NCBI GenBank assembly: GCA_964642305.1 | Contig: CAZXOE010000002.1 | Location: forward strand, 50,300-114,299 | Length of the DNA: 64,000 nt | Direction: 5' to 3' | Origin: an uncultured Candidatus Saccharibacteria bacterium | Lineage (GTDB): Bacteria > Patescibacteriota > Minisyncoccia > Phycocordibacterales > UBA1550 | Part shown: piece by piece, positions 1 to 64,000 of the stretch | Layout of the letters: each line of letters begins with the position of its first letter | Position numbering within the stretch: position 1 is the first letter of the stretch | The notes under the pieces: generated by a model | What the model saw: only the letters and a program-made list of their open reading frames with translations | Told to the model about the DNA's origin: nothing | Databases searched by the model: none | Position numbers and translations under genes: made by a program

Positions 1-278
1 TTGCTATGTTGTTTGGGTACCTTAAATATTTTATAGTGCTTCTATTGTTCGCGCTTATTCCAAAACTCATCGCCTATCTAAAAAAGATGCCATTATCGTA
101 TGGAGGCGCGTACAGGATTAGTCTGTACGCGATAGTTCCAGCGCTCGCTTTGAAAACTTTAATAAACATTTTTGGTGTGTTCTTTCTTCCCGCATACTTC
201 ACGCTCCTTGTGTTTATGCTCATTGTTGCGATAAATATGAAGGAGAGAGATGAGCCAACATTGTTTGGAAGCAAATAA
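1..278 (+). CDS. membrane protein, C-terminal fragment (gene begins upstream of window)
   Basis: Hydrophobic ORF 6..278 running in from the window edge. No recognisable catalytic motif. Confidence 0.3.
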   Translation, partial: AMLFGYLKYFIVLLLFALIPKLIAYLKKMPLSYGGAYRISLYAIVPALALKTLINIFGVFFLPAYFTLLVFMLIVAINMKERDEPTLFGSK

Positions 279-897
279 AAATATGGACTACAAAAAAATT
301 GCAGAGGATTCGGTAATTAAAAAAACAGTTGACGCTCTTAAAGCGCGTAACATTTGTGCCGTTGTGGTGAATACAAAAGAAGAAGCGTTGGAAGAAATTA
401 AAAAACTTATCCCACATGGCGCGTCAGTGATGAACGGATCGTCTGCAACACTAGGCGAAATCGGGTTTGTTGAATACCTCAAAGAAGGGAAGCACGGGTG
501 GGACAATGTACACGCGAATATTCTGAATGAAAAGGATCCGACAAAGAAGGCTCGCCTTCGCAAAGAGTCAGTTCTCGCAGACTATTTTTTAGGAAGCGTA
601 CACGCAATCACAGAGGCAGGACAGCTTCTCATTGCATCAGCATCTGGGAGCCAATTGCCGAGCTACGCATTCTCATCAGATAATGTGATATGGGTTGCAA
701 GTGCAAATAAAATTGTCGTCGACCGAGAAGATGGTTTTAAGCGTATCGAAGATTACGTATTTCCGCTTGAGAATAAACACATGCAGAGCGTTGGCTATCC
801 CGGCTCTACAATCGGTCGCGTGCTCGTCTTTGAGCGCGAGATTATGCCAAACCGCCACCTCACGATGATTTTAGTAAAGGAGAAGCTTGGGTTTTAG
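250..897 (+). CDS. LUD-domain protein (LutC/YkgG-like, DUF162)
   Basis: 215-aa ORF whose length and sequence pattern resemble LUD-domain proteins. AAGGAG lies 4 nt upstream of the ATG at 250; an alternative start is the ATG at 283. Confidence 0.5.
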   Translation: MSQHCLEANKNMDYKKIAEDSVIKKTVDALKARNICAVVVNTKEEALEEIKKLIPHGASVMNGSSATLGEIGFVEYLKEGKHGWDNVHANILNEKDPTKKARLRKESVLADYFLGSVHAITEAGQLLIASASGSQLPSYAFSSDNVIWVASANKIVVDREDGFKRIEDYVFPLENKHMQSVGYPGSTIGRVLVFEREIMPNRHLTMILVKEKLGF

Positions 898-898
898 A

Positions 899-935
899 GT
901 AAAAACACCACCGCATAAATGCGATGGTGTTTTAG
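899..935. terminator. hairpin between convergent genes (bidirectional terminator candidate)
   Basis: acaccaccgcat-aaa-tgcgatggtgt stem with an A-run before and a T-run after. Confidence 0.4.
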
Positions 936-936
936 G

Positions 937-1554
937 TTACATACTGAACGCACTAATGAAAAACCAAAGGGCAAACCCAAGCAGAAGCACAGAAGACACC
1001 ATTGAAATATACTGCATGAGTTTAGGAGTAACCCACCTTCGCGCAACAGATGTTAGCGTAGAAAGTATCAGCCACCACGCAAATACTCCAAGCGGAATAC
1101 CAATGCCGTCAAGATATGCTATGAGGGTTGAGTTTTCCTGAGCGTCTTTTACAAGGATGGAGCCTAATATTGTCACCCAATAAATAAGATTGATGGGGTG
1201 CACAAAATTAAGAAGAAAGCCTGCAATGAACGGGTGTATATTGCTCTCTATATTGCCAATCTCTTTTTCCTTTAGTGCACCCTTTATTCCATTGATAGCA
1301 ATGTATGAAACAACTAGCCCTCCAATAACCCAAAGAAGTTTTAAGATCTCTGGGCGATTAAGGAAAAGAAGTATTCCTGCAATGGCGATATTGAGGTAGA
1401 TGAAATCCGCAAAAGTGCCTCCTAGCGAGACAAGAATTGCTTGACGAAACCCACCACGCAAGCCTCTGCGGAAGATCTCGATACTTACTTGCCCAAATTC
1501 AGCAGCAAGAACGAAGCCGAGCGCAAAATTTGTTAAGAATGTAACTGTAACCAT
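937..1554 (-). CDS. LysE/RhtB-family amino-acid exporter
   Basis: 205-aa polytopic membrane protein with six hydrophobic helices and LysE-like topology and length. Confidence 0.55.
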   Translation of the reverse strand: MVTVTFLTNFALGFVLAAEFGQVSIEIFRRGLRGGFRQAILVSLGGTFADFIYLNIAIAGILLFLNRPEILKLLWVIGGLVVSYIAINGIKGALKEKEIGNIESNIHPFIAGFLLNFVHPINLIYWVTILGSILVKDAQENSTLIAYLDGIGIPLGVFAWWLILSTLTSVARRWVTPKLMQYISMVSSVLLLGFALWFFISAFSM

Positions 1555-1607
1555 TTTCGTATTCTCCTATAAAAGAAGACAAATTAAAAGGATGTTCTGT
1601 CCACAGG

Positions 1608-2057
1608 CTACTCTTTTTCTTGTGGTAATGCAAGCATTTTATATACCCTAAGCCCCAACACAAAAAGCGCAGTCGAAACTATCGCCGACAATATACAATA
1701 AATACAAAAAGCTCCGATTTTGAATTTTTGAACATAGATGAAGTAAACAGATGAGAGAAAGCCGAGCGTTGTTGCAATCGGGATAAGTTTTGCGACCAAA
1801 AGATTTTTCGTATCCATATAGAGAAGCACAAGGAAGCCGATACCGAGATAAAATATCACGCCCCATGCTGAAAGTGGAACGCCAAAAAGCACTGAGTGTG
1901 GAGACTTTGAAACTGTGTCGCAACCGCTCGTTATGAAGCAAGGAATCGGCGCGCCGGAAACGCGCTTTGCAAGCAAAAATGCGGAGTCGGTAAAACCAAT
2001 GAGCGCTAGTATCATAATCGCCCAGATAATCAAATTAGATATATTGTTGTTCGTCAT
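1608..2057 (-). CDS. VKOR-family (vitamin K epoxide reductase-like) thiol oxidoreductase
   Basis: Loop cysteine pair CFITSGC, then S..S..FG.P.S.WG, and a C-terminal membrane CIYC (CXXC) active site. It lies adjacent to a DsbA-like gene. Confidence 0.65.
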   Translation of the reverse strand: MTNNNISNLIIWAIMILALIGFTDSAFLLAKRVSGAPIPCFITSGCDTVSKSPHSVLFGVPLSAWGVIFYLGIGFLVLLYMDTKNLLVAKLIPIATTLGFLSSVYFIYVQKFKIGAFCIYCILSAIVSTALFVLGLRVYKMLALPQEKE

Positions 2058-2157
2058 GATTGTGCGTAGAAATTGTAGTGAATTTTTAGTGTTTATGCAT
2101 TTAATTTTTATTTAAAAATTTGAAATTTGAAATTAAAAATTCTTGTGCAAGACCCTC

Positions 2158-2811
2158 CTAGTGCGCAAGCGCATATTCAATAAGTGCTTTTAGTTCTTCT
2201 TTAGAACGAGGGTTGGTAGATTTTTTGCCATTAATGAAGAATGTCGGTGTTTGATTTACTTGGGAAAGTTTGCCACTTTGCAAGTCGCGCTCTACCTTTG
2301 CTTTTACTGTGTCACTTTTTACATCAGCCTTGTATTTAGCAATATCAAGACCAAGTTTCTCCGCGTAGCCCTCGAAAATTATTTGAGCGCTCACACTTTC
2401 CGACCAATCGTTCTGGTTTTTGAAAAGCATATCTGCCATTTCCCAGAACCTACCCTGAGCGCCTGCTGCTTCAGATGCGTATGAAGCAGGAAGCGCGTTT
2501 TTGTGTTGCTGAAGAGGGAAGTGACGGTAAGTAAAAGAGATTTTGTCTTTATACTCGGCAAACATTTCCTCAAGCATTGGATAGTATGAACCACAAGCAG
2601 GACACTGAAAGTCGCTGTACTCCGTGAATGTCATTTTTGGTGCTTTTGAGCCCTTTGTCCAGTCGGTCTCGTCCAAAGGAAGGCTCATTGTGCCGTCTTT
2701 GCGAGGGAGTTCCGCTTTGGGGCCTGTGGCTACTTGATACGCGCCAATTCCTGCAATTGCGACAACTAGCGCCGCCGAAACCCAAATAATAATTCTTTTC
2801 TGTGTATCCAT
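2158..2811 (-). CDS. DsbA-like thioredoxin-fold disulfide oxidoreductase
   Basis: N-terminal TM anchor and a CPAC active-site motif (FQCPACGSY). It is paired with the VKOR homolog, as in the known VKOR-DsbA systems. Confidence 0.7.
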   Translation of the reverse strand: MDTQKRIIIWVSAALVVAIAGIGAYQVATGPKAELPRKDGTMSLPLDETDWTKGSKAPKMTFTEYSDFQCPACGSYYPMLEEMFAEYKDKISFTYRHFPLQQHKNALPASYASEAAGAQGRFWEMADMLFKNQNDWSESVSAQIIFEGYAEKLGLDIAKYKADVKSDTVKAKVERDLQSGKLSQVNQTPTFFINGKKSTNPRSKEELKALIEYALAH

Positions 2812-2839
2812 AATAGGTGTATGGTAGCAGATATTTTGA

Positions 2840-2900
2840 GCCCCGCAAAGTGTAACCTATCCGAGGTCAGGACTTCGGATAGGTTACACTTTGCGGGGCA
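2840..2900. repeat. 62-bp perfect hairpin (25-bp stem) in a divergent promoter region
   Basis: gccccgcaaagtgtaacctatccga / tcggataggttacactttgcggggc with a ~10-nt loop, about 27 bp upstream of the DsbA-like start. Confidence 0.5.
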
Positions 2901-2948
2901 TGCCAGAAGCTCGCGCACAAGCTGGTTTTCGGGTAGAATGATGAAATA

Positions 2949-3073
2949 TGAATCCCGTTAGAGGTCGCACAGTTTTTGTAGAATGGTGAGAAACGACTAT
3001 ACTGATAGGTGATACATTATTAATGAATACTAATTAACTACGGAAATTTTTAATAATTTCCTACCTCTAACGG
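2949..3073 (+). mobile_element. MITE-like mini-element copy 1 (TIR CCCGTTAGAGGT...ACCTCTAACGGG), ORF-less
   Basis: 12-bp terminal inverted repeats at 2954-2965 and 3063-3074. 9-bp direct repeats GATGAAATA at 2940-2948 and 3074-3082. The right end abuts the pgi ATG. The ends are homologous to the copies at 20241 and 40210. Confidence 0.5.
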
Positions 3074-3074
3074 G

Positions 3075-4379
3075 ATGAAATACCAGGGACACATAAAAGA
3101 AGGAGAGCATATCACTGTGGACAATGCTCGCGTGGAGGAGTATGTCGCAAAAATGCGTCTTGCAATGAGCGACAAAGCTTATTCAACCCCAGAAGCATCT
3201 CTGAGGTTGCCCTTTGACGAGGAGCTTCTAAAAAAATCAAAAAACCTCGCAAGCAAACTCGCGGGGCCAAAGCTCACGTATATTTTAGATATTGGCATCG
3301 GGGGGTCAAACCTCGGCGCAAGGGCGCTCTATGAAGCAACCGCTGGAACTATGGACGCACACACGCCATTTGCGCCAAAAATGCTTTTTGCGGACACATG
3401 CTCACCGGAGCTTCTTTCAGATATCACGGAGCTTCTCTTGAATGAAATAGGTGACAAAGAAGAAATTATAATTATTGTCGCAAGTAAGTCTGGCACAACG
3501 ACAGAAACAATCACAAATGCATCTGTGCTTGTCAGCGCGCTTGAACAAAAATTCGGATCACTCACGGATCGCATTGTGTGCATTACGGATGAGAAGTCGC
3601 CACTTTGGATTATGGCGGAAGATCAAAAATTCCATTTGCTTCCAGTTCCAAAAAATGTAGGTGGACGTTTTTCTGTTTTCTCGCCAGCCGGAGTGTTTCC
3701 GCTTCTGTGTGCTGGTATCCCTGGAGATGCGCTTATGCGTGGAGCGCAGTCCGTTATTCACGACGCTATTGAGAGAGGAGTAGAAAGTAATTCTTTTAAA
3801 TTCGCAAAAGATATTATTTCATGGCACGAACAAGGTAGAATCGTGTTTGATTTTTTTGCGTTTCACCCAGAGCTTGAGTCTCTTGGAAAATGGTATCGTC
3901 AACTTTTTGCGGAAAGTACAGGGAAAGAAAAAACAATTGACGGCGCGCCTACAACGCACCGCATGGTGCCAACTGTATCCATAGGTTCCACCGACCTCCA
4001 TTCTGTTGAACAAATGAACCTTGCGCAACAGAATATCTCAGCGCGTTTTCTTGTTCGCGCGCATGCTCCGCACTGGGAGCACCAGTTTTTGGCAGAGGAT
4101 AAAGTGTTTGCCCCACTCGTGCCAGGTGTTTCTAGGCGCGCTCCATGTGAAATTCTTGATGCCATTTATAAAGGGGTCACTGAAACATACAAGGAACGAG
4201 GAGTTTCATATGGTGAGATTTTGCTAACTGATCTTGATCCAGAGTCGCTTGGAGCGCTTATGCAGTTTATGATGTGTACCACGATGCATCTTGCAAAACT
4301 GCTTAATATCAATGCATTTGACCAGCCAAACGTAGAGGCATACAAGGAGGCTACGAGGAGGATTTTGAGCGGGAAATAA
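3075..4379 (+). CDS. pgi: glucose-6-phosphate isomerase
   Basis: DIGIGGSNLG motif (the PGI GIGGS signature). 434 aa, PGI-like throughout. Confidence 0.75.
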   Translation: MKYQGHIKEGEHITVDNARVEEYVAKMRLAMSDKAYSTPEASLRLPFDEELLKKSKNLASKLAGPKLTYILDIGIGGSNLGARALYEATAGTMDAHTPFAPKMLFADTCSPELLSDITELLLNEIGDKEEIIIIVASKSGTTTETITNASVLVSALEQKFGSLTDRIVCITDEKSPLWIMAEDQKFHLLPVPKNVGGRFSVFSPAGVFPLLCAGIPGDALMRGAQSVIHDAIERGVESNSFKFAKDIISWHEQGRIVFDFFAFHPELESLGKWYRQLFAESTGKEKTIDGAPTTHRMVPTVSIGSTDLHSVEQMNLAQQNISARFLVRAHAPHWEHQFLAEDKVFAPLVPGVSRRAPCEILDAIYKGVTETYKERGVSYGEILLTDLDPESLGALMQFMMCTTMHLAKLLNINAFDQPNVEAYKEATRRILSGK

Positions 4380-4437
4380 TATGAAAACATTTGGGACAAT
4401 GGAACACAGGCGTGACAAGAATGCACAAGATTCCTAA

Positions 4438-4472
4438 AACGCACAATCGCTACGCGATTGTGCGTTTTCCTG
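4438..4472 (+). terminator. intrinsic terminator after pgi
   Basis: aacgcacaatcg-ctacg-cgattgtgcgtt followed by a T-run. Confidence 0.6.
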
Positions 4473-4500
4473 TTCCTTTTGCTTGCCAGGATATGGTACA

Positions 4501-4605
4501 CCCCCACACCTACTTTTACCTTGTTATTTTTAGCTCGGAATAGTTCAAATTACCAGATTGTTCAGTATGCTGAAAAAATCACTAGGCAAAAAGTAGGTGT
4601 GGGGG
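4501..4605. repeat. inverted-repeat element (17-bp arms CCCCCACACCTACTTTT, ~70-bp spacer) abutting a TACAAT -10 box
   Basis: Left arm 4501-4517. Right arm 4589-4605 is a perfect reverse complement, immediately followed by TACAAT and then the ATG at 4643. A second copy lies at 34026-34130. Confidence 0.5.
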
Positions 4606-4642
4606 TACAATATACCCATTAGTAACTATTAATATTTTATTT

Positions 4643-5053
4643 ATGAAGCACATTGGAAAATACGCAGGTGTACTCGCAATTCTTGCAATGCCGGCAATCA
4701 CTTTTGCCGAAGGTGGCTTGAATGGCACATTGCAAACATTAATTACCATCGAAGATAACTCAAAGATGTTTGAGATGATTTCGCTCTGGGCGACCCTTAT
4801 TGTTGCTTTTGCGACAAGCATGATGGTGTGGGTTGGTGGGAGACATATGCATGGCGGAGTTTTTGGAAGCGTGCTAACTTTTTTTAGTATCGGTATGACA
4901 CTCATATTTCTCGGGATTGCGACAGAGGTGCCGTGGCTTGAAAACTTTGACCAGCTCTATCTAAAGATGATTCACGACTCACTATATATTATAGGCTACA
5001 TACTTATGGGTGTTGCCGCAAGCAAGCTTCTAAAAGTTATTAAAGGCGAATAA
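4643..5053 (+). CDS. small membrane protein (signal peptide plus 3 TM), unknown function
   Basis: 136-aa ORF with a hydrophobic profile. Confidence 0.4.
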   Translation: MKHIGKYAGVLAILAMPAITFAEGGLNGTLQTLITIEDNSKMFEMISLWATLIVAFATSMMVWVGGRHMHGGVFGSVLTFFSIGMTLIFLGIATEVPWLENFDQLYLKMIHDSLYIIGYILMGVAASKLLKVIKGE

Positions 5054-5067
5054 TTATTACTACTATT

Positions 5068-5337
5068 ATGGAACAAGCAGAACAATATAAAGCAGTGATA
5101 TCGGAGATTATTGCAAAGCAGAGCATTATTCTCGGCCCTGATATGGCTATTGCGCGAGCAAAAAAAGTTTCAGGTATTGAGATAGGAGATAAGGGGGAAG
5201 TGATAAGTGTTAATGGAGATCCTGCAGACGCGCTCAAGCGTCTCATAGACACGTATGTGGAGCTCTCTGGGCAGATTGTAAAAAACGCTCTCGGCCCAAT
5301 TTTTACAAAATATCCAGACATAGAACAGCGTCATTAG
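5068..5337 (+). CDS. hypothetical protein, possibly co-transcribed with the histidine kinase
   Basis: 89-aa ORF with tight spacing to the kinase gene. No recognised motif. Confidence 0.3.
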   Translation: MEQAEQYKAVISEIIAKQSIILGPDMAIARAKKVSGIEIGDKGEVISVNGDPADALKRLIDTYVELSGQIVKNALGPIFTKYPDIEQRH

Positions 5338-5340
5338 AAT

Positions 5341-7095
5341 ATGGTTTCCAAAGAACTTCTCCCTGTCATCGCAGTCCTTATCACCGTCTATATAGTGGTG
5401 GTTGTGTTTTCGTATTGGGGTGTGCACCGTATCAAGCGGGGCATTTACGCAAAAGATGCAGAAATGAAACGCAGACTCTATGAGCTTGCAATATTGAAGG
5501 AAATAGCAGACCGCACAGGTTACTCGCTCAATATTCAAAAAATTCTTGATGTTATTGTGGGTTCGCTTAATCAGTTCTTGGAGTATAGCGCCGTGTCGTA
5601 TATGTTGCTGGAACCTTCAAAAGTTGTCTTTAAAGTTGATCTGGAAAGATCGGTCTCAGCTGTTTTTATACAAGACATACGAGCGCGTATGCTAGGCTCT
5701 CTCTCGGCTTTGTTGGGTCGCGACCTAGCAGATATGGAAGTAGAAGAAACAATCACTGGCGCAATTATGATCGATCTCATTGAGGAACCAGTGCGTTCGT
5801 ACTTCAATATCCCTCTTGTAATTGGAGACCAGCTTGTTGGGGTACTTACAGTTTCCCACACAAAAGCAGGTCTATATAAGGAATCAGAGATGGAAATTCT
5901 TTATAAAATCGTGAACCAAGCGTCGCAAGCGGTCAGCAAGCTTGAGGAAGTGGTGAAAACAGAACAAGGGAAAATTGCCGCCATGCTTGAGAGCATGCTT
6001 GAAGGTGTGATTATGACCGACCGCGACTATCACGTCATTGCAGCGAACCCTGCCTCAAAAGTTGTTATTGGTTACAAAGGCGAAGCAGTCCCTACAATTT
6101 TTGATTTCATGGATGCGTTCAAAGGCGTGCTTGATATAAAAAGTAAGCTTGAAGAGGCGATTAAGCTGGACAAAATATTGACCATAGAGGAAATATTTTT
6201 TGGAAATAAGTATTATCAGGTAGTGGTGTCGCCTGTTAAGTCAAACGCTGGTGTCACAAAGGGCGAAATTTTGGGAGGAGTAGTTATTTTTCATGATGTA
6301 ACGCATGAAAAAGAAGCAGAAAAAATGCGAAGTGACTTCACGTCAATGATGGTGCATGAGCTCCGTTCCCCTCTTGGGAACATTAAAAAAATAGGCGAGA
6401 TGATGCGTTCATCAAAAATTTTGGAAGACAAACAGGCGTCTAGTGAATATGTTTCAATGCTTTACGATAGTTCGTCCTCAATGCTAGACCTTGTGAATGA
6501 CTTGCTTGACGTCGCGAAGCTTGAGTCCGGAAAGTTTTCTGTTGAAAAAAGCTCGGTTGATATAAAGGAGATTATTTCTGAGCGTGTGAAGTTTTTTGAA
6601 ACAAGCGCGCGTGATGCTGGCATAAGCCTAAACCTACTTATTGCAGATGGTGTTCCAAACAGTGTTTCGGTAGACGCGAAAAGGATCACGCAAGTGATTA
6701 ATAATCTTTTTTCAAACGCGCTTATCTACACACCAAAAGGCGGTACTGTAACAGCTGTTTGTTTTTTACATAAAAAAGGTAAGACTATTTCTGACGAGGC
6801 GCAGTCTGTGTCCGCCCCGTGGGTCTCAGACAGTATGTTTGGAGACACGGCTATTATTCAAGACAGCGTTGTAGTCGCCGTGACAGATACAGGAGAAGGT
6901 ATTACGCCTGAAAACATAGAGAAGCTTTTTAACAAGTTCACGCAGTTTGCGTCAAGCGCGCGCGACTCAGAGCACAAGGGGACAGGTCTAGGGCTTGTAA
7001 TAGTAAAAGGTATTGTGGAGGCGCACGGTGGTGTGGTTGGGGTTGGATCAAAACAAAAGACAGGAAGCACGTTCTACTTCACTCTTCCTCTTTAG
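5341..7095 (+). CDS. sensor histidine kinase (N-terminal TM, GAF/PAS-like, HisKA, HATPase_c)
   Basis: H-box HELRSPL and ATPase G-boxes (DTGEGI, GTGLGL). Confidence 0.8.
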   Translation: MVSKELLPVIAVLITVYIVVVVFSYWGVHRIKRGIYAKDAEMKRRLYELAILKEIADRTGYSLNIQKILDVIVGSLNQFLEYSAVSYMLLEPSKVVFKVDLERSVSAVFIQDIRARMLGSLSALLGRDLADMEVEETITGAIMIDLIEEPVRSYFNIPLVIGDQLVGVLTVSHTKAGLYKESEMEILYKIVNQASQAVSKLEEVVKTEQGKIAAMLESMLEGVIMTDRDYHVIAANPASKVVIGYKGEAVPTIFDFMDAFKGVLDIKSKLEEAIKLDKILTIEEIFFGNKYYQVVVSPVKSNAGVTKGEILGGVVIFHDVTHEKEAEKMRSDFTSMMVHELRSPLGNIKKIGEMMRSSKILEDKQASSEYVSMLYDSSSSMLDLVNDLLDVAKLESGKFSVEKSSVDIKEIISERVKFFETSARDAGISLNLLIADGVPNSVSVDAKRITQVINNLFSNALIYTPKGGTVTAVCFLHKKGKTISDEAQSVSAPWVSDSMFGDTAIIQDSVVVAVTDTGEGITPENIEKLFNKFTQFASSARDSEHKGTGLGLVIVKGIVEAHGGVVGVGSKQKTGSTFYFTLPL

Positions 7096-7125
7096 TTCTC
7101 AGCCCTAGCGGTATATAATATACCT

Positions 7126-10113
7126 ATGACCAAAAAAGTAATATTATTACTCACGCTTTTACTAGCAACATCTGCATCTGCCTCAGCTTTCTCTTTCCCC
7201 ACCAACCTCAAACTAGGTAGCAGAGGAGAAGAAGTAAAGAACCTCCAAATACTACTAAACCAAGATCCAGATACTCAGATAGCAGTAAGTGGAGCAGGTT
7301 CCCCAAACAATGAAACAACATACTTCGGCCCAGCTACAAAAAGAGCTGTAATCAATTTCCAAAACAAATACAAACAGGAAACACTAACACCGATAGGACT
7401 CACAAAGGGTACAGGATTTGTAGGAGCGCTCACAAGAAAGAAGCTCTCTACAATGGGAACATCAGGAACAACAGTAACTACAACAACACCTACAACATCC
7501 TGCCTAACCAAATACGACCCCAAGACAGGCAAACTCTGTGTCACAACAACCTCCACAGCTGTACAAACCTGCCTAACCAAATATGACCCCAAGACAGGCA
7601 AGCTCTGCTCTCAAATTACAGGAACATCATCTAGCTCAGTAACACCATCATCTATTACTTCAAATATCATCTCCCCAACACCAGCATACTCATTCTCTGG
7701 AGGAGGTGGTGGGGGAGGATACACAACACCATCAACATCTCAGACACAAACTCCCACTCCCACAAACGGAGGATGGAGCGCGTATGGAACCTGCTCAGCA
7801 ACAGCTTGTGGAACAACAGGTAACAGAGTACGCACCTGCAACAACCCCACTCCTCTAAATGGTGGAGCATACTGCTCTGGAACATCATCAGAAACCTGCT
7901 CTGCTCCAGCATGTGGAGTAAACACCTACACACTCACAGCAACAGCTGGAGCAAATGGAGTCATCTCTCCTCTAGGTGGCACCACTGTATCTCAAGGTGG
8001 AAGCCAGACATATACAATTACACCCAATGCAGGATACCAACTCGCAACATTAACAATCGGTGGTGGCCCAGTAAGCCCTGTTAGTTCATACACATTCACA
8101 AATGTTCAGGGGGATAATACGATTAATGCGACGTTCAGCGCGATACCAGAAGGAGCAAACCCCATCACACTCTCTCTCATACCTGCTAGAACATCTGGAG
8201 TAGCTCCACTCTCCGTATTCTTTGATGCCACAGGAACTACAGATCCCACTATGACCTCTAGACCATTCCATGATCTAGAATACACATGGGACTTCGGAGA
8301 TCCATCATCAGGCACTTGGGCAAATGGAGCACAACCAAATGTAAGTAGCAAGAACACAGCCACTGGCCCAGTCTCAGCTCATGTGTTTGAAACCCCTGGT
8401 ACTTACACAGTTACTCTCACTGCTTTTGATGGAGTGAATACTAATACAACTAATACTACGATTACAGTAGATGATCCAGATGTTGTCTTTGCGGGGACAA
8501 ATACTATCTGTGTTAGTTCAAACACTACACCTACAGCAGGAGCAAATGGATGTCCAACAGGAGCTCAGACAGTGATGCAACCAAACTTCGCAACTGCAAT
8601 CAATACTTATGCACTTACTAATAGAAGAGTGCTGTTTAAGAGGGGGGATGTGTTTACTGGAACAACATACGGATGGTTAAAAGTTGATGGACCTGGGATT
8701 ATTGGAGCGTTTGGAATTGATCAGACTATTAAACCAATTGTGCGTATAACTATTTCTTCAACATATAATACTCCTTATCTAGCTTTATCAAATAATAATA
8801 CTGCAGGTATAAATGACTGGAGAATAATGGATTTAGAATTTGACGGTCTTGGTAATATAAAATCGCAAGGCATCAGTGCATTTGGAAGTATTGACCAAGT
8901 TACTATTTTACGTATGAATATGCATGATATAGGTGTTGGAATCCTTTTTGATCCACAAGTTTTAGATTATCAAAATAGTTCTAGTCAAGATATTTATGGC
9001 AATATAACTGTAACTAATTTTCCTCTTCCTCGACATATCTACGATGAAATTGCAATTGTAGATTCTACTTTGACACCAGTCAGACCCAGTGCTTACGGGT
9101 GGAGAATTTACGCAAGCGCTAAACATTTTTCTATTATGGGTAATACTCTTGGTAATGTGTTTGACGATACGTCAATGGGTTACCATACTATACGTAATAA
9201 CTATGCACATAAGTATGTGTTGTCGAATAATACTTTTTCCAAATCTAAAGGGCTTGCGCTTAAGTTGCATGCGCCGGCATGGTGTGACGCCACAAGTCTT
9301 ACAAATCAATGTCTATTTAATGCAGTGGCGAGTACAATGCCAACCCCAACTTATAGTTACCTCACTAACACTCAACCAGTTGTATCAGTAATGGGTCAGA
9401 CTGGTGGTTACTCCGAACAGATTATTATTTCCGATAATAAAATTATTGGTAATAGTATTGCTGGCGATCCACCAGTATATTTATTTAATGTTGGGCCACA
9501 AAATGATGCAAAAGATGAACGATTGAAGGATATAATTTTGGAACGCAATTTTTTCAAAGCTGGATTAAATACACAAGCAGCTCTAATCATAACAGGTAGG
9601 GAAATAACTGCGCGAAATAATATTTGCGATCTAACAGGTGGAACAAACGGAAGAACATGTATCGAAGTAAAGCCGTATAGCCCTATCAGTCCCGCTCCTT
9701 TCCCAAAGGACATTTGGGTATATAATAATACAGCCTATAATGGAGATGTTACGGCTATAAGTCAGCCATCATTTTCTGCTGTAAAGGTTGACTTAGGTGC
9801 TGTTGATGTTGCTGTGAAAAATAATTTGGGTTATTCTCCGCTTTCTTTTGCTAGTCTTACAAGATTGCTTTACAACCTTAGTGCTTGCACGCCTTCTTGT
9901 GTTGTTGAATCAAATAATTCCACTGATTCTCAAATAAAAAACACATCCCCAGCTTGGGCCTCCTCAACCCCATCAACCCCCGCCGACTTCCGCCTCACCT
10001 CAGATAGCTACGGTCTAAACACAGGAACAGCAGTAAAAGTCTTCTCCGACTTCTTCCGTAACCTAAGACCACAAGGTAGTGCATATGACATGGGAGCAAT
10101 AGAAGGACTCTAG
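7126..10113 (+). CDS. secreted multidomain protein: peptidoglycan-binding domain, thrombospondin type-1 repeat, PKD domain, right-handed beta-helix
   Basis: Signal peptide. PG_binding_1-like LKLGSRGEEVKNLQ...YFGPATKRAVINFQ. Two Cys-pair repeats (CLTKYDPKTGKLC). TSP1-like GGWSAYGTCSATACG..RVRTCNNP..GGAYCSG. PKD-like WDFGDPSSG...GTYTVTLTAFDG. Confidence 0.65.
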   Translation: MTKKVILLLTLLLATSASASAFSFPTNLKLGSRGEEVKNLQILLNQDPDTQIAVSGAGSPNNETTYFGPATKRAVINFQNKYKQETLTPIGLTKGTGFVGALTRKKLSTMGTSGTTVTTTTPTTSCLTKYDPKTGKLCVTTTSTAVQTCLTKYDPKTGKLCSQITGTSSSSVTPSSITSNIISPTPAYSFSGGGGGGGYTTPSTSQTQTPTPTNGGWSAYGTCSATACGTTGNRVRTCNNPTPLNGGAYCSGTSSETCSAPACGVNTYTLTATAGANGVISPLGGTTVSQGGSQTYTITPNAGYQLATLTIGGGPVSPVSSYTFTNVQGDNTINATFSAIPEGANPITLSLIPARTSGVAPLSVFFDATGTTDPTMTSRPFHDLEYTWDFGDPSSGTWANGAQPNVSSKNTATGPVSAHVFETPGTYTVTLTAFDGVNTNTTNTTITVDDPDVVFAGTNTICVSSNTTPTAGANGCPTGAQTVMQPNFATAINTYALTNRRVLFKRGDVFTGTTYGWLKVDGPGIIGAFGIDQTIKPIVRITISSTYNTPYLALSNNNTAGINDWRIMDLEFDGLGNIKSQGISAFGSIDQVTILRMNMHDIGVGILFDPQVLDYQNSSSQDIYGNITVTNFPLPRHIYDEIAIVDSTLTPVRPSAYGWRIYASAKHFSIMGNTLGNVFDDTSMGYHTIRNNYAHKYVLSNNTFSKSKGLALKLHAPAWCDATSLTNQCLFNAVASTMPTPTYSYLTNTQPVVSVMGQTGGYSEQIIISDNKIIGNSIAGDPPVYLFNVGPQNDAKDERLKDIILERNFFKAGLNTQAALIITGREITARNNICDLTGGTNGRTCIEVKPYSPISPAPFPKDIWVYNNTAYNGDVTAISQPSFSAVKVDLGAVDVAVKNNLGYSPLSFASLTRLLYNLSACTPSCVVESNNSTDSQIKNTSPAWASSTPSTPADFRLTSDSYGLNTGTAVKVFSDFFRNLRPQGSAYDMGAIEGL

Positions 10114-10206
10114 TCTGAAAGAATACAGATCAGAAAAGGGGTAATTTTGCATTGTAAAATTACCCCTTTTCATAATTTACCAATGGGGGTATAATACAAA
10201 TTACAT

Positions 10207-10584
10207 ATGACAAAGAAAATATTAATTATTGATGACGATAAGATTTTTTCAAAAATCCTTCGTGATGGACTTATTGCTGGTGGAGAAGGGAGATACGAGG
10301 TGCTTTCTGCTTTTGATGGTGAAGAAGGTTTTGAAGTGGCCTCAAAGGAAAGACCAGACCTCATTATGCTAGATATGATGATGCCAAAAGTTACAGGCAT
10401 TGAGTTTCTGCGAAAGTATCGCAAGGAGGAGTTTGGAAAGAACACTCCAGTCATCGTGGAAACACAGCTCTCTGATCTTGAAAAAATGAGCGAAGGGGTT
10501 GAGCTCGGGGTACGAGGTTATATTATTAAATCGGATTATTCTCTTGATACGATTTTGCGACAAGTGGATGATATTTTGAAATAA
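10207..10584 (+). CDS. single-domain response regulator (CheY-like receiver)
   Basis: ILIIDDD at the N-terminus and a DLIMLDMMMP phospho-acceptor region. 125 aa. Confidence 0.75.
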   Translation: MTKKILIIDDDKIFSKILRDGLIAGGEGRYEVLSAFDGEEGFEVASKERPDLIMLDMMMPKVTGIEFLRKYRKEEFGKNTPVIVETQLSDLEKMSEGVELGVRGYIIKSDYSLDTILRQVDDILK

Positions 10585-10636
10585 CAAGGGGAACAACCGG
10601 GACAGGGAGAACAATTAACAATTAACAATAAACAAA

Positions 10637-11440
10637 ATGATTGATGATTCAAAAATTAAATTATTTAAAGCGTTCACAGTTTTAGCAATGCTATCTGCTG
10701 TTCTTGTGGGCGCGATGATTATATCCGAGGTGAAAGGATACCGCTTTATTGGTGGCGGAGTATCTGCGACAAATACAATTTCAGTTTCTGGAGAAGGAGA
10801 AGTATTTGCTACGCCAGACATTGCAAATATATCGTTTACAGTTCGTGAAGAAGCTAAAAAGGTTTCTGATGCGCAAGATAAGGTTACTATAAAAATAAAA
10901 TCAGCTCTTGCGAGCGTGAGGAAGCTTGGTGTTGATGACAAAGATATTAAAACTCAAAACTACAGTTCATATCCAAAGTATGAATGGCAAGAGGGGACTG
11001 TAACGTGCTTGGCAATTGGTTGCCCGCCTTCTCGCCCTGGCAAGCAAGTGATTGTCGGGTATGAGGTTTCGCAAACAGTTACAATAAAAGTTCGCGACCT
11101 TGAAAAGGCAAATGCGATAGTTGATGGACTCGCGACTGTGGGTGTGACAGAAATGCAGGGTCCAAATTTTGCAATTGATGATGAAGATGGTTTGAAGGCG
11201 GAGGCTAGAAAGATTGCGATAGACAAAGCTCGCGCAAAAGCAGAAGTACTTGCGAAAGACCTCGGGGTCTCGCTTGTTCGCATAGTGTCGTTCTCGGAGG
11301 GAGGTTACTACCCAATGTATGCTCGTGCTACTATGGTAAGCATGGAAAAAGGAATCGGTGGAGACGTGGGAGCTCCTGAGATTCCTCAAGGAGAGGAAAA
11401 AATCACTTCAAGTGTGACTGTGACGTACGAGATTAGGTAA
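10637..11440 (+). CDS. SIMPL-domain (DUF541, YggE-like) periplasmic protein
   Basis: N-terminal TM, then the I/V..G.GEV...PD.A pattern and a SIMPL-like repeat organisation. Confidence 0.55.
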   Translation: MIDDSKIKLFKAFTVLAMLSAVLVGAMIISEVKGYRFIGGGVSATNTISVSGEGEVFATPDIANISFTVREEAKKVSDAQDKVTIKIKSALASVRKLGVDDKDIKTQNYSSYPKYEWQEGTVTCLAIGCPPSRPGKQVIVGYEVSQTVTIKVRDLEKANAIVDGLATVGVTEMQGPNFAIDDEDGLKAEARKIAIDKARAKAEVLAKDLGVSLVRIVSFSEGGYYPMYARATMVSMEKGIGGDVGAPEIPQGEEKITSSVTVTYEIR

Positions 11441-11639
11441 AATCAGGCGAAAGTCTGAATGTCAAAAGTAATCCTAAAGGGTGGGCGCCTACGGCGCCCA
11501 CCCTTTACTACGATTCCACCGTGGGTTTGCATTTTTTTGTAGTTATGGTATAATAAACATAGCAATAAAGTAGTACATTGTAGTAACTACACGGCAACAC
11601 GGCAATTTCTATTAAACTTATTCTTGAAGGAGATGCAAA

Positions 11640-12539
11640 ATGTCGAAAAGAGATGGTAAGAAAAAAAATGCTCAAAACCACCCACCTGATAGCTATAAAC
11701 CGAAACAAAGGGCTGTTATTGAAACACCACAAACCGACCCAGCAATACTTTGGAACGGTCTGAACGGCATAATGGAAATTCAAGGTATGCGCTTTCGTTC
11801 ATCGAAAAATAAACTCGATGGCGAAAGGTGTGGATCTCCGCAGATATCAGTGCTCTCTGCTCCAGCAGGGACTGAGCTCTACGGCCTTGCGGGTTCAAGT
11901 ATCTATGTAACAGTCTTGAAGTTGCGTTTGCCAACGTTTCAATCTAATTTCCCTGTTGTTTCAGTAGATTACAAACGTCAAGAACGTCTGTGGAACTTCC
12001 TGAACAAGGTCTTCATTGAAACCGGGCTGAAACAGGCACCAGCGCAGCGCAAACATGCAAAACCAATGGCAGTAAGGGAGCGGTGCCACAGCAATAAGCA
12101 AAACACGAAAGTGTCTAGCTCCATTGATGACCTTGTTTCAGGTGTTTTAGGTAGGTACTCGTTTGAAAAGAACGGGGAGCCACAGGCGTATTTCCAGATG
12201 AAAACTATGGAATACACGAGCTACAAAGCGCGCGAAAAAAAGCAAGTGCTCATAGTGGAGGCAGTATCCGTTAGTCCTGGTCACAAACTCTACGATTACG
12301 TGCGCACGAAACCTCGGAAGCCGTTTGTATTTCACGACCAGCTCTCCCGGGATAACGTGCCGAACTTCAAGGGTGACTACGCCGGAGATTCAGAAAAGAT
12401 GTGGGAATTCCTGACCGAGCTCATTGCGAAACATCGCAAGAACGTTCTCGGCGGGGAGACGGGCTTCGTGCCTCTGGGTGGCGAAGTGGTAGAAGGTGGC
12501 GCAGAGGTCATTTACCTGGCCGACCGACGTGCCGCTTAA
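11640..12539 (+). CDS. hypothetical protein, compositionally atypical (GC-rich)
   Basis: 299-aa ORF with visibly higher GC than its neighbours. Canonical SD (AAGGAG) before the ATG. Terminators on both sides. Confidence 0.45.
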   Translation: MSKRDGKKKNAQNHPPDSYKPKQRAVIETPQTDPAILWNGLNGIMEIQGMRFRSSKNKLDGERCGSPQISVLSAPAGTELYGLAGSSIYVTVLKLRLPTFQSNFPVVSVDYKRQERLWNFLNKVFIETGLKQAPAQRKHAKPMAVRERCHSNKQNTKVSSSIDDLVSGVLGRYSFEKNGEPQAYFQMKTMEYTSYKAREKKQVLIVEAVSVSPGHKLYDYVRTKPRKPFVFHDQLSRDNVPNFKGDYAGDSEKMWEFLTELIAKHRKNVLGGETGFVPLGGEVVEGGAEVIYLADRRAA

Positions 12540-12870
12540 GGCAGAAAATTGTATGATTTGGACTCCCCGAAATTGGGGGAGTTTTTGTTTATCCAATTCA
12601 TAAAGTTTTTTGACGATCATTGACTTTTCCACACCCAAAGAGTATAGTAGGCGAAAGCCCTGCGGGGCTGTTTTTTTAGATAAGATATAACTGGGTACAA
12701 TATTTTAACAGCATTCGGACGCTGTGCAAGAGAGTACTCTCCCACGCGCTCCTCATTCGTCAAAATAACGAGCGAAGCGACATTAGAGTATCTACCCGCC
12801 AAAATTTTTCGTAGAAAAACTTAGGCGGGTGTGATTTCCAACTTCGCTTAACTCAAAGAAAATCAACATC

Positions 12871-13053
12871 ATGTCATTTATCCAATACATCAAAGAATCA
12901 AAGGGTGAGCTTGCTCATGTTACTTGGCCAACACGCAAGCAAACCATTGCTTTTACAATTCTCGTCATTGTGCTATCGATTCTGACGTCGCTTTACTTAG
13001 GAGCATTTGACACGTTGTTCACTACAATTATGAAAACGTTTTTCGTTCGCTAA
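12871..13053 (+). CDS. secE: preprotein translocase subunit SecE
   Basis: 60-aa single-TM protein immediately upstream of nusG, the conserved secE-nusG-rplK order. Confidence 0.7.
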   Translation: MSFIQYIKESKGELAHVTWPTRKQTIAFTILVIVLSILTSLYLGAFDTLFTTIMKTFFVR

Positions 13054-13072
13054 TTTTTTAATTTCACAAAAC

Positions 13073-13618
13073 ATGGCAAAACAAGAAACAACAGGCGAGC
13101 GCAATTGGTACGCAATCCACACATACGTGGGTTACGAAAACGCTGTACTCCGCAATTTAAAACAACGCATTGAGTCCCTCGGCATGGAGGACAAGATTTT
13201 TAATGTGCTTGTTCCTATGGAGAAGAAAATCAAGGTGAAAGGCGCGAAGCGTGTGGAAGTAGAGGAGAAAATTTACCCAGGATACATTCTTGTGGATATG
13301 ATTGTGACCGACGACTCGTGGTATGTGGTTCGCAACACCCCTCGCGTAACTGGTTTTGTTGGTGCTGGTGTAACCCCGGTTCCTCTTGCAAAACACGAAG
13401 CAGATGCGCTCTTCGCGCGCATGTCAGAAAGTACTCCAAAGCACAATGTTGACCTTGTGGTTGGCGACCAAGTTACTATTGTTGACGGCCCATTCAAGGA
13501 TCTTGAAGGCAAGGTTGCCGAAGTGGACGGCGAACGTGGTCGCGCAAAGGTACTTGTCTCAATGTTTGGTCGTGAGACACCTGTGGAGCTTGATTTCCTC
13601 CAGATTCATAAGATTTAA
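13073..13618 (+). CDS. nusG: transcription termination/antitermination factor NusG
   Basis: NGN domain (WYAIHTYVGYENAV) and a C-terminal KOW (GDQVTIVDGPFKDLEGKV). Confidence 0.85.
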   Translation: MAKQETTGERNWYAIHTYVGYENAVLRNLKQRIESLGMEDKIFNVLVPMEKKIKVKGAKRVEVEEKIYPGYILVDMIVTDDSWYVVRNTPRVTGFVGAGVTPVPLAKHEADALFARMSESTPKHNVDLVVGDQVTIVDGPFKDLEGKVAEVDGERGRAKVLVSMFGRETPVELDFLQIHKI

Positions 13619-13688
13619 TCCCTAGAAACTAACCGCTTGAAAAATCTCCCGAACTAAGGTAGACTCAACAAATTCCAATATTAATACT

Positions 13689-14114
13689 ATGGCAAAGAAA
13701 ATAACAAAAAAAGTAAAGGTAGTGATTCCCGCAGGCAAGGCAACTCCGGCGCCTCCTTTGGGGCCCGCTCTTGGTCAGGCAGGCGTGAATATCGGTGAGT
13801 TCGTTACCAAGTTCAACGATGCAACCAAGGACAAAATGGGGGATATGGTTCCAACTGTGATTACAGTATACGAGGATCGTACATTTACTTTTGTGATGAA
13901 AACTCCTCCAGCGTCAGGTCTTGTTATCAAGGCATCTGGAGTAGCTGGTGGCTCAAAGAAGCCAGGCACGAGCAAAGTTGGATCAATTACAAAAGCTCAG
14001 CTTCGTGAAATCGCAGAAAAGAAAATGCCTGACCTTTCCGCAAACGATGTGGAGGCAGCAATGAAAATCATCGCCGGAACAGCACGTTCAGCAGGAATCG
14101 AAGTTAAGGGTTAG
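13689..14114 (+). CDS. rplK: 50S ribosomal protein L11
   Basis: [22 protein letters not shown] is the L11 signature. Confidence 0.9.
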
Positions 14115-14116
14115 TA

Positions 14117-14152
14117 TTAAAAAAGACCGCTCAAAAGGCGGTTTTTTGTTAC
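14117..14152 (+). terminator. intrinsic terminator after rplK
   Basis: gaccgc-tcaaaag-gcggt followed by TTTTTT. No rplA follows. Confidence 0.5.
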
Positions 14153-14203
14153 TTTGAGACCTCCTAACCATTGTGTATACTATAGTTCTAATCATATAAA
14201 CAT

Positions 14204-14815
14204 ATGGCATCCTTCGAAAATAAAAGAAAGAATCCATCCTCATCAAATATTAGGTTTGGTGAGGCCAGGGTCATTCACGATTTACAAGAACTTAAAACCG
14301 TAGTTAAGGGTTTTCAAGATGCTGGCTTGAAAATTGTATTCACTCAAGGCGTCTATGACCTACTTCATGAAGGGCACGGTAAGTATCTTGAGTTAGCAAA
14401 AGAGCAGGGTGATATTTTGGTTGTGGGTATTGATAGTGATGAGCTTACTCGTAAACGAAAAGGCCAAAATCGCCCCGTAGTTCCTGAAGATGAAAGAATC
14501 AGAATGCTTACTTTTTTGCGTTCTGTGGACATTGTTACATTGAGAACGTTGTCAGAGACAGAAAAGGATATGGGTTATCTACACAAAGCAATCCGTCCAG
14601 ATGTTTTTGTGATGTCTAAAACGACAAAAGATTGGCCAATTGAACAACAAAGAGAAACAGAAAAACATGTCGGAAAGATTAAAATTTTTAAGCCACAAGC
14701 GGAAACGTCTAGCAGTGCCAGAATCCGCCATTTGATGATTGATGGAGCAACCGGCCTCGGTGAGAGAATCAATGATTTAGTACGAGAGTATTACGACGAA
14801 ATTAAAAAAATATAA
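14204..14815 (+). CDS. cytidylyltransferase-like nucleotidyltransferase (HxGH motif)
   Basis: FTQGVYDLLHEGHGKYL resembles the RfaE-domain-II/TagD-type HIGH nucleotidyltransferases. Confidence 0.5.
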   Translation: MASFENKRKNPSSSNIRFGEARVIHDLQELKTVVKGFQDAGLKIVFTQGVYDLLHEGHGKYLELAKEQGDILVVGIDSDELTRKRKGQNRPVVPEDERIRMLTFLRSVDIVTLRTLSETEKDMGYLHKAIRPDVFVMSKTTKDWPIEQQRETEKHVGKIKIFKPQAETSSSARIRHLMIDGATGLGERINDLVREYYDEIKKI

Positions 14816-15663
14816 TGAAAAAACGTTCTGCAGTTATTGCATTTATTCCAGTTATACACAGAGGTTATATTGATTTTATAAAAAAAACCGGTGTAACTTC
14901 TTTGTATTTACTTGAAGCATCAGATGCACCTGAGTTAGATTATCTTTCACGAGAAATACGAGCACTTACATACGAAGAAGCAAAAAAACTTTTATCTGCA
15001 CTTGGCCTTGAAGTGCATAAGTTTTCTAAGCATGTAGAAGAGCTTTCTGTTTCGGATATCGAGCTTTATATGCCAAACGAGGATATTTGCCATAGTGTGC
15101 AAGAACGTTTTTTAAAAAAGAAGAACATAATATTTATTGATACTTTTTTGCGTTGGGACTGGAACAAAACAGTTGGCTTCACATTAGCTATTCCGGAGGC
15201 AGATAGAATTGTAAAAAAGGACACAAAAGAGGCTCTAGAAGTATCAAAATATATGGGTGAACTTTTTAAGCAAGTGAATAATAGTTCAGATTGGTGGAGA
15301 CAGATTTCAGCTACTATAGTTAGTAACGAAAATAAGGTTATCACGGCCTACAATAAGCATCTCCCGAATGAATACGTTCCTTATATAGATGGAGACCCAA
15401 GAAATAATTTTAAACCAGGAGAGCACGTTGATTTGTATACATCACTTCATGGCGAAGCAGCTACAATAGCTGAAGCAGCAAGAAAAGGAATTTCACTTGA
15501 TAATGCAGAGATGTACGTAACAACATTTCCTTGTTCTCTTTGCGCGAGTCAAATAGCTGCATCGGGAATAAAAAAAGTATTTTTTACTGGAGGGTATTCA
15601 AATCTTAATGGAGTAAAGACTATGCGCGACGCAGGAGTCGAACTTATCTACATAGAGCAATAG
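14815..15663 (+). CDS. CMP/dCMP-deaminase zinc-binding domain protein with a ~170-aa N-terminal extension
   Basis: C-terminal HGEAATIAEA...PCSLCASQI (H-x-E, PC-x-x-C). The N-terminal half is unassigned. Confidence 0.6.
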   Translation: MKKRSAVIAFIPVIHRGYIDFIKKTGVTSLYLLEASDAPELDYLSREIRALTYEEAKKLLSALGLEVHKFSKHVEELSVSDIELYMPNEDICHSVQERFLKKKNIIFIDTFLRWDWNKTVGFTLAIPEADRIVKKDTKEALEVSKYMGELFKQVNNSSDWWRQISATIVSNENKVITAYNKHLPNEYVPYIDGDPRNNFKPGEHVDLYTSLHGEAATIAEAARKGISLDNAEMYVTTFPCSLCASQIAASGIKKVFFTGGYSNLNGVKTMRDAGVELIYIEQ

Positions 15664-15732
15664 CTAGTTTATAGAAACTAAAAATGACCGACAGAATTAA
15701 CTGACGGCCATTTTGTTTTCTATGGATTTAAA

Positions 15733-16233
15733 TTACTTACTTGAATCTTTATATCCTGCAAAGAGAAGCAGGGGTTCACTATTTTTGCCCTTCTTTTTTA
15801 CTCCCAACACAAAGTGCAAATGGAAGTGATTTACGCTACCACCTGTGTAATGTGTGTCACCAAAGCGAACTAAAAGAACACCAGCAGGTAGAGAAAATTT
15901 CTTCTCCAGTTTCTTTGTAATCTGAACAAGCTCAGTGAGTGCGGGAGTTTTTAATTCCGAAAAGGAAACAATGTGTTTACGGTGAACCAAAAGGAAATGA
16001 TGCTGGGTTCCCGCGTATGCGTTAAAGTTCTCAGTCACCACCCAATGCGTGCCGTGAAAAAGAATAGGTTTTGTGTGGTACTTAGGAACCGTCGTTTTTG
16101 AAGCAAAATCTACACAAAAAGGACAGACTTTGTCGCGTACAATTTGTTCATACACAGGTCTCTTTTCTCGCGCATGCGCTACATTTACTGTTGATTTGGT
16201 TTTTTTCATGAAGGGCTCCTTATGTGGGTACAT
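15733..16233 (-). CDS. HIT-family (histidine triad) protein
   Basis: HFHLHFVLG histidine-triad motif; CPFC is upstream. Confidence 0.65.
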   Translation of the reverse strand: MYPHKEPFMKKTKSTVNVAHAREKRPVYEQIVRDKVCPFCVDFASKTTVPKYHTKPILFHGTHWVVTENFNAYAGTQHHFLLVHRKHIVSFSELKTPALTELVQITKKLEKKFSLPAGVLLVRFGDTHYTGGSVNHFHLHFVLGVKKKGKNSEPLLLFAGYKDSSK

Positions 16234-16236
16234 TAG

Positions 16237-16258
16237 CTTTTTGATTTATATCAGAAAA
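16237..16258. promoter_or_regulatory. 22-bp palindromic operator-like site CTTTTTGAT-ttat-ATCAGAAAA
   Basis: 20/22 identical to a second site at 17299-17320. The two sites flank thyA. Confidence 0.45.
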
Positions 16259-16332
16259 CTGAGCCCTTGCCAATGTTTTCATAATAAAACATCCCCGCTC
16301 TTGATAGGGAGGGGATGAGTGTTTTTAATTAT

Positions 16333-17247
16333 TTATACCGGAGTCGGTATGGTCATTTTTGGGTGTGCTTCGTAGTCCGTAAGGGTAAAATCCTTTGGTC
16401 TGAAGTCAACGATGTTTCCATTCCCCTCTGCTAGGGTGACTGTTCCAAAAGGCATTGGCTCGCGGGCTATGAGCTCCTGTACAAATGGATACTGCTCCTC
16501 GTATATGTGTACATCATTGAAAGTGTAAACAAGTTCAACAAACGTATACCCAAGGATTTGCGCCAGCATCATTCCAAATGCTCCGTATTGAATGACGTTA
16601 AAAGCCCATCCAACCGGCAAATCACCGCTTCTTTGCATGTGGTGAATGGTGAGTTCCTTTGTGTCGGGATCAGTGAGAATATAAATATCCCCATGACACG
16701 GAGCAACTACCACTTTCCTTGTACCGTTGGGCCCAATAATTTCCGGTGGATACCAATTTGTAATACGGTGAGTTCGGAGGTGTGGTGCGCGTTTGATTTG
16801 TTCAACAACCGCGGTGATTTGGTTGAATTCACCACCGTCCCTTTTGGGAAATCTTGTCCAAACTGCACCATATGATGCTGTTCCAAGATCACCTTTAGGA
16901 AGACCAAAAATCGCACATTTTTCCTTCGTTACCCAACGGTCCCACCACTTGGGATTCATTCCAAATGATACGAGCTCATCGAGAGTTTGCGCTCCATTGA
17001 GAAAACCGATATGCTCGGCAATCGCACCACGAAACATTCCTTCGGTGATTTCACGAAGATTGATTACAGGGAAACCATTTTTCATCTTGTAGTGGAATTG
17101 AGCACCTGCAATCATTTTTGCCTCGCCTCCTTGAATAGGGCGGACAATTCTACCTTCCCTCATAATCTTTTCAAGAAGGTTTCTGTATTGAAAGTCTGGA
17201 ACCCTCTGATCAAGAGGAAGATATTTTATAACTGGAGGTGTTTTCAT
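16333..17247 (-). CDS. thyA: thymidylate synthase
   Basis: Active-site region VVAPCHGDIYIL...QRSGDLPVGWAFNV (PCH / QRS.D motifs). Confidence 0.85.
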   Translation of the reverse strand: MKTPPVIKYLPLDQRVPDFQYRNLLEKIMREGRIVRPIQGGEAKMIAGAQFHYKMKNGFPVINLREITEGMFRGAIAEHIGFLNGAQTLDELVSFGMNPKWWDRWVTKEKCAIFGLPKGDLGTASYGAVWTRFPKRDGGEFNQITAVVEQIKRAPHLRTHRITNWYPPEIIGPNGTRKVVVAPCHGDIYILTDPDTKELTIHHMQRSGDLPVGWAFNVIQYGAFGMMLAQILGYTFVELVYTFNDVHIYEEQYPFVQELIAREPMPFGTVTLAEGNGNIVDFRPKDFTLTDYEAHPKMTIPTPV

Positions 17248-17298
17248 TTTTTTGGTTCCTTAAGTAGGTGGTTAGGGTAATCACATGTATCTTACTAT

Positions 17299-17320
17299 TC
17301 TTTCTGATTTATATCAGAAA
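17299..17320. promoter_or_regulatory. 22-bp perfect palindrome CTTTCTGAT-ttat-ATCAGAAAG in the thyA/dut divergent promoter
   Basis: Perfect 9-bp arms. Paired with the near-identical site at 16237-16258. Confidence 0.45.
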
Positions 17321-17372
17321 GAGCGGGATTGTCAATCTTAAGTTATTTTCACAACATGCTACTATTCTATTT

Positions 17373-17795
17373 ATGAAGGTAGAAATTAAAAAAATAAATG
17401 GTATTGCGAGGCTGCCAATATTTGCAACAAAAGGGGACGCAGGTTTTGATTTGTTTGCTGTTGAGAATAAGATAATAAAAGCAGGTAAGCGTGAATTATT
17501 AGGGACAGGCGTGGCTATAGAAATCCCAGATGGGTACGTGGGTTTAGTTTGGGATAAAAGTGGTATCTCAAATAATTATGGGATAAAGACACTCGGGGGT
17601 GTTATTGATGCAGGGTATCGTGGTGAAGTAAAAATAGGACTAATTAATTTAAGCGACAGCGATTTTTTAATTGAAGCAGGAAACAAAATTGCACAAATGT
17701 TAATTCAAAAAGTAGAACACCCAGAACTTGTTGAGGTTGATGAATTATCAAATACAGAGAGAGGGGAGAATGGTTTTGGTAGCACAGGAAAATAA
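17373..17795 (+). CDS. dut: dUTP diphosphatase
   Basis: KGDAGFDL and GVIDAGYRGEV dUTPase motifs. Start chosen at MKVEIKK. Confidence 0.85.
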   Translation: MKVEIKKINGIARLPIFATKGDAGFDLFAVENKIIKAGKRELLGTGVAIEIPDGYVGLVWDKSGISNNYGIKTLGGVIDAGYRGEVKIGLINLSDSDFLIEAGNKIAQMLIQKVEHPELVEVDELSNTERGENGFGSTGK

Positions 17796-17801
17796 ATATT
17801 T

Positions 17802-18284
17802 ATGACAATTTCAATCATTGCCGCCATGGACAAAAAACGCCTTATTGGCGATGGTAAAAAAATACCGTGGTATTTGCCGGCTGACTTTGCATATTTCAAA
17901 GAGACGACAATGAGCAGGCCTATCATTATGGGAAGCACTACATTTGAGTCGATTGGAAAGCCGTTACCTGGGCGGAAAAATATTGTTCTCACACGAGGAG
18001 AGTTCACACGCGAAGGTGTTGACGTAGCACATTCATTGGAGGAAGCGCTCAAACTAACAAAAGATACTGATGAAGTATTTGTAATAGGTGGAGCAAATGT
18101 TTACACACAAGCACTACCGTTTGCAGACAAATTATACATAACATTTATAGACGGAGAGTTCACGGGGGATACGTTTTTCCCGCAGATTGATTGGTCAGAG
18201 TGGAAAGAGGTCAAAAGCGAGCGCCGCGAACCAGACGAACGCAATGCGTATGCTATGAAGTTTGCAGTTTTTGAACGCATTTGA
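17802..18284 (+). CDS. folA: dihydrofolate reductase
   Basis: ISIIAAMDKKRLIGDGKKIPW...GRKN..LTR is the DHFR signature. Confidence 0.8.
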   Translation: MTISIIAAMDKKRLIGDGKKIPWYLPADFAYFKETTMSRPIIMGSTTFESIGKPLPGRKNIVLTRGEFTREGVDVAHSLEEALKLTKDTDEVFVIGGANVYTQALPFADKLYITFIDGEFTGDTFFPQIDWSEWKEVKSERREPDERNAYAMKFAVFERI

Positions 18285-18314
18285 TAGTGGGTGGAATATG
18301 CTATATTTATTGTC

Positions 18315-19502
18315 ATGAAAGATACTCAAATTGAAAAACTTATCAAAGCTGAGAAAGTACGTCAGAAGAAGGTGGTTAACCTCATCGCGTCAGAAAACAT
18401 CGTTTCAGCAGATGTGCTTAAAGCACTCGGTTCAGAATTGACCAATAAATACGCGGAAGGATATCCGGGCAAACGTTACTACGGTGGCAATGAAGTGATT
18501 GATAAGATTGAAACCCTCGCACAAGAAAGAGCTCTTAAGCTTTTTGATCTAGATTCTAAAAAATGGCATGTGAACGTACAGCCTCTATCTGGTTCACCTG
18601 CAAACCTCGCGGTGTACACGGCGCTCATTCCGCAGGGTGGAAAAATTATGGGTATGAGTCTTACAAATGGTGGGCACCTTACGCATGGACACAAAGCGTC
18701 TGCTACGGGAAAATTTTGGCAACAAATTGCGTTTGGTGTAGATCCAAAAACAGAAGTACTCGACTATGACGCAATAAAGAAAATTGCAACAGAAAACAAG
18801 CCAAATATTATCGTCGCAGGCTTTACTGCGTACCCGCGCGTTGTTGATTACAAAAAGTTTAGAGAGATTGCAAGCGCGTGCGGAGCCTTGCTCATGGTGG
18901 ACATGTCACACACTGCCGGACTCACTGCGGGCGGTGCGTATCCGTCACCATTTCCACATGCGGACATTGTAACGACGACTGTCCATAAGACTCTTCGTGG
19001 GCCTCGCAGTGCGATGATTTTTGTTAAGCGTGAAAAAAATGCAGAAGGAAAAGAATTTGCTGACCTAATAGACAAGGCAGTGTTCCCAGGGTTGCAGGGC
19101 GGTCCACACGAGAACCAAATTGCGGCAGTCGCGGTGGCGCTTCGTGAAGCAAAAACCCCAGCATTCAAAAGTTATGCGAAGCAAGTTGTCAAAAATGCAA
19201 AAGTATTCGCGGATGAACTGCAGAAGCTCGGGTGGAGAGTGATTTCTGGGGGCACTGATAGTCATATGGTGCTAATTGATGTGTGGATGGATGGAAAAGG
19301 TTTGAGTGGGTCAGAGGCAAGTGATCTTTTAGAGAAAGAGGGAATCATTGTAAACAAAAATACTATCCCAGGTGAATCACGATCTGCGTTCGATCCATCT
19401 GGTCTCCGTCTCGGCACAGCAGCAGAAACAACCCGCGGTAAAAAGGAAAAAGATTTCAAGAAGATTGCAGAAAAAATCGATAATATTTTGAGAAAGAAAT
19501 AG
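18315..19502 (+). CDS. glyA: serine hydroxymethyltransferase
   Basis: LIASEN, YAEGYPGKRYYGG, and the PLP-lysine region TTTVHKTLRGPR. Confidence 0.9.
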   Translation: MKDTQIEKLIKAEKVRQKKVVNLIASENIVSADVLKALGSELTNKYAEGYPGKRYYGGNEVIDKIETLAQERALKLFDLDSKKWHVNVQPLSGSPANLAVYTALIPQGGKIMGMSLTNGGHLTHGHKASATGKFWQQIAFGVDPKTEVLDYDAIKKIATENKPNIIVAGFTAYPRVVDYKKFREIASACGALLMVDMSHTAGLTAGGAYPSPFPHADIVTTTVHKTLRGPRSAMIFVKREKNAEGKEFADLIDKAVFPGLQGGPHENQIAAVAVALREAKTPAFKSYAKQVVKNAKVFADELQKLGWRVISGGTDSHMVLIDVWMDGKGLSGSEASDLLEKEGIIVNKNTIPGESRSAFDPSGLRLGTAAETTRGKKEKDFKKIAEKIDNILRKK

Positions 19503-19578
19503 TGAAAAAGGGAGACCGGATCATTAAGGCTTTTGCTTTCTTCGTTTCAGTCTTACGTGGTATCATCTATGTACTAAC

Positions 19579-20211
19579 ATGAAAAAAGCTCCACTTATTA
19601 TTATTGACGGCATTGATGGTTCTGGAAAGACAACGCAGACAGAACTTCTAAAAGAGAGATTGTCCGATGGGCAAGTTATTTTTTCACGTCAGCCTGGAGG
19701 AACACCTCTTTCAGAGGCGATTCGCGACGTGTTTTCTTCCGTTGAGGCCGTGGAAGCGAGCGCCAAGACACAATTTTTTCTCATGTGGGCGTCACGCACA
19801 AACTGGCTTGAAAAAGTTGTAATTCCTAACACAGAAAAGGGGACACCCGTCATTTCCAATCGTGGAGATTCAGCAACTTACGCATACCAAGTATACGCGC
19901 GCGAGGCTCCGGAGCTTGAAGAAGAATTTTGGCGGTTGCGTGATTTTGTTATGGGGAAAAATAAACCAAAGATGCATATCATTATTGATATCTCCGCAAA
20001 GGAGGCGCGTCGTCGTATGAACCTGGACAAAAATCGTGTGAAATCACTTTTTGATATTAAGCCACTGGACTTTCATGAGCGCGCTCGATCGGGATTTAGG
20101 GCGTTCGCAAAAAAATTACCTGGCGAGGTTGTCATAATAGATGGGGAACGCGATAGAGAAGTTATACAAAAAGAAGTATACGAGCTTGTCAGTGACCTTT
20201 GTGGTTTTTAG
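19579..20211 (+). CDS. tmk: thymidylate kinase
   Basis: P-loop IIIDGIDGSGKTTQ. Confidence 0.8.
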   Translation: MKKAPLIIIDGIDGSGKTTQTELLKERLSDGQVIFSRQPGGTPLSEAIRDVFSSVEAVEASAKTQFFLMWASRTNWLEKVVIPNTEKGTPVISNRGDSATYAYQVYAREAPELEEEFWRLRDFVMGKNKPKMHIIIDISAKEARRRMNLDKNRVKSLFDIKPLDFHERARSGFRAFAKKLPGEVVIIDGERDREVIQKEVYELVSDLCGF

Positions 20212-20240
20212 TTTTACGCAGTCGTGGTATGCTCATTTTT

Positions 20241-20522
20241 ATGAATCCCGTTAGAGACCCCTCAGTTATGTATTACACCTATGTTATCGAGAACGATAAA
20301 GGTACATGGTATACTGGAAGTACGGGAGACCTACGGAAACGCTTTAGAGAGCACAACGAAGGGCAGGCCAACATGGACAAAAGGTAAAGGTTTGTGGAAG
20401 GTTATTTATTACGAAGCATGTCTTAATGAGCAAGATGCTCGGTCGAGAGGGATGTATTTAAAATCAAGAATGGGTAAGCGCTATCTAAAAAGTAGACTAA
20501 AGCGTTTCCTGTCTCTAATGGG
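20241..20522 (+). mobile_element. TIR mini-element copy 2 carrying a GIY-YIG nuclease ORF (TIR CCCGTTAGAGAC...GTCTCTAATGGG)
   Basis: Left end ATGAATCCCGTTAGAG is identical to the first 16 nt of copy 1. Right TIR at 20511-20522 abuts the argS ATG at 20523. Confidence 0.55.
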
Positions 20523-20526
20523 ATGA
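20268..20526 (+). pseudogene. GIY-YIG nuclease (YhbQ/UPF0213-like), interrupted by a +1 frameshift
   Basis: Frame 0 gives MYYTYVIENDKGTWYTGSTGDLRKRFREHNEGQ, the GIY-YIG core. Frame +1 continues TKGKGLWKVIYYEA...YLKSR. A 1-nt shift lies near 20370. The ORF track splits it into 20199..20387 and 20281..20526. Confidence 0.55.
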
Positions 20527-22241
20527 AAGAGAAACTAGAATCAATAGTTGCAGAGGCGCTCAAAGCGCTTGGAATTGAAACTGCGACTGTTACAATAGAA
20601 CGCCCCGCCGACATGGCGCACGGCGACTATTCCACCAACGCGGCTCTGGTTTACGGAAAGAAAGCAGGCATTCCACCGCGCGAGTTTGCGGAGAAACTAT
20701 TAGAAAAAATACGAGATGCATCACCATATGACATAGCAAAAATTGAAATCGCCGGCGCTGGGTTCGTCAATTTTTTCATGACCGCTGACGCGATAAGGGA
20801 AGAAAATAAAAAAGAAAAATGCTCTCTCGTCACTAGGTATTCAAAAAAGAATATTCTTGTGGAGCATTCTTCCCCAAATATCTTTAAACCGTTTCATATC
20901 GGGCATTTAATGAACAACATTGTTGGTGAGTTTGTCACAAGGGCAACAATAATAGGTGGCGGAAATGTCACGACTATATCTTTTCCATCAGATGTTTCCC
21001 TCGGGATTGCAAAAGCGGTGTTTGTCCTTCTTGAGGACAAAAAAGAAGGCAGAGATGTATTTGCGCTTTCAGATGAAGAAAAAATAACCGCATTTGGCGA
21101 AGCATACCGAAGGGGTGTGGAGTATTTTGACACGCGCCCCGATGAGAATGAAAAGGCAAAAGAGATAGCGCGCATCATTTATGACAAAGACCATTCATCA
21201 GAAACTCGCGCGTTTTTTGAACGCGCAAAAGAAATCAACACCGCATATCTTATAAAAATAATAAAGGAGCTTGGTTCTGTTATAGACGAGATAATTTATG
21301 AATCTGAGGCAGGTGAAATAGGGCAAGAGATTGTAGAGAAAAACACGGGCGAGGGAAAAGTGTTTGCAAAAAGTGAAGGCGCAGTGGTGTATGTCCCTGA
21401 TCCCGCGCGCAAGGATTTGCACACGCAGGTCTTTATCAACAGCGAGGGGCATCCGACATATGAAGCAAAAGATCTCGGCCTCATTGATTTGAAGTTCTCA
21501 AAATTTGCGCCCGATATTTCGTATTTTGTCACCGACACGGAGCAGGCATCGCATTTTAGGGTTGTGCTCGATGCCGCAGGGAAGCTTGGTGGTGTGTGGC
21601 CGTCGCGCGTAGAAAAAAGCATTCACATCCCGCATGGAAGAATGCTTTTCAAGGGGCAAAAAATGTCGAGCCGTCTTGGGGGTGTGCCGATCGCTCTTGA
21701 TGTTGTTGCAGTGGTGGAGGAAGAAGTAAGAGAGAGAGCAGGGGAGAAAATTGCGCACCTCGGTGCTCTAGAGAAAATGAAGCTGGAGCGTGAGATTGCG
21801 CTTTCTTCCCTCCGTGTGGCGGTCCTTCGTTCAAAGCCAGGTATTAATATTAATTTTGACCCCGAAACATCACTCTCGTTTGAAGGGGACTCAGGTCCGT
21901 ATCTTTTGTATACACACGCACGAACCGCGTCGCTTCTTGAAAAAGGGAAAGAAAAAGGATATGAGCCAACGTTTGCATCTGTGCCAGTAACACTTTTAGA
22001 AAGAGAGCTAGCGCAGTATGAGTTTGTTTTAGGGCAGGCGGTCACCGATCTTCATCCACAAAAATTAGTGACGTATCTTTTTGAAGTAGCGCAACTATTT
22101 AATGGTTTTTATGGAAGTACGCAAATCATCACAGAAGATAAAGAAACATCCGAGCATTACCTCGCCATAGTAAAGCGGCTCAAAGCAGTCCTCAAGGAAG
22201 GCCTCTGGGTGCTCGGCATTTCCGCACCGGAGAAGATGTAG
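20523..22241 (+). CDS. argS: arginyl-tRNA synthetase
   Basis: HIGH motif FHIGHLMN. Class-I ArgRS-like over 572 aa. Confidence 0.9.
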   Translation: MKEKLESIVAEALKALGIETATVTIERPADMAHGDYSTNAALVYGKKAGIPPREFAEKLLEKIRDASPYDIAKIEIAGAGFVNFFMTADAIREENKKEKCSLVTRYSKKNILVEHSSPNIFKPFHIGHLMNNIVGEFVTRATIIGGGNVTTISFPSDVSLGIAKAVFVLLEDKKEGRDVFALSDEEKITAFGEAYRRGVEYFDTRPDENEKAKEIARIIYDKDHSSETRAFFERAKEINTAYLIKIIKELGSVIDEIIYESEAGEIGQEIVEKNTGEGKVFAKSEGAVVYVPDPARKDLHTQVFINSEGHPTYEAKDLGLIDLKFSKFAPDISYFVTDTEQASHFRVVLDAAGKLGGVWPSRVEKSIHIPHGRMLFKGQKMSSRLGGVPIALDVVAVVEEEVRERAGEKIAHLGALEKMKLEREIALSSLRVAVLRSKPGININFDPETSLSFEGDSGPYLLYTHARTASLLEKGKEKGYEPTFASVPVTLLERELAQYEFVLGQAVTDLHPQKLVTYLFEVAQLFNGFYGSTQIITEDKETSEHYLAIVKRLKAVLKEGLWVLGISAPEKM

Positions 22242-22269
22242 GTCAGCAGACTAAAGTAAGCACGCTACT

Positions 22270-23005
22270 AAAGGGGTCAGGTACCTTTGATTTGTGATAT
22301 AGTCTTAGTATATAATACAAACATGCCACGACTACCACGCGTTGATGTTGGAGGAGAAATTTATCACGTCATTAATCGTGCAAATGCACGGTTGCCAATT
22401 TTTTTTAAAGAAGACGACTATAAACTTTTTGAGACAATTATTGAGGAAGCGCAGATTAAATTTGGTATGAGGATTCTCGCGTATTGTTTTATGCCAAATC
22501 ATTTTCATCTTGTATTACATCCAAACAGTGACGGTGATTTGCAGAAGTTTATGCAATGGCTCACGCTTACTCATACTCAACGCTGGCACACAAAAAATGG
22601 AACGACAGGAACTGGACATCTATATCAAGGACGATACAAGTCTTTTCTTGTCCAAGGCGACAGGCACTTACTTACTATTATTCGCTATGTAGAGAGAAAT
22701 CCACTGCGGGCAAAATTGGTCAAGAAAATTGAAAACTGGAATTTCTCAAGCCTCGCTAGGCGACTTTCTGGCAATCCTAAAAAGAATAAATTACTTGAAA
22801 AGTGGCCGATTGAAATGCCAAAGAATTATCTAGCCTTTGTGAACGAACCTATGAATAAAAATGAAGAAGATGTAATCAGGTACTCTGTTAATAGAAGCAA
22901 GCCTTTTGGATCGGACACATGGAGCAGTAGAATGATCGATAAGCACGGGCTAGAGGCGACGATGCGCAACAGGGGAAGACAAATCAAAGGTACCTGACCC
23001 CTTTG
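22270..23005 (+). mobile_element. IS200-like/RAYT unit bounded by 20-bp inverted repeats (AAAGGGGTCAGGTACCTTTG / CAAAGGTACCTGACCCCTTTG)
   Basis: The IRs at 22270-22289 and 22985-23005 are perfect reverse complements. The right IR overlaps the stop codon. Confidence 0.55.
22323..22997 (+). CDS. IS200/IS605-family Y1 (HUH) transposase, REP-associated tyrosine transposase-like
   Basis: HUH motif MPNHFHLVL and a catalytic Tyr region RYVERNPLRA. The TATATAATACAAAC promoter is fused to the ATG. Confidence 0.7.
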   Translation: MPRLPRVDVGGEIYHVINRANARLPIFFKEDDYKLFETIIEEAQIKFGMRILAYCFMPNHFHLVLHPNSDGDLQKFMQWLTLTHTQRWHTKNGTTGTGHLYQGRYKSFLVQGDRHLLTIIRYVERNPLRAKLVKKIENWNFSSLARRLSGNPKKNKLLEKWPIEMPKNYLAFVNEPMNKNEEDVIRYSVNRSKPFGSDTWSSRMIDKHGLEATMRNRGRQIKGT

Positions 23006-23013
23006 CGACATTA

Positions 23014-23049
23014 CCGCCCCGCATGGCTTGCGATATGCGGGGCTTTTTG
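23014..23049 (+). terminator. intrinsic terminator
   Basis: gccccgcat-ggcttgcgat-atgcggggc followed by TTTTT. Confidence 0.6.
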
Positions 23050-23116
23050 TGATATAATGCTTGTATATATTATGTATGTGTCTGCCCGTTAATTTTAATA
23101 ATTTATCCATCATCAT

Positions 23117-23497
23117 ATGAAAGAGAAAACACCAAAAACAAAAGAGAAAGAAAGTGGCATCGACATGCTTGCTCGTATGATGAAGCATGGTTTTGACCGC
23201 GTGGACAAACGGTTTGATGGTGTGGACAAACGGTTTGATGGTGTAGACAAACGTCTAGATGGTGTAGACAAACGTCTAGATGGTGTAGACAAGAGACTCA
23301 ACTCACTGGAGGCTGGGCAAAGCTCTATTGTTCAAGAAGTACTCGCTCTTAATCGTGCCCAAGAAGAAACCAATCGTCGCCTGACCTCAATAGAAAGGAA
23401 GCAGACAGGCATTCTTTCGAGCCTAGACGAGACGGTTACACGAAGTGAGTTTCGGGTGCTTGCAAACAAGGTCGCGGTTTTAGAAAAGAAGCGTTAA
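23117..23497 (+). CDS. small coiled-coil protein with five tandem heptad repeats (DGVDKRF/L)
   Basis: 5 x 21-bp tandem repeats (gatggtgt[ga]gacaaacg...) at 23193-23297. The rest is predicted alpha-helical and charged. Confidence 0.5.
   Translation: MKEKTPKTKEKESGIDMLARMMKHGFDRVDKRFDGVDKRFDGVDKRLDGVDKRLDGVDKRLNSLEAGQSSIVQEVLALNRAQEETNRRLTSIERKQTGILSSLDETVTRSEFRVLANKVAVLEKKR
23193..23297 (+). repeat. 5 x 21-bp tandem repeat (in-frame heptads)
   Basis: Direct reading of the near-identical 21-mers. Confidence 0.8.
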
Positions 23498-23616
23498 GCT
23501 AGTTATCCACACTTTCACACTGTATAGCTTGCGTTGCGCGGGGCTCTTCTGTGGTACAATAAACATATTATAAATGTTTTTAGCGCGCCCGCTGTCCGTT
23601 ATTTATTAAATTACAA

Positions 23617-26600
23617 ATGAAAAATATTTTCCATCGTTCCGCCGAGTTTATTGCAAAACACAAACACCATCACCATATCGCGCTCGCTACGCTCGCGCTC
23701 GTTATAGCAGGCGCAGGAGTGTACACATATCGGCACGAAATAGCGCAGGCGGCAACATATACTTTTACACAGTCCTCGTGGGCAGGCGGAGCTACTGCGA
23801 ACACCGCAGTGCACCCGACCAATCAATCAAGCTGGACGCAATATTCCGCAAATTCGGCAGATATAACTGCTGATGCAAGTAGTGTGAGACTAAACACGGT
23901 AAGCTACTCCTTTACAGATGACGGCACTAGCACTACCACCAGCCCAATAGCCACAGGTGGCGGTTTTTCAAGTGGTGCAAATTCCTCAACGGCGATTTCC
24001 GGTTCAGGCACAGGCGCGAGCGTGGGCTTGATGTTGAATGAATATGGCTGGGCAGTGGGAAATAGTGGAACCATACGAAAAACTGCCAACAGCGGGGAAA
24101 CTTGGTCTACCCAAACAAGTGGGACAACCAATGGTCTTAATAACCTCTACTTCATCGACTCCAATATCGGCTGGGCGGTGGGAGGTAGCGGAGTCATACG
24201 AAAAACCATAGACGGTGGTACAAACTGGCCTACCCAAACAAGCAGCGGGATAACCGCAAATGGTGTCCACTTCATCGACGCCAATACCGGCTGGGTGGTG
24301 GGAGGTGACGGAACTAATGGAATTATACGAAAAACCATCAACGGCGGAACAAGCTGGTCTACCCAACTAACGATAGGAGGCTATATGGATTTTTTCGATG
24401 TTCATTTCATTGACGCTAATACCGGATGGGCAGTGGGAAATCAAGCAACGATAAAAAAAACTATAGACGGTGGTACAACTTGGTCTACCCAAACAAGTGC
24501 GAGAAGTGCAGAACTTTACGCCGTCCACTTCATCGATACCAACACCGGCTGGGTGGTGGGAGCTTACGGAATACAAAAAACCATAGACGGTGGTACAACT
24601 TGGTCTACCCAAACAAGCGAGACACAATGGCTTCGCGGTGTCCACTTCATCGACGCCAATATCGGCTGGGCGGTGGGAGGTAGCGGAGTCATACGAAAAA
24701 CCATAGACGGTGGTACAAACTGGCCTACCCAAACAAGCGGGACAACCCAACAACTTAGAGGCGTCCACTTCACTGACGCCAATACCGGCTGGGCGGTAGG
24801 AGCAGCCGGCACCATACTCAAAACCACCAACGGCGGTACTACATGGACAGCTCAAACAAGCGGGACGACTCAGAATCTTAATAACCTCTACTTCGTATCT
24901 TATTATTCCAACCCCGGCACCTTCACTTCTGCAGATATTGACCTCGGGGCGAATGTTATCTTTAGTGGAAAAACATTAGATTGGACGGAAAGTTTGAACG
25001 GTGGCGATATTCAAATTCAAATGAGAAGCGCAACTACGCAAGGAGGGCTTTCTGGAGCGACATGGTACGGTCCGACTGGTACAGGGGATTATTATACAGC
25101 AAGTGGCGGTAGTAGTATAAACACTGTTCACAATGGTCATAGGTGGATTCAATACCGAGCAACTTTAACTACTCCTAATACAGCCCTTACCCCCACACTT
25201 GATTCTGTAACGATAAATTACACGCAATACGCAAGCGCGGGCGATTTAACTTCTTCTAAATATGATGTCGGGTCAGATACTCTTATTTCTAGACTTAGCT
25301 GGGTTGCGTCTACTACAACCACAGAAACTGTCGCTTTCCAGGTGCAGTCCTCACCGGACAACTCCACATGGACAGGTTGGTGCGGATTTAGCGAGACAGG
25401 CCCAACGTGCGATGGGTCAAACTATTTCACAGACGCGCACAATGGCGTAGCACTTGGCACTAGTCACCCGCTTCGTTCAGGCACTGGAGCAGGTGCTGAC
25501 AGATATTTCCAATATAAAGTATTCCTTGTTTCAGGCGGAGCTGTGACGCCAGAGCTAACATCTGTTACGGTGCAATATGTGATTAACGCGCCACCGGATG
25601 TTCAAAATGTCACTGCTGTGCAAAATGCAGATGGGACTGTGACGGTGAATTTTGATATGCGTGATACCGACACCAATGATGCTGGTGCCGCCACTCCAGG
25701 AAAAGTTATTTCTACACTGCAGTACAATAATGCGGCATGTGGTGCTGGACCTTCATGGGCTGATGCGGCCGCGGTTACTGGAGCTGTCGGCGCGAATACA
25801 ACCATTACTGCCACGTATCCAACAAGCGCGAGCTCCACTATTACATGGACTCCTTCTACCGACTGGTCGGATAAGTACTGCGCAACACAGCAAGTTCGTA
25901 TAAAATTGAATGACTCTGAGGGTGCAAATAATCTTGGGTATAGCACCGCGGCATCGTTTTTGCTCGATACCACAGCGCCTGTTGTAGCGTCAACCGGCGG
26001 TTTCCTTGTGGATTCCTCTGTAGGAGGAGCTGGACTTGCGGGCATAAAACTTACCGCAACAGATGACAGCACTATGCAGTATAGACTTTGCAATAATTCA
26101 GACTTTACAGCAGACGGATTGAACTCGGGTGCTGGTGCCTGCACAGAATGGAGCTCTGCTTCTGCGTCCGTTGACCTTACTACATCAGCAAATTCGTGGA
26201 ACACAGCTCTAGGCGCGGATGGAACAGAAACTGTATATATGCAAGTGCGTGATTTGTATGGCAACGTGACATCTAGGACAGCTAGCGCGCCAACGGTACC
26301 ACCATCGTTTATTGCAACTGACACAACAAACCTCAACAGCGACACGTACAGAGAGTTTTTGAGCTGGGGAAAAGCTTCATCAACTACATTTGGATCATAT
26401 AAGGTCTATTACAACACCACAGGCTCTGGTGCTAGCTATTCATTGCTTGGCACAGTTACAGATGTAAACCAAAATTACTATACACACACGATAACAACAG
26501 CAACAAGCTCAACACACTACTACAAGATGGTTACTGTTAGCGCGAACGGCGATATTTCAGAATTTACATCCGTAAAATCAGATGTCCCTGACGGCTCGGG

Positions 26601-29025
26601 AAGCACTGATGTTACGGCGCCGTATATACCATACGCCGGCATCGCGGTGTCGTCTGTGAGAAACACGTCTGCAAACATAACATTTAGCACGTATACAGAT
26701 GTTTCTTTGGCAGAAGGCGAGCTCGCAACCTCTACTGTGCGATACGCGAGCTATACTGGGAATGCGCCAACATCCTGCCCAACCACGTCTTCAACAAACT
26801 CAAACACATATGTTGTGAACCACAGCGTATATCTTACAGATCTAACTCCTTCTACCAGCTATGTGTTCTGTGTTCTTGCAAAAGATATTTCTGGGAATGT
26901 GAGTACGGCATCATATGTGGCGGAGTCTGGCGGAACATTTACAACCATAGGTGGCCCAAGAATAACAGGAGTGACACAAAGAGAAATTACAGACACATCC
27001 GCAACTATTTTCTGGAACACAGACACAAGCTCTGATTCAAAGGTGTATTTTTCAACTAGCGCGGGTGGCGTAAACGGAGCGACCCCAGTTACGGGAGCCG
27101 TTGTTACCACGTCTGGAACAAACGAAAATGGCACATTTTATCAGCATCAAATAGGGCTCACTGGTTTGACTCCCGGCCTAACATATTATTACAAGGTTTC
27201 CTCAACAGACGCTCTAGACTCAGAGTTGGTAGCAATAGATGACAATACTGGGCAATATTACAGTTTTGTAACCTTGAAGGACACAACCCCACCAATCATT
27301 ATGGGTACTTCTACGCCAGTGCTAGCGCCAACTGCCGCTGTTATTGTGTGGCAGACGGACGAAATGGCAGACTCGCAAGTATTTTATGATACCGTGTCGC
27401 ACGGAACAGACACATCCCTTTATCCAAAATACACAGCGACACAAAGCTACCCTACAAGCGTAAAGTCTATTTACCATGTAATGACACTGTCCTCAGACAC
27501 AGCAAATTCTGGAAGTGGTGGTGGAACGAACGCTCTTATAAAGGAGACACAGTATTACTATGTTGTGAAATCAACCGATTCAGCTGGCAACTCTTCTGTT
27601 TCGACGGGGACATTTACGACACCTGCAGACGGTAACGTTACTATTACTGTAGTGAGAGTAACCCAAGCATCAGAGGGTACACCACCAGACACAGCAGGCC
27701 CTGTTTTGTCTAGTGTGAAGGTCAGTGATATTACTCCGTTTGGAGCTACAGTTTCGTTTGATACGAATGAGGATGCTGTAAGTTTTGTTGAATACGGCAA
27801 AAGCGCGTCATTTGGCGATAGCGCTGGTAGCAAGACGTGGAGTAAAACACACTCCATAAAACTTCGCGGGTTAACTCTTGGCACTGAGTACTATATAAAA
27901 GTTTCTGCTGTAGATAAAGCAGGGAACACGGGTACAGGAGGTGAACAAACATTCAAAACATCGTTCCTTTCGGAGGATTTGAAAGACCTCACGAAGATAG
28001 AAAATATTGAGCAATTCCAAAAGGAGATTGAGGCAACGATTGAGTCAATCCTCCCGTCGCTCGTGCCTCCATTTATCACAAAGCCAGTCATTAGTGATAT
28101 CACAGAAGGTAGTGCAAAGATTTCATTTAGAACAAACATAAAAGCATTTCCAGTGGTTGTGTTTGCAGAGGATGGCGTATACGATGAAACAAAAGAAAAT
28201 CCGTATACAGGAGAGATGTCAGACACAACAGAAAAAGCTACGAGCCACGAGCTCGCCCTCACTGGTCTCAAGGGTAACACAAAGTATCATATTCAGGCGC
28301 GAGGGTTCTCTCTACCAAAGGTAATTGGCAAGTCAGCAGACGTGACATTTATCACAAAGGCGTCAAAGATTGCGGGTTCTATCGTGGAGCGCAAAAAAGA
28401 TTCGTTTACAGTGGTATGGACCACGGAACAGCCAACGTCATCAATTGTTGAGTTTAAAGATTTGAAGCGTGGCATAACAGGTCGTAAGACAGATGATGCA
28501 AAAAAGAAATCTCACTCTATGAAGATTGAAAACCTTCCTTCTGGAACTGCGTATGAAGTAAATCTTTCTGGAGTGACGGAGCAGGGGAATGTCGCAGAGG
28601 CTGGGTCGCCAATTTCTGTAACAACATCAACAGATACCACACCGCCAGTTATTTCAGGATTTAAAGTGGACAATGCTCTTGTTCCAGGCAGAACAGACAG
28701 AATCCAGACTATTGTGTCGTGGGTTACTGATGAGCCTTCAGACTCTACAGTTTACTATCAAGAAGGCGCTGGTACTCCGGGCGATACAGAGGAGCTTGCA
28801 AACAAAAATGAAGTGTTAGATTCGTATATTACGAACCACAGCGTTATTCTTCCAAGCTTGAAGCCAGGCACTATTTACCGATTAAAGGTTACATCAAGCG
28901 ATGACTCTGGAAACCTTGGTTCATTTGGCCCTCGCACAGTCATTACTCCAAAGCAGACTGAGTCCATCACCGATATCATTTTCAAGAACTTTGAAGACAG
29001 CTTCAAGTTCCTCCAGAAGATATAA
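23617..29025 (+). CDS. giant (1802 aa) membrane-anchored cell-surface protein: N-terminal TM, ~8 BNR/Ycf48-like beta-propeller blades, multiple FN3-like domains
   Basis: Repeated GW(A/V)VG..G.I.KT.DGGT.W..QTSGTT..L..VHF.D.N.GW blades. Later recurring ...YYYKVS..D..GN / TEYYIKVSAVDKAGN FN3-like beta-sandwich signatures. Confidence 0.65.
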   Translation: MKNIFHRSAEFIAKHKHHHHIALATLALVIAGAGVYTYRHEIAQAATYTFTQSSWAGGATANTAVHPTNQSSWTQYSANSADITADASSVRLNTVSYSFTDDGTSTTTSPIATGGGFSSGANSSTAISGSGTGASVGLMLNEYGWAVGNSGTIRKTANSGETWSTQTSGTTNGLNNLYFIDSNIGWAVGGSGVIRKTIDGGTNWPTQTSSGITANGVHFIDANTGWVVGGDGTNGIIRKTINGGTSWSTQLTIGGYMDFFDVHFIDANTGWAVGNQATIKKTIDGGTTWSTQTSARSAELYAVHFIDTNTGWVVGAYGIQKTIDGGTTWSTQTSETQWLRGVHFIDANIGWAVGGSGVIRKTIDGGTNWPTQTSGTTQQLRGVHFTDANTGWAVGAAGTILKTTNGGTTWTAQTSGTTQNLNNLYFVSYYSNPGTFTSADIDLGANVIFSGKTLDWTESLNGGDIQIQMRSATTQGGLSGATWYGPTGTGDYYTASGGSSINTVHNGHRWIQYRATLTTPNTALTPTLDSVTINYTQYASAGDLTSSKYDVGSDTLISRLSWVASTTTTETVAFQVQSSPDNSTWTGWCGFSETGPTCDGSNYFTDAHNGVALGTSHPLRSGTGAGADRYFQYKVFLVSGGAVTPELTSVTVQYVINAPPDVQNVTAVQNADGTVTVNFDMRDTDTNDAGAATPGKVISTLQYNNAACGAGPSWADAAAVTGAVGANTTITATYPTSASSTITWTPSTDWSDKYCATQQVRIKLNDSEGANNLGYSTAASFLLDTTAPVVASTGGFLVDSSVGGAGLAGIKLTATDDSTMQYRLCNNSDFTADGLNSGAGACTEWSSASASVDLTTSANSWNTALGADGTETVYMQVRDLYGNVTSRTASAPTVPPSFIATDTTNLNSDTYREFLSWGKASSTTFGSYKVYYNTTGSGASYSLLGTVTDVNQNYYTHTITTATSSTHYYKMVTVSANGDISEFTSVKSDVPDGSGSTDVTAPYIPYAGIAVSSVRNTSANITFSTYTDVSLAEGELATSTVRYASYTGNAPTSCPTTSSTNSNTYVVNHSVYLTDLTPSTSYVFCVLAKDISGNVSTASYVAESGGTFTTIGGPRITGVTQREITDTSATIFWNTDTSSDSKVYFSTSAGGVNGATPVTGAVVTTSGTNENGTFYQHQIGLTGLTPGLTYYYKVSSTDALDSELVAIDDNTGQYYSFVTLKDTTPPIIMGTSTPVLAPTAAVIVWQTDEMADSQVFYDTVSHGTDTSLYPKYTATQSYPTSVKSIYHVMTLSSDTANSGSGGGTNALIKETQYYYVVKSTDSAGNSSVSTGTFTTPADGNVTITVVRVTQASEGTPPDTAGPVLSSVKVSDITPFGATVSFDTNEDAVSFVEYGKSASFGDSAGSKTWSKTHSIKLRGLTLGTEYYIKVSAVDKAGNTGTGGEQTFKTSFLSEDLKDLTKIENIEQFQKEIEATIESILPSLVPPFITKPVISDITEGSAKISFRTNIKAFPVVVFAEDGVYDETKENPYTGEMSDTTEKATSHELALTGLKGNTKYHIQARGFSLPKVIGKSADVTFITKASKIAGSIVERKKDSFTVVWTTEQPTSSIVEFKDLKRGITGRKTDDAKKKSHSMKIENLPSGTAYEVNLSGVTEQGNVAEAGSPISVTTSTDTTPPVISGFKVDNALVPGRTDRIQTIVSWVTDEPSDSTVYYQEGAGTPGDTEELANKNEVLDSYITNHSVILPSLKPGTIYRLKVTSSDDSGNLGSFGPRTVITPKQTESITDIIFKNFEDSFKFLQKI
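24040..24870 (+). repeat. near-identical ~120-135-bp nucleotide repeats encoding the propeller blades
   Basis: Strings such as ccatagacggtggtacaacttggtctacccaaacaagc recur several times; this is the source of many spurious antisense ORFs. Confidence 0.7.
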
Positions 29026-29035
29026 AGAGGGGATA

Positions 29036-29096
29036 AAAATTCCCCGATACAAAAAAGCATCCGTAAGGATGCTTTTTTGTATCGGGGAATTTTCTT
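29036..29096 (+). terminator. long-stem intrinsic terminator after the giant gene
   Basis: ccccgatacaaaaaagcatcc-gtaa-ggatgcttttttgtatcgggg (21-bp stem) with flanking A/T runs. Confidence 0.7.
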
Positions 29097-29116
29097 CTTT
29101 ATATGTGAGCGTTTTT

Positions 29117-29185
29117 GGCGTTTCCTATTCTGTCTGTCCTATTACCTATTTACATCTATAGATGTAAATAGGTAATAGGACAGGA
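29117..29185. repeat. palindrome containing CCTATTTACATCTATAGATGTAAATAGG
   Basis: Imperfect ~69-bp palindrome whose 28-bp core recurs at 29779-29808. Confidence 0.6.
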
Positions 29186-29199
29186 AACGCTGGAAGTCT

Positions 29200-29763
29200 T
29201 TAAAGATTAAAATATTTTCGTACCCGAGACTCGTTTTCTATATCGCTAGCAGTAATAAGAAAAATATGTTCTCTCACATTAAAACAATCCCCTAAAAAAT
29301 CAACTTCTTTTTTGCATTCGAACGGTGTTATGAAAACAGATTTTTGGTATGGGTAGCAATTTGCTTTTTTTAACAGTTTATTTAATGCTTGCCTTGAGAA
29401 CTTCTTTTCTTCTGGTATATCAAACATTATTATTCGCCATTTTTTGTCCCACTTTTCGTGTTTATCAGACCTGTCTAATTTTAGATTATTTAGTCGAGCT
29501 TCTTTCCTGCCTTTGTCAGTAAGCGCAACATAAATCTCACCTCCACGATTCTCCATTTTTATTAAACCTTTATTTTTTAAACTTCCTGCTGAGCGTCTTA
29601 TTTTTAGTTTTATTTTCCCATCTTCAATATCAATATATTTGAGCAACTGCGCCAGGTTTGGAAGCGCGAGAATCATAACAAAAGCCCCAGTCGTTAGCAG
29701 AGAGGTTAGGATAATTTTTGAAATCTCACCTTTATCGTATTTTTGTGTATGGCTATTATTCAC
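29200..29763 (-). CDS. PaaX-like protein (winged-helix N-terminus, Cas2-fold C-terminal domain), N-terminal TM
   Basis: KWDKKWRIIMFDIPEEKK...QKSVFITP matches the PaaX C-domain / Cas2-like fold pattern (W.G.W..V.FDIPE....R.....L...G....SV). No cas genes or array nearby. Confidence 0.4.
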   Translation of the reverse strand: MNNSHTQKYDKGEISKIILTSLLTTGAFVMILALPNLAQLLKYIDIEDGKIKLKIRRSAGSLKNKGLIKMENRGGEIYVALTDKGRKEARLNNLKLDRSDKHEKWDKKWRIIMFDIPEEKKFSRQALNKLLKKANCYPYQKSVFITPFECKKEVDFLGDCFNVREHIFLITASDIENESRVRKYFNL

Positions 29764-29778
29764 TGTTAAAAGTATACC

Positions 29779-29808
29779 TATTTACATCTATAGATGTAAA
29801 TAGGTATA
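29779..29808. repeat. 28-bp perfect palindrome CCTATTTACATCTATAGATGTAAATAGG (second copy)
   Basis: Identical core to 29140-29170. The pair brackets the PaaX-like gene. Confidence 0.6.
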
Positions 29809-29933
29809 TGCGAAAAATGCGAGGGTCAACGAGTACACATAATTATACGATGCATGTAATAAGAGATGACCCAAAACCACGCCTTAAGACGGGGTTTTGG
29901 TTAGCCTTCGGCTTTGTGGTATTCTGAAAGAAT

Positions 29934-32900
29934 ATGACAGAATCTGAAAAGAAACTCTCTGATATTGCAAAACGCGAGGAGGAAACTCTTGCGAGCTGGC
30001 AGTCTGCTGATATTTTTGAAAAGACGCTTGAGCAAACTAAAAATGGTGAAAGTTTTGTTTTCTATGACGGGCCTCCATTCGCGACTGGCCTTCCGCACTA
30101 CGGACACATACTTGCAAGCACAATCAAGGATGCGATACCTCGCTATCAAACCATGCGTGGGCGATACGTTCGCCGTGTATGGGGTTGGGACTGCCACGGT
30201 CTTCCAATTGAAAACCTAATAGAAAAGGAGCTTGGGCTTGAACACAAAAAAGATATTGAGGAATATGGTGTAGAAAAATTTAACGAGGCGTCACGCGCTT
30301 CGGTGTATCGCTATGATGCAGAATGGAAAAAGTTTATTCCGCGAATCGGGCGATTCGTTGATATGGATCACTCATATAGCACGATGGATGCAGGCTACAC
30401 CGAAAGCGTATGGTGGGCTTTTAAGGAGCTTTTTAAAAAAGGTCTCGTGTATCAGGGTTTTAAGCCGATGCATATTTGTCCGAGGTGCGAGACAACACTT
30501 TCAAACAATGAAGTAACGAGTAACTATAAAGACATAACCGATATTTCAGTCACGGCAAAATTTGAGCTTGTTAAAGAGCCGGACACATACATTCTCGCGT
30601 GGACTACGACACCTTGGACTCTCCCAGGAAATGTGGCACTCGCAGTTTCTCCAGACTCTGAGTATGTGAAAGTAGCAATAGGGGACGAGAAATATATTTT
30701 GGCTGGAGAACGCGCTGAGGCAGCTCTTTCTGGGAAAGAGTACACAATAGTTTCGCGAATGAAAGGTTCTGAACTTGTTGGCGCAGAGTACAAACCAATT
30801 TTTGATTATTACTCAGAACAGGGAACGCTGGACAATCGCGAAAATGGATGGAAAGTGTACGGAGCAGAATTTGTAACAATGGAGAGCGGTACTGGAGTGG
30901 TGCACATCGCGCCAGCCTTTGGCGAGGACGATATGAATCTCGGCACAAAAGAAAATTTGCCGTTTATACAACATGTTGCAATGGATGGCACAATGAAAAA
31001 AGAAGTTCGGGATTTTACCGGTGTTTCTGTGAAGCCAAAGTCTGACGAAAAGGATGGACATCAAGCGACGGATATTTTAATTATTAAACACCTTGCAGGC
31101 GCTGGCGCGCTTTTTTCAAAAGAAAAAATTATTCACGCGTACCCGCATTGTTGGCGTTGCGAGACACCGCTTTTAAACTACGCGGCTCAATCGTGGTTTG
31201 TGAAAGTACCTGAACTAAAAGATAAACTTCTTGCAGAGAACGCAAAAACATCTTGGGTGCCAAAAAATATGCGCGACGGGCGTTTTGGAAAGTGGCTGGA
31301 AGGCGCGCGCGATTGGGCAATCTCGCGCTCGCGATATTGGGGAGCGCCAATTCCAGTGTGGGAATGTGAAAAATGTGAGGCGAGGGAAGTGTTTGGCTCT
31401 CGTGCGGAGCTTTCTCTGCGTGTGAAAAAATCCGGCAACAAATATATTGTAATGCGTCACGGCGAGGCAGAAAGCAATGTTAAGAGAGTTGTGAGTTCAA
31501 AAACAGACGGAAGCTCAGCGTACGGACTTACAGCAAACGGGCGCGCATTAGTAGAGGAGACTGGCAAGAAACTAAAAGAAAAAGGAATTGACATTATCAT
31601 CACGTCGCCTTTTGTGCGCACAAAGGAGACTGCGGAGATAGTCGCCGGAGCTATTGGTTTTGATACGCGAAAGATTATTGTTGATGAGCGCATCAAAGAA
31701 ATTGACACAGGGGTTTTTGACGGAAGATCAATTGACGAGTATCGCGGACACTTCGTTTCGATGGCGGAAAAATTCACAAAGAGACCCGAGGGAGGGGAGA
31801 ATTTGCTTGATGTGAAGCGTCGAGCCATGGCTCTTCTTGAAGATCTTGAAAAAGAGTACGCAGGCAAGACTATTCTTATTGTCACGCACGAATATCCTAT
31901 CTGGATGCTTATGACAGGAATAGAAGGAGCGAGCATTACGCGCGGAATAGAGATAAAAGACGGCAAAGAAGATTTTGTAGAGACCGGAGAAGTAAAAGAA
32001 ATACAGTACAGCCCATTCCCACACAATGCGGATTTTGAATTTGACCTGCACTTGCCGTACATAGACACTGTGGGTTTGTTGTGTAGTTGCGGTGGTAAAA
32101 TGAAGCGTGTCCCGTATGTTTTTGACTGCTGGTTTGAGTCTGGCTCAATGCCATACGCGCAGTTCCATTATCCGTTTGAAAACAAGGAACTTTTTGAAAA
32201 GAATTTTCCTGCGGATTTTATTGCTGAGGGTGTGGATCAAACACGTGGGTGGTTTTACTCCATGATGGTTCTTTCCGTTGCGCTCTTTGGTAAGGCTCCG
32301 TTTAAAAACGTAATAGTGAACGGAATGACGCTCGCGGAGGATGGGCAAAAGATGTCGAAGAGTCGCAAAAATTATCCCGACCCAGTGGATGTGATCAACA
32401 AATATGGCGCGGACGCTGTGCGTTATTATATGCTGTCGTCTCCGATAGTGCATGCGGAAGATCTTGCGTTTTCAGAAATGGGTGTAGATGAAGTTGTTAA
32501 AAAAAATATCGCTCGCCTTCTCAATGTGCTTTCCTTCTACAAGATGTATGGAGGAAGCGCTGCGCCTACCAAAGGGGAGAGTGAAAACCCTCTCGATCAA
32601 TGGATTCTCGCGCGTCTCGCAGAGCTTACGACAGAAATGACTAACGCTTTTGATAATTATGAACTTGATCGCGTGGTAAAACCTGTTGGACTTTTTATTG
32701 ATGATTTATCCACATGGTATATTCGTCGTTCACGAGAACGCTTTAAGTCAGATGAGACTGTGGATCGCGCGCATGCTATCGAAACGACACGCGTGGTACT
32801 TTTGGAGCTCTCAAAACTTATTGCGCCTGTGATGCCGTTTCTCGCGGAGCATATATATCAAAATGTCGGAGGTAACAAGGAAAGCGTGCATCTTGAAACT

Positions 32901-33425
32901 TGGTCGAAATCAAAAGAAGTAAACTCAGAAATTCTTGCAAGAATGGAAGAAGTTCGTCGAGTCGTCTCTGTTGCTCTTGAGGATCGCGCGAACGCCGGGT
33001 TGAAAGTTAGGCAACCACTTTCTTCGGTAACAATTCCATCTGTACTCAAAATTAATGTTTCTGATGAGGCGATCATCACCGATGAAATTAATGTGAAGCG
33101 TGTAATACGATCAGATGCTCATGATGCAAAAATTGAGATTGATAGAGAGATTACTCCAGAACTCAAAAAAGAAGGGCAGTTTCGTGATGTACTACGCACT
33201 GTACAAGAGTTACGCAAATCTGAGAATCTTAATCCTGCTGATAAAGTAGTGTTAAATGTGCATACTGATGATGATGGTAAAGAATTTCTGGAGTTATTTA
33301 AAGATGATTTAAAGAAGACCGCACTTTTGCTAGATATTCGTTTTACTAGTGATTTATTTGCGCAAGGGGGGAGCGCAAGCATTTCTTTTGATAAATTTTC
33401 TTTTGATTTTACTTTAGATAAATAA
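29934..33425 (+). CDS. ileS: isoleucyl-tRNA synthetase with an inserted histidine-phosphatase (PGAM-like) domain
   Basis: HIGH (PHYGH) and KMSKS present, plus the editing domain (WTTTPWTLPGN). A ~220-aa insert between VWECEKCE and HLPYID contains RHGEAESN...SPFVRTKETAEI. Confidence 0.9.
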   Translation: MTESEKKLSDIAKREEETLASWQSADIFEKTLEQTKNGESFVFYDGPPFATGLPHYGHILASTIKDAIPRYQTMRGRYVRRVWGWDCHGLPIENLIEKELGLEHKKDIEEYGVEKFNEASRASVYRYDAEWKKFIPRIGRFVDMDHSYSTMDAGYTESVWWAFKELFKKGLVYQGFKPMHICPRCETTLSNNEVTSNYKDITDISVTAKFELVKEPDTYILAWTTTPWTLPGNVALAVSPDSEYVKVAIGDEKYILAGERAEAALSGKEYTIVSRMKGSELVGAEYKPIFDYYSEQGTLDNRENGWKVYGAEFVTMESGTGVVHIAPAFGEDDMNLGTKENLPFIQHVAMDGTMKKEVRDFTGVSVKPKSDEKDGHQATDILIIKHLAGAGALFSKEKIIHAYPHCWRCETPLLNYAAQSWFVKVPELKDKLLAENAKTSWVPKNMRDGRFGKWLEGARDWAISRSRYWGAPIPVWECEKCEAREVFGSRAELSLRVKKSGNKYIVMRHGEAESNVKRVVSSKTDGSSAYGLTANGRALVEETGKKLKEKGIDIIITSPFVRTKETAEIVAGAIGFDTRKIIVDERIKEIDTGVFDGRSIDEYRGHFVSMAEKFTKRPEGGENLLDVKRRAMALLEDLEKEYAGKTILIVTHEYPIWMLMTGIEGASITRGIEIKDGKEDFVETGEVKEIQYSPFPHNADFEFDLHLPYIDTVGLLCSCGGKMKRVPYVFDCWFESGSMPYAQFHYPFENKELFEKNFPADFIAEGVDQTRGWFYSMMVLSVALFGKAPFKNVIVNGMTLAEDGQKMSKSRKNYPDPVDVINKYGADAVRYYMLSSPIVHAEDLAFSEMGVDEVVKKNIARLLNVLSFYKMYGGSAAPTKGESENPLDQWILARLAELTTEMTNAFDNYELDRVVKPVGLFIDDLSTWYIRRSRERFKSDETVDRAHAIETTRVVLLELSKLIAPVMPFLAEHIYQNVGGNKESVHLETWSKSKEVNSEILARMEEVRRVVSVALEDRANAGLKVRQPLSSVTIPSVLKINVSDEAIITDEINVKRVIRSDAHDAKIEIDREITPELKKEGQFRDVLRTVQELRKSENLNPADKVVLNVHTDDDGKEFLELFKDDLKKTALLLDIRFTSDLFAQGGSASISFDKFSFDFTLDK

Positions 33426-33428
33426 TTT

Positions 33429-34016
33429 ATGTCGCATCATATCTACCACACTCGTGGAATTATTTTGAGTAGCTCTGCGGTCGGCGAATCAAACCGCGTT
33501 TATAAAGTTTTTACTGAGGAGCTCGGGCTTATTCTAGGAACGGCACAATCAGTGAGAGAGGGGAAGTCGAAGCTTAGATACACACTCCAAGATTTTTCTA
33601 TTGTGAATGTTGATCTTGTGCGAGGAAAAGAAGTGTGGAGAATAGTGAGCGCAGGTGGGCATCAAACACTAGGCACTATAAAAAAAGACCCTGTTCGACT
33701 AAAACTTTTTGCGAGCTACTCCTTTTTACTGTCGAGACTTCTTCATGGCGAGGGAAGAGATCAAGAACTTTTTGATGAGATAGTACGCGTCGCGGATTTT
33801 ATAGAAAAAACAGCAATTCCACAGGAACTAACATTATCATTTGAAGCACTATCTACTATGCGTGTCCTCGTGCATTTGGGTTATATGGACCAAGAAGGGT
33901 ATGAAAAGTTTTTGAGTAAAAATACATACTCAGTTAGTATTTTGGAAAATTTTGAAAAAATACGCTCAAAAGTTCTTCACAAAATTAACACATCGTTAAG
34001 TGCTTCACATTTGTAG
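33429..34016 (+). CDS. recO: DNA repair protein RecO (short form)
   Basis: N-terminal OB-fold pattern GIILSSSAVGESNRVYKVFTEELGLILGTAQSVREGKSK. Confidence 0.55.
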   Translation: MSHHIYHTRGIILSSSAVGESNRVYKVFTEELGLILGTAQSVREGKSKLRYTLQDFSIVNVDLVRGKEVWRIVSAGGHQTLGTIKKDPVRLKLFASYSFLLSRLLHGEGRDQELFDEIVRVADFIEKTAIPQELTLSFEALSTMRVLVHLGYMDQEGYEKFLSKNTYSVSILENFEKIRSKVLHKINTSLSASHL

Positions 34017-34025
34017 TCGTGATAC

Positions 34026-34130
34026 ACCACCATACCTACTTTTACAAAAAATGAAGTTGTGCCAAGGCATGACCATGGCTTAGTTAGGTCGAATCTATTG
34101 ATTAGGCTATACAAAAAGTATGTGTGGGGG
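34026..34130. repeat. second copy of the 17-bp-arm inverted-repeat element, right arm abutting TACAAT
   Basis: caccaccatacctactttt ... aaaagtatgtgtggggg|tacaat, followed 3 nt later by the ATG at 34140. Confidence 0.45.
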
Positions 34131-34139
34131 TACAATAGA

Positions 34140-36053
34140 ATGATGTCAGATGATGTAAAAAGCAAAATCTCCGAGCTTGAAAAGCAGCTGTACTCAAAGG
34201 ATTTCAAACAACACAGAGTGGGGGATATTTTGCCACATAAAGAAGTTTCAGGTGCGCCGTCGTGGGACGCGAAAGAGGAAGCAATATCCCTCCGTGAAGA
34301 CGAGGTTGCCAGTATAAAACGCCACAATCTTATGAAAAAATTTGTTAAATATTCTATGTGGTTTTTTGCGCTAGCTGTTGGGGTCGCGGTGTTTATTTGG
34401 TGGCGCGGTTCAAATATTATTTCTGGAGACAAACTTCTCATTGATATTGAGTACCCAGTTACAATTTCTGGAGGCGAGCCTTTTGAAACAAAATTTGCGA
34501 TAACAAACAACAATAAAGTCGCAATTGAAGCCTCAACCCTTTTTGTAGAGTATCAAGAAGGTTTTTACTCCGTTCCAGGTAAGGTAGAAATCCCTCATAT
34601 ATCAAAAAATATTGGCATAATTACACCCGGACAATCAATTTCAGAAACTATAAACACAATGCTTTATGGAGAGGAGAATACCAGCAAGGAGGCCCGCGTG
34701 ACTTTTGAATATCGTATGGCTGGCTCAAATGCAACCATTAAAAAAACTACAAGATATGCTATAAAAATTTCTTCGTCGCCTGTTAATCTCAGTCTCTCGA
34801 TGCCAAAAGAAATTAGCTCTGGACAAGACATAGAATTTTCTGTTGATCTTAGTTCAAACAGTAGAGATTCACTAGGAGCGCTTCTTGTTGAAGCCGTATA
34901 TCCGCTTGGATTTAGTTTTCAAAGCGCAACACCAGCTCCAACATACGGAGAAAATGTTTGGCGTGTTTCTGGGTTGTCCCCTCATGAAAAAATAACAATA
35001 AAGATTCGTGGTTATGTAGAGGGGCAGGAGAGTGAAGAAAAGGTAACAAAAGTTTCCGTTGGCACAGAAGACCAGAGAGACGAACGTATTATTGGTATCT
35101 TGTATAATGCGGCTAGCGAGTCAAGCCTAATTGCAAAACCGTTTCTTGAAATTGACATAGCTGTGAACAATAATAGATCGCAGGATAATGTTACATCCTC
35201 AGGGAAAGGTGTTCGTGTTGATGTATTTTGGCAAAATAACAATTCAACAAGAATTACAGATGCTGTCATTGAGGTAAAGCTCAAAGGTGCCGCTCTCAAT
35301 AAATATTCTTTATACGCGTCCGGAGGAGGTTTTTATAGATCATTGGATAATACTATTATTTGGGACAAAATAGGGAATAAGGATCTCGCCATCATAGAGC
35401 CTTCTGCAAGAGGTACAATGAGTTTTAGCTTTTCGCCAATCGCTCTTGGTGTTGGCGCGGAGCATCCTATAAAGAATCCACAAATAATTTTTGAGGTTCG
35501 CGCGCGAGCGAATAGAATTAGTGACGCGAGCTCATCAGAAAACCTGTCTACATTTGTGACGCGTAGTGTAAAATTTGAAACAGATTTGAAGGTTATTGCG
35601 AAAGGATTGTTTTTTTCTGGACCATTTCAAAACATAGGACCAATACCACCGCAGGCTGACAAAGAAACAACCTACACTATCTCCCTAAACGCGCGCAATT
35701 CATCAAACAATGTTTCAAATACAGTTGTAAAGACAACCTTACCTATCTATGTGAAGTGGCTTGGAAAGATTGATCCTCTAGGTGAGGATATAACGTTCAA
35801 TGACAGCACAGGTGAGGTAATATGGAACGTTGGGCGCATACCATCTGGAGGCTTCCGCGACACGTCGTTTCAAATTTCGTTTATTCCTAGTGTGAGCCAT
35901 ATCAATCGCGCGCCACTACTCACTGGTGATATCACTATTTCCGCGATGGACGACTTTACAAAGACCGAGGTTCGAGACAAAAAACCCGCGTTGACCACCT
36001 ATATTTCCGGCGACCCACAATTTAGCCCAAATGACGCAAATGTGGTAAATTAG
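34140..36053 (+). CDS. membrane-anchored extracellular protein, unknown function
   Basis: Coiled-coil N-terminus, one TM (FALAVGVAVFIWW), and a large predicted beta-rich ectodomain. The ORF track begins at a GTG at 34059. Confidence 0.5.
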   Translation: MMSDDVKSKISELEKQLYSKDFKQHRVGDILPHKEVSGAPSWDAKEEAISLREDEVASIKRHNLMKKFVKYSMWFFALAVGVAVFIWWRGSNIISGDKLLIDIEYPVTISGGEPFETKFAITNNNKVAIEASTLFVEYQEGFYSVPGKVEIPHISKNIGIITPGQSISETINTMLYGEENTSKEARVTFEYRMAGSNATIKKTTRYAIKISSSPVNLSLSMPKEISSGQDIEFSVDLSSNSRDSLGALLVEAVYPLGFSFQSATPAPTYGENVWRVSGLSPHEKITIKIRGYVEGQESEEKVTKVSVGTEDQRDERIIGILYNAASESSLIAKPFLEIDIAVNNNRSQDNVTSSGKGVRVDVFWQNNNSTRITDAVIEVKLKGAALNKYSLYASGGGFYRSLDNTIIWDKIGNKDLAIIEPSARGTMSFSFSPIALGVGAEHPIKNPQIIFEVRARANRISDASSSENLSTFVTRSVKFETDLKVIAKGLFFSGPFQNIGPIPPQADKETTYTISLNARNSSNNVSNTVVKTTLPIYVKWLGKIDPLGEDITFNDSTGEVIWNVGRIPSGGFRDTSFQISFIPSVSHINRAPLLTGDITISAMDDFTKTEVRDKKPALTTYISGDPQFSPNDANVVN

Positions 36054-36060
36054 GGATTAT

Positions 36061-37479
36061 ATGGAAAAGAGCTCAGCGGACATTATGGAAAAGATTACGT
36101 CGCTTTCCAAGCGGAGAGGCTTCGTGTACCCATCATCAGAAATATACGGTGGCGTTGCGGGTGTATATGACTACGGACACTACGGCGCGCTACTCAAAGA
36201 AAATATAAAGAACGAATGGTGGAAACATATGATCCAGCTTCGCGACGATGTGTATGGTTTGGATAGCGCTATTTTTATGCACCCACAAGCATGGGTAGCC
36301 TCGGGCCACGTGGGAGGTTTTAACGACCCACAAGTAGATTGCAGAAACTGCAAGTCTCGTTTCCGTGCAGACCATATTCTTGAAGGATTTGGAATTGTTG
36401 CTGACAAGATGCCTATTGATTTTTTGAACACCGAGCTCGACAAACTTCGCGCTGAGAAAAAACTCGTATGCGCAAAGTGTGGGTCTGCTGACCTTACTCC
36501 AGCAAAGTCATTTTCAATGATGGTTAAATCAAATCTTGGTTCGCCTGTGGATATTTTGACAGAAGAAAATGTAATCTATTTACGCCCAGAGACATGCGGG
36601 GGTATTTATTTGGAATACAAAAACACTCTGGACTCTCTACACCCTAAACTTCCATTTGGTATCGCTCAGGTAGGTAAAGCTTTTCGTAATGAAATCGCTG
36701 CGCGCCAATATATTTTTAGGACGCGTGAGTTTGAACAGTTGGAAATGCAATATTTTCATAATCCAGCACAGACTAAGGAGCTGTATGAAATGTGGAAGGA
36801 AATCCGCTGGCAGTGGTTTTTATCGCTCGGTATTCCAGCAGAAAAAATTCGATGGTACAAACACGAAAAACTCGCGCACTATGCGAGCGACGCTTACGAC
36901 ATTGAATACGCGTACGGTTTCTTTGGAGGTGATTTCAAGGAGGTAGAAGGTATACACGCGCGAGGAGATTGGGACTTATCACAGCACTCAAAGTTTTCAG
37001 GCGTTCCATTAGACTATTTTGATGAAGAAACAAAGACGAGATTTACCCCACACATTATGGAAACGTCAGTTGGACTCGGGCGATTGTTCCTCATGTTTAT
37101 GGACAACGCATACACCGAAGTTGGTGAGGGTGAAGACTTGAGAGTATTTTTGAAATTCCCTCCAAAGCTCGCACCTATCAAATGTGCCGTATTCCCACTT
37201 CTTAAAAATAAGCCTGAACTCGTAGAAAAAGCCCGCGAAGTTTTTGCTATGCTTCGCACTGAATTTATGTGTGAGTTTGACGACAACGGCAACGTAGGTA
37301 AGCGTTATCGTCGTCAGGACGAGATAGGCACACCATTCTGTGTAACTATAGATTTTGACACACTTGGCGAAACTCCAGAGCACAAAGACACCGTCACCGT
37401 CCGCGACCGTGATACGGGAGAGCAAAAACGCCTTCCTATAGCAGATTTGACAAATTACATCAAATCTGCTATACTTTAA
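36061..37479 (+). CDS. glyQS: glycyl-tRNA synthetase (alpha2 dimeric, class II)
   Basis: N-terminus RRGFVYPSSEIYGGVAGVYDYGHYG is the eukaryote/archaeal-like GlyRS signature. Confidence 0.85.
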   Translation: MEKSSADIMEKITSLSKRRGFVYPSSEIYGGVAGVYDYGHYGALLKENIKNEWWKHMIQLRDDVYGLDSAIFMHPQAWVASGHVGGFNDPQVDCRNCKSRFRADHILEGFGIVADKMPIDFLNTELDKLRAEKKLVCAKCGSADLTPAKSFSMMVKSNLGSPVDILTEENVIYLRPETCGGIYLEYKNTLDSLHPKLPFGIAQVGKAFRNEIAARQYIFRTREFEQLEMQYFHNPAQTKELYEMWKEIRWQWFLSLGIPAEKIRWYKHEKLAHYASDAYDIEYAYGFFGGDFKEVEGIHARGDWDLSQHSKFSGVPLDYFDEETKTRFTPHIMETSVGLGRLFLMFMDNAYTEVGEGEDLRVFLKFPPKLAPIKCAVFPLLKNKPELVEKAREVFAMLRTEFMCEFDDNGNVGKRYRRQDEIGTPFCVTIDFDTLGETPEHKDTVTVRDRDTGEQKRLPIADLTNYIKSAIL

Positions 37480-37532
37480 GTAGTTTCAAATTTGGCAATT
37501 TTGCCAACTTTTTGATGAGATAAGGAGAATGA

Positions 37533-37685
37533 TATGGCATATAATGACTGGAGAATAAAGCCAGTGATTATTGGCTTTATTTTGGGCACAGGATTTCTTC
37601 GGTTTGCTGGATTTAGCTGGGAGGCATCGTTAGTCCTCGCTTCGGGGATTTGTTACCTTGCATTGATGATTGAAGAAGCACCATG
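37533..37685 (+). CDS. possible 50-aa small membrane protein
   Basis: ATG...TGA read directly (MAYNDWRIKPVIIGFILGTGFLRFAGFSW...). It is below the 60-aa ORF-track cutoff. Confidence 0.25.
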
Positions 37686-37699
37686 AATTGTTTGAGAGC

Positions 37700-37784
37700 A
37701 AAAGGCTGTCCTGCGATGGCCTTTTTTCTTTTCCACAACTGTCACCTAAGAGACGATATAGCGCCTCTTAGGTGACAGTTGGGT
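37700..37784 (+). terminator. two tandem intrinsic terminators
   Basis: aaggc-tgtcctgcgatg-gcctt+TTTTTT, then caactgtcacctaagag-(12-nt loop)-ctcttaggtgacagttg+TTTTTTT. Confidence 0.65.
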
Positions 37785-37824
37785 TTTTTTGTTTGTTGGG
37801 TGAGGTTTATGCTACACTGCCCAC

Positions 37825-39093
37825 ATGAAATTCAAGAAAAAAGTATTACCTAATGGCCTCCGTATGCTCGCGGTGCCGATGGTGGACAACCCCACCGTGA
37901 CCGTACTTGTCCTCGTTGAAGCTGGATCAAAGTACGAATCAAAAGATAAAAACGGACTCTCGCATTTTCTGGAACACATGTGTTTCAAGGGCACTACCAC
38001 TCGCCCAAACACAAGCGACCTTGCAAAAGAGCTGGACACGCTCGGATGCGAGTTTAATGCATTCACCGGGCAGGAGTTCACTGGATACTATGCAAAAGGA
38101 AAGGCGGGAGATTTTCCAAAACTTATTGATATTATTTCTGATCTCTATCTAAATCCACTTCTCAAAGAAGATGAGATTGAAAAAGAAAAGGGCGTGATTG
38201 TGGATGAGATAAATATGTATGACGATATGCCGATGCAAAAAGTACATGAGGTGTGGATGAACCTTTTGTATGGCGACCAACCAGCAGGATGGCCACTAGC
38301 AGGACCTCGCGAGATTGTGCGCGGAATGACACGAAAGGATTTTGTGAATTACCGCAAACTGCACTATGTAGCAGAGGCAACCACAGTGATTATTTCTGGC
38401 AATGTGGAGGCCAGCAGAGCATTTAAGGAAATTGCAAAAAGTTTCAAGGGAATTACTGAGAGTAAAAAAGGTGGCAAGAAAAAAACGCGCGACACGCAGT
38501 CGGGTCCGCAAGTCGCGCTAAAAAATAAGGATACAGATCAAACACATTTTATTTTAGGAGTAAGGTCGTTCCCAACTTATGATAAAAGAAATCCAATTCT
38601 CTCTGTACTAGGCGGAGTACTAGGGAGCGGAATGTCCTCACGATTATTTCGTAAAATTCGCGATGAGATGGGGGTAGGGTACTATGTGCGCGCTGGCAAC
38701 AGCACTTCAACAGACAGCGGGTATTTTGCAGTTTCGGCAGGGGTGGCAAACGAGCGCCTTCCGGAGGTTCTGCTCGCGGTGATAAACGAACTCAATGAAC
38801 TAAAAACCAATCTTGTTTCAGATGAGGAGCTATCAAAAGTGAAAGAGCATATTATTGGAATGATGTATCTTGGGCTTGAGTCGTCCGATGACCTTGCGGA
38901 ATACTATGGTACCCAGGAGGTGATGCGTCGTGAAATGCGTACCCCAAAAGAGCGCGAGAAGATTATTCGTTCTGTAACAGCGGATGATGTGCGAAAAATG
39001 GCGCGCAAGATTTTTGTGGACAAGAATCTTAACCTCGCGCTTATTGGACCTACAAAAGATGACGCGTCATTGAAAGCGCTTCTTAAATTTTAG
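37825..39093 (+). CDS. M16-family (pitrilysin/insulinase-like) zinc peptidase
   Basis: Inverted zinc motif HFLEHMCFKGT (HxxEH). Confidence 0.75.
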   Translation: MKFKKKVLPNGLRMLAVPMVDNPTVTVLVLVEAGSKYESKDKNGLSHFLEHMCFKGTTTRPNTSDLAKELDTLGCEFNAFTGQEFTGYYAKGKAGDFPKLIDIISDLYLNPLLKEDEIEKEKGVIVDEINMYDDMPMQKVHEVWMNLLYGDQPAGWPLAGPREIVRGMTRKDFVNYRKLHYVAEATTVIISGNVEASRAFKEIAKSFKGITESKKGGKKKTRDTQSGPQVALKNKDTDQTHFILGVRSFPTYDKRNPILSVLGGVLGSGMSSRLFRKIRDEMGVGYYVRAGNSTSTDSGYFAVSAGVANERLPEVLLAVINELNELKTNLVSDEELSKVKEHIIGMMYLGLESSDDLAEYYGTQEVMRREMRTPKEREKIIRSVTADDVRKMARKIFVDKNLNLALIGPTKDDASLKALLKF

Positions 39094-39117
39094 ACACCTC
39101 TGTGCTATGATGTTTAT

Positions 39118-40188
39118 ATGAAAAAGCCCGAAAAGGACACAGTTATTTCCATCACAGCAGGAACCATTGTAAAAGGCCTCGCTATACTCGTGGGTGCGTG
39201 GGTTTTGTGGGTCTTGCGTGACCTTGTGATGATTGTTGTAACATCAGTCATCCTAGCTTCCTCTATTGAACCAGGAATCAAATTCCTTTCCCGTTTTCGT
39301 GTACACCGTATTCCAGCGGTGCTTCTTACTTACCTTGCAACTGCCGGTTTATTTTTCGGGCTTATTCTTGGTTTCGTACCCCCAATTGTAAATGAAGCGT
39401 CTGACATCACTCAAAAACTTCCTAGTATGATACAGGCTGTTGATAAGAATATTCTTGGAGATAAAAATATTTTATCTAATGTATTTTGGGGCGACAACAA
39501 AGCAACAGCCTCCTCTGTAAATCCATCTATTGAAGATTTGTTTGGGAGAATTTCTGGAGTAAATTCGGCATCACAAAATGTGCTTGGCGCGGCTGGAGCA
39601 ATATTTGGTGGAGTATTTAGTTTTATTCTCATAGTCATCCTTTCTTTTTATTTTGCTATGCAAGAGCGCGGTATTGAGAATTTTTTAAGAATTATAATTC
39701 CATTTGGAAAAGAAGAGTACGCGATAAATCTTTGGGAGCGCTCAAAAGCAAAAATTGGAAAGTGGATGCAGGGGCAACTTCTTCTTGGTGTGCTAATTTT
39801 CGTGCTTGTGTATTTAGGTCTCACCATATTCGGTGTTCCATACGCTATGTCTCTCGCACTTCTAGCGGGTCTCTTGGAAATTATTCCAGTCTTCGGGCCA
39901 ATCCTCGCTGCGATCCCTGGTGTTATCCTTGCCTTTACTGTTGGTGGCACCACCCTCGCGGCAATTGTCACAGGTTTCTATGTCCTCGTTCAGCAGTTTG
40001 AAAGTCACCTTATTTACCCACTCGTAGTGCGAAAGGTCGTTGGTGTTCCCCCAATTCTTGTTATTCTCGCGCTTATTATTGGAGCCAAGCTCGGAGGGTT
40101 CCTAGGTATTCTTATCTCAGTGCCTGTCGCCGCAGCTATTATGGAGCTCGTTGAGGACATAGAGAGAGAAAAAGGTATGATTGTTTAA
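39118..40188 (+). CDS. AI-2E family transporter (PerM/UPF0118)
   Basis: ~8 TM. C-terminal VQQFESHLIYPLVV...ISVPVAAAI is the typical AI-2E family pattern. Confidence 0.6.
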   Translation: MKKPEKDTVISITAGTIVKGLAILVGAWVLWVLRDLVMIVVTSVILASSIEPGIKFLSRFRVHRIPAVLLTYLATAGLFFGLILGFVPPIVNEASDITQKLPSMIQAVDKNILGDKNILSNVFWGDNKATASSVNPSIEDLFGRISGVNSASQNVLGAAGAIFGGVFSFILIVILSFYFAMQERGIENFLRIIIPFGKEEYAINLWERSKAKIGKWMQGQLLLGVLIFVLVYLGLTIFGVPYAMSLALLAGLLEIIPVFGPILAAIPGVILAFTVGGTTLAAIVTGFYVLVQQFESHLIYPLVVRKVVGVPPILVILALIIGAKLGGFLGILISVPVAAAIMELVEDIEREKGMIV

Positions 40189-40209
40189 ATTGCAGTCGTG
40201 GTTACTTGT

Positions 40210-40327
40210 CCCGTTAGAGATAACTCAGTTATGTTTTCGGCGATAATGGGATATACTGAGATTACTATTATTAGAAGTTAAATATAATTAAGATAAGGAA
40301 ATTTAATAATTTCCTATCGCTAACGGG
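40210..40327 (+). mobile_element. TIR mini-element copy 3 (CCCGTTAGAGATA...TATCGCTAACGGG), ORF-less deletion derivative
   Basis: Left end shares cccgttagaga..ctcagttatg with copy 2. Right end shares ggaaatttaataatttcctaNNNctaacggg with copy 1. It abuts the metG ATG. Confidence 0.5.
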
Positions 40328-41896
40328 ATGACAGAAAAAAAATTCTACATCACTACGCCTATTTTTTACGCGAATGCGGAGCTCCATTTAGGGCACACAT
40401 ATACGCTTGTTTTGTCAGACGTTTTAGCGCGATATCATCGCTTTGTAGGAGACAATACTTTTTTCCTAACAGGCTCCGATGAGCATGGCGACAAAATTGT
40501 GCGTTCTGCGCAAAAGGAAGGCATGGGGCCTCAGGCGTTTGTAAATATAAATGTCGCAAAAATGGAGGTGCTTATTCAGGAGCTTGGTATATCAAATGAT
40601 CTATTTATTCGCACCTCCGATCAAGAGCATCATTGGTCAGGAGCAAAGAAGCTGTGGCACGCGCTTGAGGAAGCTGGTGATATTTACAGGGGCACATACA
40701 AAGGGCTTTACTGTGTTGGGTGCGAGGCATTCATTACCGAAAAAGAATTAGTGAGTGGCAAATGTCCTTTGCATGACGCTCCACCAGAGCATATTGAAGA
40801 AGAAAATTATTTTTTCAAACTTTCAAAATATGGCCCTGAAATAAAACGATTACTTGAAAGTGGAGAATTAAAAATTACTCCCCATTCACGAGTAAATGAA
40901 ATAGTTTCACTCATCTCTGGTGCGAACGGAGAGAGTGCTTTGGTAGATGTGAGTATCTCTCGCCCAGAGCGCGCGATACCGTGGGGGATACCTGCGCCAA
41001 GTGACCCAACACAGCTAATGTATGTGTGGTGCGACGCGCTTTCAAACTACATTTCTGCTCTTGGCTACGGTACAGACAATGATGAAAATTTCAAAACTTT
41101 TTGGCCAGCGGATATTCAGGTGTTGGGCAAAGACATACTTCGTTTCCACGCGCTCCTTTGGCCAGCATTTTTATTGTCAGCGAAGATTCCGCTACCACGC
41201 GAGCTTTTGGTCCATGGGTTTGTCAATTCAGGAGGGAAGAAGATGTCTAAGTCCTTGGGTAACGTGTTGAGTCCGGGTGAATTTATTTCAGAGTATGGCA
41301 GGGACGCGCTTCGGTATTACCTTACGAGAGAGGTAACTCCCGTGGATGATTGGGATTTAACCCGAGAAAAATTTAAAGAAGTTTACAATGCAAACCTGGC
41401 AAATGGCTTGGGGAACCTTGTATCACGCACTTTAAAAATGGCTGAATCGTATTTTGGAGGAGTGGTAAAAGGTGACGCGACACGTGTACCTCCTATTAAA
41501 ACAAAAATGTCCGATGTGGAAACGTTTGATGAAATTGCAGGTATTAATATTCCATATATTATTACAAATGACATTTTGCCACGTTACCATAAACATATGA
41601 GCGCGAATGAGATAAATAGAGCAGCGGACGTAATTTGGGAGCTCATTGGGCATCTAGATCAATTTGTTACAGATTATGAGCCATTTAAGCTTGTGAAGAC
41701 AGACAAGGAGTCTGCGGAGGCTGTAATTTGGTGTCTTTTGTACGGACTTCGCGAGGTTGGCCAAATGCTTACGCCAATGATGCCAGATACAGCGCAAAGG
41801 ATTATAACGCTTGTTGGCGCATCCGATGTCAAGGCTGATGAAATGGTCTTTAATGCAAAAGCACTCACCGAACCGCTTTTTATGCGCAAAGAGTAG
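40328..41896 (+). CDS. metG: methionyl-tRNA synthetase
   Basis: HIGH motif (ELHLGHTY) and KMSKS. Confidence 0.9.
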   Translation: MTEKKFYITTPIFYANAELHLGHTYTLVLSDVLARYHRFVGDNTFFLTGSDEHGDKIVRSAQKEGMGPQAFVNINVAKMEVLIQELGISNDLFIRTSDQEHHWSGAKKLWHALEEAGDIYRGTYKGLYCVGCEAFITEKELVSGKCPLHDAPPEHIEEENYFFKLSKYGPEIKRLLESGELKITPHSRVNEIVSLISGANGESALVDVSISRPERAIPWGIPAPSDPTQLMYVWCDALSNYISALGYGTDNDENFKTFWPADIQVLGKDILRFHALLWPAFLLSAKIPLPRELLVHGFVNSGGKKMSKSLGNVLSPGEFISEYGRDALRYYLTREVTPVDDWDLTREKFKEVYNANLANGLGNLVSRTLKMAESYFGGVVKGDATRVPPIKTKMSDVETFDEIAGINIPYIITNDILPRYHKHMSANEINRAADVIWELIGHLDQFVTDYEPFKLVKTDKESAEAVIWCLLYGLREVGQMLTPMMPDTAQRIITLVGASDVKADEMVFNAKALTEPLFMRKE

Positions 41897-42019
41897 TTTG
41901 CCTATTCTTTTTGTCGTTGCGAGGCACGAAGCAATCTACGGGTTAATTCTGGCTTGCTTCTGAACTAGCAAGTTCACGTCTTGGACGCAACCCACGCAAT
42001 GACAGGAATTAAAAACACC

Positions 42020-42844
42020 ATGCTTCCACAATACTTCGACATCCATGCGCACGTAAATGACGAGCGTTTTAGTGAGGACAGGATTGAAGTGCTTGAGCGA
42101 ATGCGCGAGCACGGAGTTTTTGCTATTATTGTCGGCACAGATTATCAAAGCTCGCAAGAAGCCGCCAACATTGCTTCATTTGTGGAGGACGGTGTGTATG
42201 CCTCTATTGGTGTTCATCCGATTGACGACAGAAATGAAAAATTTCGTGAGCCGTTTTTTGCAGAGCTCTCAGTTGGGCCGCGCGTGGTGGCGGTGGGGGA
42301 ATGTGGCCTCGACTATTCACGCCTAGCAGATGTTTCTGATGTTGCTCTTGAAAAAGCGCGCCAGAAAAAACTTTTTGAAGAACAAATAGATTTTGCTTTG
42401 GCGAGAAATTTACCACTGATGATTCACTGTCGCGATAGCGACAAGGCTCTTGCTGATGCGCACCGCGATGTGCTCGCGCTACTGAAAACAAAGAAAAATA
42501 TAGTGGCGGGGCGTCTTCGCGGGAACATACATTTTTTTTCGCAGACTATTGATATTGCCCGCGAATATTTTGCTCTTGATTTTACAATTTCAATCACCGG
42601 CGTTATCACATTTTCTAATGAGTATGATGAAGTAGTGCGTTTGTCGCCACTTGATAAAATAATGTCCGAGACAGACTGCCCATATGTGGCGCCTGTGCCA
42701 TACCGTGGAAAAAGAAACGAGCCTATTTATGTGGAGGAAATTGTAAAAAGAATAGCAGAGATTCGTGGTGAGGATTTTGAAACCGTGCGTTCTGCTCTTG
42801 TCCAAAACGCTCTCCGTGTTTTTAACATTACACCACACATCTAA
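42020..42844 (+). CDS. tatD: TatD-family metal-dependent hydrolase/DNase
   Basis: FDIHAH N-terminal metal-binding motif. 275 aa. Confidence 0.75.
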   Translation: MLPQYFDIHAHVNDERFSEDRIEVLERMREHGVFAIIVGTDYQSSQEAANIASFVEDGVYASIGVHPIDDRNEKFREPFFAELSVGPRVVAVGECGLDYSRLADVSDVALEKARQKKLFEEQIDFALARNLPLMIHCRDSDKALADAHRDVLALLKTKKNIVAGRLRGNIHFFSQTIDIAREYFALDFTISITGVITFSNEYDEVVRLSPLDKIMSETDCPYVAPVPYRGKRNEPIYVEEIVKRIAEIRGEDFETVRSALVQNALRVFNITPHI

Positions 42845-42976
42845 TCTAGGAGCTTCCAGAAGTCATTCTGCTGAACGAGGACCGCCCTTTCTAAAGAGTT
42901 TTTGACTTTCTACCCCCTCTCTGGTAGGATACGCAAGTTACTAGGTTAACGGGGGGAACCCCAAAAAATTGAAAAT

Positions 42977-43447
42977 ATGAATCATCAAGAACACACGGAG
43001 CCTCGCATTTACGAGCTAGGCTACCATCTCGTTCCAACGCTATCTGAGGAGCAAATTCCAGGAGTGTCGGGAGCCGTGCGTGGTATGATTGAACGGATTT
43101 CCAAGGACATCATTGCCGAGGAATTACCCGTATTCATCGACCTCGCCTACACTATTGTAAAAACAGTAGACCATAAAAATAAGCGTTTTGACGAAGCTTA
43201 TTTTGGATGGGTTAAGTTTGAAGGATCTCCAGCAGGAATAGCAGAGCTTGAGGAAGGACTCAAAAAGGACGAAAATGTCCTTCGTTATCTCATTGTAAAG
43301 ACTATTCGCGAGAATACATTTATTGCGAAGAAATTTACTGGAGCAAAAGTAAAAGAAGTCGCAGAGGAGCCAGTCGCAGAGGAGCCTGTAGTGGAAGCTC
43401 AGTCTGAGGAAGTACTGGACAAGGCTATTGAAGAATTGGTAAAATAA
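42977..43447 (+). CDS. rpsF: 30S ribosomal protein S6 (with an acidic C-terminal tail)
   Basis: IYELGYHLVP..MIERI and the rpsF-ssb-rpsR context. Confidence 0.8.
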   Translation: MNHQEHTEPRIYELGYHLVPTLSEEQIPGVSGAVRGMIERISKDIIAEELPVFIDLAYTIVKTVDHKNKRFDEAYFGWVKFEGSPAGIAELEEGLKKDENVLRYLIVKTIRENTFIAKKFTGAKVKEVAEEPVAEEPVVEAQSEEVLDKAIEELVK

Positions 43448-43451
43448 GATC

Positions 43452-43907
43452 ATGTATATCAACAAAGCAATGGTTTACGGCAACTTGACTCGCGATCCTG
43501 AAATGAAGGCGATTCCGTCAGGTCAGCAGGTGACGAGTTTCAGTCTTGCGACAAATCGTGTCTGGAAGGACAAGAGCGGAGCAAAGCAGGAGAGTGTGGA
43601 TTATCACAATATTGTGATGTATGCAAAACTCGCGGAGCTCGCTCATCAGTACTTGAAAAAAGGTTCGGGTGTGTATATCGAGGGTCGCATGCAGACGAGA
43701 AGTTGGGATGATGCAAGTGGTGTTAAAAAATACCGAACAGAGATAATCGCAGACTCAATGCAGTTCGGACCTCGCGCAGGTGGCGCTACAGGAGGAAGCA
43801 GTAACGCACCAGCTAGCTCAAAGGCTACTCAAACTACAGCACATGAGCCACTTGAAACTATTGAGTATCCGCAGGAAGATATCAATCCAGACGACATCCC
43901 CTTTTAG
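43452..43907 (+). CDS. ssb: single-stranded DNA-binding protein
   Basis: OB-fold core and a C-terminal DDIPF tail. Confidence 0.85.
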   Translation: MYINKAMVYGNLTRDPEMKAIPSGQQVTSFSLATNRVWKDKSGAKQESVDYHNIVMYAKLAELAHQYLKKGSGVYIEGRMQTRSWDDASGVKKYRTEIIADSMQFGPRAGGATGGSSNAPASSKATQTTAHEPLETIEYPQEDINPDDIPF

Positions 43908-44051
43908 AAAATCAATGAGCGAAGCGAATATGATTTTCTTATCCGCCTAAGTTTTCGAATTAACAAATTCGTGGCTCTGCCATAAACTTTTATTTGAAAA
44001 ATTTTGGTGGGTGGGGAGGTCCAGTCTAGCCATATCAATTAAAAACAAACT

Positions 44052-44261
44052 ATGAAAAAGAACACACAATGCTACTTTACGACAAACAACGTTAAGCTTA
44101 TCGACTACAAAGATGTCGATATCCTAAAGAAGTTTCTCACTCCTCATGCTCGTATGATCGGTGGCGGACGCACAGGCGTATGCTCAAAGCATCAACGCCA
44201 GCTCGCGTCGGCAATCAAACGCTCACGTTTTATGGGGCTTCTTCCATTCGTTGCGAAGTAA
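44052..44261 (+). CDS. rpsR: 30S ribosomal protein S18
   Basis: CYFTTNNVKLIDYKDVDILKKFLTPHARM is the S18 signature. Confidence 0.85.
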   Translation: MKKNTQCYFTTNNVKLIDYKDVDILKKFLTPHARMIGGGRTGVCSKHQRQLASAIKRSRFMGLLPFVAK

Positions 44262-44357
44262 CAAGCACAAAAAATCCTCGAGACAATGTCTCGGGGATTT
44301 TTTGTGCTTGTTTTGAGCCCGCACTCGCTTTCGACTTTAAGACTTGTGACTTTCTGA

Positions 44358-44933
44358 CTATTTTTTGTCTATTCTTTCCGCATACGTCCCAGTTTCTGTA
44401 TTTACACGAATGAGATCTCCTTCATGAATAAACATCGGCACATTGATAGTCGCACCAGTCTCGAGGGTTACAGTATTTGAACCGCCAGACACGGTGTTGC
44501 CACGAACTGCTGGAGGAGCCTCACTTACAAGGAGCTCAACCTTAATAGGGAGCTTAACCCCAATAACCTTCTCATCAAAAAGCATTGCAGTAACGAGAGT
44601 GTTTGCTTTAAGAAATCCCTCCTTTCCGTCGAGAATTTCCGTCTTGAGGGCGAAGCGGTCTGATGGTTTCTTTGGATCGCAGAACCATGATTCGCCTTTG
44701 CCAGAGTAAAGATATTTGATTTCTTTTGTCTCGATATCAGCCTCCTCTGCTCGGTCTGATTGCTGAAAAGTCTCTTCCACAACACGCCCAGTAACGAGGT
44801 GTTTAAGTTTGGTCTGGTTGGTAGGGCGACGCTTTTGCTTCTGCGCAACGTGCGAGGACATAACTATGTACGGCTCGCCTTTCAAAACAATACACTTCCC
44901 GGGTTTAATTTCATTGTAATCAATAATTGCCAT
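44358..44933 (-). CDS. efp: elongation factor P (non-canonical modification loop)
   Basis: EF-P over its full length, but the loop reads VAQKQKRRPTNQTKL instead of VKPGKGQAFARVKL. Confidence 0.85.
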   Translation of the reverse strand: MAIIDYNEIKPGKCIVLKGEPYIVMSSHVAQKQKRRPTNQTKLKHLVTGRVVEETFQQSDRAEEADIETKEIKYLYSGKGESWFCDPKKPSDRFALKTEILDGKEGFLKANTLVTAMLFDEKVIGVKLPIKVELLVSEAPPAVRGNTVSGGSNTVTLETGATINVPMFIHEGDLIRVNTETGTYAERIDKK

Positions 44934-44971
44934 AATCTGCCTATTTTACTGGTTTTCAGAGAAATAGCAAA

Positions 44972-45997
44972 CTACTCCGCTTCTTTTAATTTCGCGCGGA
45001 TTTCCTTCAGAATGGAAGCGCGTACCACCTTATTCTCTTTGTCTGCAAGAAATATACACGCTGAATCATAACCGCGACCGATTTTTATATCGCCATAAGA
45101 GTATGAAGAGCCGGACTTCTGTAAAATCTCAAACTTTTCTCCGAGACCTAAAATCTCGCCTTCTTGTGAGATGCCTTTGCCGTGCATCAAGTCAAACTCC
45201 GCCTGTTTGAATGGCGCCGCAACTTTGTTCTTAATAACCTTTACGCGAGTGCGACTCCCCACCACTTCCTCTCCTTTTTTAATCTGCGCAATACGACGAA
45301 TATCCAAGCGCACTGATGTATAAAACTTAAGCGCCTTACCTCCCGGCGTTGTTTCCGGGTTTCCAAACATCACACCTATTTGCATACGAATTTGATTTAT
45401 AAAAATAACAATTGTTTTAGAATTGGCAACTATTGCGGTGAGCTTGCGAAGCGCCTGTGACATTAAACGCGCCTGCTTGCCAACATGATGCGCGCCCATA
45501 TCTCCCTCAATCTCGTCTTTTGGAGTGAGAGCCGCTACAGAGTCTACAACAATGACGTCAATTTTTCCTGATCGCACAAGGCTCTCCACTATCTCAAGCG
45601 CTTGCTCTCCTGTGTCTGGCTGAGAAATGAGAAGTTCATCAATATTTACTCCGAGCTTTTTTGCATACTCCGGATCCATAGCGTGCTCTGCATCAACAAA
45701 CGCGCAGATGCCACCCATTTTTTGCGCTTCAGCAACGACATGAAGAGTGAGCGTCGTCTTCCCAGAAGACTCTGGCCCAAAAATTTCAACGATACGTCCG
45801 CGTGGGAGACCACCAACACCAAGTGCGTAGTCCAAACCAATGGACCCGGTTGAGATAGCATCCACCCCAACTTTTGGCTTGTCGCCGAGCTTCATAATCG
45901 CGCCTTCGCCAAACTTTGCCTGGATCGATCTTATTGTATCCTCAATGTTTCCACCAATCTCTTTTTTTTCCTTTGCTGGTTTTTTTGCTAATGCCAT
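44972..45997 (-). CDS. recA: recombinase RecA
   Basis: GPESSGKTT Walker A; canonical RecA sequence throughout. Confidence 0.95.
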
Positions 45998-46127
45998 GGT
46001 TGATTTTTAAGGAGCATAGCGACTATAAAAATCACCACCCCGTTAAATAATTTCGCTTTGCGAAATTCCTGCTCTGCAGGATTTAACCGGGGTAAATAAC
46101 CCTAGTGTCACCTCGTCCTTTATGTTA

Positions 46128-46601
46128 TTAAAAATTATTAATCGTGCCCGATGCCTGCCCCGTAGGAAGTAGGCCTTTTGTGTCCGTTAGTTGTTCCAGC
46201 GGGGTCGTCGTTGCAGAAATTGTTCCCTCTGTTCTTCCCGTTCTCTCAGTTGCCCCTGTTCCCACCAAGTTCATCTCTATCGTTTTCTCAACAGTTCTCT
46301 CGTAATTATCTTTTGCGGTAACCCTAATTATATTATACCCAGGAGCGAGTATCAATTGAGCGCGAAAGTTACCAGCTAGATCAACAGGCGTCTGAGTGCC
46401 GTTTATTGAGAGGTTATTTGTATGGATACCGCGACCAATGACTACAATTGCGGGTGTTGTCGTTGAATACCCATTTAGGGGACTTTCAATGATAATTCTC
46501 GGGCCACGAATATAGTCATTCAGGACAAAATATGAATAGCCAATCACTATTATTGTTCCAAGTATTGCGAATGTCCGTTTTAGTATTGTTCTGCCGTCCA
46601 T
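46128..46601 (-). CDS. membrane-anchored hypothetical protein
   Basis: 157-aa ORF with an N-terminal TM. No motif recognised. Confidence 0.35.
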   Translation of the reverse strand: MDGRTILKRTFAILGTIIVIGYSYFVLNDYIRGPRIIIESPLNGYSTTTPAIVVIGRGIHTNNLSINGTQTPVDLAGNFRAQLILAPGYNIIRVTAKDNYERTVEKTIEMNLVGTGATERTGRTEGTISATTTPLEQLTDTKGLLPTGQASGTINNF

Positions 46602-46635
46602 GTGTTTATCGAGGGGAAATACGATGCCTAATGCG

Positions 46636-46693
46636 TCTTTGCGAGTACTCGAAGCAATCTACAGGTTCTGGATTGCTTCGAGTACTCGCAAAG
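46636..46693. repeat. 58-bp hairpin (23-bp stem) at the 3' end of ftsK, member of a dispersed repeat family
   Basis: tctttgcgagtactcgaagcaatc-tacaggttctg-gattgcttcgagtactcgcaaaga. It shares CGAAGCAATCTACRGGTT with 41925-41945. Confidence 0.6.
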
Positions 46694-46708
46694 ACCAGGT
46701 GGCGAGTC

Positions 46709-49018
46709 TTACACATCAGTCGCGCCCCCCGCCTTCTCAATCACCTCGCGCGCCTTCGCTCCATCCCCTGGCCCAATGACACCTCGCTCCTCAAGCATAT
46801 CAATTAGTCGAGCGGCGCGCGCGTAGCCCACCTTGAGGCGTCTTTGGAGATACGAAGTAGACGCTTTTCCTGCCTCAATAATTATCGCGCGCGCATCCTC
46901 ATACAAGTCATCATCATCGTTGCCATCACCCTCCTCCTCAAATGACGAGCTAAATATAGAATCACGTTCGTTGCTAATGCTTCCGGACGACAAATTTATT
47001 TCATCTGTGTCTGGCAGACCGTCGGTCGGCATATTAGCCAAATACTTTACAACTGTCTTCACCTCTGTTTCCGACATAAAGGCCGACTGAATACGGGTGG
47101 GCTTGGACATTTCACCAGATATATAGAGCATATCACCAGCACCAAGAAGCTTCTCAGCTCCAGATGCGTCCAAAATAGTACGAGAGTCAATTTGTGATGA
47201 CACTTGCAGAGCCACACGCGCAGGTACGTTTGCCTTGATGAGGCCCGTGATGACATTCACAGACGGACGTTGTGTTGAGAGAATGAGGTGAATACCCACC
47301 GCGCGACTCATTTGCGCTAGGCGCACAATAGCGCTTTCAAGCTCACGAGGGTATGCCTGCATAATATCCGCAAGTTCGTCCAGGATGATGACAATATAAG
47401 GCATACGCTCCGGCATTCCTGCGTCTGCGCTCCCACCCAGTTCTTCCTTTTCCCCTCGTGCACCCTTGTTCTTCTCGTTCTTCTTGAGCGCAACTTCAAG
47501 CACGTTTTTATGATACGAAGAAATGTCACGCACAGACTCCGCTTCAAGTACATTATAACGGCGGTCCATTTCTTTTGCCGCCCACTTAAGCGCGAGAATT
47601 GCTTTTTTCGCGTCTGTAATTACTGGTGTAAGCAAATGGGGGATTTTGTTGTAGAGAGTAAGTTCAACACGCTTTGGGTCTATCATAATAAAACGCATCG
47701 CTTCCGGTCCATTTCTAAAAAGTAAAGAGTTTACAACTGCATGAATTGTTACAGATTTTCCAGAACCAGTCGCGCCGGCGATTAGCACGTGAGGCATTTT
47801 TGCCAGGTCCGCATAGTAGAGCTTCCCAGAAACACCACGTCCGAGTGCCACAAGAAGAGGCTTTGCAGAATTACGATATTCGTCCGAAGAAAAGAGTGTC
47901 TTGAGACCAACAACAGTTTTTGTGGAGTTTGGTACTTCAATGCCCACGAGCGACTGCCCTGGGATAGGCGCTTCTATACGAATAGGGTGAGCAGCGAGCG
48001 CGTACGAGAGCTCGTTTTGAAGTCCAACGATGCGCGCGAGCTTCACACCTTCTGCTGGTTTCAACGCGTAGCGTGTGACAGACGGCCCGATAGAAACCTC
48101 GTCCATTTCAACAGTGATACCGTACTGCGCGAGTGTTCGTTTTATGATGTTTGCATTTGCTTTAATGTCTCCGACACCTGGCTTGCCACGGTCTCCTTCA
48201 AGTATCGAAAGCGGTGGGGGAACATATGTTGTGTTCATCACTTGGTTCATTGAAATACCCGACTCGTCTGCTGGCGTGATATCCTTTTTGATCTTTGCGA
48301 TGACCTGAGCTATCTTCGCAGGCTTTTCTTCTTCCTCAGTTTCTTCTTTTTTTACTTCATCATTATTTGTTTGTATCGCTACTTCCTCGTCAACGTATTC
48401 ATCCTCACCATCTTTCTTTCTCCAGAAAAGCAGAGTGCTAAAATCTGGCTTCGCATTAAACATCACAAGGAATGATATAGAAAGAAATGCAATTAGAAAT
48501 AATGTCGCTATATAAGTATCAAAAAGTTTAACAAGCGGAGAAGAAACAATTTGCCCTAGTATTCCTCCAGACATATCTCCTGAAAATATATTCACAAGAC
48601 CAAGCATAGAAAAAAGAAAAAGAAACGCGCCTATGCTCGCGGTAACAGCAATATTCGGTCGTGACTCGCGGAAAAAAGAAATACCAAGAAGAAATAGTAG
48701 GAGAGGGAGAGCAAAGTATCCGACACCCAAAAGATATTCAAATCCGTTGTAGACTTTTCCACCAAGTAACCCCGCATAGCCCCAAGGAGCGACAGAGAAA
48801 AAGATTCCAACTACAAAAAATAAAATCGCTATTACACTATGGCGTATCTCGTCAGAAAGTCCACCAAGGAAAGAGATACCTCTAAACAAAGAAGCTCCTT
48901 CATTAGAACCTTTGATTATTTTTTTAGGAACCTTTTCGTCATTCTTTCTACGCCCATTCTTTTCTTTCTTTGCCATATGAGTATTGATATATAGTAACAG
49001 ATAAAAACATTCCTCCAA
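46709..49018 (-). CDS. ftsK: DNA translocase FtsK/SpoIIIE
   Basis: N-terminal TM block, Walker A GATGSGKS, and a C-terminal gamma winged helix (YARAARLIDMLEERGVIG). Confidence 0.85.
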   Translation of the reverse strand: MEECFYLLLYINTHMAKKEKNGRRKNDEKVPKKIIKGSNEGASLFRGISFLGGLSDEIRHSVIAILFFVVGIFFSVAPWGYAGLLGGKVYNGFEYLLGVGYFALPLLLFLLGISFFRESRPNIAVTASIGAFLFLFSMLGLVNIFSGDMSGGILGQIVSSPLVKLFDTYIATLFLIAFLSISFLVMFNAKPDFSTLLFWRKKDGEDEYVDEEVAIQTNNDEVKKEETEEEEKPAKIAQVIAKIKKDITPADESGISMNQVMNTTYVPPPLSILEGDRGKPGVGDIKANANIIKRTLAQYGITVEMDEVSIGPSVTRYALKPAEGVKLARIVGLQNELSYALAAHPIRIEAPIPGQSLVGIEVPNSTKTVVGLKTLFSSDEYRNSAKPLLVALGRGVSGKLYYADLAKMPHVLIAGATGSGKSVTIHAVVNSLLFRNGPEAMRFIMIDPKRVELTLYNKIPHLLTPVITDAKKAILALKWAAKEMDRRYNVLEAESVRDISSYHKNVLEVALKKNEKNKGARGEKEELGGSADAGMPERMPYIVIILDELADIMQAYPRELESAIVRLAQMSRAVGIHLILSTQRPSVNVITGLIKANVPARVALQVSSQIDSRTILDASGAEKLLGAGDMLYISGEMSKPTRIQSAFMSETEVKTVVKYLANMPTDGLPDTDEINLSSGSISNERDSIFSSSFEEEGDGNDDDDLYEDARAIIIEAGKASTSYLQRRLKVGYARAARLIDMLEERGVIGPGDGAKAREVIEKAGGATDV

Positions 49019-49030
49019 AGCCTATATTTT

Positions 49031-49180
49031 CTAATGGACACTGGCAATCATTGACTTTTCTCAAATGTCCGTTATATAATGGACAAACATTACGAAGTTC
49101 GAGATAAAGGACATATTCTAAAAAAAGCACGAAATAAAGGACACCTTAAAGACACACAATGGACTACAATAAGGACATCA
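49031..49180 (+). promoter_or_regulatory. promoter (TTGACT-18-TATAAT) with a periodic array of AAGGACA / ATGGACA repeats
   Basis: GGACA cores at 49036, 49081, 49109, 49139 and 49173, spaced ~28-45 bp, spanning the -10 box, the leader and the first codons. Confidence 0.45.
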
Positions 49181-50031
49181 AAGACAATAGGCTCGTGAGC
49201 CATACACCGACCAACGGAGCGCTTGTTTTTGGTGCTACTATTTCAAAAAAGTGTGAGCGCCTTGCTACCGCAATTTACCTCGTTACCAATTTTCTATCGG
49301 ACACAGAGCCGATGAAGCCCCGCCTTCGCTCTCTCTCGCTAGAGCTTGTCCGAGACGCGTCTCTCGTGAAAAACGGGAGTCAGGCAATGGAGGCAAATGT
49401 CCTTGAAGCGCTCCGCGCGAATATTCTTGAAACACTTTCTTTGTTTGAACTCGCATTTATTGCAGGCTTAGTATCCGAGATGAACTTCACTATTTTGAAG
49501 AGGGAATACGTTTCGCTTAGGGACATGATTGAGGTGAAAAAAGCATCTCGCGAGTCGCATACAGACAGCATCCTTGGTGACAACTTTTTCAGCGTATCGA
49601 ACCCAGAGCCCCTAAGGTCAGACCTTAAGAATTTGAGCCCAAGGTCGGACCTTTATGCATCCTCAGCAACCCGCACCCCCGCCTCCCCTAAAGGACATTC
49701 TATAGGACAAACAGTTATCACAATGTCCGATAGAAACACAAAAGGACAATCCGTTTTAGTGCATCCGTCTTTGCGAGGAGGTACTCCGACGCGGCAATCC
49801 AGCACCCCATCATCCACTCCCCGCGCAATCACAGATGTAGCAAAAGAATCTCGCCGGTCACGCATTTTAAAACTTGTAAAAGACAATCGTGAAGTTACCA
49901 TAAAGGACATTGCAAATCATTTTGCGGACTTATCAGAAAAGACAATTCAGCGTGAACTTATGTCCTTTGTAGAACGCGGTGTCCTTAAGAAATTTGGAGA
50001 ACGTCGCTGGTCACGTTATTCATTAGCATAG
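49159..50031 (+). CDS. hypothetical protein with a C-terminal winged-helix (DeoR-like) DNA-binding domain
   Basis: C-terminus RILKLVKDNREVTIKDIANHFADLSEKTIQREL. Low-complexity S/T/P-rich middle. Confidence 0.4.
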   Translation: MDYNKDIKDNRLVSHTPTNGALVFGATISKKCERLATAIYLVTNFLSDTEPMKPRLRSLSLELVRDASLVKNGSQAMEANVLEALRANILETLSLFELAFIAGLVSEMNFTILKREYVSLRDMIEVKKASRESHTDSILGDNFFSVSNPEPLRSDLKNLSPRSDLYASSATRTPASPKGHSIGQTVITMSDRNTKGQSVLVHPSLRGGTPTRQSSTPSSTPRAITDVAKESRRSRILKLVKDNREVTIKDIANHFADLSEKTIQRELMSFVERGVLKKFGERRWSRYSLA

Positions 50032-50040
50032 CGGATATAA

Positions 50041-50107
50041 TAAGGCCCGGCCTCGGATACCAGAGCATAACCAAGGCCCGGCCTCGGGTACTCTCGAGGC
50101 CGGGCCT
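50041..50107. repeat. REP-like GC-rich palindromic doublet (AAGGCCCGGCCTCG...)
   Basis: aaggcccggcctcgg ... aaggcccggcctcgggtactctcgaggccgggcctt. Related to the palindromes flanking RAYT #2. Confidence 0.6.
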
Positions 50108-50869
50108 TATTATCCACACCTTACTCTCATCACCACTTGCTTGTTTCTTGCCCCATTTTCTGCTATTATATACCCGTGTGGAGAGGTTGGTAAGTATCGT
50201 TAAATGTGTCTGCATTCCGCATCCACTTTCAACTTCGAATCAGCTGATTCGTGGCTCGGCCATGAAAACTTTCAAGCGACTAGTTTGGAAGTTATCCACA
50301 CATATACTTTGCAGGTTAATCTTGCACCGTATATAATGTATGTAAGTTCAGTGCGTAGATTAATTTCTGCGTTACTGAATTTAGGCGTAGTGAATGTGTC
50401 CGCACATTTGCGCGTCATTAAAATAGAAACTCCCGGCTTACGATAGATTGCAAGCAAGGGGAGAGTCCATTGAAAACTAGGTCCGTTGCGAAAAGATATT
50501 CGCTGTATCCAAGGACTGCCATTGGGTACCCTCAAGGGCAGTCCTTGGATATCTTCTCGCACCGGATCTTGCATAGAAAACATATCTCACAATTAGGTAT
50601 GTTCTCATTGTTTGCTCGCATCTGCATTCTTGTCAGTTGCGAATCAGCTGATTCGTGTCTTGGACATAAAATTGTCCAGGTCAGTTGTCAGATGTATTTG
50701 CAAAGCAAATTTCTATGGCCTCGATCCGTGTGGTCGAAGCACTACCGCATGACCGACAAAACGACAGAATAAAAAAAGTTCACTTAATTAAAGTGTGCAC
50801 GAAAACCTTCCTCAACTGCAAAGACGAAGAGGGAGCACACTGTGCGATTAGAAACATATCAATTTATTT

Positions 50870-53800
50870 ATGACTACAATTATTTCATCAAAGTCTGCAA
50901 AAATTACTGCAGGTTTGGTAGGACTTATTGCTGGTGTTGCAATGTTTGCAATCACAGCTCAAGCCGCTACATTTACAACAAACCTAAAGCAAGGCAGCAC
51001 AGGTGCTGATGTAAAGAACCTTCAAATGGTTTTGAACATGAGCGCTGACACACAGGTTTCAGTATCAGGTGCAGGTTCACCTGGTAACGAAACTTCATAC
51101 TTCGGTCCTGCAACAAAGGCCGCAGTTGTAAAGTTTCAGAATAAGTACGCATCAGAGATTCTTGCGCCAGTTGGTTTGACCAGCGGTACAGGATACGTTG
51201 GTGCGTCAACACGCGCAAAGTTGAACACAATGGAAGGAGGTTCAACAACAAGCATGGTTCCTGGTTGTACTTCAACAGTTGGCTTTAGCCCAACAACAGG
51301 AGCTTCATGTGCTTCAGGAGTAGTGACAACAACTACTTTAGTTCCTGGTTGTACTTCAACAGTTGGCTTTAGCCCAACAACAGGAGCATCATGTGCAACA
51401 GGTGCTGTAACAGCATCAGGTCCAGTATCAGCATCACTTGCAAACGACAACCCTGCAGCATCTGCAGTTATTGCCGGACAAGCAACTGCTGATCTTCTCC
51501 ATGTTGCTTTCACAGGTAACGGTACAATCACCAACGTTAAGTTGATGCGTACTGGTATCTCAGCAAACACAACTCTTTCAAACGTTTACCTATACAATGG
51601 TAACACTCGTTTGTCTGACGCTGCTTCGGTGAACAACACAGATAGCACAATCAGTTTCAACGGTCTTAACCTTTCAGTTAATGGCTCACTTACACTTTCA
51701 GTGAAGGCTGACATCGCAGCAGGTACTGCAGGTCAGATTGTTGGTGTAAATCTTATTGGTTACACAACATCAGGTAGCGGAGAGACAACTGCAAATATTT
51801 CAGGTAACTACATGAATATTGCATCAGCACCATCAACAATGACTGCTGCTACTGCAGCTGCAAACACTGTAGGTTCTACCGCAACAGTAAACGCTGGAAC
51901 AACCGGCTTTACATTCTGGTCATCTCCAGTAACTGTAACAAACCGCCTCGGTCTTCTTACAGGAGCTAACTTCAGATACGTTGGATCAGCTCCCGCAGAT
52001 GCACTTGAGAATATTCGCCTTTACGTGAACGGTGTTGCAGCAGGCGCTACAGGTGTTTTGAACACATCAACGAACCTTGTTTCGTTTGATTTTGCTTCAA
52101 GCCCAGTAACATTGAACACCGGTGCTTCAACAATTGATGTTCGCGCTGACGTTGTAAAGGGCTCAAATCGTACAATTACGATTTCTCTTGCAAACGCTGC
52201 CGACCTCATGATCCGTGATTCACAGCTTGGTGTAAACGTTGCAGTAACAAACAACAGTTCAACAGGAACTACTGTTACTATTAACCCAGGTTCAGTTACA
52301 GCATCCGTAGACTCAACATACAATGCAACAACAGTGGCAGGCGGTACAACCGGCGCTATTGTAGGGCAGTACACATTGAAGGCTTACGGTGAAGATGTAA
52401 AGGTAGACACACTTAAGGTTACTTTTGCTACAACTTCAGCTATAACAACACTTGACAACGTTGCGCTTTACGCAAACGGTGTACAGGTAGGTTCATCAGC
52501 AAACTTCCTCGGAACAGCTGCTCTAACCTTCACTTTGGGCTCATCTCTTATCCTTCCAGCCAATACAACTGTAACTCTTACAGTTAAGGCTGATATGATA
52601 GACAGTACAGGGTCTGCATACACATCAGGTACAGTAGCTACAGTACTTGGAGGTGTTGCAAGCAATGCGCAAGGACAGAGCTCATTTGAAACTCTTTCAG
52701 TAGCAAGTACTGCTATCACAGGCAACACTCTTACTGTAGGAGCTAGCGCAGGTACGTTTGTTCGAACCTCAGGTTTCGTAACATCAACATCCTCACCTAA
52801 TACACAGAATGTAAAGATTGGATCGTTTACGCTCCAAGCTGGATCAACTGAAAGTATTAGTGTAACAAGTATTGGTGTTAAGCCTACATTAGGTGGATAC
52901 AACGGTGGTACAGCAAACGCTATTACCAACTACAGTACACTTACTGTTAAGAATGGTTCAACAGTTCTTGGAACTCCAGTTGGTAACCCAGCTGCAGCAA
53001 CATCAACGTTCTCATTCAGTGGTATCAACATTCCTATTAACGGATCAGTTACATTTGATGTATACGCCGACATTGGAGGCGCAGCATCATCAACAGCAAA
53101 TCCTACTATCACTGCAGACATGGCGGTAACATACCGAGGTGCTGTAAGCAACACAACAACAACCTCAGCAGCTGCTGGCGTTGCTATTGCTTCAGCTTCT
53201 GCTACTTTGGCGGCTCCAACATTGGTGTCATCATCAGCAGTTGCGCAGTATGTAGTAGGTGGTTCATCATTCGGTATTGCAACCTTTAAGTTGTCAACAG
53301 CCGCACAGGGAACATCAGCTACAGTTAACAAGCTTGCGTTCGCAACTACAGGACAGGATGCTATTGTAAGCATTACTGTAGGTGGCGTTACACAGGCGGT
53401 AACAGGATCAGGTGCCTCAGCAACAACAACAATCTCAGGTCTTAACATCAATGTTCCTTACACAGGTGTTGATGTGCCTGTAACCGTTAAGTTCTCTGGT
53501 TTCCTCGGTTCAACAACAGGTGGTTCACTTTCATCTGGTATTGCTTCAACACTCGTAACACTTAGTTACGTAGAAGGAACATCAGGTACAGGTGCAGCTA
53601 TCACTTCTTACTCACCTGTGTCTTCAAACACAATGATGTTGTACGCCTCAAAGCCTACGGTTTCAGGGCCTTCATCATCATCAGGTATCCTTTCATCAGG
53701 TGTACAGAAGATCGGAGAGTTCACAGTTGCGGCTGACACCAACGGCAAGATTGCTGTTGCGACAACCTCAATTACGTTCTCAACATCAACAACTGGAACA

Positions 53801-54124
53801 ATTAACGTAACAGACGTTAAGCTTTCAGATGACGGTGGTTCTACAGCAATTGCAAACTCAAACACTGTCGCTGCACCACTTTCTGGAACAGCATTCACAA
53901 TTGGGTTTACAACACCTTACGAAATCTCAGCAGGTACTTCAAAGACCTTCTCGATTTACGCTAACGTGACTGGTGCATACGGAGCATCTGGAGTAACCTC
54001 ACTTTCAACCGCGCTTACCTCTGCTGCAACATTCCTTTGGAATGATGTAACTACAGGTTCAACTGGTTTGACAGGAACAGGTATTCAGAACTTTGGTGTA
54101 GGTGCATACACTCTTAGAAACTAG
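50870..54124 (+). CDS. cell-surface protein: N-terminal TM, peptidoglycan-binding domain, two Cys-pair repeats, long Ser/Thr/Gly/Ala-rich beta-rich region
   Basis: The N-terminal ~110 aa are paralogous to the 7126 protein (LKQGSTGADVKNLQMVLN...YFGPATKAAVVKFQNKY). Confidence 0.6.
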   Translation: MTTIISSKSAKITAGLVGLIAGVAMFAITAQAATFTTNLKQGSTGADVKNLQMVLNMSADTQVSVSGAGSPGNETSYFGPATKAAVVKFQNKYASEILAPVGLTSGTGYVGASTRAKLNTMEGGSTTSMVPGCTSTVGFSPTTGASCASGVVTTTTLVPGCTSTVGFSPTTGASCATGAVTASGPVSASLANDNPAASAVIAGQATADLLHVAFTGNGTITNVKLMRTGISANTTLSNVYLYNGNTRLSDAASVNNTDSTISFNGLNLSVNGSLTLSVKADIAAGTAGQIVGVNLIGYTTSGSGETTANISGNYMNIASAPSTMTAATAAANTVGSTATVNAGTTGFTFWSSPVTVTNRLGLLTGANFRYVGSAPADALENIRLYVNGVAAGATGVLNTSTNLVSFDFASSPVTLNTGASTIDVRADVVKGSNRTITISLANAADLMIRDSQLGVNVAVTNNSSTGTTVTINPGSVTASVDSTYNATTVAGGTTGAIVGQYTLKAYGEDVKVDTLKVTFATTSAITTLDNVALYANGVQVGSSANFLGTAALTFTLGSSLILPANTTVTLTVKADMIDSTGSAYTSGTVATVLGGVASNAQGQSSFETLSVASTAITGNTLTVGASAGTFVRTSGFVTSTSSPNTQNVKIGSFTLQAGSTESISVTSIGVKPTLGGYNGGTANAITNYSTLTVKNGSTVLGTPVGNPAAATSTFSFSGINIPINGSVTFDVYADIGGAASSTANPTITADMAVTYRGAVSNTTTTSAAAGVAIASASATLAAPTLVSSSAVAQYVVGGSSFGIATFKLSTAAQGTSATVNKLAFATTGQDAIVSITVGGVTQAVTGSGASATTTISGLNINVPYTGVDVPVTVKFSGFLGSTTGGSLSSGIASTLVTLSYVEGTSGTGAAITSYSPVSSNTMMLYASKPTVSGPSSSSGILSSGVQKIGEFTVAADTNGKIAVATTSITFSTSTTGTINVTDVKLSDDGGSTAIANSNTVAAPLSGTAFTIGFTTPYEISAGTSKTFSIYANVTGAYGASGVTSLSTALTSAATFLWNDVTTGSTGLTGTGIQNFGVGAYTLRN

Positions 54125-54318
54125 TTTTACTAGGGACTAAGTAACAACGAAAAGAGTCTTAGTCTCAAATTAGGTCAATGCGTCGCTTCAGAGAAATTAT
54201 CTCGAACGAGCTAAACCCAAAACGAAACTAACCTCCCTGCCCGCCACTGCCTGTCGCTCCTGAATTAGCAAATTCACGTCTTGGACGCAAATGAGCAGTT
54301 AGGCGATGGCAGGCGGGA

Positions 54319-54357
54319 ATTCAGAAAAAGACCCCTTTCTCTTACGAGAAAGGGGTC
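54319..54357 (+). terminator. intrinsic terminator
   Basis: gacccctttctc-ttac-gagaaaggggtc with flanking A and T runs. Confidence 0.6.
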
Positions 54358-54375
54358 TTTTTCGTGCTCAAATCC

Positions 54376-54411
54376 CCAAGCTCCCCAAGGCCCGGCCTAT
54401 GTACATAGGCC
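54376..54411. repeat. 36-bp perfect palindrome CCAAGGCCCGGCCTATGTACATAGGCCGGGCCTTGG (REP-like, left of RAYT #2)
   Basis: Read directly; identical to 55109-55144. Confidence 0.85.
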
Positions 54412-54434
54412 GGGCCTTGGTATATAATACAAGC

Positions 54435-55088
54435 ATGAGGAAGCTCAATTTTTCTATTCATGAATACTACCATCTCTACAGTCGTGGTACCGACAAACGT
54501 ATTATATTTAGCGATGAAGAAGACAAGCAAAGATTTTTACATCTCTTGTATCTCTGTAATACTGACAGCAGTCTAATATTTAGAGAGATACCCATAGGCC
54601 GGGCCTATGAAGAGAGAAAAGGAGATACTTTGGTTAATATTGGAGCATATTGCATGATGCCAAATCACTTCCACCTACTTGTTAGAGAGAAGAAGGATGG
54701 TGGAATCACGAAATTTATGGGTAAATTACTAACATCGTATTCAATGTACTTTAACAAGAAATATAAGCGTACTGGGACTTTGTTTGAGAGTAGATTTAAG
54801 GCAAAGCATGCTAATGATGATAAATACTTGAAGTATTTATTTGCTTATATTCATCTAAACCCAGTTAAGATTATTGATCCAAAATGGAAGGAAAATGGGA
54901 TTAAGGATCGAGATAGTGCTGAGGAATATCTAGAAAGTTATCAATATTCGAGTTACGCGGATTACGTAGGCGACCATCGTAAGGAGAGCAACATCCTTAA
55001 TAAGCGAGTGTTTCCAGAGTATTTTTCAAAGCAGCAGGAATTTAAAGAATTCATAAAAGAGTGGCTATCCTATGGCAATATAGTGTAG
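54435..55088 (+). CDS. IS200-like Y1 (HUH) transposase / REP-associated tyrosine transposase (RAYT)
   Basis: HUH motif MPNHFHLLV and a Tyr region YIHLNPVK. The TATATAATACAAGC promoter is fused to the ATG. The ORF track's upstream extension is discounted. Confidence 0.7.
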   Translation: MRKLNFSIHEYYHLYSRGTDKRIIFSDEEDKQRFLHLLYLCNTDSSLIFREIPIGRAYEERKGDTLVNIGAYCMMPNHFHLLVREKKDGGITKFMGKLLTSYSMYFNKKYKRTGTLFESRFKAKHANDDKYLKYLFAYIHLNPVKIIDPKWKENGIKDRDSAEEYLESYQYSSYADYVGDHRKESNILNKRVFPEYFSKQQEFKEFIKEWLSYGNIV

Positions 55089-55108
55089 CCCCGAGGACTA
55101 CCAAACCA

Positions 55109-55144
55109 CCAAGGCCCGGCCTATGTACATAGGCCGGGCCTTGG
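55109..55144. repeat. 36-bp perfect palindrome, identical second copy (right of RAYT #2)
   Basis: Read directly. Confidence 0.85.
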
Positions 55145-55209
55145 TGGTAAAGTTATCCACAATAAAGTTAGGTGTTTCGGGGGTGGATTGGTAGAATTAG
55201 AGGAATTAT

Positions 55210-55851
55210 ATGAACGAAAATATAAAAGCGAAGATGATGAATGTATGGAGGATTTTTTGGAAAGTGGTAGCGGGTATTATTGCCATATTTGTCATCGTAA
55301 CCTTATTGCGTGTTCTGTATGTTTCAAAAAATACACCAGAGCAGGTAGCGAAAATTCATGCGACGAAACTCACTATGGATGATGTGATGGGGGTGAATTT
55401 ACCGCCTGACCCGGGTGTGGAAGCCGATAAAACTGTTGAAGGGATTGATGCCAATAAAAATGGCATCCGCGACGATGTAGAGCTCGCAATTTTCAAAGAG
55501 TACCCGAATTCGGCAAAAACTAGAGCTGTGCTATTGCAGTATGCGCTGGCGTTGCAGATGGAGGCAACACAACCATTCCCGAATAAAGAAACTGTTACTG
55601 AGGTGGTTAGAGAGCAAAGCAGATCAGGTTCATGTGTTGGCGACATACTTGTACCAAGAGAAAGTCCTGAATTTTCGAGAAGCTATTCTGATGTGGAAAA
55701 GATTTATATGTATATTAATTTTATTAAAGATAAACAACTTAATACTAACGAAAGGAAACAAGCAAGAAAGGATTTTGTTAGATATGTAGGAAGCTATAGT
55801 GAGTCAGAAAATGAGGTTTGTGATATTGATATTTCAGCGCTTCAAAACTAG
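55210..55851 (+). CDS. membrane-anchored hypothetical protein
   Basis: 213-aa ORF with an N-terminal TM. Confidence 0.4.
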   Translation: MNENIKAKMMNVWRIFWKVVAGIIAIFVIVTLLRVLYVSKNTPEQVAKIHATKLTMDDVMGVNLPPDPGVEADKTVEGIDANKNGIRDDVELAIFKEYPNSAKTRAVLLQYALALQMEATQPFPNKETVTEVVREQSRSGSCVGDILVPRESPEFSRSYSDVEKIYMYINFIKDKQLNTNERKQARKDFVRYVGSYSESENEVCDIDISALQN

Positions 55852-55857
55852 GATTTT

Positions 55858-58800
55858 ATGAGTTATTTTTTATTAAAATTTAAAGTAATCATAACGGTTA
55901 TTCTACTCTCGTTATTTTCATTTCCAGTTTTTGCTCAAACTGGAGACAAGATCTGTTCGTCAAATGGGTATACTGTAGCCACTGTTAATGGAGTGCTTAC
56001 AGATGAAGACGAAGCTATTTTTAATAGAGACAGTCTAGAACTTCTTTTACCTATTGCATACCACGGGGAAAAACTAACCATAGAGTACCTCTTCAACCCA
56101 ATCCACTCTGGTGGATTTGGAGACCTTATGAATTCTGTAGCGCAAAAAGCGTTTGAGAATGAAGTCGTTGCAGACTACGACCTCATTGAAATGCTAAAAG
56201 ACGCAAGCCAGAAAGTTAAAACTCAAAAGTTACTTCTCGTTGCCCATTCTCAGGGCAATTTTTATGCAAATAGTTTTTATGATGTAGTCACAACACAAGC
56301 AGGTGGGGTTCCTGCCCAGTCTATAGGCGTCTATTCAGTTGCAACACCTGCCAGTCGCGTAGCCGGCAACGGGAAATGGCTTACCTCTGATACCGATAAG
56401 GTCATTGCTGGAGTTGTTGGTAATTTGCCTTTCAGAAAAATAAAGGCACCAAACACACATATTGAGTTGCAGTCTGGCGATGATTTTTCGGGGCACGGCT
56501 TTAGTGAAATATATTTAAAATATCGTTCAAATGAAATTGTTAAGGATATAACTTTCTCTCTAGGCGGTCTTTCAGAAAATAGTATGCAGGATACTGGAGC
56601 GCCATGCATTTCACCTCCAGAAATTAGTCTTGCGCACAAGCAACAAGGTTTAGTGTACGCAATTACTGACCCAGTTTTGAACCCACTTGGAGCTGGTACG
56701 CTATGGACACTTGGAAAAGGGGTGAGCGCTTCTATTTATGTAGCCAACACAAGTATTGCTATCGCCGTTGGCACTTATCATATTGCAGTAAATACTGCCA
56801 TCTGGACATATAACACAGCGGTAGCCACCGGAAAAGCTGTTGGTAGTGGCGTGGTTTCAGTTTCCTCTTCTGTGTACAATGCTATTGTCTCGGCATTTTC
56901 CAGTGGAAGTTTTGCAAGCAATAACAGCGCTGGGCCAATCTTTGCAGTAGAATCCCAATTACAAAACACACAGACTCAACCAGCGGTAAGTGTTGTGGAT
57001 AAAATAACTCCCGCAACAGTAACACTAAAGTTATCAAATGCTCAGCCATCAGTTGAAGCACCGCAATCGCCTCAAGCTAATCAAACTGCCCTCGTATTTG
57101 AGCCGAAGGTGCAAGAGGGGACGAATGCGCCAAAGCTTGTGTTTGTTGGGTCGTTTTCCACAGGTGGGGGCTCGCCAACACAGCAAACACAGCAAATCCT
57201 TGGCACACAAACAACAGCGCCAGTAGAGGAGGTGGTTGTGGTAGTAGATGAAACAGTTGCGAATGAGGGCGCGGCCTTGGCCGCGCCCTCATTATCCGCA
57301 CCCCAGTGCTTGCAAACACTCGCCGTCGACGGATGCCTCCTCGCTACGACAACGGTGCGTTTTGAGTGGCCAGAAGTTGCCGACGCAGACCATTATTTAG
57401 TCAACAAAAATGGCTCATACGCCACAACGACAGAAACAGCACATGATATTGAATTAAAGGATTTTTCGAATTACATAATGGAAGTTGTGGCGATTGGCGC
57501 CGACGGGCAGGCGAGTGCTACAAGCACGCAGGCAGTTTCCGTGGCGACAATCCCGATCGCTATTAACGAAATAGCGTGGATGGGGACGGTTGCATCGGCA
57601 AATGACGAATGGTTTGAAATAAAAAATAACACAAATCATACAATTGACCTCACTCAGTGGGAGCTAAATGCTAAAGACGGCGCGCCACATGTGGTGCTCA
57701 CAGGTACAATCGCTCCACGCACGTACATTATTTTTGAACGAAAAGATGACACGGTAGTCGCTGATATTGAAGCCCACGCAACAACCACTGGTGCATTAAA
57801 TAATGGAGGTGACCAGCTAACACTAATGCGTAATTCAGTTATTTTTGATCAAACCCCAGAGGGGTCGTGGGCGGAAGGATTCAATAGTACATCAAGCAGG
57901 AAAACAATGGAGCGTTATTCCTCGCGAGAGCCAGGCACTGACCCAGAAAACTGGGGGACCAACCTCGGCTACATTAAAAATGGAATTGATGCTGAAGGAA
58001 ACGCGATTGACGGCACTCCTGGAGAGCAAAATTCAGTAAGCACCCTTATAAACAAAGGGGAGGATATCACGAGTGATTTCACGCTTAATGCAGACGAGGA
58101 GCGATATGTTGTGCCTGAGGATGATGTTTTGGTGTCCGCGTCTGCAGCTCTAACGGTTGCGCCTGGAGTCGAAATTAATTTTTACAATAATGGGAGACTG
58201 CTTATTAACGGCATCCTTGACACGCAAGGAACTCCAGAAAACCCCGTGATATTCAGGTCATTTGACGATTCAGCTTCAGGGGCGATTGTTTTTTGGAATA
58301 CAACTGGCACATCAACAATTGATTATGCTCGTATCGAAAGTACTAGGGGTTTAATAGCGCGCGGAGCAAGCACGACAGTTGAGATTTCCAATACAGAATT
58401 TTCTGGGAATGCCACTGCTATTGAATTATATAATGGGGCACATGCGTCACTCGCGTCATCAACGATAAAGGATACATTTGAGTATGACGCAATCGGAGTA
58501 TATTACAGCACGATGACTATCGTATCCTCAACAATATCAAACACTATTGAAGGAGATGCAATAGGAGCGTATTACAGTAACGTTACAATCGCATCTTCAA
58601 CAATATCAGATACGCTTGATGGTGACGCCATCGGAGTTTATTACAGCACGATGAATATTGCGTCAACGACGATTGACGGCACCCCAGACAGAAATGGTAT
58701 CTTTTCGTACAAGTCCGTGCTGGATATTGAAAATTCTACAATACGCAACACGGAAGACGATGCAATTATTCTTTCAAATAGCACATCAACAATAAAAAAC

Positions 58801-59325
58801 TCTACGATAGAGGGTGGCACTATTAACGAATGGGGGAGTGGAGTGAGTATTTATAAGGGTACAGCAATAATCGCAAGCACGACAATCTCAGATATTACAG
58901 GATGGGCTGGTATCTCCGTGGATGAGGCGACACTGTCAATTTCTAGTTCAACAATAAAAAATGTAGAGGGTTATGGACTATATGCCTATAATGCAACATC
59001 GACAATATCAAACGTGGTGGTAGAAAATGGCGGGATTAGCGGTGTTGAAATTAATCAAGGAACAGCAACTATTACTAATACGAGCGTTTCAGGATTTACT
59101 GAAGGAGCTGGTGTCTCTGTTTCATTGAACCGCGAAGGAAACTGGCAAAAAATGGAGGCTGTGCCAGGAGTTGTTGCTAGTATCTCTAATTCAGAGATTA
59201 CGGGGAATGCAATAGGAGTCGAGATGGAAGTCGGTTCTGCAATAATAGCACCCGATGTTTTTGTGCAAGAAAATACAAAAAATATTGTCGTTTGTTCGCT
59301 AGTAGGTGAATGTCTTGAGCAATAG
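55858..59325 (+). CDS. secreted protein: alpha/beta-hydrolase (GHSQG serine-hydrolase motif) + lamin-tail domain + parallel beta-helix repeats
   Basis: Signal peptide. LLVAHSQGNFY nucleophile elbow. LTD-like INEIAWMGT..NDEWFEIKN. C-terminal repeated ~22-aa beta-helix turns (..SSTI.NT.EGDAIGVYYS..). Confidence 0.6.
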   Translation: MSYFLLKFKVIITVILLSLFSFPVFAQTGDKICSSNGYTVATVNGVLTDEDEAIFNRDSLELLLPIAYHGEKLTIEYLFNPIHSGGFGDLMNSVAQKAFENEVVADYDLIEMLKDASQKVKTQKLLLVAHSQGNFYANSFYDVVTTQAGGVPAQSIGVYSVATPASRVAGNGKWLTSDTDKVIAGVVGNLPFRKIKAPNTHIELQSGDDFSGHGFSEIYLKYRSNEIVKDITFSLGGLSENSMQDTGAPCISPPEISLAHKQQGLVYAITDPVLNPLGAGTLWTLGKGVSASIYVANTSIAIAVGTYHIAVNTAIWTYNTAVATGKAVGSGVVSVSSSVYNAIVSAFSSGSFASNNSAGPIFAVESQLQNTQTQPAVSVVDKITPATVTLKLSNAQPSVEAPQSPQANQTALVFEPKVQEGTNAPKLVFVGSFSTGGGSPTQQTQQILGTQTTAPVEEVVVVVDETVANEGAALAAPSLSAPQCLQTLAVDGCLLATTTVRFEWPEVADADHYLVNKNGSYATTTETAHDIELKDFSNYIMEVVAIGADGQASATSTQAVSVATIPIAINEIAWMGTVASANDEWFEIKNNTNHTIDLTQWELNAKDGAPHVVLTGTIAPRTYIIFERKDDTVVADIEAHATTTGALNNGGDQLTLMRNSVIFDQTPEGSWAEGFNSTSSRKTMERYSSREPGTDPENWGTNLGYIKNGIDAEGNAIDGTPGEQNSVSTLINKGEDITSDFTLNADEERYVVPEDDVLVSASAALTVAPGVEINFYNNGRLLINGILDTQGTPENPVIFRSFDDSASGAIVFWNTTGTSTIDYARIESTRGLIARGASTTVEISNTEFSGNATAIELYNGAHASLASSTIKDTFEYDAIGVYYSTMTIVSSTISNTIEGDAIGAYYSNVTIASSTISDTLDGDAIGVYYSTMNIASTTIDGTPDRNGIFSYKSVLDIENSTIRNTEDDAIILSNSTSTIKNSTIEGGTINEWGSGVSIYKGTAIIASTTISDITGWAGISVDEATLSISSSTIKNVEGYGLYAYNATSTISNVVVENGGISGVEINQGTATITNTSVSGFTEGAGVSVSLNREGNWQKMEAVPGVVASISNSEITGNAIGVEMEVGSAIIAPDVFVQENTKNIVVCSLVGECLEQ

Positions 59326-59326
59326 T

Positions 59327-59370
59327 CCCCATAGGTCCGACCTCTGTCTACAGAGGTCGGACCTATGGGG
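59327..59370. repeat. 44-bp perfect palindrome (CCCCATAGGTCCGACCTCTGT|AGACAGAGGTCGGACCTATGGGG), REP-like / terminator
   Basis: Read directly. The half-site is related to CATAGGCCGGGCC of the RAYT palindromes. Confidence 0.7.
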
Positions 59371-59477
59371 AGACCCGTGGGGAAAAGTTATCCACAATTA
59401 GGATAAGGACGAGCTAGGGGATTGGATGTGCGGTTGGTATAATACAAGTAATATTAGCAAAATAATTTTGGATATTT

Positions 59478-59984
59478 ATGGGAAATTTAATTACTAAAAA
59501 AACATTGAGCTGGGCTGTTGTAATTGTTGTAGCTGGGTGGTTAATTGTGTCTGCGTTCAGTAAACCCGCTGACAAAGAAACGGGGTACACTGCAACCCAA
59601 ACTGCGACTTCAAGTAAGACCGTGGCTACGACTACGACGACCGCTACTGCTCCAAAAAAGACCACTACACCCGTTGCTAGTCAGCCTGTAACAATGAGTT
59701 ACCAGAAGGCGCTTGAAAACTACAAAGATAATCTTCGTATTCAACTTAGCGGTACTAGTTTTTGTCAGGCGTCACCAAATAATGTGATGTACAAAAGTGG
59801 CACGAGTATTATGATTGATAACCGATCAGCTCAAACCAGAAATATAAAAATCGGAAGCGCGTCGTACACTATTGAAGGGTACGGCTTCAAGATAGTTAAA
59901 CTCTCAAGCGCTACATTGCCAACAACGCTATTAATGGATTGTGGGACACAGCAAAACATAGCAAAGATTTTACTTCAGAAATAG
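59478..59984 (+). CDS. membrane-anchored Thr-rich hypothetical protein
   Basis: 168-aa ORF with an N-terminal TM. Confidence 0.4.
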   Translation: MGNLITKKTLSWAVVIVVAGWLIVSAFSKPADKETGYTATQTATSSKTVATTTTTATAPKKTTTPVASQPVTMSYQKALENYKDNLRIQLSGTSFCQASPNNVMYKSGTSIMIDNRSAQTRNIKIGSASYTIEGYGFKIVKLSSATLPTTLLMDCGTQQNIAKILLQK

Positions 59985-60021
59985 CCTCAGAAAGAGTCTC
60001 AGAAACACCCGAAAAAACAAA

Positions 60022-60070
60022 ATAAAAAGGACCGCCCTTTTTGAATTCTTAAGGGCGGTCCTTTTTATTT
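60022..60070. terminator. intrinsic terminator
   Basis: aaaggaccgccc-tttttgaattctt-aagggcggtccttt plus TTTTT. Confidence 0.6.
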
Positions 60071-60169
60071 TGTTGCTTTTGGCTGTTTCTGAGCGATTTA
60101 CATAGGGTAATACTATGTAAATCAGTAAGGCCTTGCTGTTTTTGTTAAAAATGTGGTATAATATATAAA

Positions 60170-60313
60170 TGAACGATGTAGCTAAATCAATAGCAGGTTT
60201 CGTGGCAATTGTACTCGTGGGACTTGCTGGTGTGGCTGTCTCAAATGTAATGAAATTGGGGGACATGAACGCCCTCGTCCTAACGGTTGACAATGTTATA
60301 AACACACGCTAGT
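60170..60313 (+). CDS. possible 47-aa small hydrophobic protein, leaderless
   Basis: TGGTATAAT lies 8 nt before the ATG. Reads MNDVAKSIAGFVAIVLVGLAGVAVSNVM... Confidence 0.25.
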
Positions 60314-60526
60314 ATAGCCCTGAAGCCCGAAGAAGTAGGCTGTTTCAGAGAAATGGAACATAGGACCTGCGGAGGTCGACTCATAGCCTGAAAAGGCTTG
60401 GCTTTGCGACTTAAACAATATGTTTGAGTCGCCGTTTCTTTAAAAAGTGGCGAGCAACCTACTGCTCACAACGGAACACCTTGGTGTTTTGTTGTCAGTC
60501 GTAAGTTGTCAGTCGTAAGTTACATT
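60314..60526 (+). promoter_or_regulatory. long structured 5' UTR of rplJ (candidate L10 leader autoregulatory element)
   Basis: ~210-nt GC-enriched untranslated region ending in a 14-bp tandem direct repeat TTGTCAGTCGTAAG x2 just before the start. Confidence 0.4.
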
Positions 60527-61141
60527 ATGGCAATTACAAAACAAAAGAAAGTAGAACTCGTCGCAACAATGAAGGATCGTCTTGCTGATGCAAAGTCAAT
60601 CGTCTTTGTAAACTTCAAAGCACTTTCAGCAGCTGATACAAAAACGCTTCGTAGGAAGCTCTCAGCAGACAATGTTGGATACTTTGTAACAAAGAAGACT
60701 CTAGCAAAGCGTGTACTCGGCGACCTCAAAGCGAAAGGCGAGATGCCCGAGCTTCCAGGGGAACTTGCGATAGCATACGGAGAGGATCTCCTTGCTCCAG
60801 CACGCGAGACATATGCATTCCAGACGACTTCACGCGACAAGGGTTCAATCTCAATTATGGGAGGAATCTTTGACGGAGAGTACAAAACAAAGGAGGAAAT
60901 GATGGCAATTGCTATGATTCCACCGCTACAGGTACTCCGTGGAATGTTCGTAAACATCATCAATTCACCAATTCAGCGTTTCGCTATTGCGATGGGAGAA
61001 ATCGCCAATTCTAAAGGCGTGGCACCGGTAGTAAAAGTAGCAGAGGTGGTGCCAGCCCCAGTAGCAGAAGTAGCCGAGGTGGCCACTGAGGCGCCCGCAG
61101 AGGTAGCAGCAGAAGAGGTAAAGGAGGAAGCAAGTGCTTAA
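60527..61141 (+). CDS. rplJ: 50S ribosomal protein L10
   Basis: Canonical L10 N-terminus ([11 protein letters not shown]....S.VF..F.....) with an acidic/Ala-Val-rich C-terminal tail. Confidence 0.85.
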
Positions 61142-61164
61142 TTAATTTTTTAATCAATATTACT

Positions 61165-61554
61165 ATGACAGAAAACAAAGATGTGGTAGTTCCTGCAAAG
61201 TTCAAGGACTTGGTAGAAAAGATCGAGACAATGACTGTTCTCGATCTTCACGAGCTTGTAAAGGTGCTCGAGGAGAAGTTCGGTGTTTCAGCAACTGCAG
61301 CAGCAGCCGCTCCAGCAGCAGCAGCCGCAGGCGCAGAGGAGAAGGATTCATTCAACGTAGAACTTTCAGCTTCAGGCGACACAAAAATCGCCGTTATCAA
61401 GGTTGTAAAGGAAGTTCTTGCTCTTGGTTTGAAGGAGGCAAAGGACCTTGTAGACGCAGCGCCTTCAATGCTAAAGGAAGGCATGAAGAAGGCAGACGCA
61501 GACGAGTTCAAGAAGAAATTGGAGGAAGCAGGCGCAAAGGTAACTTTGAAGTAA
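61165..61554 (+). CDS. rplL: 50S ribosomal protein L7/L12
   Basis: Ala-rich hinge and a C-terminal ...[22 protein letters not shown]... Confidence 0.9.
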
Positions 61555-61558
61555 TCGC

Positions 61559-61620
61559 ATTGCACTCCAAAAGAAAAACCCAAGGAAACTCCTTGGGTTT
61601 TTCTTTTGGAGTGCAATATT
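61559..61620 (+). terminator. strong intrinsic terminator after rplL (26-bp stem)
   Basis: ttgcactccaaaagaaaaacccaagga-aa-ctccttgggtttttcttttggagtgcaa. Confidence 0.7.
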
Positions 61621-61883
61621 CAAAGTTACCTTTGCGCCTGCGGCGAGTGGTGTCAGGAGAACACCTGTTCTCCTGTGGAGGAGAGCAGTGAGCTTGTACT
61701 CAAGCGAGCGTTGAGAGAGTGGGTGAGAAGCGAGCGTGCGGAGCTTCGCAAGGCCGGACTGAGCGAAGGCGAAGGAGGCGGGGTAGCGCAATTCGCCAGC
61801 AGGCGAATATGTGTGACCTCAAGGAGGAGTACTCTCCGACGGCTGGTGCAAAGGTTACTCTCAAGTAACCCGCAGTAAATGCT
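61621..61883 (+). ncRNA. candidate structured non-coding RNA (class unassigned)
   Basis: GC- and purine-rich island with no protein-like ORF. 5' AGUUACCUUUGCGCCUGCGGCGAG pairs with 3' CUCCGACGGCUGGUGCAAAGGUUAC. Several internal hairpins. Bracketed by two terminators. Confidence 0.35.
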
Positions 61884-61928
61884 AAAAAAAAGGGGTGTGG
61901 CCTTACGGCCACACCCCTTTTTTTTCCT
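61884..61928 (+). terminator. intrinsic terminator
   Basis: AAAAAAAA-aggggtgtggcc-ttac-ggccacacccct-TTTTTTTT. Confidence 0.75.
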
Positions 61929-61958
61929 TTGTATCTATAAAATGTTATACTACCCCTC

Positions 61959-62597
61959 ATGGACACTCTCGGAAAATTATTTGGAAGCCAGGCGCGTGTA
62001 AAGATTTTGCGCTTGTTTCTACTAAACTCACAGGATGCATACGATGTGCCAATGGTTGCGGAAAAGAGCAAAGTTTCAGTGGCAGAGGCGAGGCGCGAAC
62101 TCACACTACTCAAGGCTGCTGGGGTAATATCCAATAAGTCTTTCACAAAAGAAATATTTTCAAAAAAGAAAGATGCAAAACCGAAGAAAAAAAGAGTTCA
62201 AGGTTTTCAGCTTAAAACAACCTTCCCGCTACTGGCATCTCTTAAAGGTTTGATTGTTTCTGAGACCCCTCTGAACAGAGATGAAATAGCAAGGCGATTT
62301 AAAGGCGTTGGAAAAATCAAATTTCTAGCCATTTCCGGCATTTTTATTGACGAGCCTGAGGCGCGCGTGGACGTGCTAATAGTTGGCGACGACCTCAAAA
62401 AACGCTCTATTGAGAACGTTTTACGCACAATTGAGGCAGAAATAGGTCATGAACTCTCCTACGGAGCCCTAGAAACCTCTGAATTCCTTTACCGCGTGAG
62501 TGTGTACGATAAATTTGTGCGAGATGTGCTTGATGGCCGTCACGATACTGTCATAGACCGAATAGGGGCGGAGGAGGTAAAGCCAGTCATATTGTAG
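61959..62597 (+). CDS. hypothetical protein, N-terminal winged-helix-like
   Basis: RVKILRLFLLNSQDAYDVPMVAEKSKVSVAEARRELTLL is HTH-like. The rest is unassigned. Confidence 0.35.
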   Translation: MDTLGKLFGSQARVKILRLFLLNSQDAYDVPMVAEKSKVSVAEARRELTLLKAAGVISNKSFTKEIFSKKKDAKPKKKRVQGFQLKTTFPLLASLKGLIVSETPLNRDEIARRFKGVGKIKFLAISGIFIDEPEARVDVLIVGDDLKKRSIENVLRTIEAEIGHELSYGALETSEFLYRVSVYDKFVRDVLDGRHDTVIDRIGAEEVKPVIL

Positions 62598-62759
62598 AGT
62601 TATCCACAGCCCCCTTTCTTTCGTTATATCTATAATGGTATAATAAAAGGGTAGGAATCAAGCTACTCTGCTCGCCGGCGCAAACCGCAGGCGCTGTGCA
62701 AGTGGAATTGATGATACGAGATAATTTATTAGTTTTAGTTTTAAAAATATAAAAAAGAT

Positions 62760-63452
62760 ATGCCTATTATTTCAGATTGGGGAGTACAGTTGAGTAGCGC
62801 GTTTACTGGCATCGGTATAGAGGTGTTACAGTTTCTTCCAAAGCTTCTCCTCGCAATCATTATCTTTATTGCAGGATGGGTTGTTGGTTCAGTTTTATCT
62901 GACGTTGTTTCAAAAATTATTAAGGCAATCAAGGTTGATTCAGTCCTTGAGAGCGCGGGAGCTCGCGGTCTTCTAGACAAAGCAGGTTTTAATTTGAACA
63001 CTGGCGCATTCCTAGGAGGATTGGTTAAGTGGTTCATCATCATCGTCTTCCTTGTTACAGCACTTGATATTTTGAAGCTTCAGGCTGTTAACGCATTTTT
63101 GACGAATGTTGTCCTCGGTTACATTCCACAGGTTATTGTTGCAACCTTGATTTTGGTTGTTGCGGCAGTTCTCGCTGATCTCGCTCAGAAAGTTTTGGCA
63201 GGTGGCGCTCGCGCTCTTGATTCAAAGCATGCAGGGATGGTTGGTGGTGTAGCTCGTTGGGCAATCTGGATTGTTGCAATTCTTGCGGCATTGAACCAGC
63301 TCGGAATTGCTGGTGGAATGATGCAGACACTCTTCACAGGACTTGTAGCAATGCTTGCTATCGCAGGTGGTCTTGCATTTGGTCTTGGTGGCAAAGAAGC
63401 AGCAGCAAATTACATCGAGAAGCTCCGTGGAGATATCTCGAATCGTCGCTAG
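62760..63452 (+). CDS. membrane protein with duplicated 'conserved TM helix' repeats (MscS-associated type)
   Basis: Two ~100-aa internal repeats (..LAIIIFIAGWVVGSVLSDVVSKIIKAIKVD.. / ..LILVVAAVLADLAQKVLAGGARAL..). Confidence 0.45.
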   Translation: MPIISDWGVQLSSAFTGIGIEVLQFLPKLLLAIIIFIAGWVVGSVLSDVVSKIIKAIKVDSVLESAGARGLLDKAGFNLNTGAFLGGLVKWFIIIVFLVTALDILKLQAVNAFLTNVVLGYIPQVIVATLILVVAAVLADLAQKVLAGGARALDSKHAGMVGGVARWAIWIVAILAALNQLGIAGGMMQTLFTGLVAMLAIAGGLAFGLGGKEAAANYIEKLRGDISNRR

Positions 63453-63502
63453 TTAGTAGGTAGAATTAGGATAGAATATCGAATATGGAATAGAATTTCA
63501 GG

Positions 63503-63530
63503 AAAAACCCGCCTTTTAGGCGGGTTTTTC
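63503..63530. terminator. intrinsic terminator flanked by GAAT/ATTC repeat blocks
   Basis: AAAAA-cccgcc-tttta-ggcggg-TTTTT. Confidence 0.6.
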
Positions 63531-63591
63531 TGTGGATTTACCCCATTATTCAACATTCGAATTTCAATATTCAATATTCTACCAAAAGTCC

Positions 63592-63619
63592 TTGACATAG
63601 CTTTTCTTTTGTATATAAT
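63592..63619 (+). promoter_or_regulatory. consensus sigma70-type promoter (TTGACA-16-TATAAT)
   Basis: ttgaca at 63592-63597 and tataat at 63614-63619. Confidence 0.55.
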
Positions 63620-63625
63620 GGCTGG

Positions 63626-63724
63626 ATTGTTGCATATGAGTATCGGAACCAAATATACCCCCGGCGGGACTAGATAGGAACCATTACGGCTTCTATTTTA
63701 CCCGCGTTATCGCGGGTTTTTTTA
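63626..63724 (+). ncRNA. candidate small RNA / leader (promoter-to-terminator unit ~100 nt)
   Basis: Begins ~7 nt after the -10 box and ends at acccgcg-ttat-cgcgggt+TTTTTTT. Contains only a 12-codon ORF (MSIGTKYTPGGTR). Confidence 0.3.
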
Positions 63725-64000
63725 TTCCGATGAGAACGCTCATCGATTGTTGATTGTCAATAAGGGTTTCTCTTTAAAAATTTTCGTGATGAACCACGAC
63801 AGTTTTGAGCGAGGCGAAGTGAAAATTTTGAGGCATATAAACATATGTCGAAAGATTTTCGCAAAGCCACAGCCAAAACTGTCGCGGTGAAATAGAAACA
63901 TTTTTAGAGAGGAGCCCATCATTCTGTCACACGCACCGTTAAGGAGGTCTTTGAGTGCGTGTAGACAGGCAGGTAAAAATAAAGTCCCTGTTTTAAGCAA

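What the first reader, a model, noticed from the sequence alone, without database searches (positions are those of the whole stretch)
20241..20526. TIR-bounded mini-element encoding a frameshifted GIY-YIG nuclease, inserted flush against the argS start codon
Inverted repeats CCCGTTAGAGAC (20247-20258) and GTCTCTAATGGG (20511-20522) bound a 282-bp unit. Inside is a YhbQ-like GIY-YIG ORF. Frame 0 reads MYYTYVIENDKGTWYTGSTGDLRKRFREHNEGQ; frame +1 reads TKGKGLWKVIYYEA...YLKSR. A single-nucleotide shift lies near 20370. The right TIR ends exactly at the argS ATG (gtctctaatggg|ATGAAAGAG). Two ORF-less copies of the same ends sit at the starts of pgi and metG. This looks like a family of small TIR elements mobilised by, or derived from, a free-standing GIY-YIG nuclease gene that target the immediate 5' side of start codons. 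I am not aware of this arrangement being described.
Basis: partly seen in the sequence, partly recalled or inferred. Interest (0 to 1): 0.8.

Follow-up and report, generated by a model that had tools for sequence, protein, structure and literature searches.

The report
Start-codon-inserting GIY-YIG mobile element family
A tiny selfish DNA element, closed by a conserved 14-bp stem and carrying (or having lost) an 85-residue GIY-YIG nuclease gene, sits exactly on the start codons of argS, pgi and metG in this Patescibacteria genome and duplicates the start codon; I found no description of this widespread family.

Summary

**Three copies in the window.** All share the ends T-CCCGTTAGAG…CTCTAACGGG, and each abuts the ATG of a housekeeping gene.
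- Copy 2 (argS) holds a GIY-YIG gene. It is dead: an extra A at 20365, found in three independent assemblies, plus loss of the catalytic Glu.
- Copies 1 (pgi) and 3 (metG) are about 120-nt ORF-less derivatives.

**Outside the window.**
- At least 550 relatives were found, mostly in Patescibacteria, at 58–87% protein identity.
- They carry the same two helices. P1 (14 bp) joins the two ends. P2 (13 bp) lies inside the coding sequence.
- Covariation is massive: 133 double-change cells against 34 in shuffles.

**Evidence of insertion.**
- Related genomes have clean empty sites at argS and metG.
- The flanking pentamer (ATGAA, but also ATGGA, ATGCG, ATGTA and others) is duplicated: 83 of 133 elements, 0 of 5000 shuffles.
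- So this is a mobile element with a target-site duplication that copies the host start codon.
- The left copy is in frame with the nuclease ORF in 18 of 28 cases. The ORF's TGA overlaps the host ATG.

Rfam and six literature searches returned nothing comparable. The nuclease's role in mobility and the function of the stems are inferred, not shown.

The parts
20225..20233 (+). Host promoter-like extended -10 box (TGGTATGCT), 7 nt upstream of the left ATG. Not part of the element.
   Evidence: The same sequence lies directly upstream of argS in the empty-site alleles L089 and L087. In the window, TGnTAnnnT ends 4-13 nt before the ATG in 10 of 43 genes, against 1.3-2.2% background. The two-hexamer sigma-70 scan does not call it, so this is an inference.
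20241..20245 (+). Left copy of the target-site duplication (ATGAA). It is a duplicated argS start codon, in frame with the GIY-YIG ORF (MNPVRDPSV-MYYTYV...).
   Evidence: Empty versus filled alignment, TSD statistics, left-flank consensus, in-frame bias 18 of 28.
20246..20258 (+). 5' arm of helix P1 (T-CCCGTTAGAGAC). It pairs with 20511-20523; with A20245·T20524 the helix reaches 14 bp.
   Evidence: 98% of cells paired, with covariation at four positions.
20268..20526 (+). GIY-YIG nuclease pseudogene. It has an extra A at 20365, the conserved catalytic Glu replaced by Gly, plus G67R and T84M. Its stop codon TGA overlaps the argS ATG.
   Evidence: Pfam; alignment to intact L001; protein alignment; identical sequence in three assemblies.
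20335..20347 (+). 5' strand of helix P2 (GGAAACGCTTTAG; codons LRKRF).
   Evidence: RNAalifold predicts it independently. Pair counts with shuffle and slid controls support it.
20497..20509 (+). 3' strand of helix P2 (CTAAAGCGTTTCC; codons LKRFL), 1 nt from the P1 3' arm.
20511..20522 (+). 3' arm of helix P1 (GTCTCTAATGGG). It also encodes the last codons, LSLMG.
20523..22241 (+). argS. Its first five bases (20523-20527, ATGAA) are the right copy of the target-site duplication.
   Evidence: ArgS homologs; Pfam families in the syntenic locus; empty sites.
2948..2952 (+). Left target-site duplication (ATGAA) of copy 1.
2953..3074 (+). ORF-less copy 1. P1 arms lie at 2953-2965 and 3063-3075. The P2-equivalent hairpin is 3042-3048 with 3055-3061. 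It is flush with the pgi start at 3075.
   Evidence: fold z = -4.7; PGI family.
40209..40327 (+). ORF-less copy 3. P1 arms lie at 40209-40221 and 40316-40328. The P2-equivalent hairpin is 40297-40303 with 40308-40314. The left flank ACTTG (40204-40208) is a decayed duplication. It is flush with the metG start at 40328.
   Evidence: (empty sites in L082 and L083).

Best explanation
The feature is a family of small selfish mobile elements.

**Autonomous form (about 277 nt).** It runs T-[P1 5' arm]-10-nt spacer-[85-codon stand-alone GIY-YIG nuclease ORF]. The last six codons of the ORF form the P1 3' arm. Codons 22-26 pair with codons 76-80 as helix P2.

**Non-autonomous forms (about 120 nt).** They keep only P1, a P2-type hairpin next to the 3' arm, and a variable filler.

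**Insertion (shown).** Insertion duplicates 4-5 bp of target, (A)TGNN and mostly ATGAA. In Patescibacteria that target is the start codon of a host gene.

**Inferred consequences.**
- The left copy of the start codon is still served by the host promoter, in a genome where leaderless or short-leader mRNAs are common. It starts translation into the element, in frame with the nuclease.
- The nuclease ORF ends in a TGA that overlaps the right-hand ATG (ATGA). Terminating ribosomes can therefore re-initiate on the host gene.
- Translation through the P1 5' arm opens the stem that otherwise pairs with the A and U of the host AUG. The insertion would thus be nearly harmless.

**Inferred mobility.** The Slx1-like, structure-specific nuclease acts on the folded P1/P2 junction, which brings both element ends together. 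It also mobilises the ORF-less copies in trans.

**In this window.** The argS copy is a decaying autonomous copy. The pgi and metG copies are non-autonomous relics.
For: **Family and ends**
- At least 2670 protein clusters and at least 550 genomic relatives exist, at 58-87% identity across Patescibacteria and several other phyla.
- Nearly all are bracketed by the same arms.

**Helices**
- RNAalifold finds P1 and P2 independently.
- 97.3% of cells are paired. There are 133 double-change cells against 33.8 in shuffles (0 of 500), and 7-18 in slid controls.
- In 90 elements the stem ends sharply after the 12th inner pair.

**Insertion**
- Empty sites exist at argS (L089, L087, L088) and at metG (L082, L083).
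- In another relative the element sits before tmk instead (L086).
- Flanking 5-mers are identical in 83 of 133 elements (shuffle mean 46, 0 of 5000).
- Where the right flank is not ATGAA, 17 of 42 are identical against 3.25 expected (0 of 5000).
- Tandem junctions CGGG-ATGAA-TCCCG occur.
- Two copies in one contig are 96% identical.

**Start codons**
- Long ORFs start at offset 0 after the right arm.
- Pfam domains begin at residues 1-9 of pgi, pyrG, topA, aaRS and others.

**Expression model**
- Only 9 of 43 window genes have an SD-like motif.
- 10 of 43 have TGnTAnnnT ending 4-13 nt before the ATG, against about 2% background.
- The left ATG is in frame and open in 18 of 28 elements, and some elements lack the internal ATG.

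**Nuclease type and decay**
- The closest solved structures are UPF0213 proteins and then Slx1. PMC1564403 places prokaryotic stand-alone GIY-YIG domains in the Slx1 family.
- The frameshift and the Glu-to-Gly change are shown.
Against: - No GIY-YIG enzyme is known to carry out strand transfer. An 85-aa domain has no DNA-binding module, so the link between nuclease and mobility is only an association.
- Start-codon specificity could come entirely from purifying selection on a short TGAA/TNNA target rather than from targeting.
- The canonical sigma-70 scan finds no promoter at the left flank. Leaderless transcription is inferred from -10-like boxes only.
- G·U tolerance on the sense strand is seen in P2 (19 against 5 A·C) but not in P1 (3 against 7). 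So sense RNA and single-stranded DNA cannot be told apart.
- ORF-less copies have no ORF ending at the ATGA, so translational coupling cannot explain host-gene expression there.
- Filled and empty metG alleles do not follow MetG similarity. This requires either precise excision or repeated insertion.
- The 96%-identical pair in L194 precedes paralogous genes, so gene conversion is not excluded.
- No intact copy is seen in this window.
Confidence: 0.7

Rival explanations
1. It is a free-standing homing endonuclease gene that spreads only by double-strand-break repair between homologous loci (intronless homing). On this view the inverted repeats are merely an mRNA structure that limits nuclease translation.
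For: - The ORF has a GIY-YIG catalytic domain.
- It sits between conserved genes and overlaps the downstream gene, as phage Seg/Mob genes do (my knowledge; PMC2988022 was listed but not read).
- It occupies the same tmk-argS position in L001.
- Hairpins that sequester the ribosome-binding sites of homing endonucleases are known (my knowledge).
Against: - The protein is only 85 aa with no DNA-binding domain. It scores 21-31 bits against the 56-bit cut-off of TIGR01453.
- Insertions lie before many non-homologous genes.
- The target-site duplication varies with the site.
- ORF-less derivatives with conserved ends are dispersed, with at least 120 stretches in metagenomes.
- Tandem arrays occur.
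Confidence: 0.1
2. The stem-bounded units are mobilised by another enzyme, for example the IS200-like Y1 (HUH) transposases encoded in the same window. The GIY-YIG gene would then be a passenger or an accessory such as a stabilising or addiction function.
For: - Two Y1_Tnp genes flanked by perfect palindromes lie in the window, one directly after argS.
- HUH enzymes act on DNA hairpins and mobilise REP/REPIN doublets (my knowledge).
- GIY-YIG enzymes have no known strand-transfer chemistry.
Against: - The arms accompany the GIY-YIG ORF across phyla, and the right arm and P2 are part of its coding sequence.
- The palindromes flanking the Y1 genes are unrelated in sequence.
- IS200/IS605-type insertion makes no target duplication (my knowledge), whereas these elements have one.
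Confidence: 0.1
3. It is no longer, or never was, primarily selfish. On this view the P1/P2 fold is a host cis-regulatory leader: a processing or translation-control element, for instance an RNase III site that yields a leaderless mRNA. The small protein would be its trans-acting partner.
For: - The stem ends exactly at the AUG.
- Compensatory changes preserve pairing even at synonymous sites.
- P2 tolerates G·U on the sense strand.
- ORF-less copies persist before essential genes.
- CPR rRNA genes carry non-intron insertions that encode GIY-YIG proteins (PMC11270868).
Against: - Close relatives have empty sites at the same genes.
- Pseudogenisation and decay are evident.
- No Rfam family matches.
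- The set of genes served has no functional coherence.
- TSDs and tandem arrays are signatures of insertion.
Confidence: 0.08
4. The pattern is a chance or assembly artefact, or a conserved 5' UTR inherited vertically.
For: The 12-mer alone is only weakly enriched in the window.
Against: - The sequence is identical in independent assemblies.
- Hundreds of elements occur in unrelated samples.
- Empty alleles exist.
- Covariation is strong.
Confidence: 0.01

Closest known systems
MITEs and TIR/TSD DNA transposons of prokaryotes (for example Correia/CREE elements of Neisseria, or IS630-derived MITEs)
   Same: - Short terminal inverted repeats.
- A short target-site duplication.
- Internally deleted non-autonomous copies about 100-150 nt long that outnumber the coding copy.
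- Co-transcription with neighbouring genes as a stem-loop.
   Different: - The only encoded protein is an 85-aa GIY-YIG nuclease, not a DDE, HUH or recombinase transposase.
- The repeats covary like a helix.
- A second helix lies inside the ORF.
- The target is the start codon, and orientation is always co-directional with the gene.
REPIN-RAYT systems (REP doublets mobilised by a Y1 HUH transposase)
   Same: - One small enzyme gene bracketed by inverted copies of a repeat.
- Dispersed enzyme-less doublets of about 100 nt that fold into long hairpins with compensatory changes.
   Different: - The enzyme class differs (GIY-YIG, not HUH).
- These elements have a target-site duplication.
- They sit on start codons rather than in 3' intergenic regions.
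- One repeat arm is coding sequence.
Free-standing GIY-YIG homing endonucleases (T4 Seg proteins, the I-TevI family)
   Same: - A GIY-YIG catalytic domain.
- A selfish gene wedged between host genes.
- Overlap with the downstream gene, and structured control of its own translation.
   Different: - No DNA-binding domain.
- Many non-homologous targets.
- TIR plus TSD.
- ORF-less derivatives.
- Absent from 2.9 million viral contigs, apart from one relative at 37% identity.
Stand-alone UPF0213/Slx1-like GIY-YIG proteins (YhbQ, BH0048 = 1ZG2, EF2693 = 1YWL)
   Same: Same minimal domain. These are the best matches among solved structures (E = 4.8e-10).
   Different: - To my knowledge those are not described as mobile or as flanked by repeats; this was not tested here.
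- The present clade has a near-invariant C-terminus, GMGKRYLKNRLKRFLSLTG, that doubles as the P2 and P1 3' strands.
Insertions made harmless at the RNA or translation level (rRNA intervening sequences, IStrons, the T4 gene 60/mobE cassette)
   Same: The logic is shared: a selfish insertion carries its own device that keeps the invaded gene expressed.
   Different: - No ribozyme or bypass signal was found (Rfam negative).
- The device proposed here is start-codon duplication plus ATGA coupling, which I have not seen described.

Membership tests
GIY-YIG nuclease superfamily (PF01541), stand-alone UPF0213/Slx1-like branch | Profile match above the curated cut-off | tested here: met
   The repaired ORF scores 45.4 bits against a cut-off of 22.6, E = 9.9e-12. 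The best matches among solved structures are UPF0213 proteins and then Slx1.
GIY-YIG nuclease superfamily (PF01541), stand-alone UPF0213/Slx1-like branch | Intact reading frame with the conserved catalytic Glu | tested here: not met
   The window copy has an extra A at 20365 and Gly in place of the near-invariant Glu. It is a pseudogene of the family. The relatives L001 and P0001-P0120 are intact.
TIR/TSD DNA transposon with MITE-like derivatives | Terminal inverted repeats at both ends | tested here: met
   13-14 bp repeats in 90 elements.
TIR/TSD DNA transposon with MITE-like derivatives | Target-site duplication that varies with the site | tested here: met
   83 of 133 flanking 5-mers are identical. 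In the non-ATGAA subset, 17 of 42 are identical against 3.25 expected. No shuffle out of 5000 reached either value.
TIR/TSD DNA transposon with MITE-like derivatives | Empty orthologous sites | tested here: met
   argS: L089, L087, L088. metG: L082, L083.
TIR/TSD DNA transposon with MITE-like derivatives | Encodes a recognised transposase class (DDE, HUH, Ser/Tyr recombinase, Cas1) | tested here: not met
   The only ORF is an 85-aa GIY-YIG domain.
TIR/TSD DNA transposon with MITE-like derivatives | Observed transposition | not testable with these tools
   The only indirect evidence is two copies at 96% identity in L194, plus tandem arrays.
Free-standing GIY-YIG homing endonuclease | Nuclease domain joined to a DNA-binding domain (total about 200 aa or more) | tested here: not met
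   Proteins are 85-95 aa. TIGR01453 scores 21-31 bits against a cut-off of 56 and covers the catalytic part only.
Free-standing GIY-YIG homing endonuclease | One cognate homing site in homologous genes, with no target duplication | tested here: not met
   Downstream genes are diverse and a TSD is present.
REPIN-RAYT | The flanked gene is a Y1 HUH (RAYT) transposase | tested here: not met
   The flanked gene is GIY-YIG. The Y1 genes in the window have unrelated palindromes.
Cis-regulatory leader RNA of aaRS genes (T-box or other Rfam family) | Match to a curated covariance model, and conservation at orthologous loci | tested here: not met
   Rfam gave no hits at gathering thresholds and only one chance-level hit at E<=1. 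Relatives have empty sites.
Group I/II intron, IStron or rRNA intervening sequence | Ribozyme core, or location inside a structural RNA gene | tested here: not met
   No Rfam intron model matched. In 20 other loci no element lay inside an rRNA gene. The GIY-YIG-bearing rRNA insertions of PMC11270868 were not compared at sequence level.

The most novel reading that the evidence does not exclude
These are the first prokaryotic transposable elements whose only protein is a minimal GIY-YIG (Slx1-like) nuclease. The enzyme would recognise the folded P1/P2 junction of single-stranded element DNA (or its transcript) rather than duplex ends. It would target the start codon of leaderless genes, possibly at the melted promoter/TSS junction. 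The element would then capture the host's promoter and start codon for itself and hand translation back through an ATGA overlap. That would be a new transposition chemistry combined with a new strategy of harmless insertion.
Probability: 0.35. Interest if true: 0.95.

Novelty: new variant of a known kind. Interest (0 to 1): 0.85.

Why it matters
- **A possible new class of transposable element.** If the nuclease drives the mobility, this is a mobile-element class built on a catalytic domain not known to support TIR/TSD transposition. At about 277 nt it would be among the smallest autonomous elements.
- **A new solution to the cost of insertion.** The element lands on the start codon, duplicates it, uses one copy for itself and returns the other to the host.
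- **Practical consequences for Patescibacteria genomics.**
  - It explains the many 85-95-aa 'GIY-YIG' or 'excinuclease ABC subunit C' ORFs in these genomes.
  - It explains the spurious N-terminal extensions: MNPVRD… on the nuclease, and 10-18 extra residues on MetG and ArgS calls.
  - It explains the structured about 120-nt leaders in front of essential genes.
  - It gives a marker for recent gene flow. The proteins are 58-87% identical across phyla, and PMC12455944 lists GIY-YIG genes among those exported by Patescibacteria.
- **A testable handle on translation.** The precise stem-to-AUG geometry can be used to study leaderless or SD-less translation initiation in CPR bacteria.

Tried and rejected
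1. **T-box, riboswitch or other known RNA leader.** Rfam at gathering thresholds on the whole window, and at E<=1 on copy 1, gave nothing beyond one chance-level snoRNA hit. Rejected.
2. **Group I intron endonuclease.** NCBIfam TIGR01453 scores only 21-31 bits against a cut-off of 56. Rejected.
3. **The shared GCAGTCGTGGT upstream of copies 2 and 3 as part of the element.** For the argS copy (copy 2) this is rejected: the empty argS alleles carry the same sequence, so it is promoter-like host sequence. The empty metG alleles show only a loosely similar stretch, so for copy 3 it is inferred.
4. **Canonical sigma-70 promoter before the left ATG.** The two-hexamer scan finds none. Only the extended -10 argument remains.
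5. **Phage vector.** One distant relative (37% identity) and no arm pairs were found in 2.9 million viral contigs.
6. **Link to the GIY-YIG-bearing rRNA insertions of CPR (PMC11270868).** In 20 loci no element lies inside an rRNA gene. One starts 1 nt after a tRNA gene. The link remains open.
7. **Strand or RNA test by wobble pairs.** P2 favours sense-strand G·U (19 against 5), but P1 does not (3 against 7). Inconclusive.
8. **A short upstream ORF ending at the ATGA in ORF-less copies.** Reading the sequences shows the frame from the left ATG stops early (copy 1: MNPVRGRTVFVEW*). Coupling by overlap does not apply there.
9. **L194 as proof of recent transposition.** The two copies are 96% identical but precede paralogous genes, so gene conversion is not excluded.
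10. **Exact length of the duplication.** For the ATG-type elements, 5 bp (ATGAA) cannot be distinguished from 4 bp (TGAA) with element ends T…A. The C…G-ended variant favours 4 bp TNNA, because its first flank position matches in only 41% of cases.
Full report
**1. What is in the window**

- CCCGTTAGAGAC (20247-20258) and GTCTCTAATGGG (20511-20522) are complementary at 11 of 12 positions. The exception is a G·T pair.
- With T20246·A20523 and A20245·T20524 the pairing reaches 14 bp, so it includes the A and T of the argS ATG.
- An ORF starts at 20268 and reads MYYTYVIENDKGTWYTGSTGDLRKRFREHNEGQ. The +1 frame continues …TWTKGKGLWKVIYYEA…KRFLSLMG and stops at a TGA that overlaps the argS ATG as ATGA.
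- The repaired protein matches PF01541 (GIY-YIG) at E = 9.9e-12, and the N-terminal fragment alone at 9.9e-9.
- A repeat search finds the same ends twice more. One copy is at 2953-3074, flush with a 434-aa gene of the PGI family. The other is at 40209-40327, flush with metG.
- Both short copies fold into the closing stem plus a hairpin next to its 3' strand, with z-scores near -4.7.
- They keep the spacer and ATG region and remnants of the ORF of the long copy.

**2. The argS copy is a dead nuclease gene, not a sequencing error**
- A related groundwater Patescibacteria genome (L001/L002) has an intact 85-codon gene in the same tmk–argS position, with the same ATGA overlap.
- The two loci are 90% identical over the alignment. 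The window has one extra A at 20365.
- The window copy also has Gly where the family has a near-invariant Glu, the catalytic Glu of GIY-YIG enzymes, plus two further changes at conserved positions.
- Three independent assemblies from other samples carry exactly the same sequence, including the extra A.

**3. The family outside the window**
- The repaired protein finds 2670 clusters. The best are 65-87% identical and 85-95 aa long, mostly from Patescibacteria.
- They share a near-invariant C-terminus, …GMGKRYLKNRLKRFLSLTG. About half are annotated with an N-terminal extension MNPVRDxSV.
- Both features are the inverted repeat read as protein. LSLTG* is CTCTAACGGGATGA, and MNPVRD is ATGAATCCCGTTAGAGAY.
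- A scan of one genome per species finds at least 550 relatives. The best 80 come mainly from Patescibacteria, with some from Omnitrophota, Planctomycetota, Nitrospirota, Desulfobacterota, Elusimicrobiota and one Woesearchaeota bin.
- Nearly every locus has the left arm about 10 nt before the ORF and the right arm as its last codons.
- There are two end variants: T…A followed by TGA (ATGA), and C…G followed by TAA.
- The ORF-less copies fall into recurring subfamilies. Examples are …ACGGAAATnnnnATTTCCTA, or P1 extended by CGCGATCGC. They therefore propagate as lineages.

**4. Two conserved helices**
- In 90 elements the arms pair at 96-100% over positions -1 to +11, and pairing drops to chance at position +12.
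- Positions -1, 9, 10 and 11 covary (T-A/C-G; G-C/A-T; A-T/G-C/C-G; T-A/C-G/A-T). None of 2000 shuffles reached the observed pairing.
- On an alignment of 70 full-length elements, RNAalifold independently predicts P1 and a second helix, P2. P2 pairs the codons for LRKRF with those for LKRFL about 160 nt downstream, ending 1 nt from the P1 3' strand.
- For my P1+P2 structure, 97.3% of cells are paired. There are 133 cells with changes on both sides, against 33.8 in shuffles (0 of 500) and 7-18 when partners are slid.
- Many P2 changes are synonymous third-position changes on both sides.
- In ORF-less copies P2 survives as a local hairpin whose sequence varies but whose pairing is kept.
- G·U pairs on the sense strand outnumber A·C in P2 (19 against 5) but not in P1 (3 against 7). 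The data therefore do not decide between sense RNA and single-stranded DNA.

**5. It is an insertion with a target-site duplication**

At argS:
- L089 reads …GTCGTGGTATGCTCAATTTAATT|ATGAAAGAGAAA….
- The window and L001 read …GTCGTGGTATGCTCATTT(T/A)(T/A)T|ATGAA|T-CCCG…CGGG|ATGAAAGAGAAA….
- L087 and L088 are also empty. In L086 a full element sits before tmk instead.

At metG:
- L082 and L083 (MetG 88% and 85% identical) have 12-13 nt between the upstream AI-2E transporter gene and the ATG.
- L084 and L085 carry a decayed element. L085 is flanked by ACGAG and ATGAG.

Across elements:
- Across 52 elements nothing is conserved upstream of the left hexamer ATGAAT.
- Across 133 ATG-type elements the two flanking 5-mers are identical in 83 (shuffle mean 46; 0 of 5000).
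- Among the 42 whose right flank is not ATGAA, 17 are identical against 3.25 expected. The duplicated 5-mers include ATGGA, ATGCG, ATGTA, ATGAG, ATGGG and ATGTC.
- The C…G variant is flanked by GTNNA, with its first position matching in only 41%. This suggests a common scheme: element ends T…A or C…G with a 4-bp TNNA duplication. For the ATG type, 4 bp and 5 bp cannot be told apart.
- Tandem junctions CGGG-ATGAA-TCCCG fit a second insertion into the regenerated target.
- One contig has two copies 96% identical before two paralogous genes whose own 5' ends are much less similar.

**6. Start codons**
- For the ATG-type ends, the base after the right arm starts a long ORF in nearly all full-length elements. 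Among the ORF-less metagenome elements whose right arm is followed directly by ATG, 44 of 50 do so.
- Ten such ORFs were scanned against Pfam. Nine have family hits: pgi, pyrG, topA (twice), a class I aaRS, RNase J-like proteins (twice), an ATP synthase subunit and a solute-binding protein; the tenth has none. In several the domain begins within the first ten residues (pyrG, topA, the class I aaRS).
- In the window only 22 of 576 ATGA sites are starts of the 43 long genes, yet all three elements sit on one.
- Orientation is always co-directional with the gene.
- Whether this reflects targeting or purifying selection is open.

**7. Host context and the expression model (inferred)**
- Only 9 of 43 window genes have an SD-like motif.
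- 10 of 43 have an extended -10 motif ending 4-13 nt before the ATG, against 1.3-2.2% at control positions. Leaderless or very short leaders therefore seem common.
- The argS promoter-like box TGGTATGCT lies 7 nt before the left ATG in the window and 10 nt before the argS ATG in the empty allele. The simple sigma-70 scan does not call it.
- Among 28 ATG-type elements with the left ATG present, it is in frame and open into the nuclease ORF in 18, where one third would be expected. Some elements (L007, L032, L066) lack the internal ATG altogether.
- Proposed sequence of events:
  - The duplicated start codon is used to translate the nuclease.
  - The TGA within ATGA hands ribosomes to the host gene.
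  - Translation through the 5' arm melts P1, which otherwise pairs with the A and U of the host AUG.
- For ORF-less copies only the stem-melting part can apply.

**8. Mobility mechanism (inferred)**
- The protein is a minimal stand-alone GIY-YIG domain. The closest solved structures are UPF0213 proteins (1ZG2, 1YWL) and then Slx1.
- Prokaryotic stand-alone domains were placed in the Slx1 family by Dunin-Horkawicz et al. (PMC1564403).
- Slx1 enzymes cut branched DNA (established knowledge). P1 and P2 stack to bring both element/flank junctions to one branch point. This would let a very small enzyme act on both ends and on ORF-less copies in trans.
- None of this is shown. GIY-YIG enzymes are not known to join DNA, so host repair or another enzyme may be needed.

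**9. Comparison with known systems, and novelty**
- The element works most like a TIR/TSD transposon with MITE derivatives, and like REPIN-RAYT. It fails the defining enzyme feature of both.
- It shares the catalytic domain of free-standing homing endonucleases, but lacks their DNA-binding domain, single homing site and absence of a TSD.
- No Rfam family matches.
- It is essentially absent from viral contigs.
- Full-text searches found no description of such elements. The searches combined GIY-YIG with Patescibacteria or CPR, MITE, terminal inverted repeats, start codon or TSD, and COG2827/YhbQ/UPF0213, and also paired CPR with MITE or palindromic elements.
- The nearest mentions are two:
  - PMC11270868 reports GIY-YIG ORFs in non-intron insertions of CPR rRNA genes.
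  - PMC12455944 lists GIY-YIG genes among those transferred out of Patescibacteria.
- The library is limited to open-access papers, so this is absence of evidence within that library.

**10. Verdict**
- The element family, its helices, its target-site duplication and its start-codon position are shown.
- The role of the nuclease, the strand or molecule in which the helices act, and the expression model are inferred.

Noticed in passing
window 22270-23004: An IS200-like Y1 transposase ORF (22287-22997; PF01797, E = 5e-18) is bracketed by a perfect 26-nt inverted repeat (22270-22295 and 22979-23004). It lies directly downstream of argS and is present in the same place in L211-L213.
   Followed up: partly
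window 54306-55144: A second Y1_Tnp-like ORF (54306-55088, E = 2.6e-10) is associated with two identical 37-nt palindromes at 54385-54421 and 55108-55144.
   Followed up: partly
window 29143-29806: A PaaX_M/Cas2-like ORF (29200-29763, minus strand) is bracketed by two 32-nt perfect palindromes (29143-29174 and 29775-29806). This is a third gene-in-palindromes unit in the window.
   Followed up: partly
window 41956-41990 and 54256-54290 (also 43949, 50229, 50633): A 35-nt repeat, GCTTCTGAACTAGCAAGTTCACGTCTTGGACGCAA, occurs twice at 91% identity, both times at the 5' end of an ORF (overlapping the TTG start of the TatD ORF at 41981, and 16 nt before the Y1_Tnp ATG at 54306). A looser related repeat family occurs at three more sites.
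   Followed up: no
window, all gene starts: Only 9 of 43 long genes have an SD-like motif. 10 of 43 have TGnTAnnnT ending 4-13 nt before the ATG, against about 2% background. This suggests widespread leaderless or short-leader mRNAs in this Yonathbacteria-like genome.
   Followed up: partly
window 23617-29025: An 1802-aa ORF contains about 120-nt (about 40-aa) tandem repeats, with at least 7 units around 24046-24861.
   Followed up: no
L084:1501-1530, L085:1501-1530, L089:1501-1554 and 94-95-aa GIY-YIG calls such as P0004: Gene callers extend MetG by 10 aa into the element remnant and add MNPVRDxSV to the nuclease by starting at ATGs inside or beside the element. The 590-aa ArgS call P0251 has 18 more residues than the window's ArgS, but in L089 (an empty site) the extra length lies beyond the shared ATGAAAGAG start, so it is not a start-site extension. 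The extensions that do exist are systematic annotation artefacts caused by these insertions.
   Followed up: partly
L113:2224-2409; L045:1481-3003: A C…G-type ORF-less element starts 1 nt after a tRNA gene in L113. In a Nitrospirota bin (L045), four ORF-less copies and one full copy cluster within about 1.6 kb downstream of the tmRNA gene.
   Followed up: no
L194:1835-4294: Three elements lie in one 7-kb contig. Two copies of 184 and 185 nt are 96% identical and sit before two roughly 450-aa paralogous ORFs whose own 5' ends are far less similar. This points to recent transposition or gene conversion.
   Followed up: partly
L001:4361-5726: The relative with the intact element has two tandem thymidylate kinase genes and a 274-nt spacer before the element. 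The window has one tmk gene and a 29-nt spacer.
   Followed up: no

What the first reader, a model, noticed from the sequence alone, without database searches (positions are those of the whole stretch)
22270..23005. Second, divergent RAYT-like transposase bounded by 20-bp inverted repeats and sharing its promoter-ATG fusion with RAYT #2
AAAGGGGTCAGGTACCTTTG (22270-22289) and CAAAGGTACCTGACCCCTTTG (22985-23005) are reverse complements. The second overlaps the stop codon. The protein (MPNHFHLVL, RYVERNP) is clearly the same family as the 54435 gene but is divergent. Both genes are preceded by the same GTATATAATACAARCATG fusion of a -10 box to the ATG, which indicates leaderless expression. Two distinct RAYT lineages in 64 kb, each with its own hairpin type, is notable.
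Basis: seen in the sequence. Interest (0 to 1): 0.5.

Follow-up and report, generated by a model that had tools for sequence, protein, structure and literature searches.

The report
Tyrosine transposase gene with inverted-repeat ends
This is a 735-bp cassette in a Patescibacteria genome: one HUH/tyrosine (IS200-superfamily, RAYT-like) transposase gene bracketed by perfect 26-bp inverted repeats, which matches a little-studied but already described kind called a TIRtron, so it is real and tidy but not new.

Summary
The inverted repeat is 26 bp and perfect (22270-22295 / 22979-23004). The right arm contains the stop codon and encodes the last residues, K-G-T-stop. The gene (22323-22997, 224 aa) is a Y1/HUH transposase with an intact HUH motif (H60, H62) and catalytic Tyr122. 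Its best structural match is E. coli TnpA-REP (4ER8).

It is not a canonical REP-associated RAYT, because the GTAG foot is absent. It is not an IS200/IS605 element either. It fits the published TIRYT/TIRtron class (Di Nocera 2013; TnpAY1 subclass 2.1 of Quentin 2018). The repeat carries the class motif GGGGWSAS, here GGGGTCAG.

Homologues from Patescibacteria, Planctomycetes and proteobacterial plasmids share the layout:
- a repeat about 35-60 nt upstream of the ATG;
- a -10 box exactly 6 nt before the ATG, suggesting a leaderless mRNA;
- a second repeat over or just after the stop codon.

The cassette is single-copy here. It is missing from the same site in the three closest relatives, and its closest homologues sit in other contexts. 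The 19-nt core also occurs alone or in inverted pairs in at least 91 metagenome stretches.

Verdict: a new member of a known kind, of modest interest.

The parts
22270..22295 (+). Left terminal inverted repeat (26 bp), AAAGGGGTCAGGTACCTTTGATTTGT. The outer 11 nt, AAAGGGGTCAG, are the family-wide motif (GGGGWSAS).
   Evidence: pair I7. The motif is conserved in 22 protein-found loci and in proteobacterial plasmid homologues.
22270..22288 (+). Weak stem-loop inside the left repeat: stem 22270-22274 / 22284-22288 (AAAGG/CCTTT), 9-nt loop GGTCAGGTA (22275-22283).
   Evidence: Covariation test on 38 distinct arms: 94.3% of cells paired against 84.5% in shuffles (0 of 500 reach it), with one pair split GC 19 / AU 15 / UA 2. 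The ssDNA fold of the window copy is only -2.3 kcal/mol, z = -0.45.
22287..22316 (+). Sigma-70-like promoter: -35 TTGATT (22287-22292, inside the left repeat), 18-nt spacer, -10 TATAAT (22311-22316). The -10 box ends 6 nt before the ATG.
   Evidence: 10 of 12 consensus matches. The 6-nt spacing is conserved in 20 of the 26 homologues with a -10-like hexamer, of 27 examined.
22323..22997 (+). Y1/HUH tyrosine transposase gene (TIRYT type), 224 aa. The start is the ATG at 22323, not the upstream in-frame TTG at 22287.
   Evidence: The N-terminus MPRxPR is conserved in homologues. AF2 model pLDDT 84. Best fold match 4ER8, then ISDra2 and IS608 TnpA.
22500..22508 (+). HUH motif, H60-F61-H62, within PNHFHLVL.
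   Evidence: Invariant in 40 aligned homologues. Aligned with the HMH motif of E. coli TnpA-REP.
22686..22688 (+). Putative catalytic tyrosine Y122, in RYVERNP (the Y---NP signature of class 2).
   Evidence: Invariant. Aligned with the catalytic-helix YIYINP of 4ER8. Motif definition from PMC6006769, Table 1.
22965..22994 (+). C-terminal tail RNRGRQIKGT, an AT-hook-like R-G-R-(P/Q)-x-K-G-T. Its last codons are written in the right repeat.
   Evidence: alignment. Low pLDDT, so probably disordered. The AT-hook reading is inference.
22979..23004 (-). Right terminal inverted repeat (26 bp). It contains the TGA stop codon (22995-22997).
   Evidence: The same overlap is seen in most homologues.
23016..23049 (+). 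Intrinsic terminator-like hairpin plus T-run, 11 nt outside the right repeat. It is probably the original argS terminator and now also ends the transposase transcript.
20523..22241 (+). argS, the upstream neighbour. The cassette sits between its stop codon and the terminator.
   Evidence: Orthologous loci without the cassette.

Best explanation
It is a TIRtron: a self-contained 735-bp cassette (22270-23004) made of one Y1/HUH single-strand-DNA transposase gene of the TIRYT type and two 26-bp terminal inverted repeats that are the enzyme's own DNA sites.

**Shown**
- The protein has the TnpA-REP/IS200 fold, with an intact HUH motif and tyrosine.
- The repeats, and above all their outer motif AAAGGGGWCAG, are conserved with the protein from Patescibacteria to Proteobacteria. 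They are more conserved than the coding sequence.
- DNA homology between cassettes starts and stops exactly at the outer ends of the repeats.
- The cassette is single-copy. It is absent from the orthologous argS site in the three nearest relatives. Its closest homologues lie in unrelated contexts.
- The same 19-nt core occurs alone, in inverted pairs and in tandem stacks in many metagenome contigs that carry no such gene nearby.

**Inferred**
- The enzyme binds each repeat. In this clade it probably binds a small stem-loop with the conserved loop GGTCAGGTA on single-stranded DNA, as TnpA-REP and IS608 TnpA do.
- It nicks with Tyr122, forming a 5'-phosphotyrosine link, and rejoins strands.
- This occasionally relocates the whole cassette and, more often, seeds gene-less repeat copies, analogous to REP/REPIN satellites.
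- Transcription starts at or next to the A of the ATG, giving a leaderless mRNA from a promoter whose -35 lies inside the left repeat. Enzyme bound there would probably repress its own gene.
For: - **Fold and motifs:**
- **Repeat is real and 26 bp:**
- **Same layout in 22 genome loci found by protein similarity alone:**
- **Repeats 100% conserved while coding is about 80% identical and flanks are unrelated:**
- **Class motif GGGGWSAS and the published description of TIRtrons**, including repeats that overlap the gene's 3' end and occur as single, dimeric or grouped copies: PMC3733652; PMC6006769.
- **Proteobacterial plasmid homologues at about 30% identity have AAAGGGGACAG... or AAAAGGGGTCAG... 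repeats in the same positions:**
- **Different contexts at 89%, 85% and 78% identity:**. No synteny among 23 loci.
- **Cassette and repeat absent at the syntenic argS site of the three nearest relatives:**
- **Gene-less copies:** at least 120 metagenome stretches hold the exact 19-mer, and 91 of them have no homologue in the fetched locus.
- **Stem covariation:**
- **-10 box 6 nt from the ATG in 20 of the 26 homologues with such a hexamer, of 27 examined:**. Promoter scan.
Against: - No biochemical or population evidence of cutting or movement was obtained. No precise empty site was found, and the relatives are too diverged to define a target site.
- No other repeat copy lies in this 64-kb window, or within +/-4 kb of 22 homologous cassettes beyond the copies stacked within about 160 nt of the gene ends. 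Satellite production in this genome is therefore unproven.
- The stem-loop is thermodynamically weak in the window copy.
- The hairpin register is not conserved in the proteobacterial homologues. Recognition could be of the sequence or duplex rather than of a hairpin.
- The covariation may rest on few independent events (caveats).
- Subclass 2.1 members are described as carrying an HTH-like C-terminal domain. No Pfam HTH was detected in the 90 C-terminal residues.
Confidence: 0.78

Rival explanations
1. Domesticated, immobile host gene. The Y1 protein serves a cellular single-strand-DNA function, and the two repeats are only regulatory sites: an operator over the -35 at the left and a 3' element at the right.
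For: - Single copy in the window and one close copy per species genome in the scan.
- Very strong protein conservation, with length fixed at 224 aa and 65-89% identity over many lineages.
- The left repeat overlaps the -35.
- RAYT groups in general look like housekeeping genes in their genomic distribution (PMC5581495).
Against: - The cassette is absent from the syntenic site in the three nearest relatives.
- It lies in a different context in every homologue, even at 89% identity.
- The identical core exists as gene-less singles, inverted pairs and stacks in contigs of 30-73% GC.
- Group 1 (subclass 2.1) is, with Group 6, one of the two RAYT groups that most resemble insertion sequences, with duplicates and plasmid copies.
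- Homologues occur on plasmids.
Confidence: 0.12
2. Canonical REPtron: a RAYT (TnpA-REP) flanked by members of a genome-wide GTAG-tagged REP/REPIN population.
For: - The best sequence and fold match is E. coli TnpA-REP 4ER8.
- The top NCBIfam hit is REP_Tyr_transpos.
- Inverted flanking copies and REPIN-like doublets exist elsewhere.
Against: - No conserved GT[AG]G foot at the repeats.
- The NCBIfam score of 72 is below the cut-off of 80.
- No dispersed copies in 64 kb.
- The HuH and Y motifs (NHFH, YVERNP) match subclass 2.1, not subclass 2.2 (DHLH, YIHYNP).
- The protein is 224 aa with an 85-aa C-terminal extension, against 165 aa for TnpA-REP.
Confidence: 0.06
3. An IS200/IS605-type insertion sequence that moves by single-strand excision, using subterminal hairpins on one strand.
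For: - Same protein superfamily and fold.
- Size of about 0.7 kb, like IS200.
Against: - NCBIfam transpos_IS200 scores 18 bits against a cut-off of 55.
- The Y motif is Y---NP, not Y---Q.
- The ends are inverted, not direct, copies.
- There is no tnpB, and the element is single-copy.
Confidence: 0.03
4. The inverted repeat is a chance or assembly artefact.
For: None found.
Against: - Zero matches expected in shuffles.
- The same sequence appears in 8 independent metagenome contigs.
- The layout is conserved in more than 20 other genomes.
Confidence: 0.01

Closest known systems
TIRtron / TIRYT (TIR-associated tyrosine transposase; Di Nocera, De Gregorio & Rocco 2013, PMC3733652). Equated with TnpAY1 subclass 2.1 (Quentin et al. 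2018, PMC6006769) and Bertels RAYT Group 1 (PMC5581495).
   Same: - A RAYT-like Y1 gene flanked by long terminal inverted repeats rather than REPs.
- The repeat carries GGGGWSAS (here GGGGTCAG).
- The repeats lie at a fixed short distance from the gene and overlap its 3' end.
- Repeat copies also occur as singles, dimers and groups.
- HuH motif NH[YF]H, Y---NP signature, length about 230 aa, low copy number.
- Plasmid-borne proteobacterial relatives have the same layout.
   Different: - The host is Patescibacteria (CPR), which does not appear in the parts of those surveys read here.
- No Pfam HTH (Bac_DnaA_C, HTH_23/28) was detected in the C-terminal extension.
- In this clade the repeat core has a covarying 5-6-bp stem with an invariant 9-nt loop. 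It is identical over 19 nt down to 46% protein identity.
- The leaderless promoter layout is conserved.
E. coli TnpA-REP (RAYT) and its REPtron; structure 4ER8 (Messing et al. 2012, PMC3479197).
   Same: - Best sequence match (E=0.001) and best fold match (TM 0.77 on the target, rmsd 2.3 A).
- The HUH motif and catalytic Tyr align.
- Single-copy gene flanked by inverted copies of its DNA site.
   Different: - No GTAG guide tetranucleotide.
- A short weak stem instead of a long REP hairpin.
- An extra 85-aa C-terminal region.
- No REP population seen in the 64 kb available.
IS200/IS605 family (IS608, ISDra2 TnpA).
   Same: HUH/Y1 fold. The probable chemistry is a single-strand nick with a 5'-phosphotyrosine intermediate (established for that family, inferred here).
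   Different: - The ends are inverted repeats, not same-strand subterminal hairpins.
- The Y motif is Y---NP, not Y---Q.
- It is not multi-copy and has no tnpB.
REPIN-RAYT systems of Pseudomonas and Enterobacteria (Bertels & Rainey 2011, PMC3116915).
   Same: A single-copy enzyme gene, plus gene-less inverted doublets of its flanking repeat with conserved spacers. Examples are L098/L111 and L189/L202.
   Different: - The doublets were seen in other organisms' contigs, not in this window.
- The abundance is unknown.
- The repeat sequence is conserved across phyla rather than being lineage-specific.

Membership tests
TIRYT / TIRtron (TnpAY1 subclass 2.1) | Y1 transposase gene flanked by long terminal inverted repeats instead of GTAG REPs. 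| tested here: met
   26-bp perfect inverted repeat at 22270-22295 / 22979-23004. Definition in PMC3733652.
TIRYT / TIRtron (TnpAY1 subclass 2.1) | Repeat carries the shared motif GGGGWSAS. | tested here: met
   GGGGTCAG at 22273-22280. The motif is conserved in 22 homologous loci and in the P. aeruginosa (GGGGACAG) and R. rubrum (GGGGTCAG) plasmid homologues.
TIRYT / TIRtron (TnpAY1 subclass 2.1) | HuH motif NH[YF]H and Y motif of the Y[IV]E/H-x-NP type, with median length about 238 aa. | tested here: met
   N59-H-F-H62 and Y122-V-E-R-N-P, 224 aa, against Table 1 of PMC6006769. The Y motif differs at one position from the printed consensus YIELNP.
TIRYT / TIRtron (TnpAY1 subclass 2.1) | C-terminal extension with similarity to helix-turn-helix domains (Bac_DnaA_C, HTH_23, HTH_28). 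| tested here: inconclusive
   An 85-aa, mostly helical extension is present. No Pfam family is detected at E<=1.
TIRYT / TIRtron (TnpAY1 subclass 2.1) | Low copy number per genome. | tested here: met
   One copy in the 64 kb. One context in 8 contigs. One close copy per species genome in the scan. The complete genome was not available.
Canonical RAYT / REPtron (TnpA-REP) | Flanking REPs: a hairpin with a 5' GT[AG]G tetranucleotide at its foot. | tested here: not met
   No conserved GTAG or GTGG next to the repeats in the window or in homologues.
Canonical RAYT / REPtron (TnpA-REP) | NCBIfam equivalog model REP_Tyr_transpos reaches its cut-off. | tested here: not met
   72 bits against a cut-off of 80.
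Canonical RAYT / REPtron (TnpA-REP) | Many dispersed extragenic copies of the flanking repeat in the same genome. | tested here: inconclusive
   None in the 64-kb window, and none beyond the copies stacked within about 160 nt of the gene ends in the +/-4 kb around 22 homologous cassettes. Gene-less copies are frequent in metagenome contigs. The whole genome was not available.
IS200/IS605 insertion sequences | TnpA_IS200 signature (Y---Q, about 150 aa; the NCBIfam IS200 model). | tested here: not met
   18 bits against a cut-off of 55. The Y motif is Y---NP.
IS200/IS605 insertion sequences | Subterminal hairpins on the same strand at both ends, no terminal inverted repeats, usually multi-copy, often with tnpB. 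| tested here: not met
   The ends are inverted copies. The element is single-copy, and its neighbours are argS and a coiled-coil gene.
HUH / Y1 endonuclease superfamily | RRM-like fold with the HUH motif on a beta-strand and the catalytic Tyr on a following helix. | tested here: met
   Pfam Y1_Tnp E=4e-18. AF2 model pLDDT 84. Foldseek top hits are 4ER8, ISDra2, IS608 and IS200 TnpA. Both motifs are invariant in 40 homologues.
Leaderless gene | -10 box 5-8 nt upstream of the start codon, with no Shine-Dalgarno sequence. | tested here: met
   TATAAT ends 6 nt before the ATG and there is no SD. The same spacing is seen in 20 of the 26 homologues with a -10-like hexamer, of 27 examined.
Leaderless gene | The transcript's 5' end maps to the start codon. 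| not testable with these tools
   Needs 5'-end mapping (dRNA-seq, 5'-RACE or a metatranscriptome).

The most novel reading that the evidence does not exclude
The Patescibacteria/Planctomycetes TIRtrons may be an active, horizontally spreading family of minimal (about 0.73 kb) autonomous elements with a transposition route not yet described for Y1 enzymes.
- An 11-nt outer motif, AAAGGGGWCAG, conserved from CPR bacteria to Proteobacteria, would be the universal recognition or nicking site. Stacks of just this half-site on the outer side of full copies would be the footprints of repeated nick-and-join events.
- The element would write the AT-hook-like tail of its own enzyme into its right end, so that the DNA site and the peptide that reads it are the same stretch of sequence.
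Probability: 0.2. Interest if true: 0.55.

Novelty: new member of a known kind. Interest (0 to 1): 0.3.

Why it matters
TIRYTs are the largest and least understood branch of the RAYT-like Y1 enzymes, and no member has been studied biochemically. This family has properties that would make it a good model for working out how a Y1 enzyme handles inverted ends:
- The cassette is very compact.
- The ends are sharply defined.
- The DNA site is nearly invariant across phyla.
- The promoter layout is conserved.

It also shows that streamlined CPR genomes carry, and probably exchange, such cassettes. For genome annotation it explains a recurrent 'transposase' gene in Patescibacteria and the short AAAGGGGTCAGGTACCTTT repeats seen in many metagenomes.

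Tried and rejected
- **Empty site in near-identical strains.** An exact flank-to-flank DNA pattern scanned against metagenome contigs gave 0 hits. The question was then answered only at the level of diverged relatives.
- **Synteny among 23 homologous loci.** None was found, apart from an argS-like gene near L010. That ArgRS is only 25% identical to the window's, so it is probably a different ArgRS type and unusable as a rate yardstick.
- **Housekeeping yardstick.** I compared housekeeping genes next to the 78-89% homologues with the window to ask whether the transposase is anomalously conserved. No shared orthologues lie in the 64 kb.
- **Rfam on the whole window.** No family matched, so no known RNA element explains the hairpin.
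- **Pfam on the C-terminal 90 aa.** Nothing was detected.
- **A third Y1 gene.** A weak tblastn hit at 2693-2854 turned out to be a DsbA-like thioredoxin gene.
- **Literature search for the repeat sequence itself.** Only an unrelated primer turned up, and the TIRYT paper's supplements hold nothing. No paper links leaderless genes, Shine-Dalgarno use and Patescibacteria.
- **The palindrome AGGTACCT as a duplex dimer site.** Rejected, because homologues break that palindrome (GGTACTC, GGAACC) while keeping the stem complementary.
Full report
**1. The observation**

- The repeat continues inward for six more bases. The true arms are 22270-22295 (AAAGGGGTCAGGTACCTTTGATTTGT) and 22979-23004, 26 nt and 100% complementary, with 683 nt between them (pair I7).
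- No match to the 20-mer is expected by chance, even with three mismatches allowed (0 of 100 shuffles).
- The TGA stop (22995-22997) lies inside the right arm, which therefore also encodes the last residues, I-K-G-T.
- The 18-mer GTATATAATACAARCATG occurs exactly twice, each time ending on the ATG of a Y1 gene.
- The two Y1 proteins are 26% identical.

**2. The protein**

The ORF 22323-22997 (224 aa) matches Pfam Y1_Tnp (E=4e-18).
- Its best NCBIfam hit is the RAYT model, but it scores below that model's cut-off (72 against 80 bits). The IS200 model scores far below its own cut-off (18 against 55).
- The closest solved structure by sequence is E. coli TnpA-REP, 4ER8, with the HUH motif and the catalytic-helix tyrosine aligned.
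- An AlphaFold model built on 36 homologues is confident (pLDDT 84, pTM 0.85). Its best fold match is again 4ER8 (TM 0.77 on the target, rmsd 2.3 A), followed by ISDra2, IS608 and IS200 TnpA.
- H60, H62 and Y122 (in RYVERNP) are invariant in 40 homologues.
- The start is the ATG at 22323, because the N-terminus MPRxPR is conserved. The in-frame TTG at 22287 is not the start.
- An 85-aa helical C-terminal extension has no Pfam match.
- The protein ends in a disordered R-x-R-G-R-(P/Q)-x-K-G-T tail that looks like an AT-hook. This last reading is inference.

**3. The family and its layout**

The protein has more than 7,000 close homologues, almost all 224 aa long and mostly from Patescibacteria. 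The search of the 50%-identity representative library gives 549 representatives at E<=1e-30.

A scan of one genome per species by protein similarity alone returned 22 close loci from Parcubacteria-type lineages, NPL-UPA2 and Planctomycetota. Most of the Patescibacteria-type loci show the same arrangement:
- a copy of AAAGG-GGTCAGGTA-CCTTT about 35-60 nt upstream of the ATG;
- an inverted copy over the stop codon, so that K-G-T-stop is written in the repeat.

The exceptions are the three Planctomycetota loci, which carry variant repeats, and three truncated or masked loci where one end is not visible or sits further out.

Some loci carry extra tandem copies outside either end (L013, L017, L018, L009).

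In an alignment of five cassettes whose proteins are 78-89% identical to the window's, DNA homology begins and ends exactly at the outer ends of the repeats. The repeats are 100% conserved, the coding region is about 80% identical, and the flanks are unrelated.

The 19-nt core is still identical in homologues only 46-55% identical in protein.

**4. Is the repeat a hairpin?**

I tested the stem on 38 distinct arms taken from loci found by protein similarity, so the set is unbiased for DNA sequence.
- A 6-bp stem around the invariant 9-nt loop is paired in 94.3% of cells, against 84.5% in shuffles (0 of 500 reach it) and at most 82% in slid controls.
- One pair switches among G-C (19), A-T (15) and T-A (2).

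Three points weaken the case:
- The window copy is weak as single-stranded DNA (-2.3 kcal/mol, z = -0.45).
- The covariation may rest on few independent events.
- In distant proteobacterial homologues the possible pairing is in another register.

I therefore treat the stem-loop as moderately supported for this clade. The family-wide constant is the outer motif AAAGGGGWCAG.

**5. What is known**

Di Nocera et al. 2013 (PMC3733652) described RAYT-like genes flanked not by GTAG REPs but by long terminal inverted repeats.
- Many of those repeats share GGGGWSAS and lie at similar distances from the gene.
- Some overlap the gene's 3' end.
- Some belong to moderately abundant families of single, dimeric or grouped copies.
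- The authors named the genes TIRYTs and the units TIRtrons.

Quentin et al. 2018 (PMC6006769) place most TIRYTs in TnpAY1 subclass 2.1, which equals Bertels Group 1. Its features are NH[YF]H, Y---NP, a median length of 238 aa and no REPs.

Bertels et al. 2017 (PMC5581495) name Group 1, together with Group 6, as the RAYT groups that most resemble insertion sequences.

The window element has GGGGTCAG, NHFH and YVERNP, so it fits this class.

As a direct test, I examined plasmid-borne proteobacterial homologues at about 30% identity. They have the same layout:
- P. aeruginosa NZ_CP116719 has a 32-bp repeat starting AAAGGGGACAG, which overlaps the stop codon.
- R. rubrum NC_007641 has a 19-bp repeat, TTAAAAGGGGTCAGACCCC, 37 nt before the ATG and just after the stop codon.

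**6. Is it mobile?**

The exact protein occurs in 8 metagenome contigs, always between argS and the coiled-coil gene. So it is single-copy and fixed in this population.

Several results point to movement over evolutionary time:
- Homologues at 89%, 85% and 78% identity sit after msrB, after secF plus an unknown gene, and after a PBP gene.
- There is no synteny among 23 loci.
- Four of 22 loci lie right after tRNA genes.
- The three closest ArgRS relatives (76-78% identity) keep the neighbourhood, with the nucleotide-metabolism genes and argS followed by the coiled-coil gene and giant surface protein, by the giant surface protein directly, or by ileS. They have no Y1 gene and no repeat core there.

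The cassette therefore entered this site in this lineage, or was lost from all three relatives. It sits between the argS stop codon and a terminator 11 nt beyond the right repeat.

A precise empty site was not found, so the target-site rules remain unknown.

**7. Gene-less copies**

- Only 29 of these have a homologue in the fetched locus.
- The other 91 hold single copies, inverted pairs with 9-60-nt spacers (some spacers are conserved between contigs, as in L098/L111 and L189/L202), or tandem copies.
- These stretches range from 30 to 73% GC.

This parallels REP/REPIN satellites of RAYTs.

In this window there are no further copies. Within +/-4 kb of the 22 homologous cassettes there are none beyond the copies stacked within about 160 nt of the gene ends.

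Partial copies made of only the outer half (GGGGTCAG not followed by GTACC) pile up on the outer side of full copies: 25 upstream against 6 downstream among 151 full-length copies of the 19-mer. This may mark extra binding sites or the nick-and-join point. It is unexplained.

**8. Expression**

A sigma-70-like promoter is predicted with -35 TTGATT inside the left repeat, an 18-nt spacer and -10 TATAAT ending 6 nt before the ATG.
- A -10-like hexamer exactly 6 nt before the ATG is found in 20 of the 26 family members that have such a hexamer (27 were examined), including high-GC Planctomycetota. The R. rubrum plasmid copy has it at 7 nt.
- The P. aeruginosa copy uses a Shine-Dalgarno sequence instead.
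- A leaderless mRNA is therefore a family trait.

It is also a habit of this genome:
- In 46 genes, -10-like hexamers peak 12-13 nt before the start codon, and SD-like motifs are weak.
- TATAATACAA occurs four times upstream of genes, two of them unrelated to transposases.

The shared promoter string therefore does not tie the two Y1 genes together.

**9. The other Y1 gene**

The 54435 gene (NHFH, YIHLNP) is flanked by a 37-nt perfect palindrome on both sides. Its homologues at 47-55% identity are mostly flanked (four of the six examined by clear pairs of 17-27 nt) by their own, quite different palindromes. This contrasts with the near-invariant repeat of the 22323 family.

**10. Verdict**

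This is a real, cleanly delimited TIRtron in a Paceibacteria/Yonathbacteria-like genome.
- **Most likely mechanism:** the Y1 enzyme binds the repeats, nicks through Tyr122 and rejoins strands. This rarely moves the cassette and elsewhere spawns gene-less copies. Expression is leaderless and probably self-repressed through the left repeat.
- **Shown:** the anatomy, the conservation, the fold, the presence/absence polymorphism and the existence of gene-less copies.
- **Inferred:** binding, cleavage, movement and the transcript start.
- **Novelty:** a new member of a known kind.
- **Interest:** modest (0.3).

Noticed in passing
window 2947-3078, 20240-20526, 40203-40331: There are three copies of a short element bounded by the inverted repeat (A)TCCCGTTAGAG...CTCTAACGGGAT. 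Its right end overlaps the ATG of the downstream gene (a PGI-like gene at 3075, argS at 20523, metG at 40328). The argS copy (about 290 bp) holds a 52-aa GIY-YIG remnant; the other two are MITE-like versions of about 130 bp.
   Followed up: partly
window 29134-29806: A PaaX_M/Cas2-like winged-helix gene (29200-29763, minus strand) is flanked on both sides by the same 32-nt perfect palindrome, TACCTATTTACATCTATAGATGTAAATAGGTA. The left copy extends to 50 nt. The gene also has a TATACT box 7 nt before its GTG start.
   Followed up: partly
window 54591-54610: The second Y1 gene carries, inside its coding region, a 13-16-nt piece (ATAGGCCGGGCCTAT) of its own flanking palindrome. The piece lies in a 20-aa insertion relative to the 22323 protein. 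This is reminiscent of the REP insertions inside tnpA genes described for subclass 2.4.
   Followed up: no
window, whole; for example 7126, 29763, 34143, 37825, 61959: -10-like hexamers peak 12-13 nt before start codons, and Shine-Dalgarno motifs are weak. About a fifth of genes in this genome look leaderless. TATAATACAA recurs four times upstream of genes.
   Followed up: partly
L097, L099, L109, L118, L150, L168, L181, L182; also L012, L013, L014, L016 and L089 next to the gene: Partial copies made of only the outer half of the repeat (AAAGGGGTCAG) stack in the same orientation on the outer side of full copies: 25 against 6 among 151 full-length copies of the 19-mer. The junction always falls after ...TCAG.
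   Followed up: partly
L011, L019, L021, L024 (and probably L020): Four of 22 homologous cassettes lie 16-165 nt downstream of a tRNA gene (Gln, Ala). This is more than expected if positions were random.
   Followed up: no
L013 2511-2640; L023 2285-3038; L009 about 3920-4000: There are local duplications that include a repeat plus the adjoining gene end. L013 repeats the last 40 nt of the gene after three extra repeat copies. L023 has a second left repeat 121 nt inside the gene. L009 has a duplicated left end.
   Followed up: no
window 23192-23296: There are four to five tandem 21-nt repeats inside the coiled-coil gene downstream. They encode reiterated (F/L)DGVDKR heptads, and the orthologue in L212 has fewer.
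   Followed up: no
window 20523-22241 against the protein database: The closest ArgRS in the database is 78% identical, while the closest homologue of the transposase is 89% identical. This hints that the cassette is shared more recently than the host genomes diverged, but it could also reflect sampling or slower evolution.
   Followed up: partly

What the first reader, a model, noticed from the sequence alone, without database searches (positions are those of the whole stretch)
23501..23511. Recurrent AGTTATCCACA motif (perfect DnaA-box 9-mer plus two bases) upstream of -10 boxes of membrane and surface-protein genes
AGTTATCCACA occurs at 23501, 50290, 55151, 59386 and 62598; TTATCCACA also occurs at 50109. 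All lie in intergenic DNA ~20-50 nt upstream of a TATAAT/TACAAT box. The downstream genes are: the giant surface protein (23617), the PG-binding surface protein (50870), the TM protein plus secreted hydrolase (55210/55858), a Thr-rich membrane protein (59478) and the TM-helix-repeat membrane protein (62760). A specific 11-mer occurring five times by chance in 64 kb is very unlikely. This looks like a regulator binding site (DnaA itself or another factor) defining an envelope regulon.
Basis: partly seen in the sequence, partly recalled or inferred. Interest (0 to 1): 0.55.

Follow-up and report, generated by a model that had tools for sequence, protein, structure and literature searches.

The report
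DnaA-box promoter element of envelope genes
A perfect DnaA-box sequence sits alone, at a fixed position and orientation, upstream of promoters of membrane and surface-protein genes in this ultra-small (CPR/Patescibacteria) bacterium and across that whole group. This points to an undescribed envelope regulon, probably read by the replication initiator DnaA.

Summary
AGTTATCCACA occurs 5 times (0.07 expected). All five copies are intergenic, on the + strand, and 27-40 nt upstream of extended -10 promoters (TGGTAnAAT) of membrane or surface-protein genes. A sixth site (TATTATCCACA, 50108) has the same layout.

The window comes from a Parcubacteria/Yonathbacteria-like CPR genome. The motif is neither a dispersed repeat nor an origin: only the 9-11 bases are shared between sites, and each site is a single box.

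A scan of 185,579 species genomes for box plus -10 returned about half CPR genomes, from many classes. In an unbiased set of 72 CPR orthologue loci, 58 carry nTATCCACA on the coding strand. The spacing to the -10 is 25-28 nt or 36 nt, one helical turn apart.

Box promoters drive genes with N-terminal TM or signal segments in 25/33 cases, against 13/46 for box-less promoters (p=4e-5).

Best reading: a phase-locked site for a monomeric regulator that defines a conserved envelope regulon. DnaA is the most likely binder (identical consensus, DnaA-like flanks and variants). This is unproven, and an adjacent conserved wHTH protein is a rival. I found no prior report.

The parts
23501..23511 (+). Box 1, AGTTATCCACA. 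It starts 3 nt after the stop codon of gene 23117-23497.
23552..23560 (+). Extended -10 TGGTACAAT, 40 nt after box 1. Promoter of the 1802-aa surface protein gene 23617-29025 (fn3, Big_3, BNR-like domains; N-terminal hydrophobic anchor).
50108..50118 (+). Box 2a, TATTATCCACA (9-mer at 50110-50118). It abuts a perfect 14-bp-arm palindrome (50073-50108). An extended -10-like TGCTATTAT lies 42 nt downstream (50161-50169).
50290..50300 (+). Box 2b, AGTTATCCACA. TATAAT at 50332-50337 lies 31 nt downstream, with TTTGCA as a possible -35.
50345..50869 (+). Structured non-coding transcript or leader that would be driven by the box 2b promoter. It precedes the PG_binding_1 surface protein gene 50870-54124.
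   Evidence: fold z = -8.4; no Rfam match
55151..55161 (+). Box 3, AGTTATCCACA, 2 nt after a perfect 22-bp-arm palindrome (55105-55148).
55189..55197 (+). Extended -10 TGGTAGAAT, 27 nt after box 3. Promoter of the TM protein gene 55210-55851 and the secreted beta-helix/LTD protein gene 55858-59325. Orthologues of 55210 in three other CPR genomes also carry the box.
59386..59396 (+). Box 4, AGTTATCCACA, 14 nt after a perfect 22-bp-arm palindrome (59326-59371).
59435..59443 (+). Extended -10 TGGTATAAT, 38 nt after box 4. Promoter of the Thr-rich TM protein gene 59478-59984.
62598..62608 (+). Box 5, AGTTATCCACA. It starts directly after the stop codon of the wHTH protein gene 61959-62597.
62636..62644 (+). 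Extended -10 TGGTATAAT, 27 nt after box 5. Promoter of gene 62760-63452 (230 aa, 5-6 TM helices, PF05552 mechanosensitive-channel TM-helix family). This is the most widely conserved box-bearing gene.
61959..62597 (+). Conserved winged-helix (ArsR/MarR-like) protein gene. It is the upstream neighbour of box 5 in about 75 of 80 CPR loci. It is the rival candidate for the box-binding protein, not a shown part of the system.

Best explanation
Each AGTTATCCACA is a single, high-affinity DnaA-box-type operator placed on one face of the DNA helix. It ends at about -42 or about -52 relative to the transcription start (my assignment from the -10 position). It always has the same orientation, and it lies upstream of extended -10 promoters (TGnTAnAAT) that lack a -35 element.

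These promoters drive genes for membrane, secreted and giant surface proteins.

The most likely reader is a monomer of the replication initiator DnaA, acting through its C-terminal HTH domain. Bound at this position it would contact RNA polymerase and, most probably, activate these otherwise weak promoters. Envelope and surface-protein synthesis would then follow the amount of free DnaA, that is, the replication state of the cell.

Shown here: the sites are real and non-random; they are single, intergenic, oriented and phase-locked; they are conserved across Patescibacteria upstream of orthologous genes; and they are linked to envelope genes.

Inferred, not shown: that DnaA is the binder, and that the effect is activation.
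For: 1. Statistics and placement in the window.

2. Only the 9-11 bases are shared between sites, so they are not copies of a repeat.

57 are named CPR genomes from many classes. 11 are Veillonella, where the site precedes dnaA. CPR spacings cluster at 19-23, 25-29 and 36-39 nt.

4. The CPR loci hold 10 extra 11-mers in 403 kb, against about 0.2 expected. These are intergenic and co-oriented with the next gene.

5. Unbiased test: of 72 orthologue loci of gene 62760 from metagenomes, 58 have ATCCACA upstream on the coding strand, and 56 of those 58 are preceded by T. The spacing to TGn is 25-28 nt in 25 loci (15 at 26 nt) or 36 nt in 10 loci, one helical turn apart. TATCCACA is the most frequent 8-mer in upstream regions (45 co-oriented, 4 inverted).

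6. Homologues of three of the window's target genes carry the box in other CPR genomes.

7. Envelope enrichment: 35/50 against 110/320 (p=3e-6). With a promoter-matched control: 25/33 against 13/46 (p=3.7e-5).

8. Box promoters have -35 matches at chance level (2.49 against 2.98, p=0.03).

9. Evidence for DnaA specifically:
- The sequence is the universal DnaA box.
- The 5' A-G flank recurs in genuine dnaA/oriC box arrays of Veillonella and others, and in E. coli oriC R4 (my own knowledge).
- Veillonella dnaA has the same box-26 nt-TGGTAnAAT layout.
- Natural variants at the correct distance change position 3 (TTGTCCACA, twice) and position 5 (TATACACA, TATTCACA), which are tolerant positions in known DnaA boxes. 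Position 7 also changes (TATCCCCA, once at the correct distance).
- The neighbouring wHTH protein has a poorly conserved recognition helix across the same genomes in which the box is invariant.
Against: No DnaA protein or binding data for this organism were available, and no CPR dnaA/oriC locus could be fetched for comparison.

In 113 promoter-type sites there is no second box at any offset. In E. coli, by contrast, DnaA binding in vivo at nearly all targets needs pairs of boxes 2-3 bp apart (PMC11317965).

Known DnaA regulons concern nucleotide synthesis, replication, repair and cell-cycle genes, not envelope proteins (PMC11317965, PMC8203912).

The first T of the 9-mer is only 57% conserved across CPR.

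A conserved wHTH protein gene sits right next to the best-conserved site.

The direction of regulation is inferred only from position and from the weak -35 elements.

The -10 elements and transcription start sites are predicted, not mapped.

The envelope test uses a crude hydrophobicity rule, and the loci are phylogenetically related.
Confidence: 0.55

Rival explanations
1. The cis-element and regulon are as described, but the box is read by a CPR-specific transcription factor rather than DnaA. The obvious candidate is the conserved 212-aa winged-helix protein encoded at 61959-62597, directly upstream of the best-conserved box.
Against: An unrelated factor would have to share, by coincidence, the exact DnaA consensus plus its typical flank, and would have to compete with DnaA for the site. 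ArsR/MarR-type proteins normally bind palindromes as dimers, whereas this site is asymmetric and single. The presumed recognition helix (residues 41-55) is poorly conserved at its exposed positions across 66 homologues, while the box is invariant in the same loci. No box lies upstream of the wHTH protein's own gene.
Confidence: 0.25
2. The box is a core-promoter element read by RNA polymerase itself: an UP-element-like site for the alpha C-terminal domain, or a site for a sigma-factor domain. It would not be a regulator site.
For: The two preferred positions (box ending near -42 and near -52) are one helical turn apart and close to the proximal and distal UP subsites of E. coli (UP positions from my own knowledge). 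Box promoters lack a -35 element.
Against: The sequence is not A/T-rich. Only a functional subset of promoters has it. The rplJ promoter, the perfect-consensus promoter upstream of the 23S rRNA gene (assumed to serve it) and other housekeeping promoters in the window lack it. A third spacing class (19-23 nt) exists.
Confidence: 0.07
3. The boxes are DnaA titration or reservoir sites (datA-like, but dispersed). They would buffer free DnaA and have no direct role in transcription.
For: They are perfect high-affinity boxes present far above chance. Chromosomal titration of DnaA is an established idea in E. coli (PMC12371093). A small genome with tens of such sites would bind a sizeable share of DnaA.
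Against: Titration alone explains none of the following: the fixed orientation, the 10-nt phasing to the -10, the conservation at orthologous promoters, or the link with envelope genes. The sites are not clustered. Titration could still be a secondary effect of the sites.
Confidence: 0.07
4. The boxes are parts of REP-like mobile or repeated elements, spread by the IS200/RAYT-like Y1 transposases encoded in the window.
For: Two Y1_Tnp genes are present (22287-22997, 54306-55088). A RAYT-like gene is the upstream neighbour of 7 of 54 boxes in CPR loci, and in L106 it is flanked by inverted boxes. Three window boxes follow perfect GC-rich palindromes.
Against: Nothing beyond the 9-11 bases is shared between sites, and the palindromes differ or are absent. 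The element is conserved in position across very distant genomes and is phase-locked to promoters, which REPs are not. The RAYT adjacency is largely conserved gene order among related Parcubacteria.
Confidence: 0.03

Closest known systems
DnaA as a transcription factor at DnaA-box promoters (E. coli dnaA and nrdAB; B. subtilis DnaA regulon; Caulobacter DnaA regulon including ftsZ, podJ, gcrA)
   Same: The sequence is the consensus DnaA box with its typical flank, placed next to a promoter. The box-26 nt-extended -10 layout also occurs upstream of dnaA in Veillonella. DnaA is known to act as both activator and repressor (PMC8203912).
   Different: The boxes here are single, not paired or clustered (compare PMC11317965). 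Their position is phase-locked upstream of promoters that lack a -35 element. The targets are membrane, pilin-like and surface proteins rather than nucleotide, replication or cell-cycle genes. The arrangement is conserved across a whole superphylum. Binding by DnaA was not shown.
Monomeric, orientation-dependent activators such as MarA/SoxS/Rob, and class I/II activator sites in general
   Same: The site is asymmetric and single, with fixed orientation and helical-phase-dependent distances from the -10. The core promoter is weak.
   Different: The sequence and the presumed protein are unrelated to AraC-family factors. No activator-polymerase contact is known for this case.
Chromosomal DnaA titration sites (datA, dispersed high-affinity boxes) and B. 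subtilis DnaA-box clusters
   Same: High-affinity boxes outside the origin, in excess over chance.
   Different: These are isolated single boxes, not clusters, and they are tied to promoters and to one functional class of genes.
oriC
   Same: The same 9-mer. The 11-mer equals E. coli oriC box R4 with its flank (my own knowledge).
   Different: There is no cluster of boxes in the window, no neighbouring dnaA or dnaN, and the GC skew keeps one sign across the window.

Membership tests
DnaA box (binding site of DnaA domain IV) | Match to TTATCCACA or the relaxed TTWTNCACA | tested here: met
   There are six perfect intergenic 9-mers in the window. Across CPR orthologue loci the conserved core is nTATCCACA, with T at the first position in 57%.
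DnaA box (binding site of DnaA domain IV) | The pattern of tolerated variation and the flanks resemble those of genuine boxes | tested here: inconclusive
   Six natural variants change positions 3, 5 and 7. The A-G / A-C flank is shared with Veillonella and other dnaA/oriC arrays. The sample is small.
DnaA box (binding site of DnaA domain IV) | Physically bound by DnaA | not testable with these tools
   This needs EMSA, DAP-seq or ChIP.
DnaA-regulated promoter, as defined in E. coli in vivo | A pair of boxes 2-3 bp apart, or a cluster (PMC11317965) | tested here: not met
   There is no second box at any offset from -30 to +30 in 113 promoter-type sites. Mean matches are 2.0-2.8 of 9, which is background.
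DnaA regulon (known content) | Targets in nucleotide synthesis, replication, repair or cell-cycle functions | tested here: not met
   The targets are TM, secreted, pilin-like and giant surface proteins. The thyA, dut, folA, glyA, tmk, recA and ssb genes in the window have no box.
oriC / DnaA-box cluster / datA | Several boxes within a few hundred bp | tested here: not met
   Arrays of five or more relaxed boxes in 500 nt were found only in non-CPR loci, most of which carry dnaA. Two CPR loci reach four relaxed boxes, and none was found in the window.
REP/REPIN elements linked to RAYT transposases | A conserved palindromic unit repeated as a whole, typically flanking the RAYT gene | tested here: not met
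   The alignment of the six sites shares only the box. Palindromes are present at 3 of 6 sites and differ in sequence.
Activator site of class I/II type | Fixed orientation and helical phase relative to the core promoter | tested here: met
   The spacing modes are 26 and 36 nt. Orientation is 45 co-oriented against 4 inverted. The -35 is weak. Actual activation was not tested.
UP element | An A/T-rich sequence at -40 to -60 of strong promoters | tested here: not met
   The position is similar, but the sequence is not A/T-rich and is absent from the rplJ promoter and from the perfect-consensus promoter upstream of the 23S rRNA gene.

The most novel reading that the evidence does not exclude
In Patescibacteria, which have very few regulators, the replication initiator DnaA has been recruited as the master regulator of the cell-surface programme: pilin-like proteins, giant adhesin-like proteins and small membrane proteins. 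It would act through single, phase-locked, high-affinity boxes. Envelope and host-attachment functions would then be tied directly to replication status. The tens of boxes per roughly 1-Mb genome would at the same time act as a sink that titrates DnaA. Because the targets are membrane-inserted proteins, the boxes could also hold DnaA close to the membrane.
Probability: 0.35. Interest if true: 0.85.

Novelty: new variant of a known kind. Interest (0 to 1): 0.7.

Why it matters
Gene regulation in CPR/Patescibacteria is essentially uncharted. This huge and mostly uncultivated group lives attached to other microbes and depends on its surface proteins.

A single short element, conserved across the group and marking envelope genes, would be a first predicted global regulon for it. 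It gives a concrete hypothesis that can be tested in the few cultivable, genetically tractable Saccharibacteria.

It would also suggest how minimal cells couple growth of the envelope to chromosome replication.

In practice, the box plus the extended -10 can be used to predict surface and host-interaction genes among the many CPR proteins with no known function.

Tried and rejected
- Dispersed repeat or MITE: rejected. The alignment of the six sites shares only the box.
- Replication origin: rejected. There is no box cluster and no dnaA, and the GC skew keeps one sign across the window.
- The box as a -35 element of an alternative sigma factor: rejected. There is no information content in the 20 nt after the box, and the -10 lies 29-39 nt away.
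- A second, degenerate box nearby: none found.
- Known RNA families in the window and the 50-kb gap: none in the window at gathering thresholds, and only chance-level miRNA hits in 49950-50900.
- Retrieving a CPR dnaA/oriC locus to compare box flavour: not possible.
- AFDB fold search for the wHTH protein: the library was unavailable.
- Literature searches for this motif in CPR, Patescibacteria, Saccharibacteria or TM7x found nothing relevant. The TM7x transcriptome preprint contains no promoter or motif analysis.
- The flanks of the 62760-family loci hold few other box promoters. The element therefore marks a subset of genes and is not a general promoter feature.

Full report
**Observation.** AGTTATCCACA occurs five times in the window, at exactly the reported coordinates and always on the + strand. 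Shuffles predict 0.07 copies, and none of 100 shuffles reaches five. The 9-mer TTATCCACA occurs eight times against 0.47 expected. The sixth intergenic copy starts at 50110, not 50109, within TATTATCCACA. Two more copies lie inside genes (32706 in IleRS; 56994 on the minus strand). The window is 88.3% coding, yet all six promoter-type copies are intergenic and point towards the next + strand gene.

**Context.** The gene content includes many aminoacyl-tRNA synthetases, recA, ftsK and rplJL, together with giant surface proteins that have few Pfam matches. A 23S rRNA gene with a LAGLIDADG gene and a group I intron follows just past the window's right end. All of this marks a CPR/Patescibacteria genome. 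The closest homologues of one window protein are named Parcubacteria GW2011_GWA1_44_13 and Candidatus Yonathbacteria. Intergenic promoters here are of the extended -10 type, TGGTAnAAT.

**Anatomy of the six sites.**

| Box | Start | Distance from box end to TGn | Notes |
|---|---|---|---|
| 3 | 55151 | 27 nt | follows a perfect palindrome |
| 5 | 62598 | 27 nt | starts directly after a stop codon |
| 2b | 50290 | about 28 nt equivalent | no TG; 31 nt to TATAAT |
| 4 | 59386 | 38 nt | follows a perfect palindrome |
| 1 | 23501 | 40 nt | starts 3 nt after a stop codon |
| 2a | 50108 | 42 nt | abuts a perfect palindrome |

The three palindromes are GC-rich with arms of 14-22 bp. An alignment of the six sites shares nothing beyond the box, so they are not copies of a repeat. 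The downstream genes are:
- an 1802-aa fn3/Big_3 protein;
- a PG_binding_1 protein of 1084 aa, which lies 530 nt beyond its promoter, after a strongly structured non-coding stretch;
- a 213-aa TM protein followed by a secreted beta-helix protein;
- a Thr-rich TM protein;
- a 230-aa multi-TM protein of the PF05552 family.

**Distribution.** I scanned one genome for each of 185,579 species for AGTTATCCACA-N15-45-TGGTANAAT.
- 57 loci are named CPR genomes from many classes: Saccharibacteria, Paceibacteria, and Woese-, Nealson-, Yonath-, Staskawicz-, Harrison-, Magasanik-, Uhr-, Jorgensen- and Moranbacteria.
- 11 loci are unnamed 'bacterium' bins.
- 11 loci are Veillonella.
- 40 are other genomes.

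From my own knowledge, CPR genomes make up only a few percent of species and about 1% of bases in such a collection, so this is a large enrichment. The Veillonella hits and several proteobacterial hits lie just upstream of dnaA, within arrays of boxes. They are genuine DnaA-box regions.

In the CPR loci the spacing is not uniform: 14 sites fall at 19-23 nt, 25 at 25-29 nt and 12 at 36-39 nt. Beyond the seeded copies, the CPR loci hold 10 more 11-mers in 403 kb, against about 0.2 expected. These lie between genes and point towards the next gene.

**Unbiased conservation test.** Ten of the 57 downstream genes were orthologues of window gene 62760. I therefore fetched 80 loci from metagenomes using the protein alone.
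- Of 72 loci with at least 180 nt of upstream sequence, 58 have ATCCACA on the coding strand, 90-200 nt before the start codon. 56 of these 58 are preceded by T.
- The next base upstream is T in 33, C in 15, G in 6 and A in 4 loci. A G precedes the 9-mer in 28 of 58.
- The opposite strand shows only chance-level matches.
- The spacing to TGn is 25-28 nt in 25 loci (15 at exactly 26 nt) or 36 nt in 10 loci. The two modes are one helical turn apart.
- TATCCACA is the most frequent 8-mer in upstream regions of these loci: 45 co-oriented against 4 inverted.
- The few variants found at the correct distance are TTGTCCACA (twice), TATACACA, TATTCACA and TATCCCCA; a second TATCCCCA has no recognisable extended -10 after it.
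- Homologues of window genes 55210 and 50870 also carry the box in other CPR genomes.

**Regulon content.** In the CPR loci, 35 of 50 genes with a co-oriented box within 250 nt have an N-terminal hydrophobic segment, against 110 of 320 other genes (p=3e-6). I also compared only genes that have their own intergenic TGnTAnAAT promoter, leaving out the 62760 family. The figures are then 25/33 with a box against 13/46 without (odds ratio 7.9, p=3.7e-5). The targets include type IV pilin-like proteins, giant surface proteins and small TM proteins. There are exceptions, such as tuf in L100. Housekeeping promoters in the window lack the box: rplJ, the promoters at 11546 and 23050, and the perfect-consensus promoter upstream of the 23S rRNA gene. 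Box promoters have -35 matches at chance level (mean 2.49 against 2.98, p=0.03).

**Who binds: the case for DnaA.**
- The sequence is the universal DnaA consensus.
- The A-G (or A-C) flank is common in genuine dnaA/oriC arrays and in E. coli oriC box R4 (my own knowledge).
- Veillonella dnaA has the same box-26 nt-extended -10 layout.
- Two of the three variable positions (3 and 5) are known tolerant positions of DnaA boxes.

**Who binds: the case against DnaA.**
- The sites are strictly single. None of 113 sites has a second box at any offset. E. coli DnaA, by contrast, needs pairs of boxes in vivo (PMC11317965).
- Known DnaA regulons do not contain envelope genes (PMC8203912, PMC11317965).
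- No CPR dnaA locus could be examined.

**Other readings.** An UP-like core element, pure DnaA titration, and REP-like elements tied to the two RAYT-like genes each fit the data less well. The reasons are given under the rival explanations.

**Mechanism proposed.** A monomeric protein, most likely DnaA, binds a single high-affinity box on one face of the helix, ending at about -42 or -52. From there it contacts RNA polymerase at extended -10 promoters that have no -35 element, probably activating them. The existence, placement and conservation of the site, and its link to envelope genes, are shown. The identity of the binder and the sign of regulation are inferred.

**Novelty.** Full-text searches found no description of this element in CPR. 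DnaA acting as a transcription factor is known. New here would be the single, phase-locked architecture, the envelope targets and the conservation across the whole superphylum.

**Limits.**
- The loci are phylogenetically related, so the counts are not independent events.
- Gene calls and TM calls are crude (longest-ORF calling and a Kyte-Doolittle window).
- Promoters and transcription starts are predicted, not mapped.

Noticed in passing
window 50345-50870 (within the gene-free stretch 50032-50869): The 526 nt between the box 2b promoter and gene 50870 fold far better than shuffles (z = -8.4), with no Rfam match at E<=1. The stretch contains AGAAACUCCCGGCUUAC and GGGGAGAGUCC, which resemble the two P4 strands of RNase P RNA but occur in the wrong order. 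It also contains a repeated palindrome, GAATCAGCTGATTCGTG, at 50237 and 50641. It may be an undescribed RNA or a long leader.
   Followed up: partly
window 62760-63452 and L001 11308-16487; L127, L137, L147, L149, L151, L156, L169, L173, L182, L187: The 230-aa PF05552 membrane protein gene lies directly upstream of the 23S rRNA gene in the window's contig and in at least 10 of 20 unrelated CPR loci checked. The gene order wHTH protein, membrane protein, 23S rRNA is conserved.
   Followed up: partly
5' untranslated regions of the 62760 family, e.g. L186, L196, L176, L169; window 62645-62759: Just after the -10, many orthologues carry conserved strings: (A)GGTCGAA (AGGTCGAA is in 19 of 329 upstream regions) or TACCCCTTTTAAGAGTGGTAA. 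This may be a leader RNA motif or a second operator. No Rfam family matched.
   Followed up: no
window 22287-22997 and 54306-55088; L009, L082, L085, L088, L106: There are two IS200/RAYT-like Y1 transposase genes. Homologues of the second are the upstream neighbour of 7 of 54 boxes in CPR loci, and in L106 the gene is flanked by two inverted boxes. This is mostly explained by conserved gene order, but the link is unexplained.
   Followed up: partly
window 50073-50108, 55105-55148, 59326-59371: These are perfect GC-rich palindromes with 14-22 bp arms and no T-tract, directly 5' of three boxes. Two share AAGGCCCGGCC, and a further direct copy lies at 50042-50056. They may be terminators without a U-tract or REP-like hairpins.
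   Followed up: partly
window 29934-33425: The isoleucyl-tRNA synthetase-like gene (1163 aa) has a histidine phosphatase (His_Phos_1) domain inserted at residues 505-671, between parts of the synthetase core.
   Followed up: no
L001 11308-17035 (just right of the window): The 23S rRNA gene is interrupted by a LAGLIDADG endonuclease gene and a group I intron, and is followed by a tRNA and 5S rRNA. No 16S rRNA gene is adjacent.
   Followed up: no
window 63592-63619: A perfect consensus sigma-70 promoter (TTGACA-16-TATAAT) lies between gene 62760 and the 23S rRNA gene. It is followed at 63700-63717 by a terminator-like hairpin. This is probably the rRNA promoter, and it has no box.
   Followed up: no
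L016 5150-5570 (Veillonella) and ten other Veillonella loci: The dnaA upstream region carries AGTTATCCACA-26 nt-TGGTACAAT followed by an array of (A/G)GTTATnCACA boxes. The 26-nt spacing equals the main CPR mode.
   Followed up: yes
window 49159-50031; L082 1164-1976; L106 6507-7310; L108: A 290-aa protein with a C-terminal DeoR-like HTH is followed by a box in the window and in two other CPR loci. A protein with a similar C-terminal HTH is itself downstream of a box in L108.
   Followed up: no
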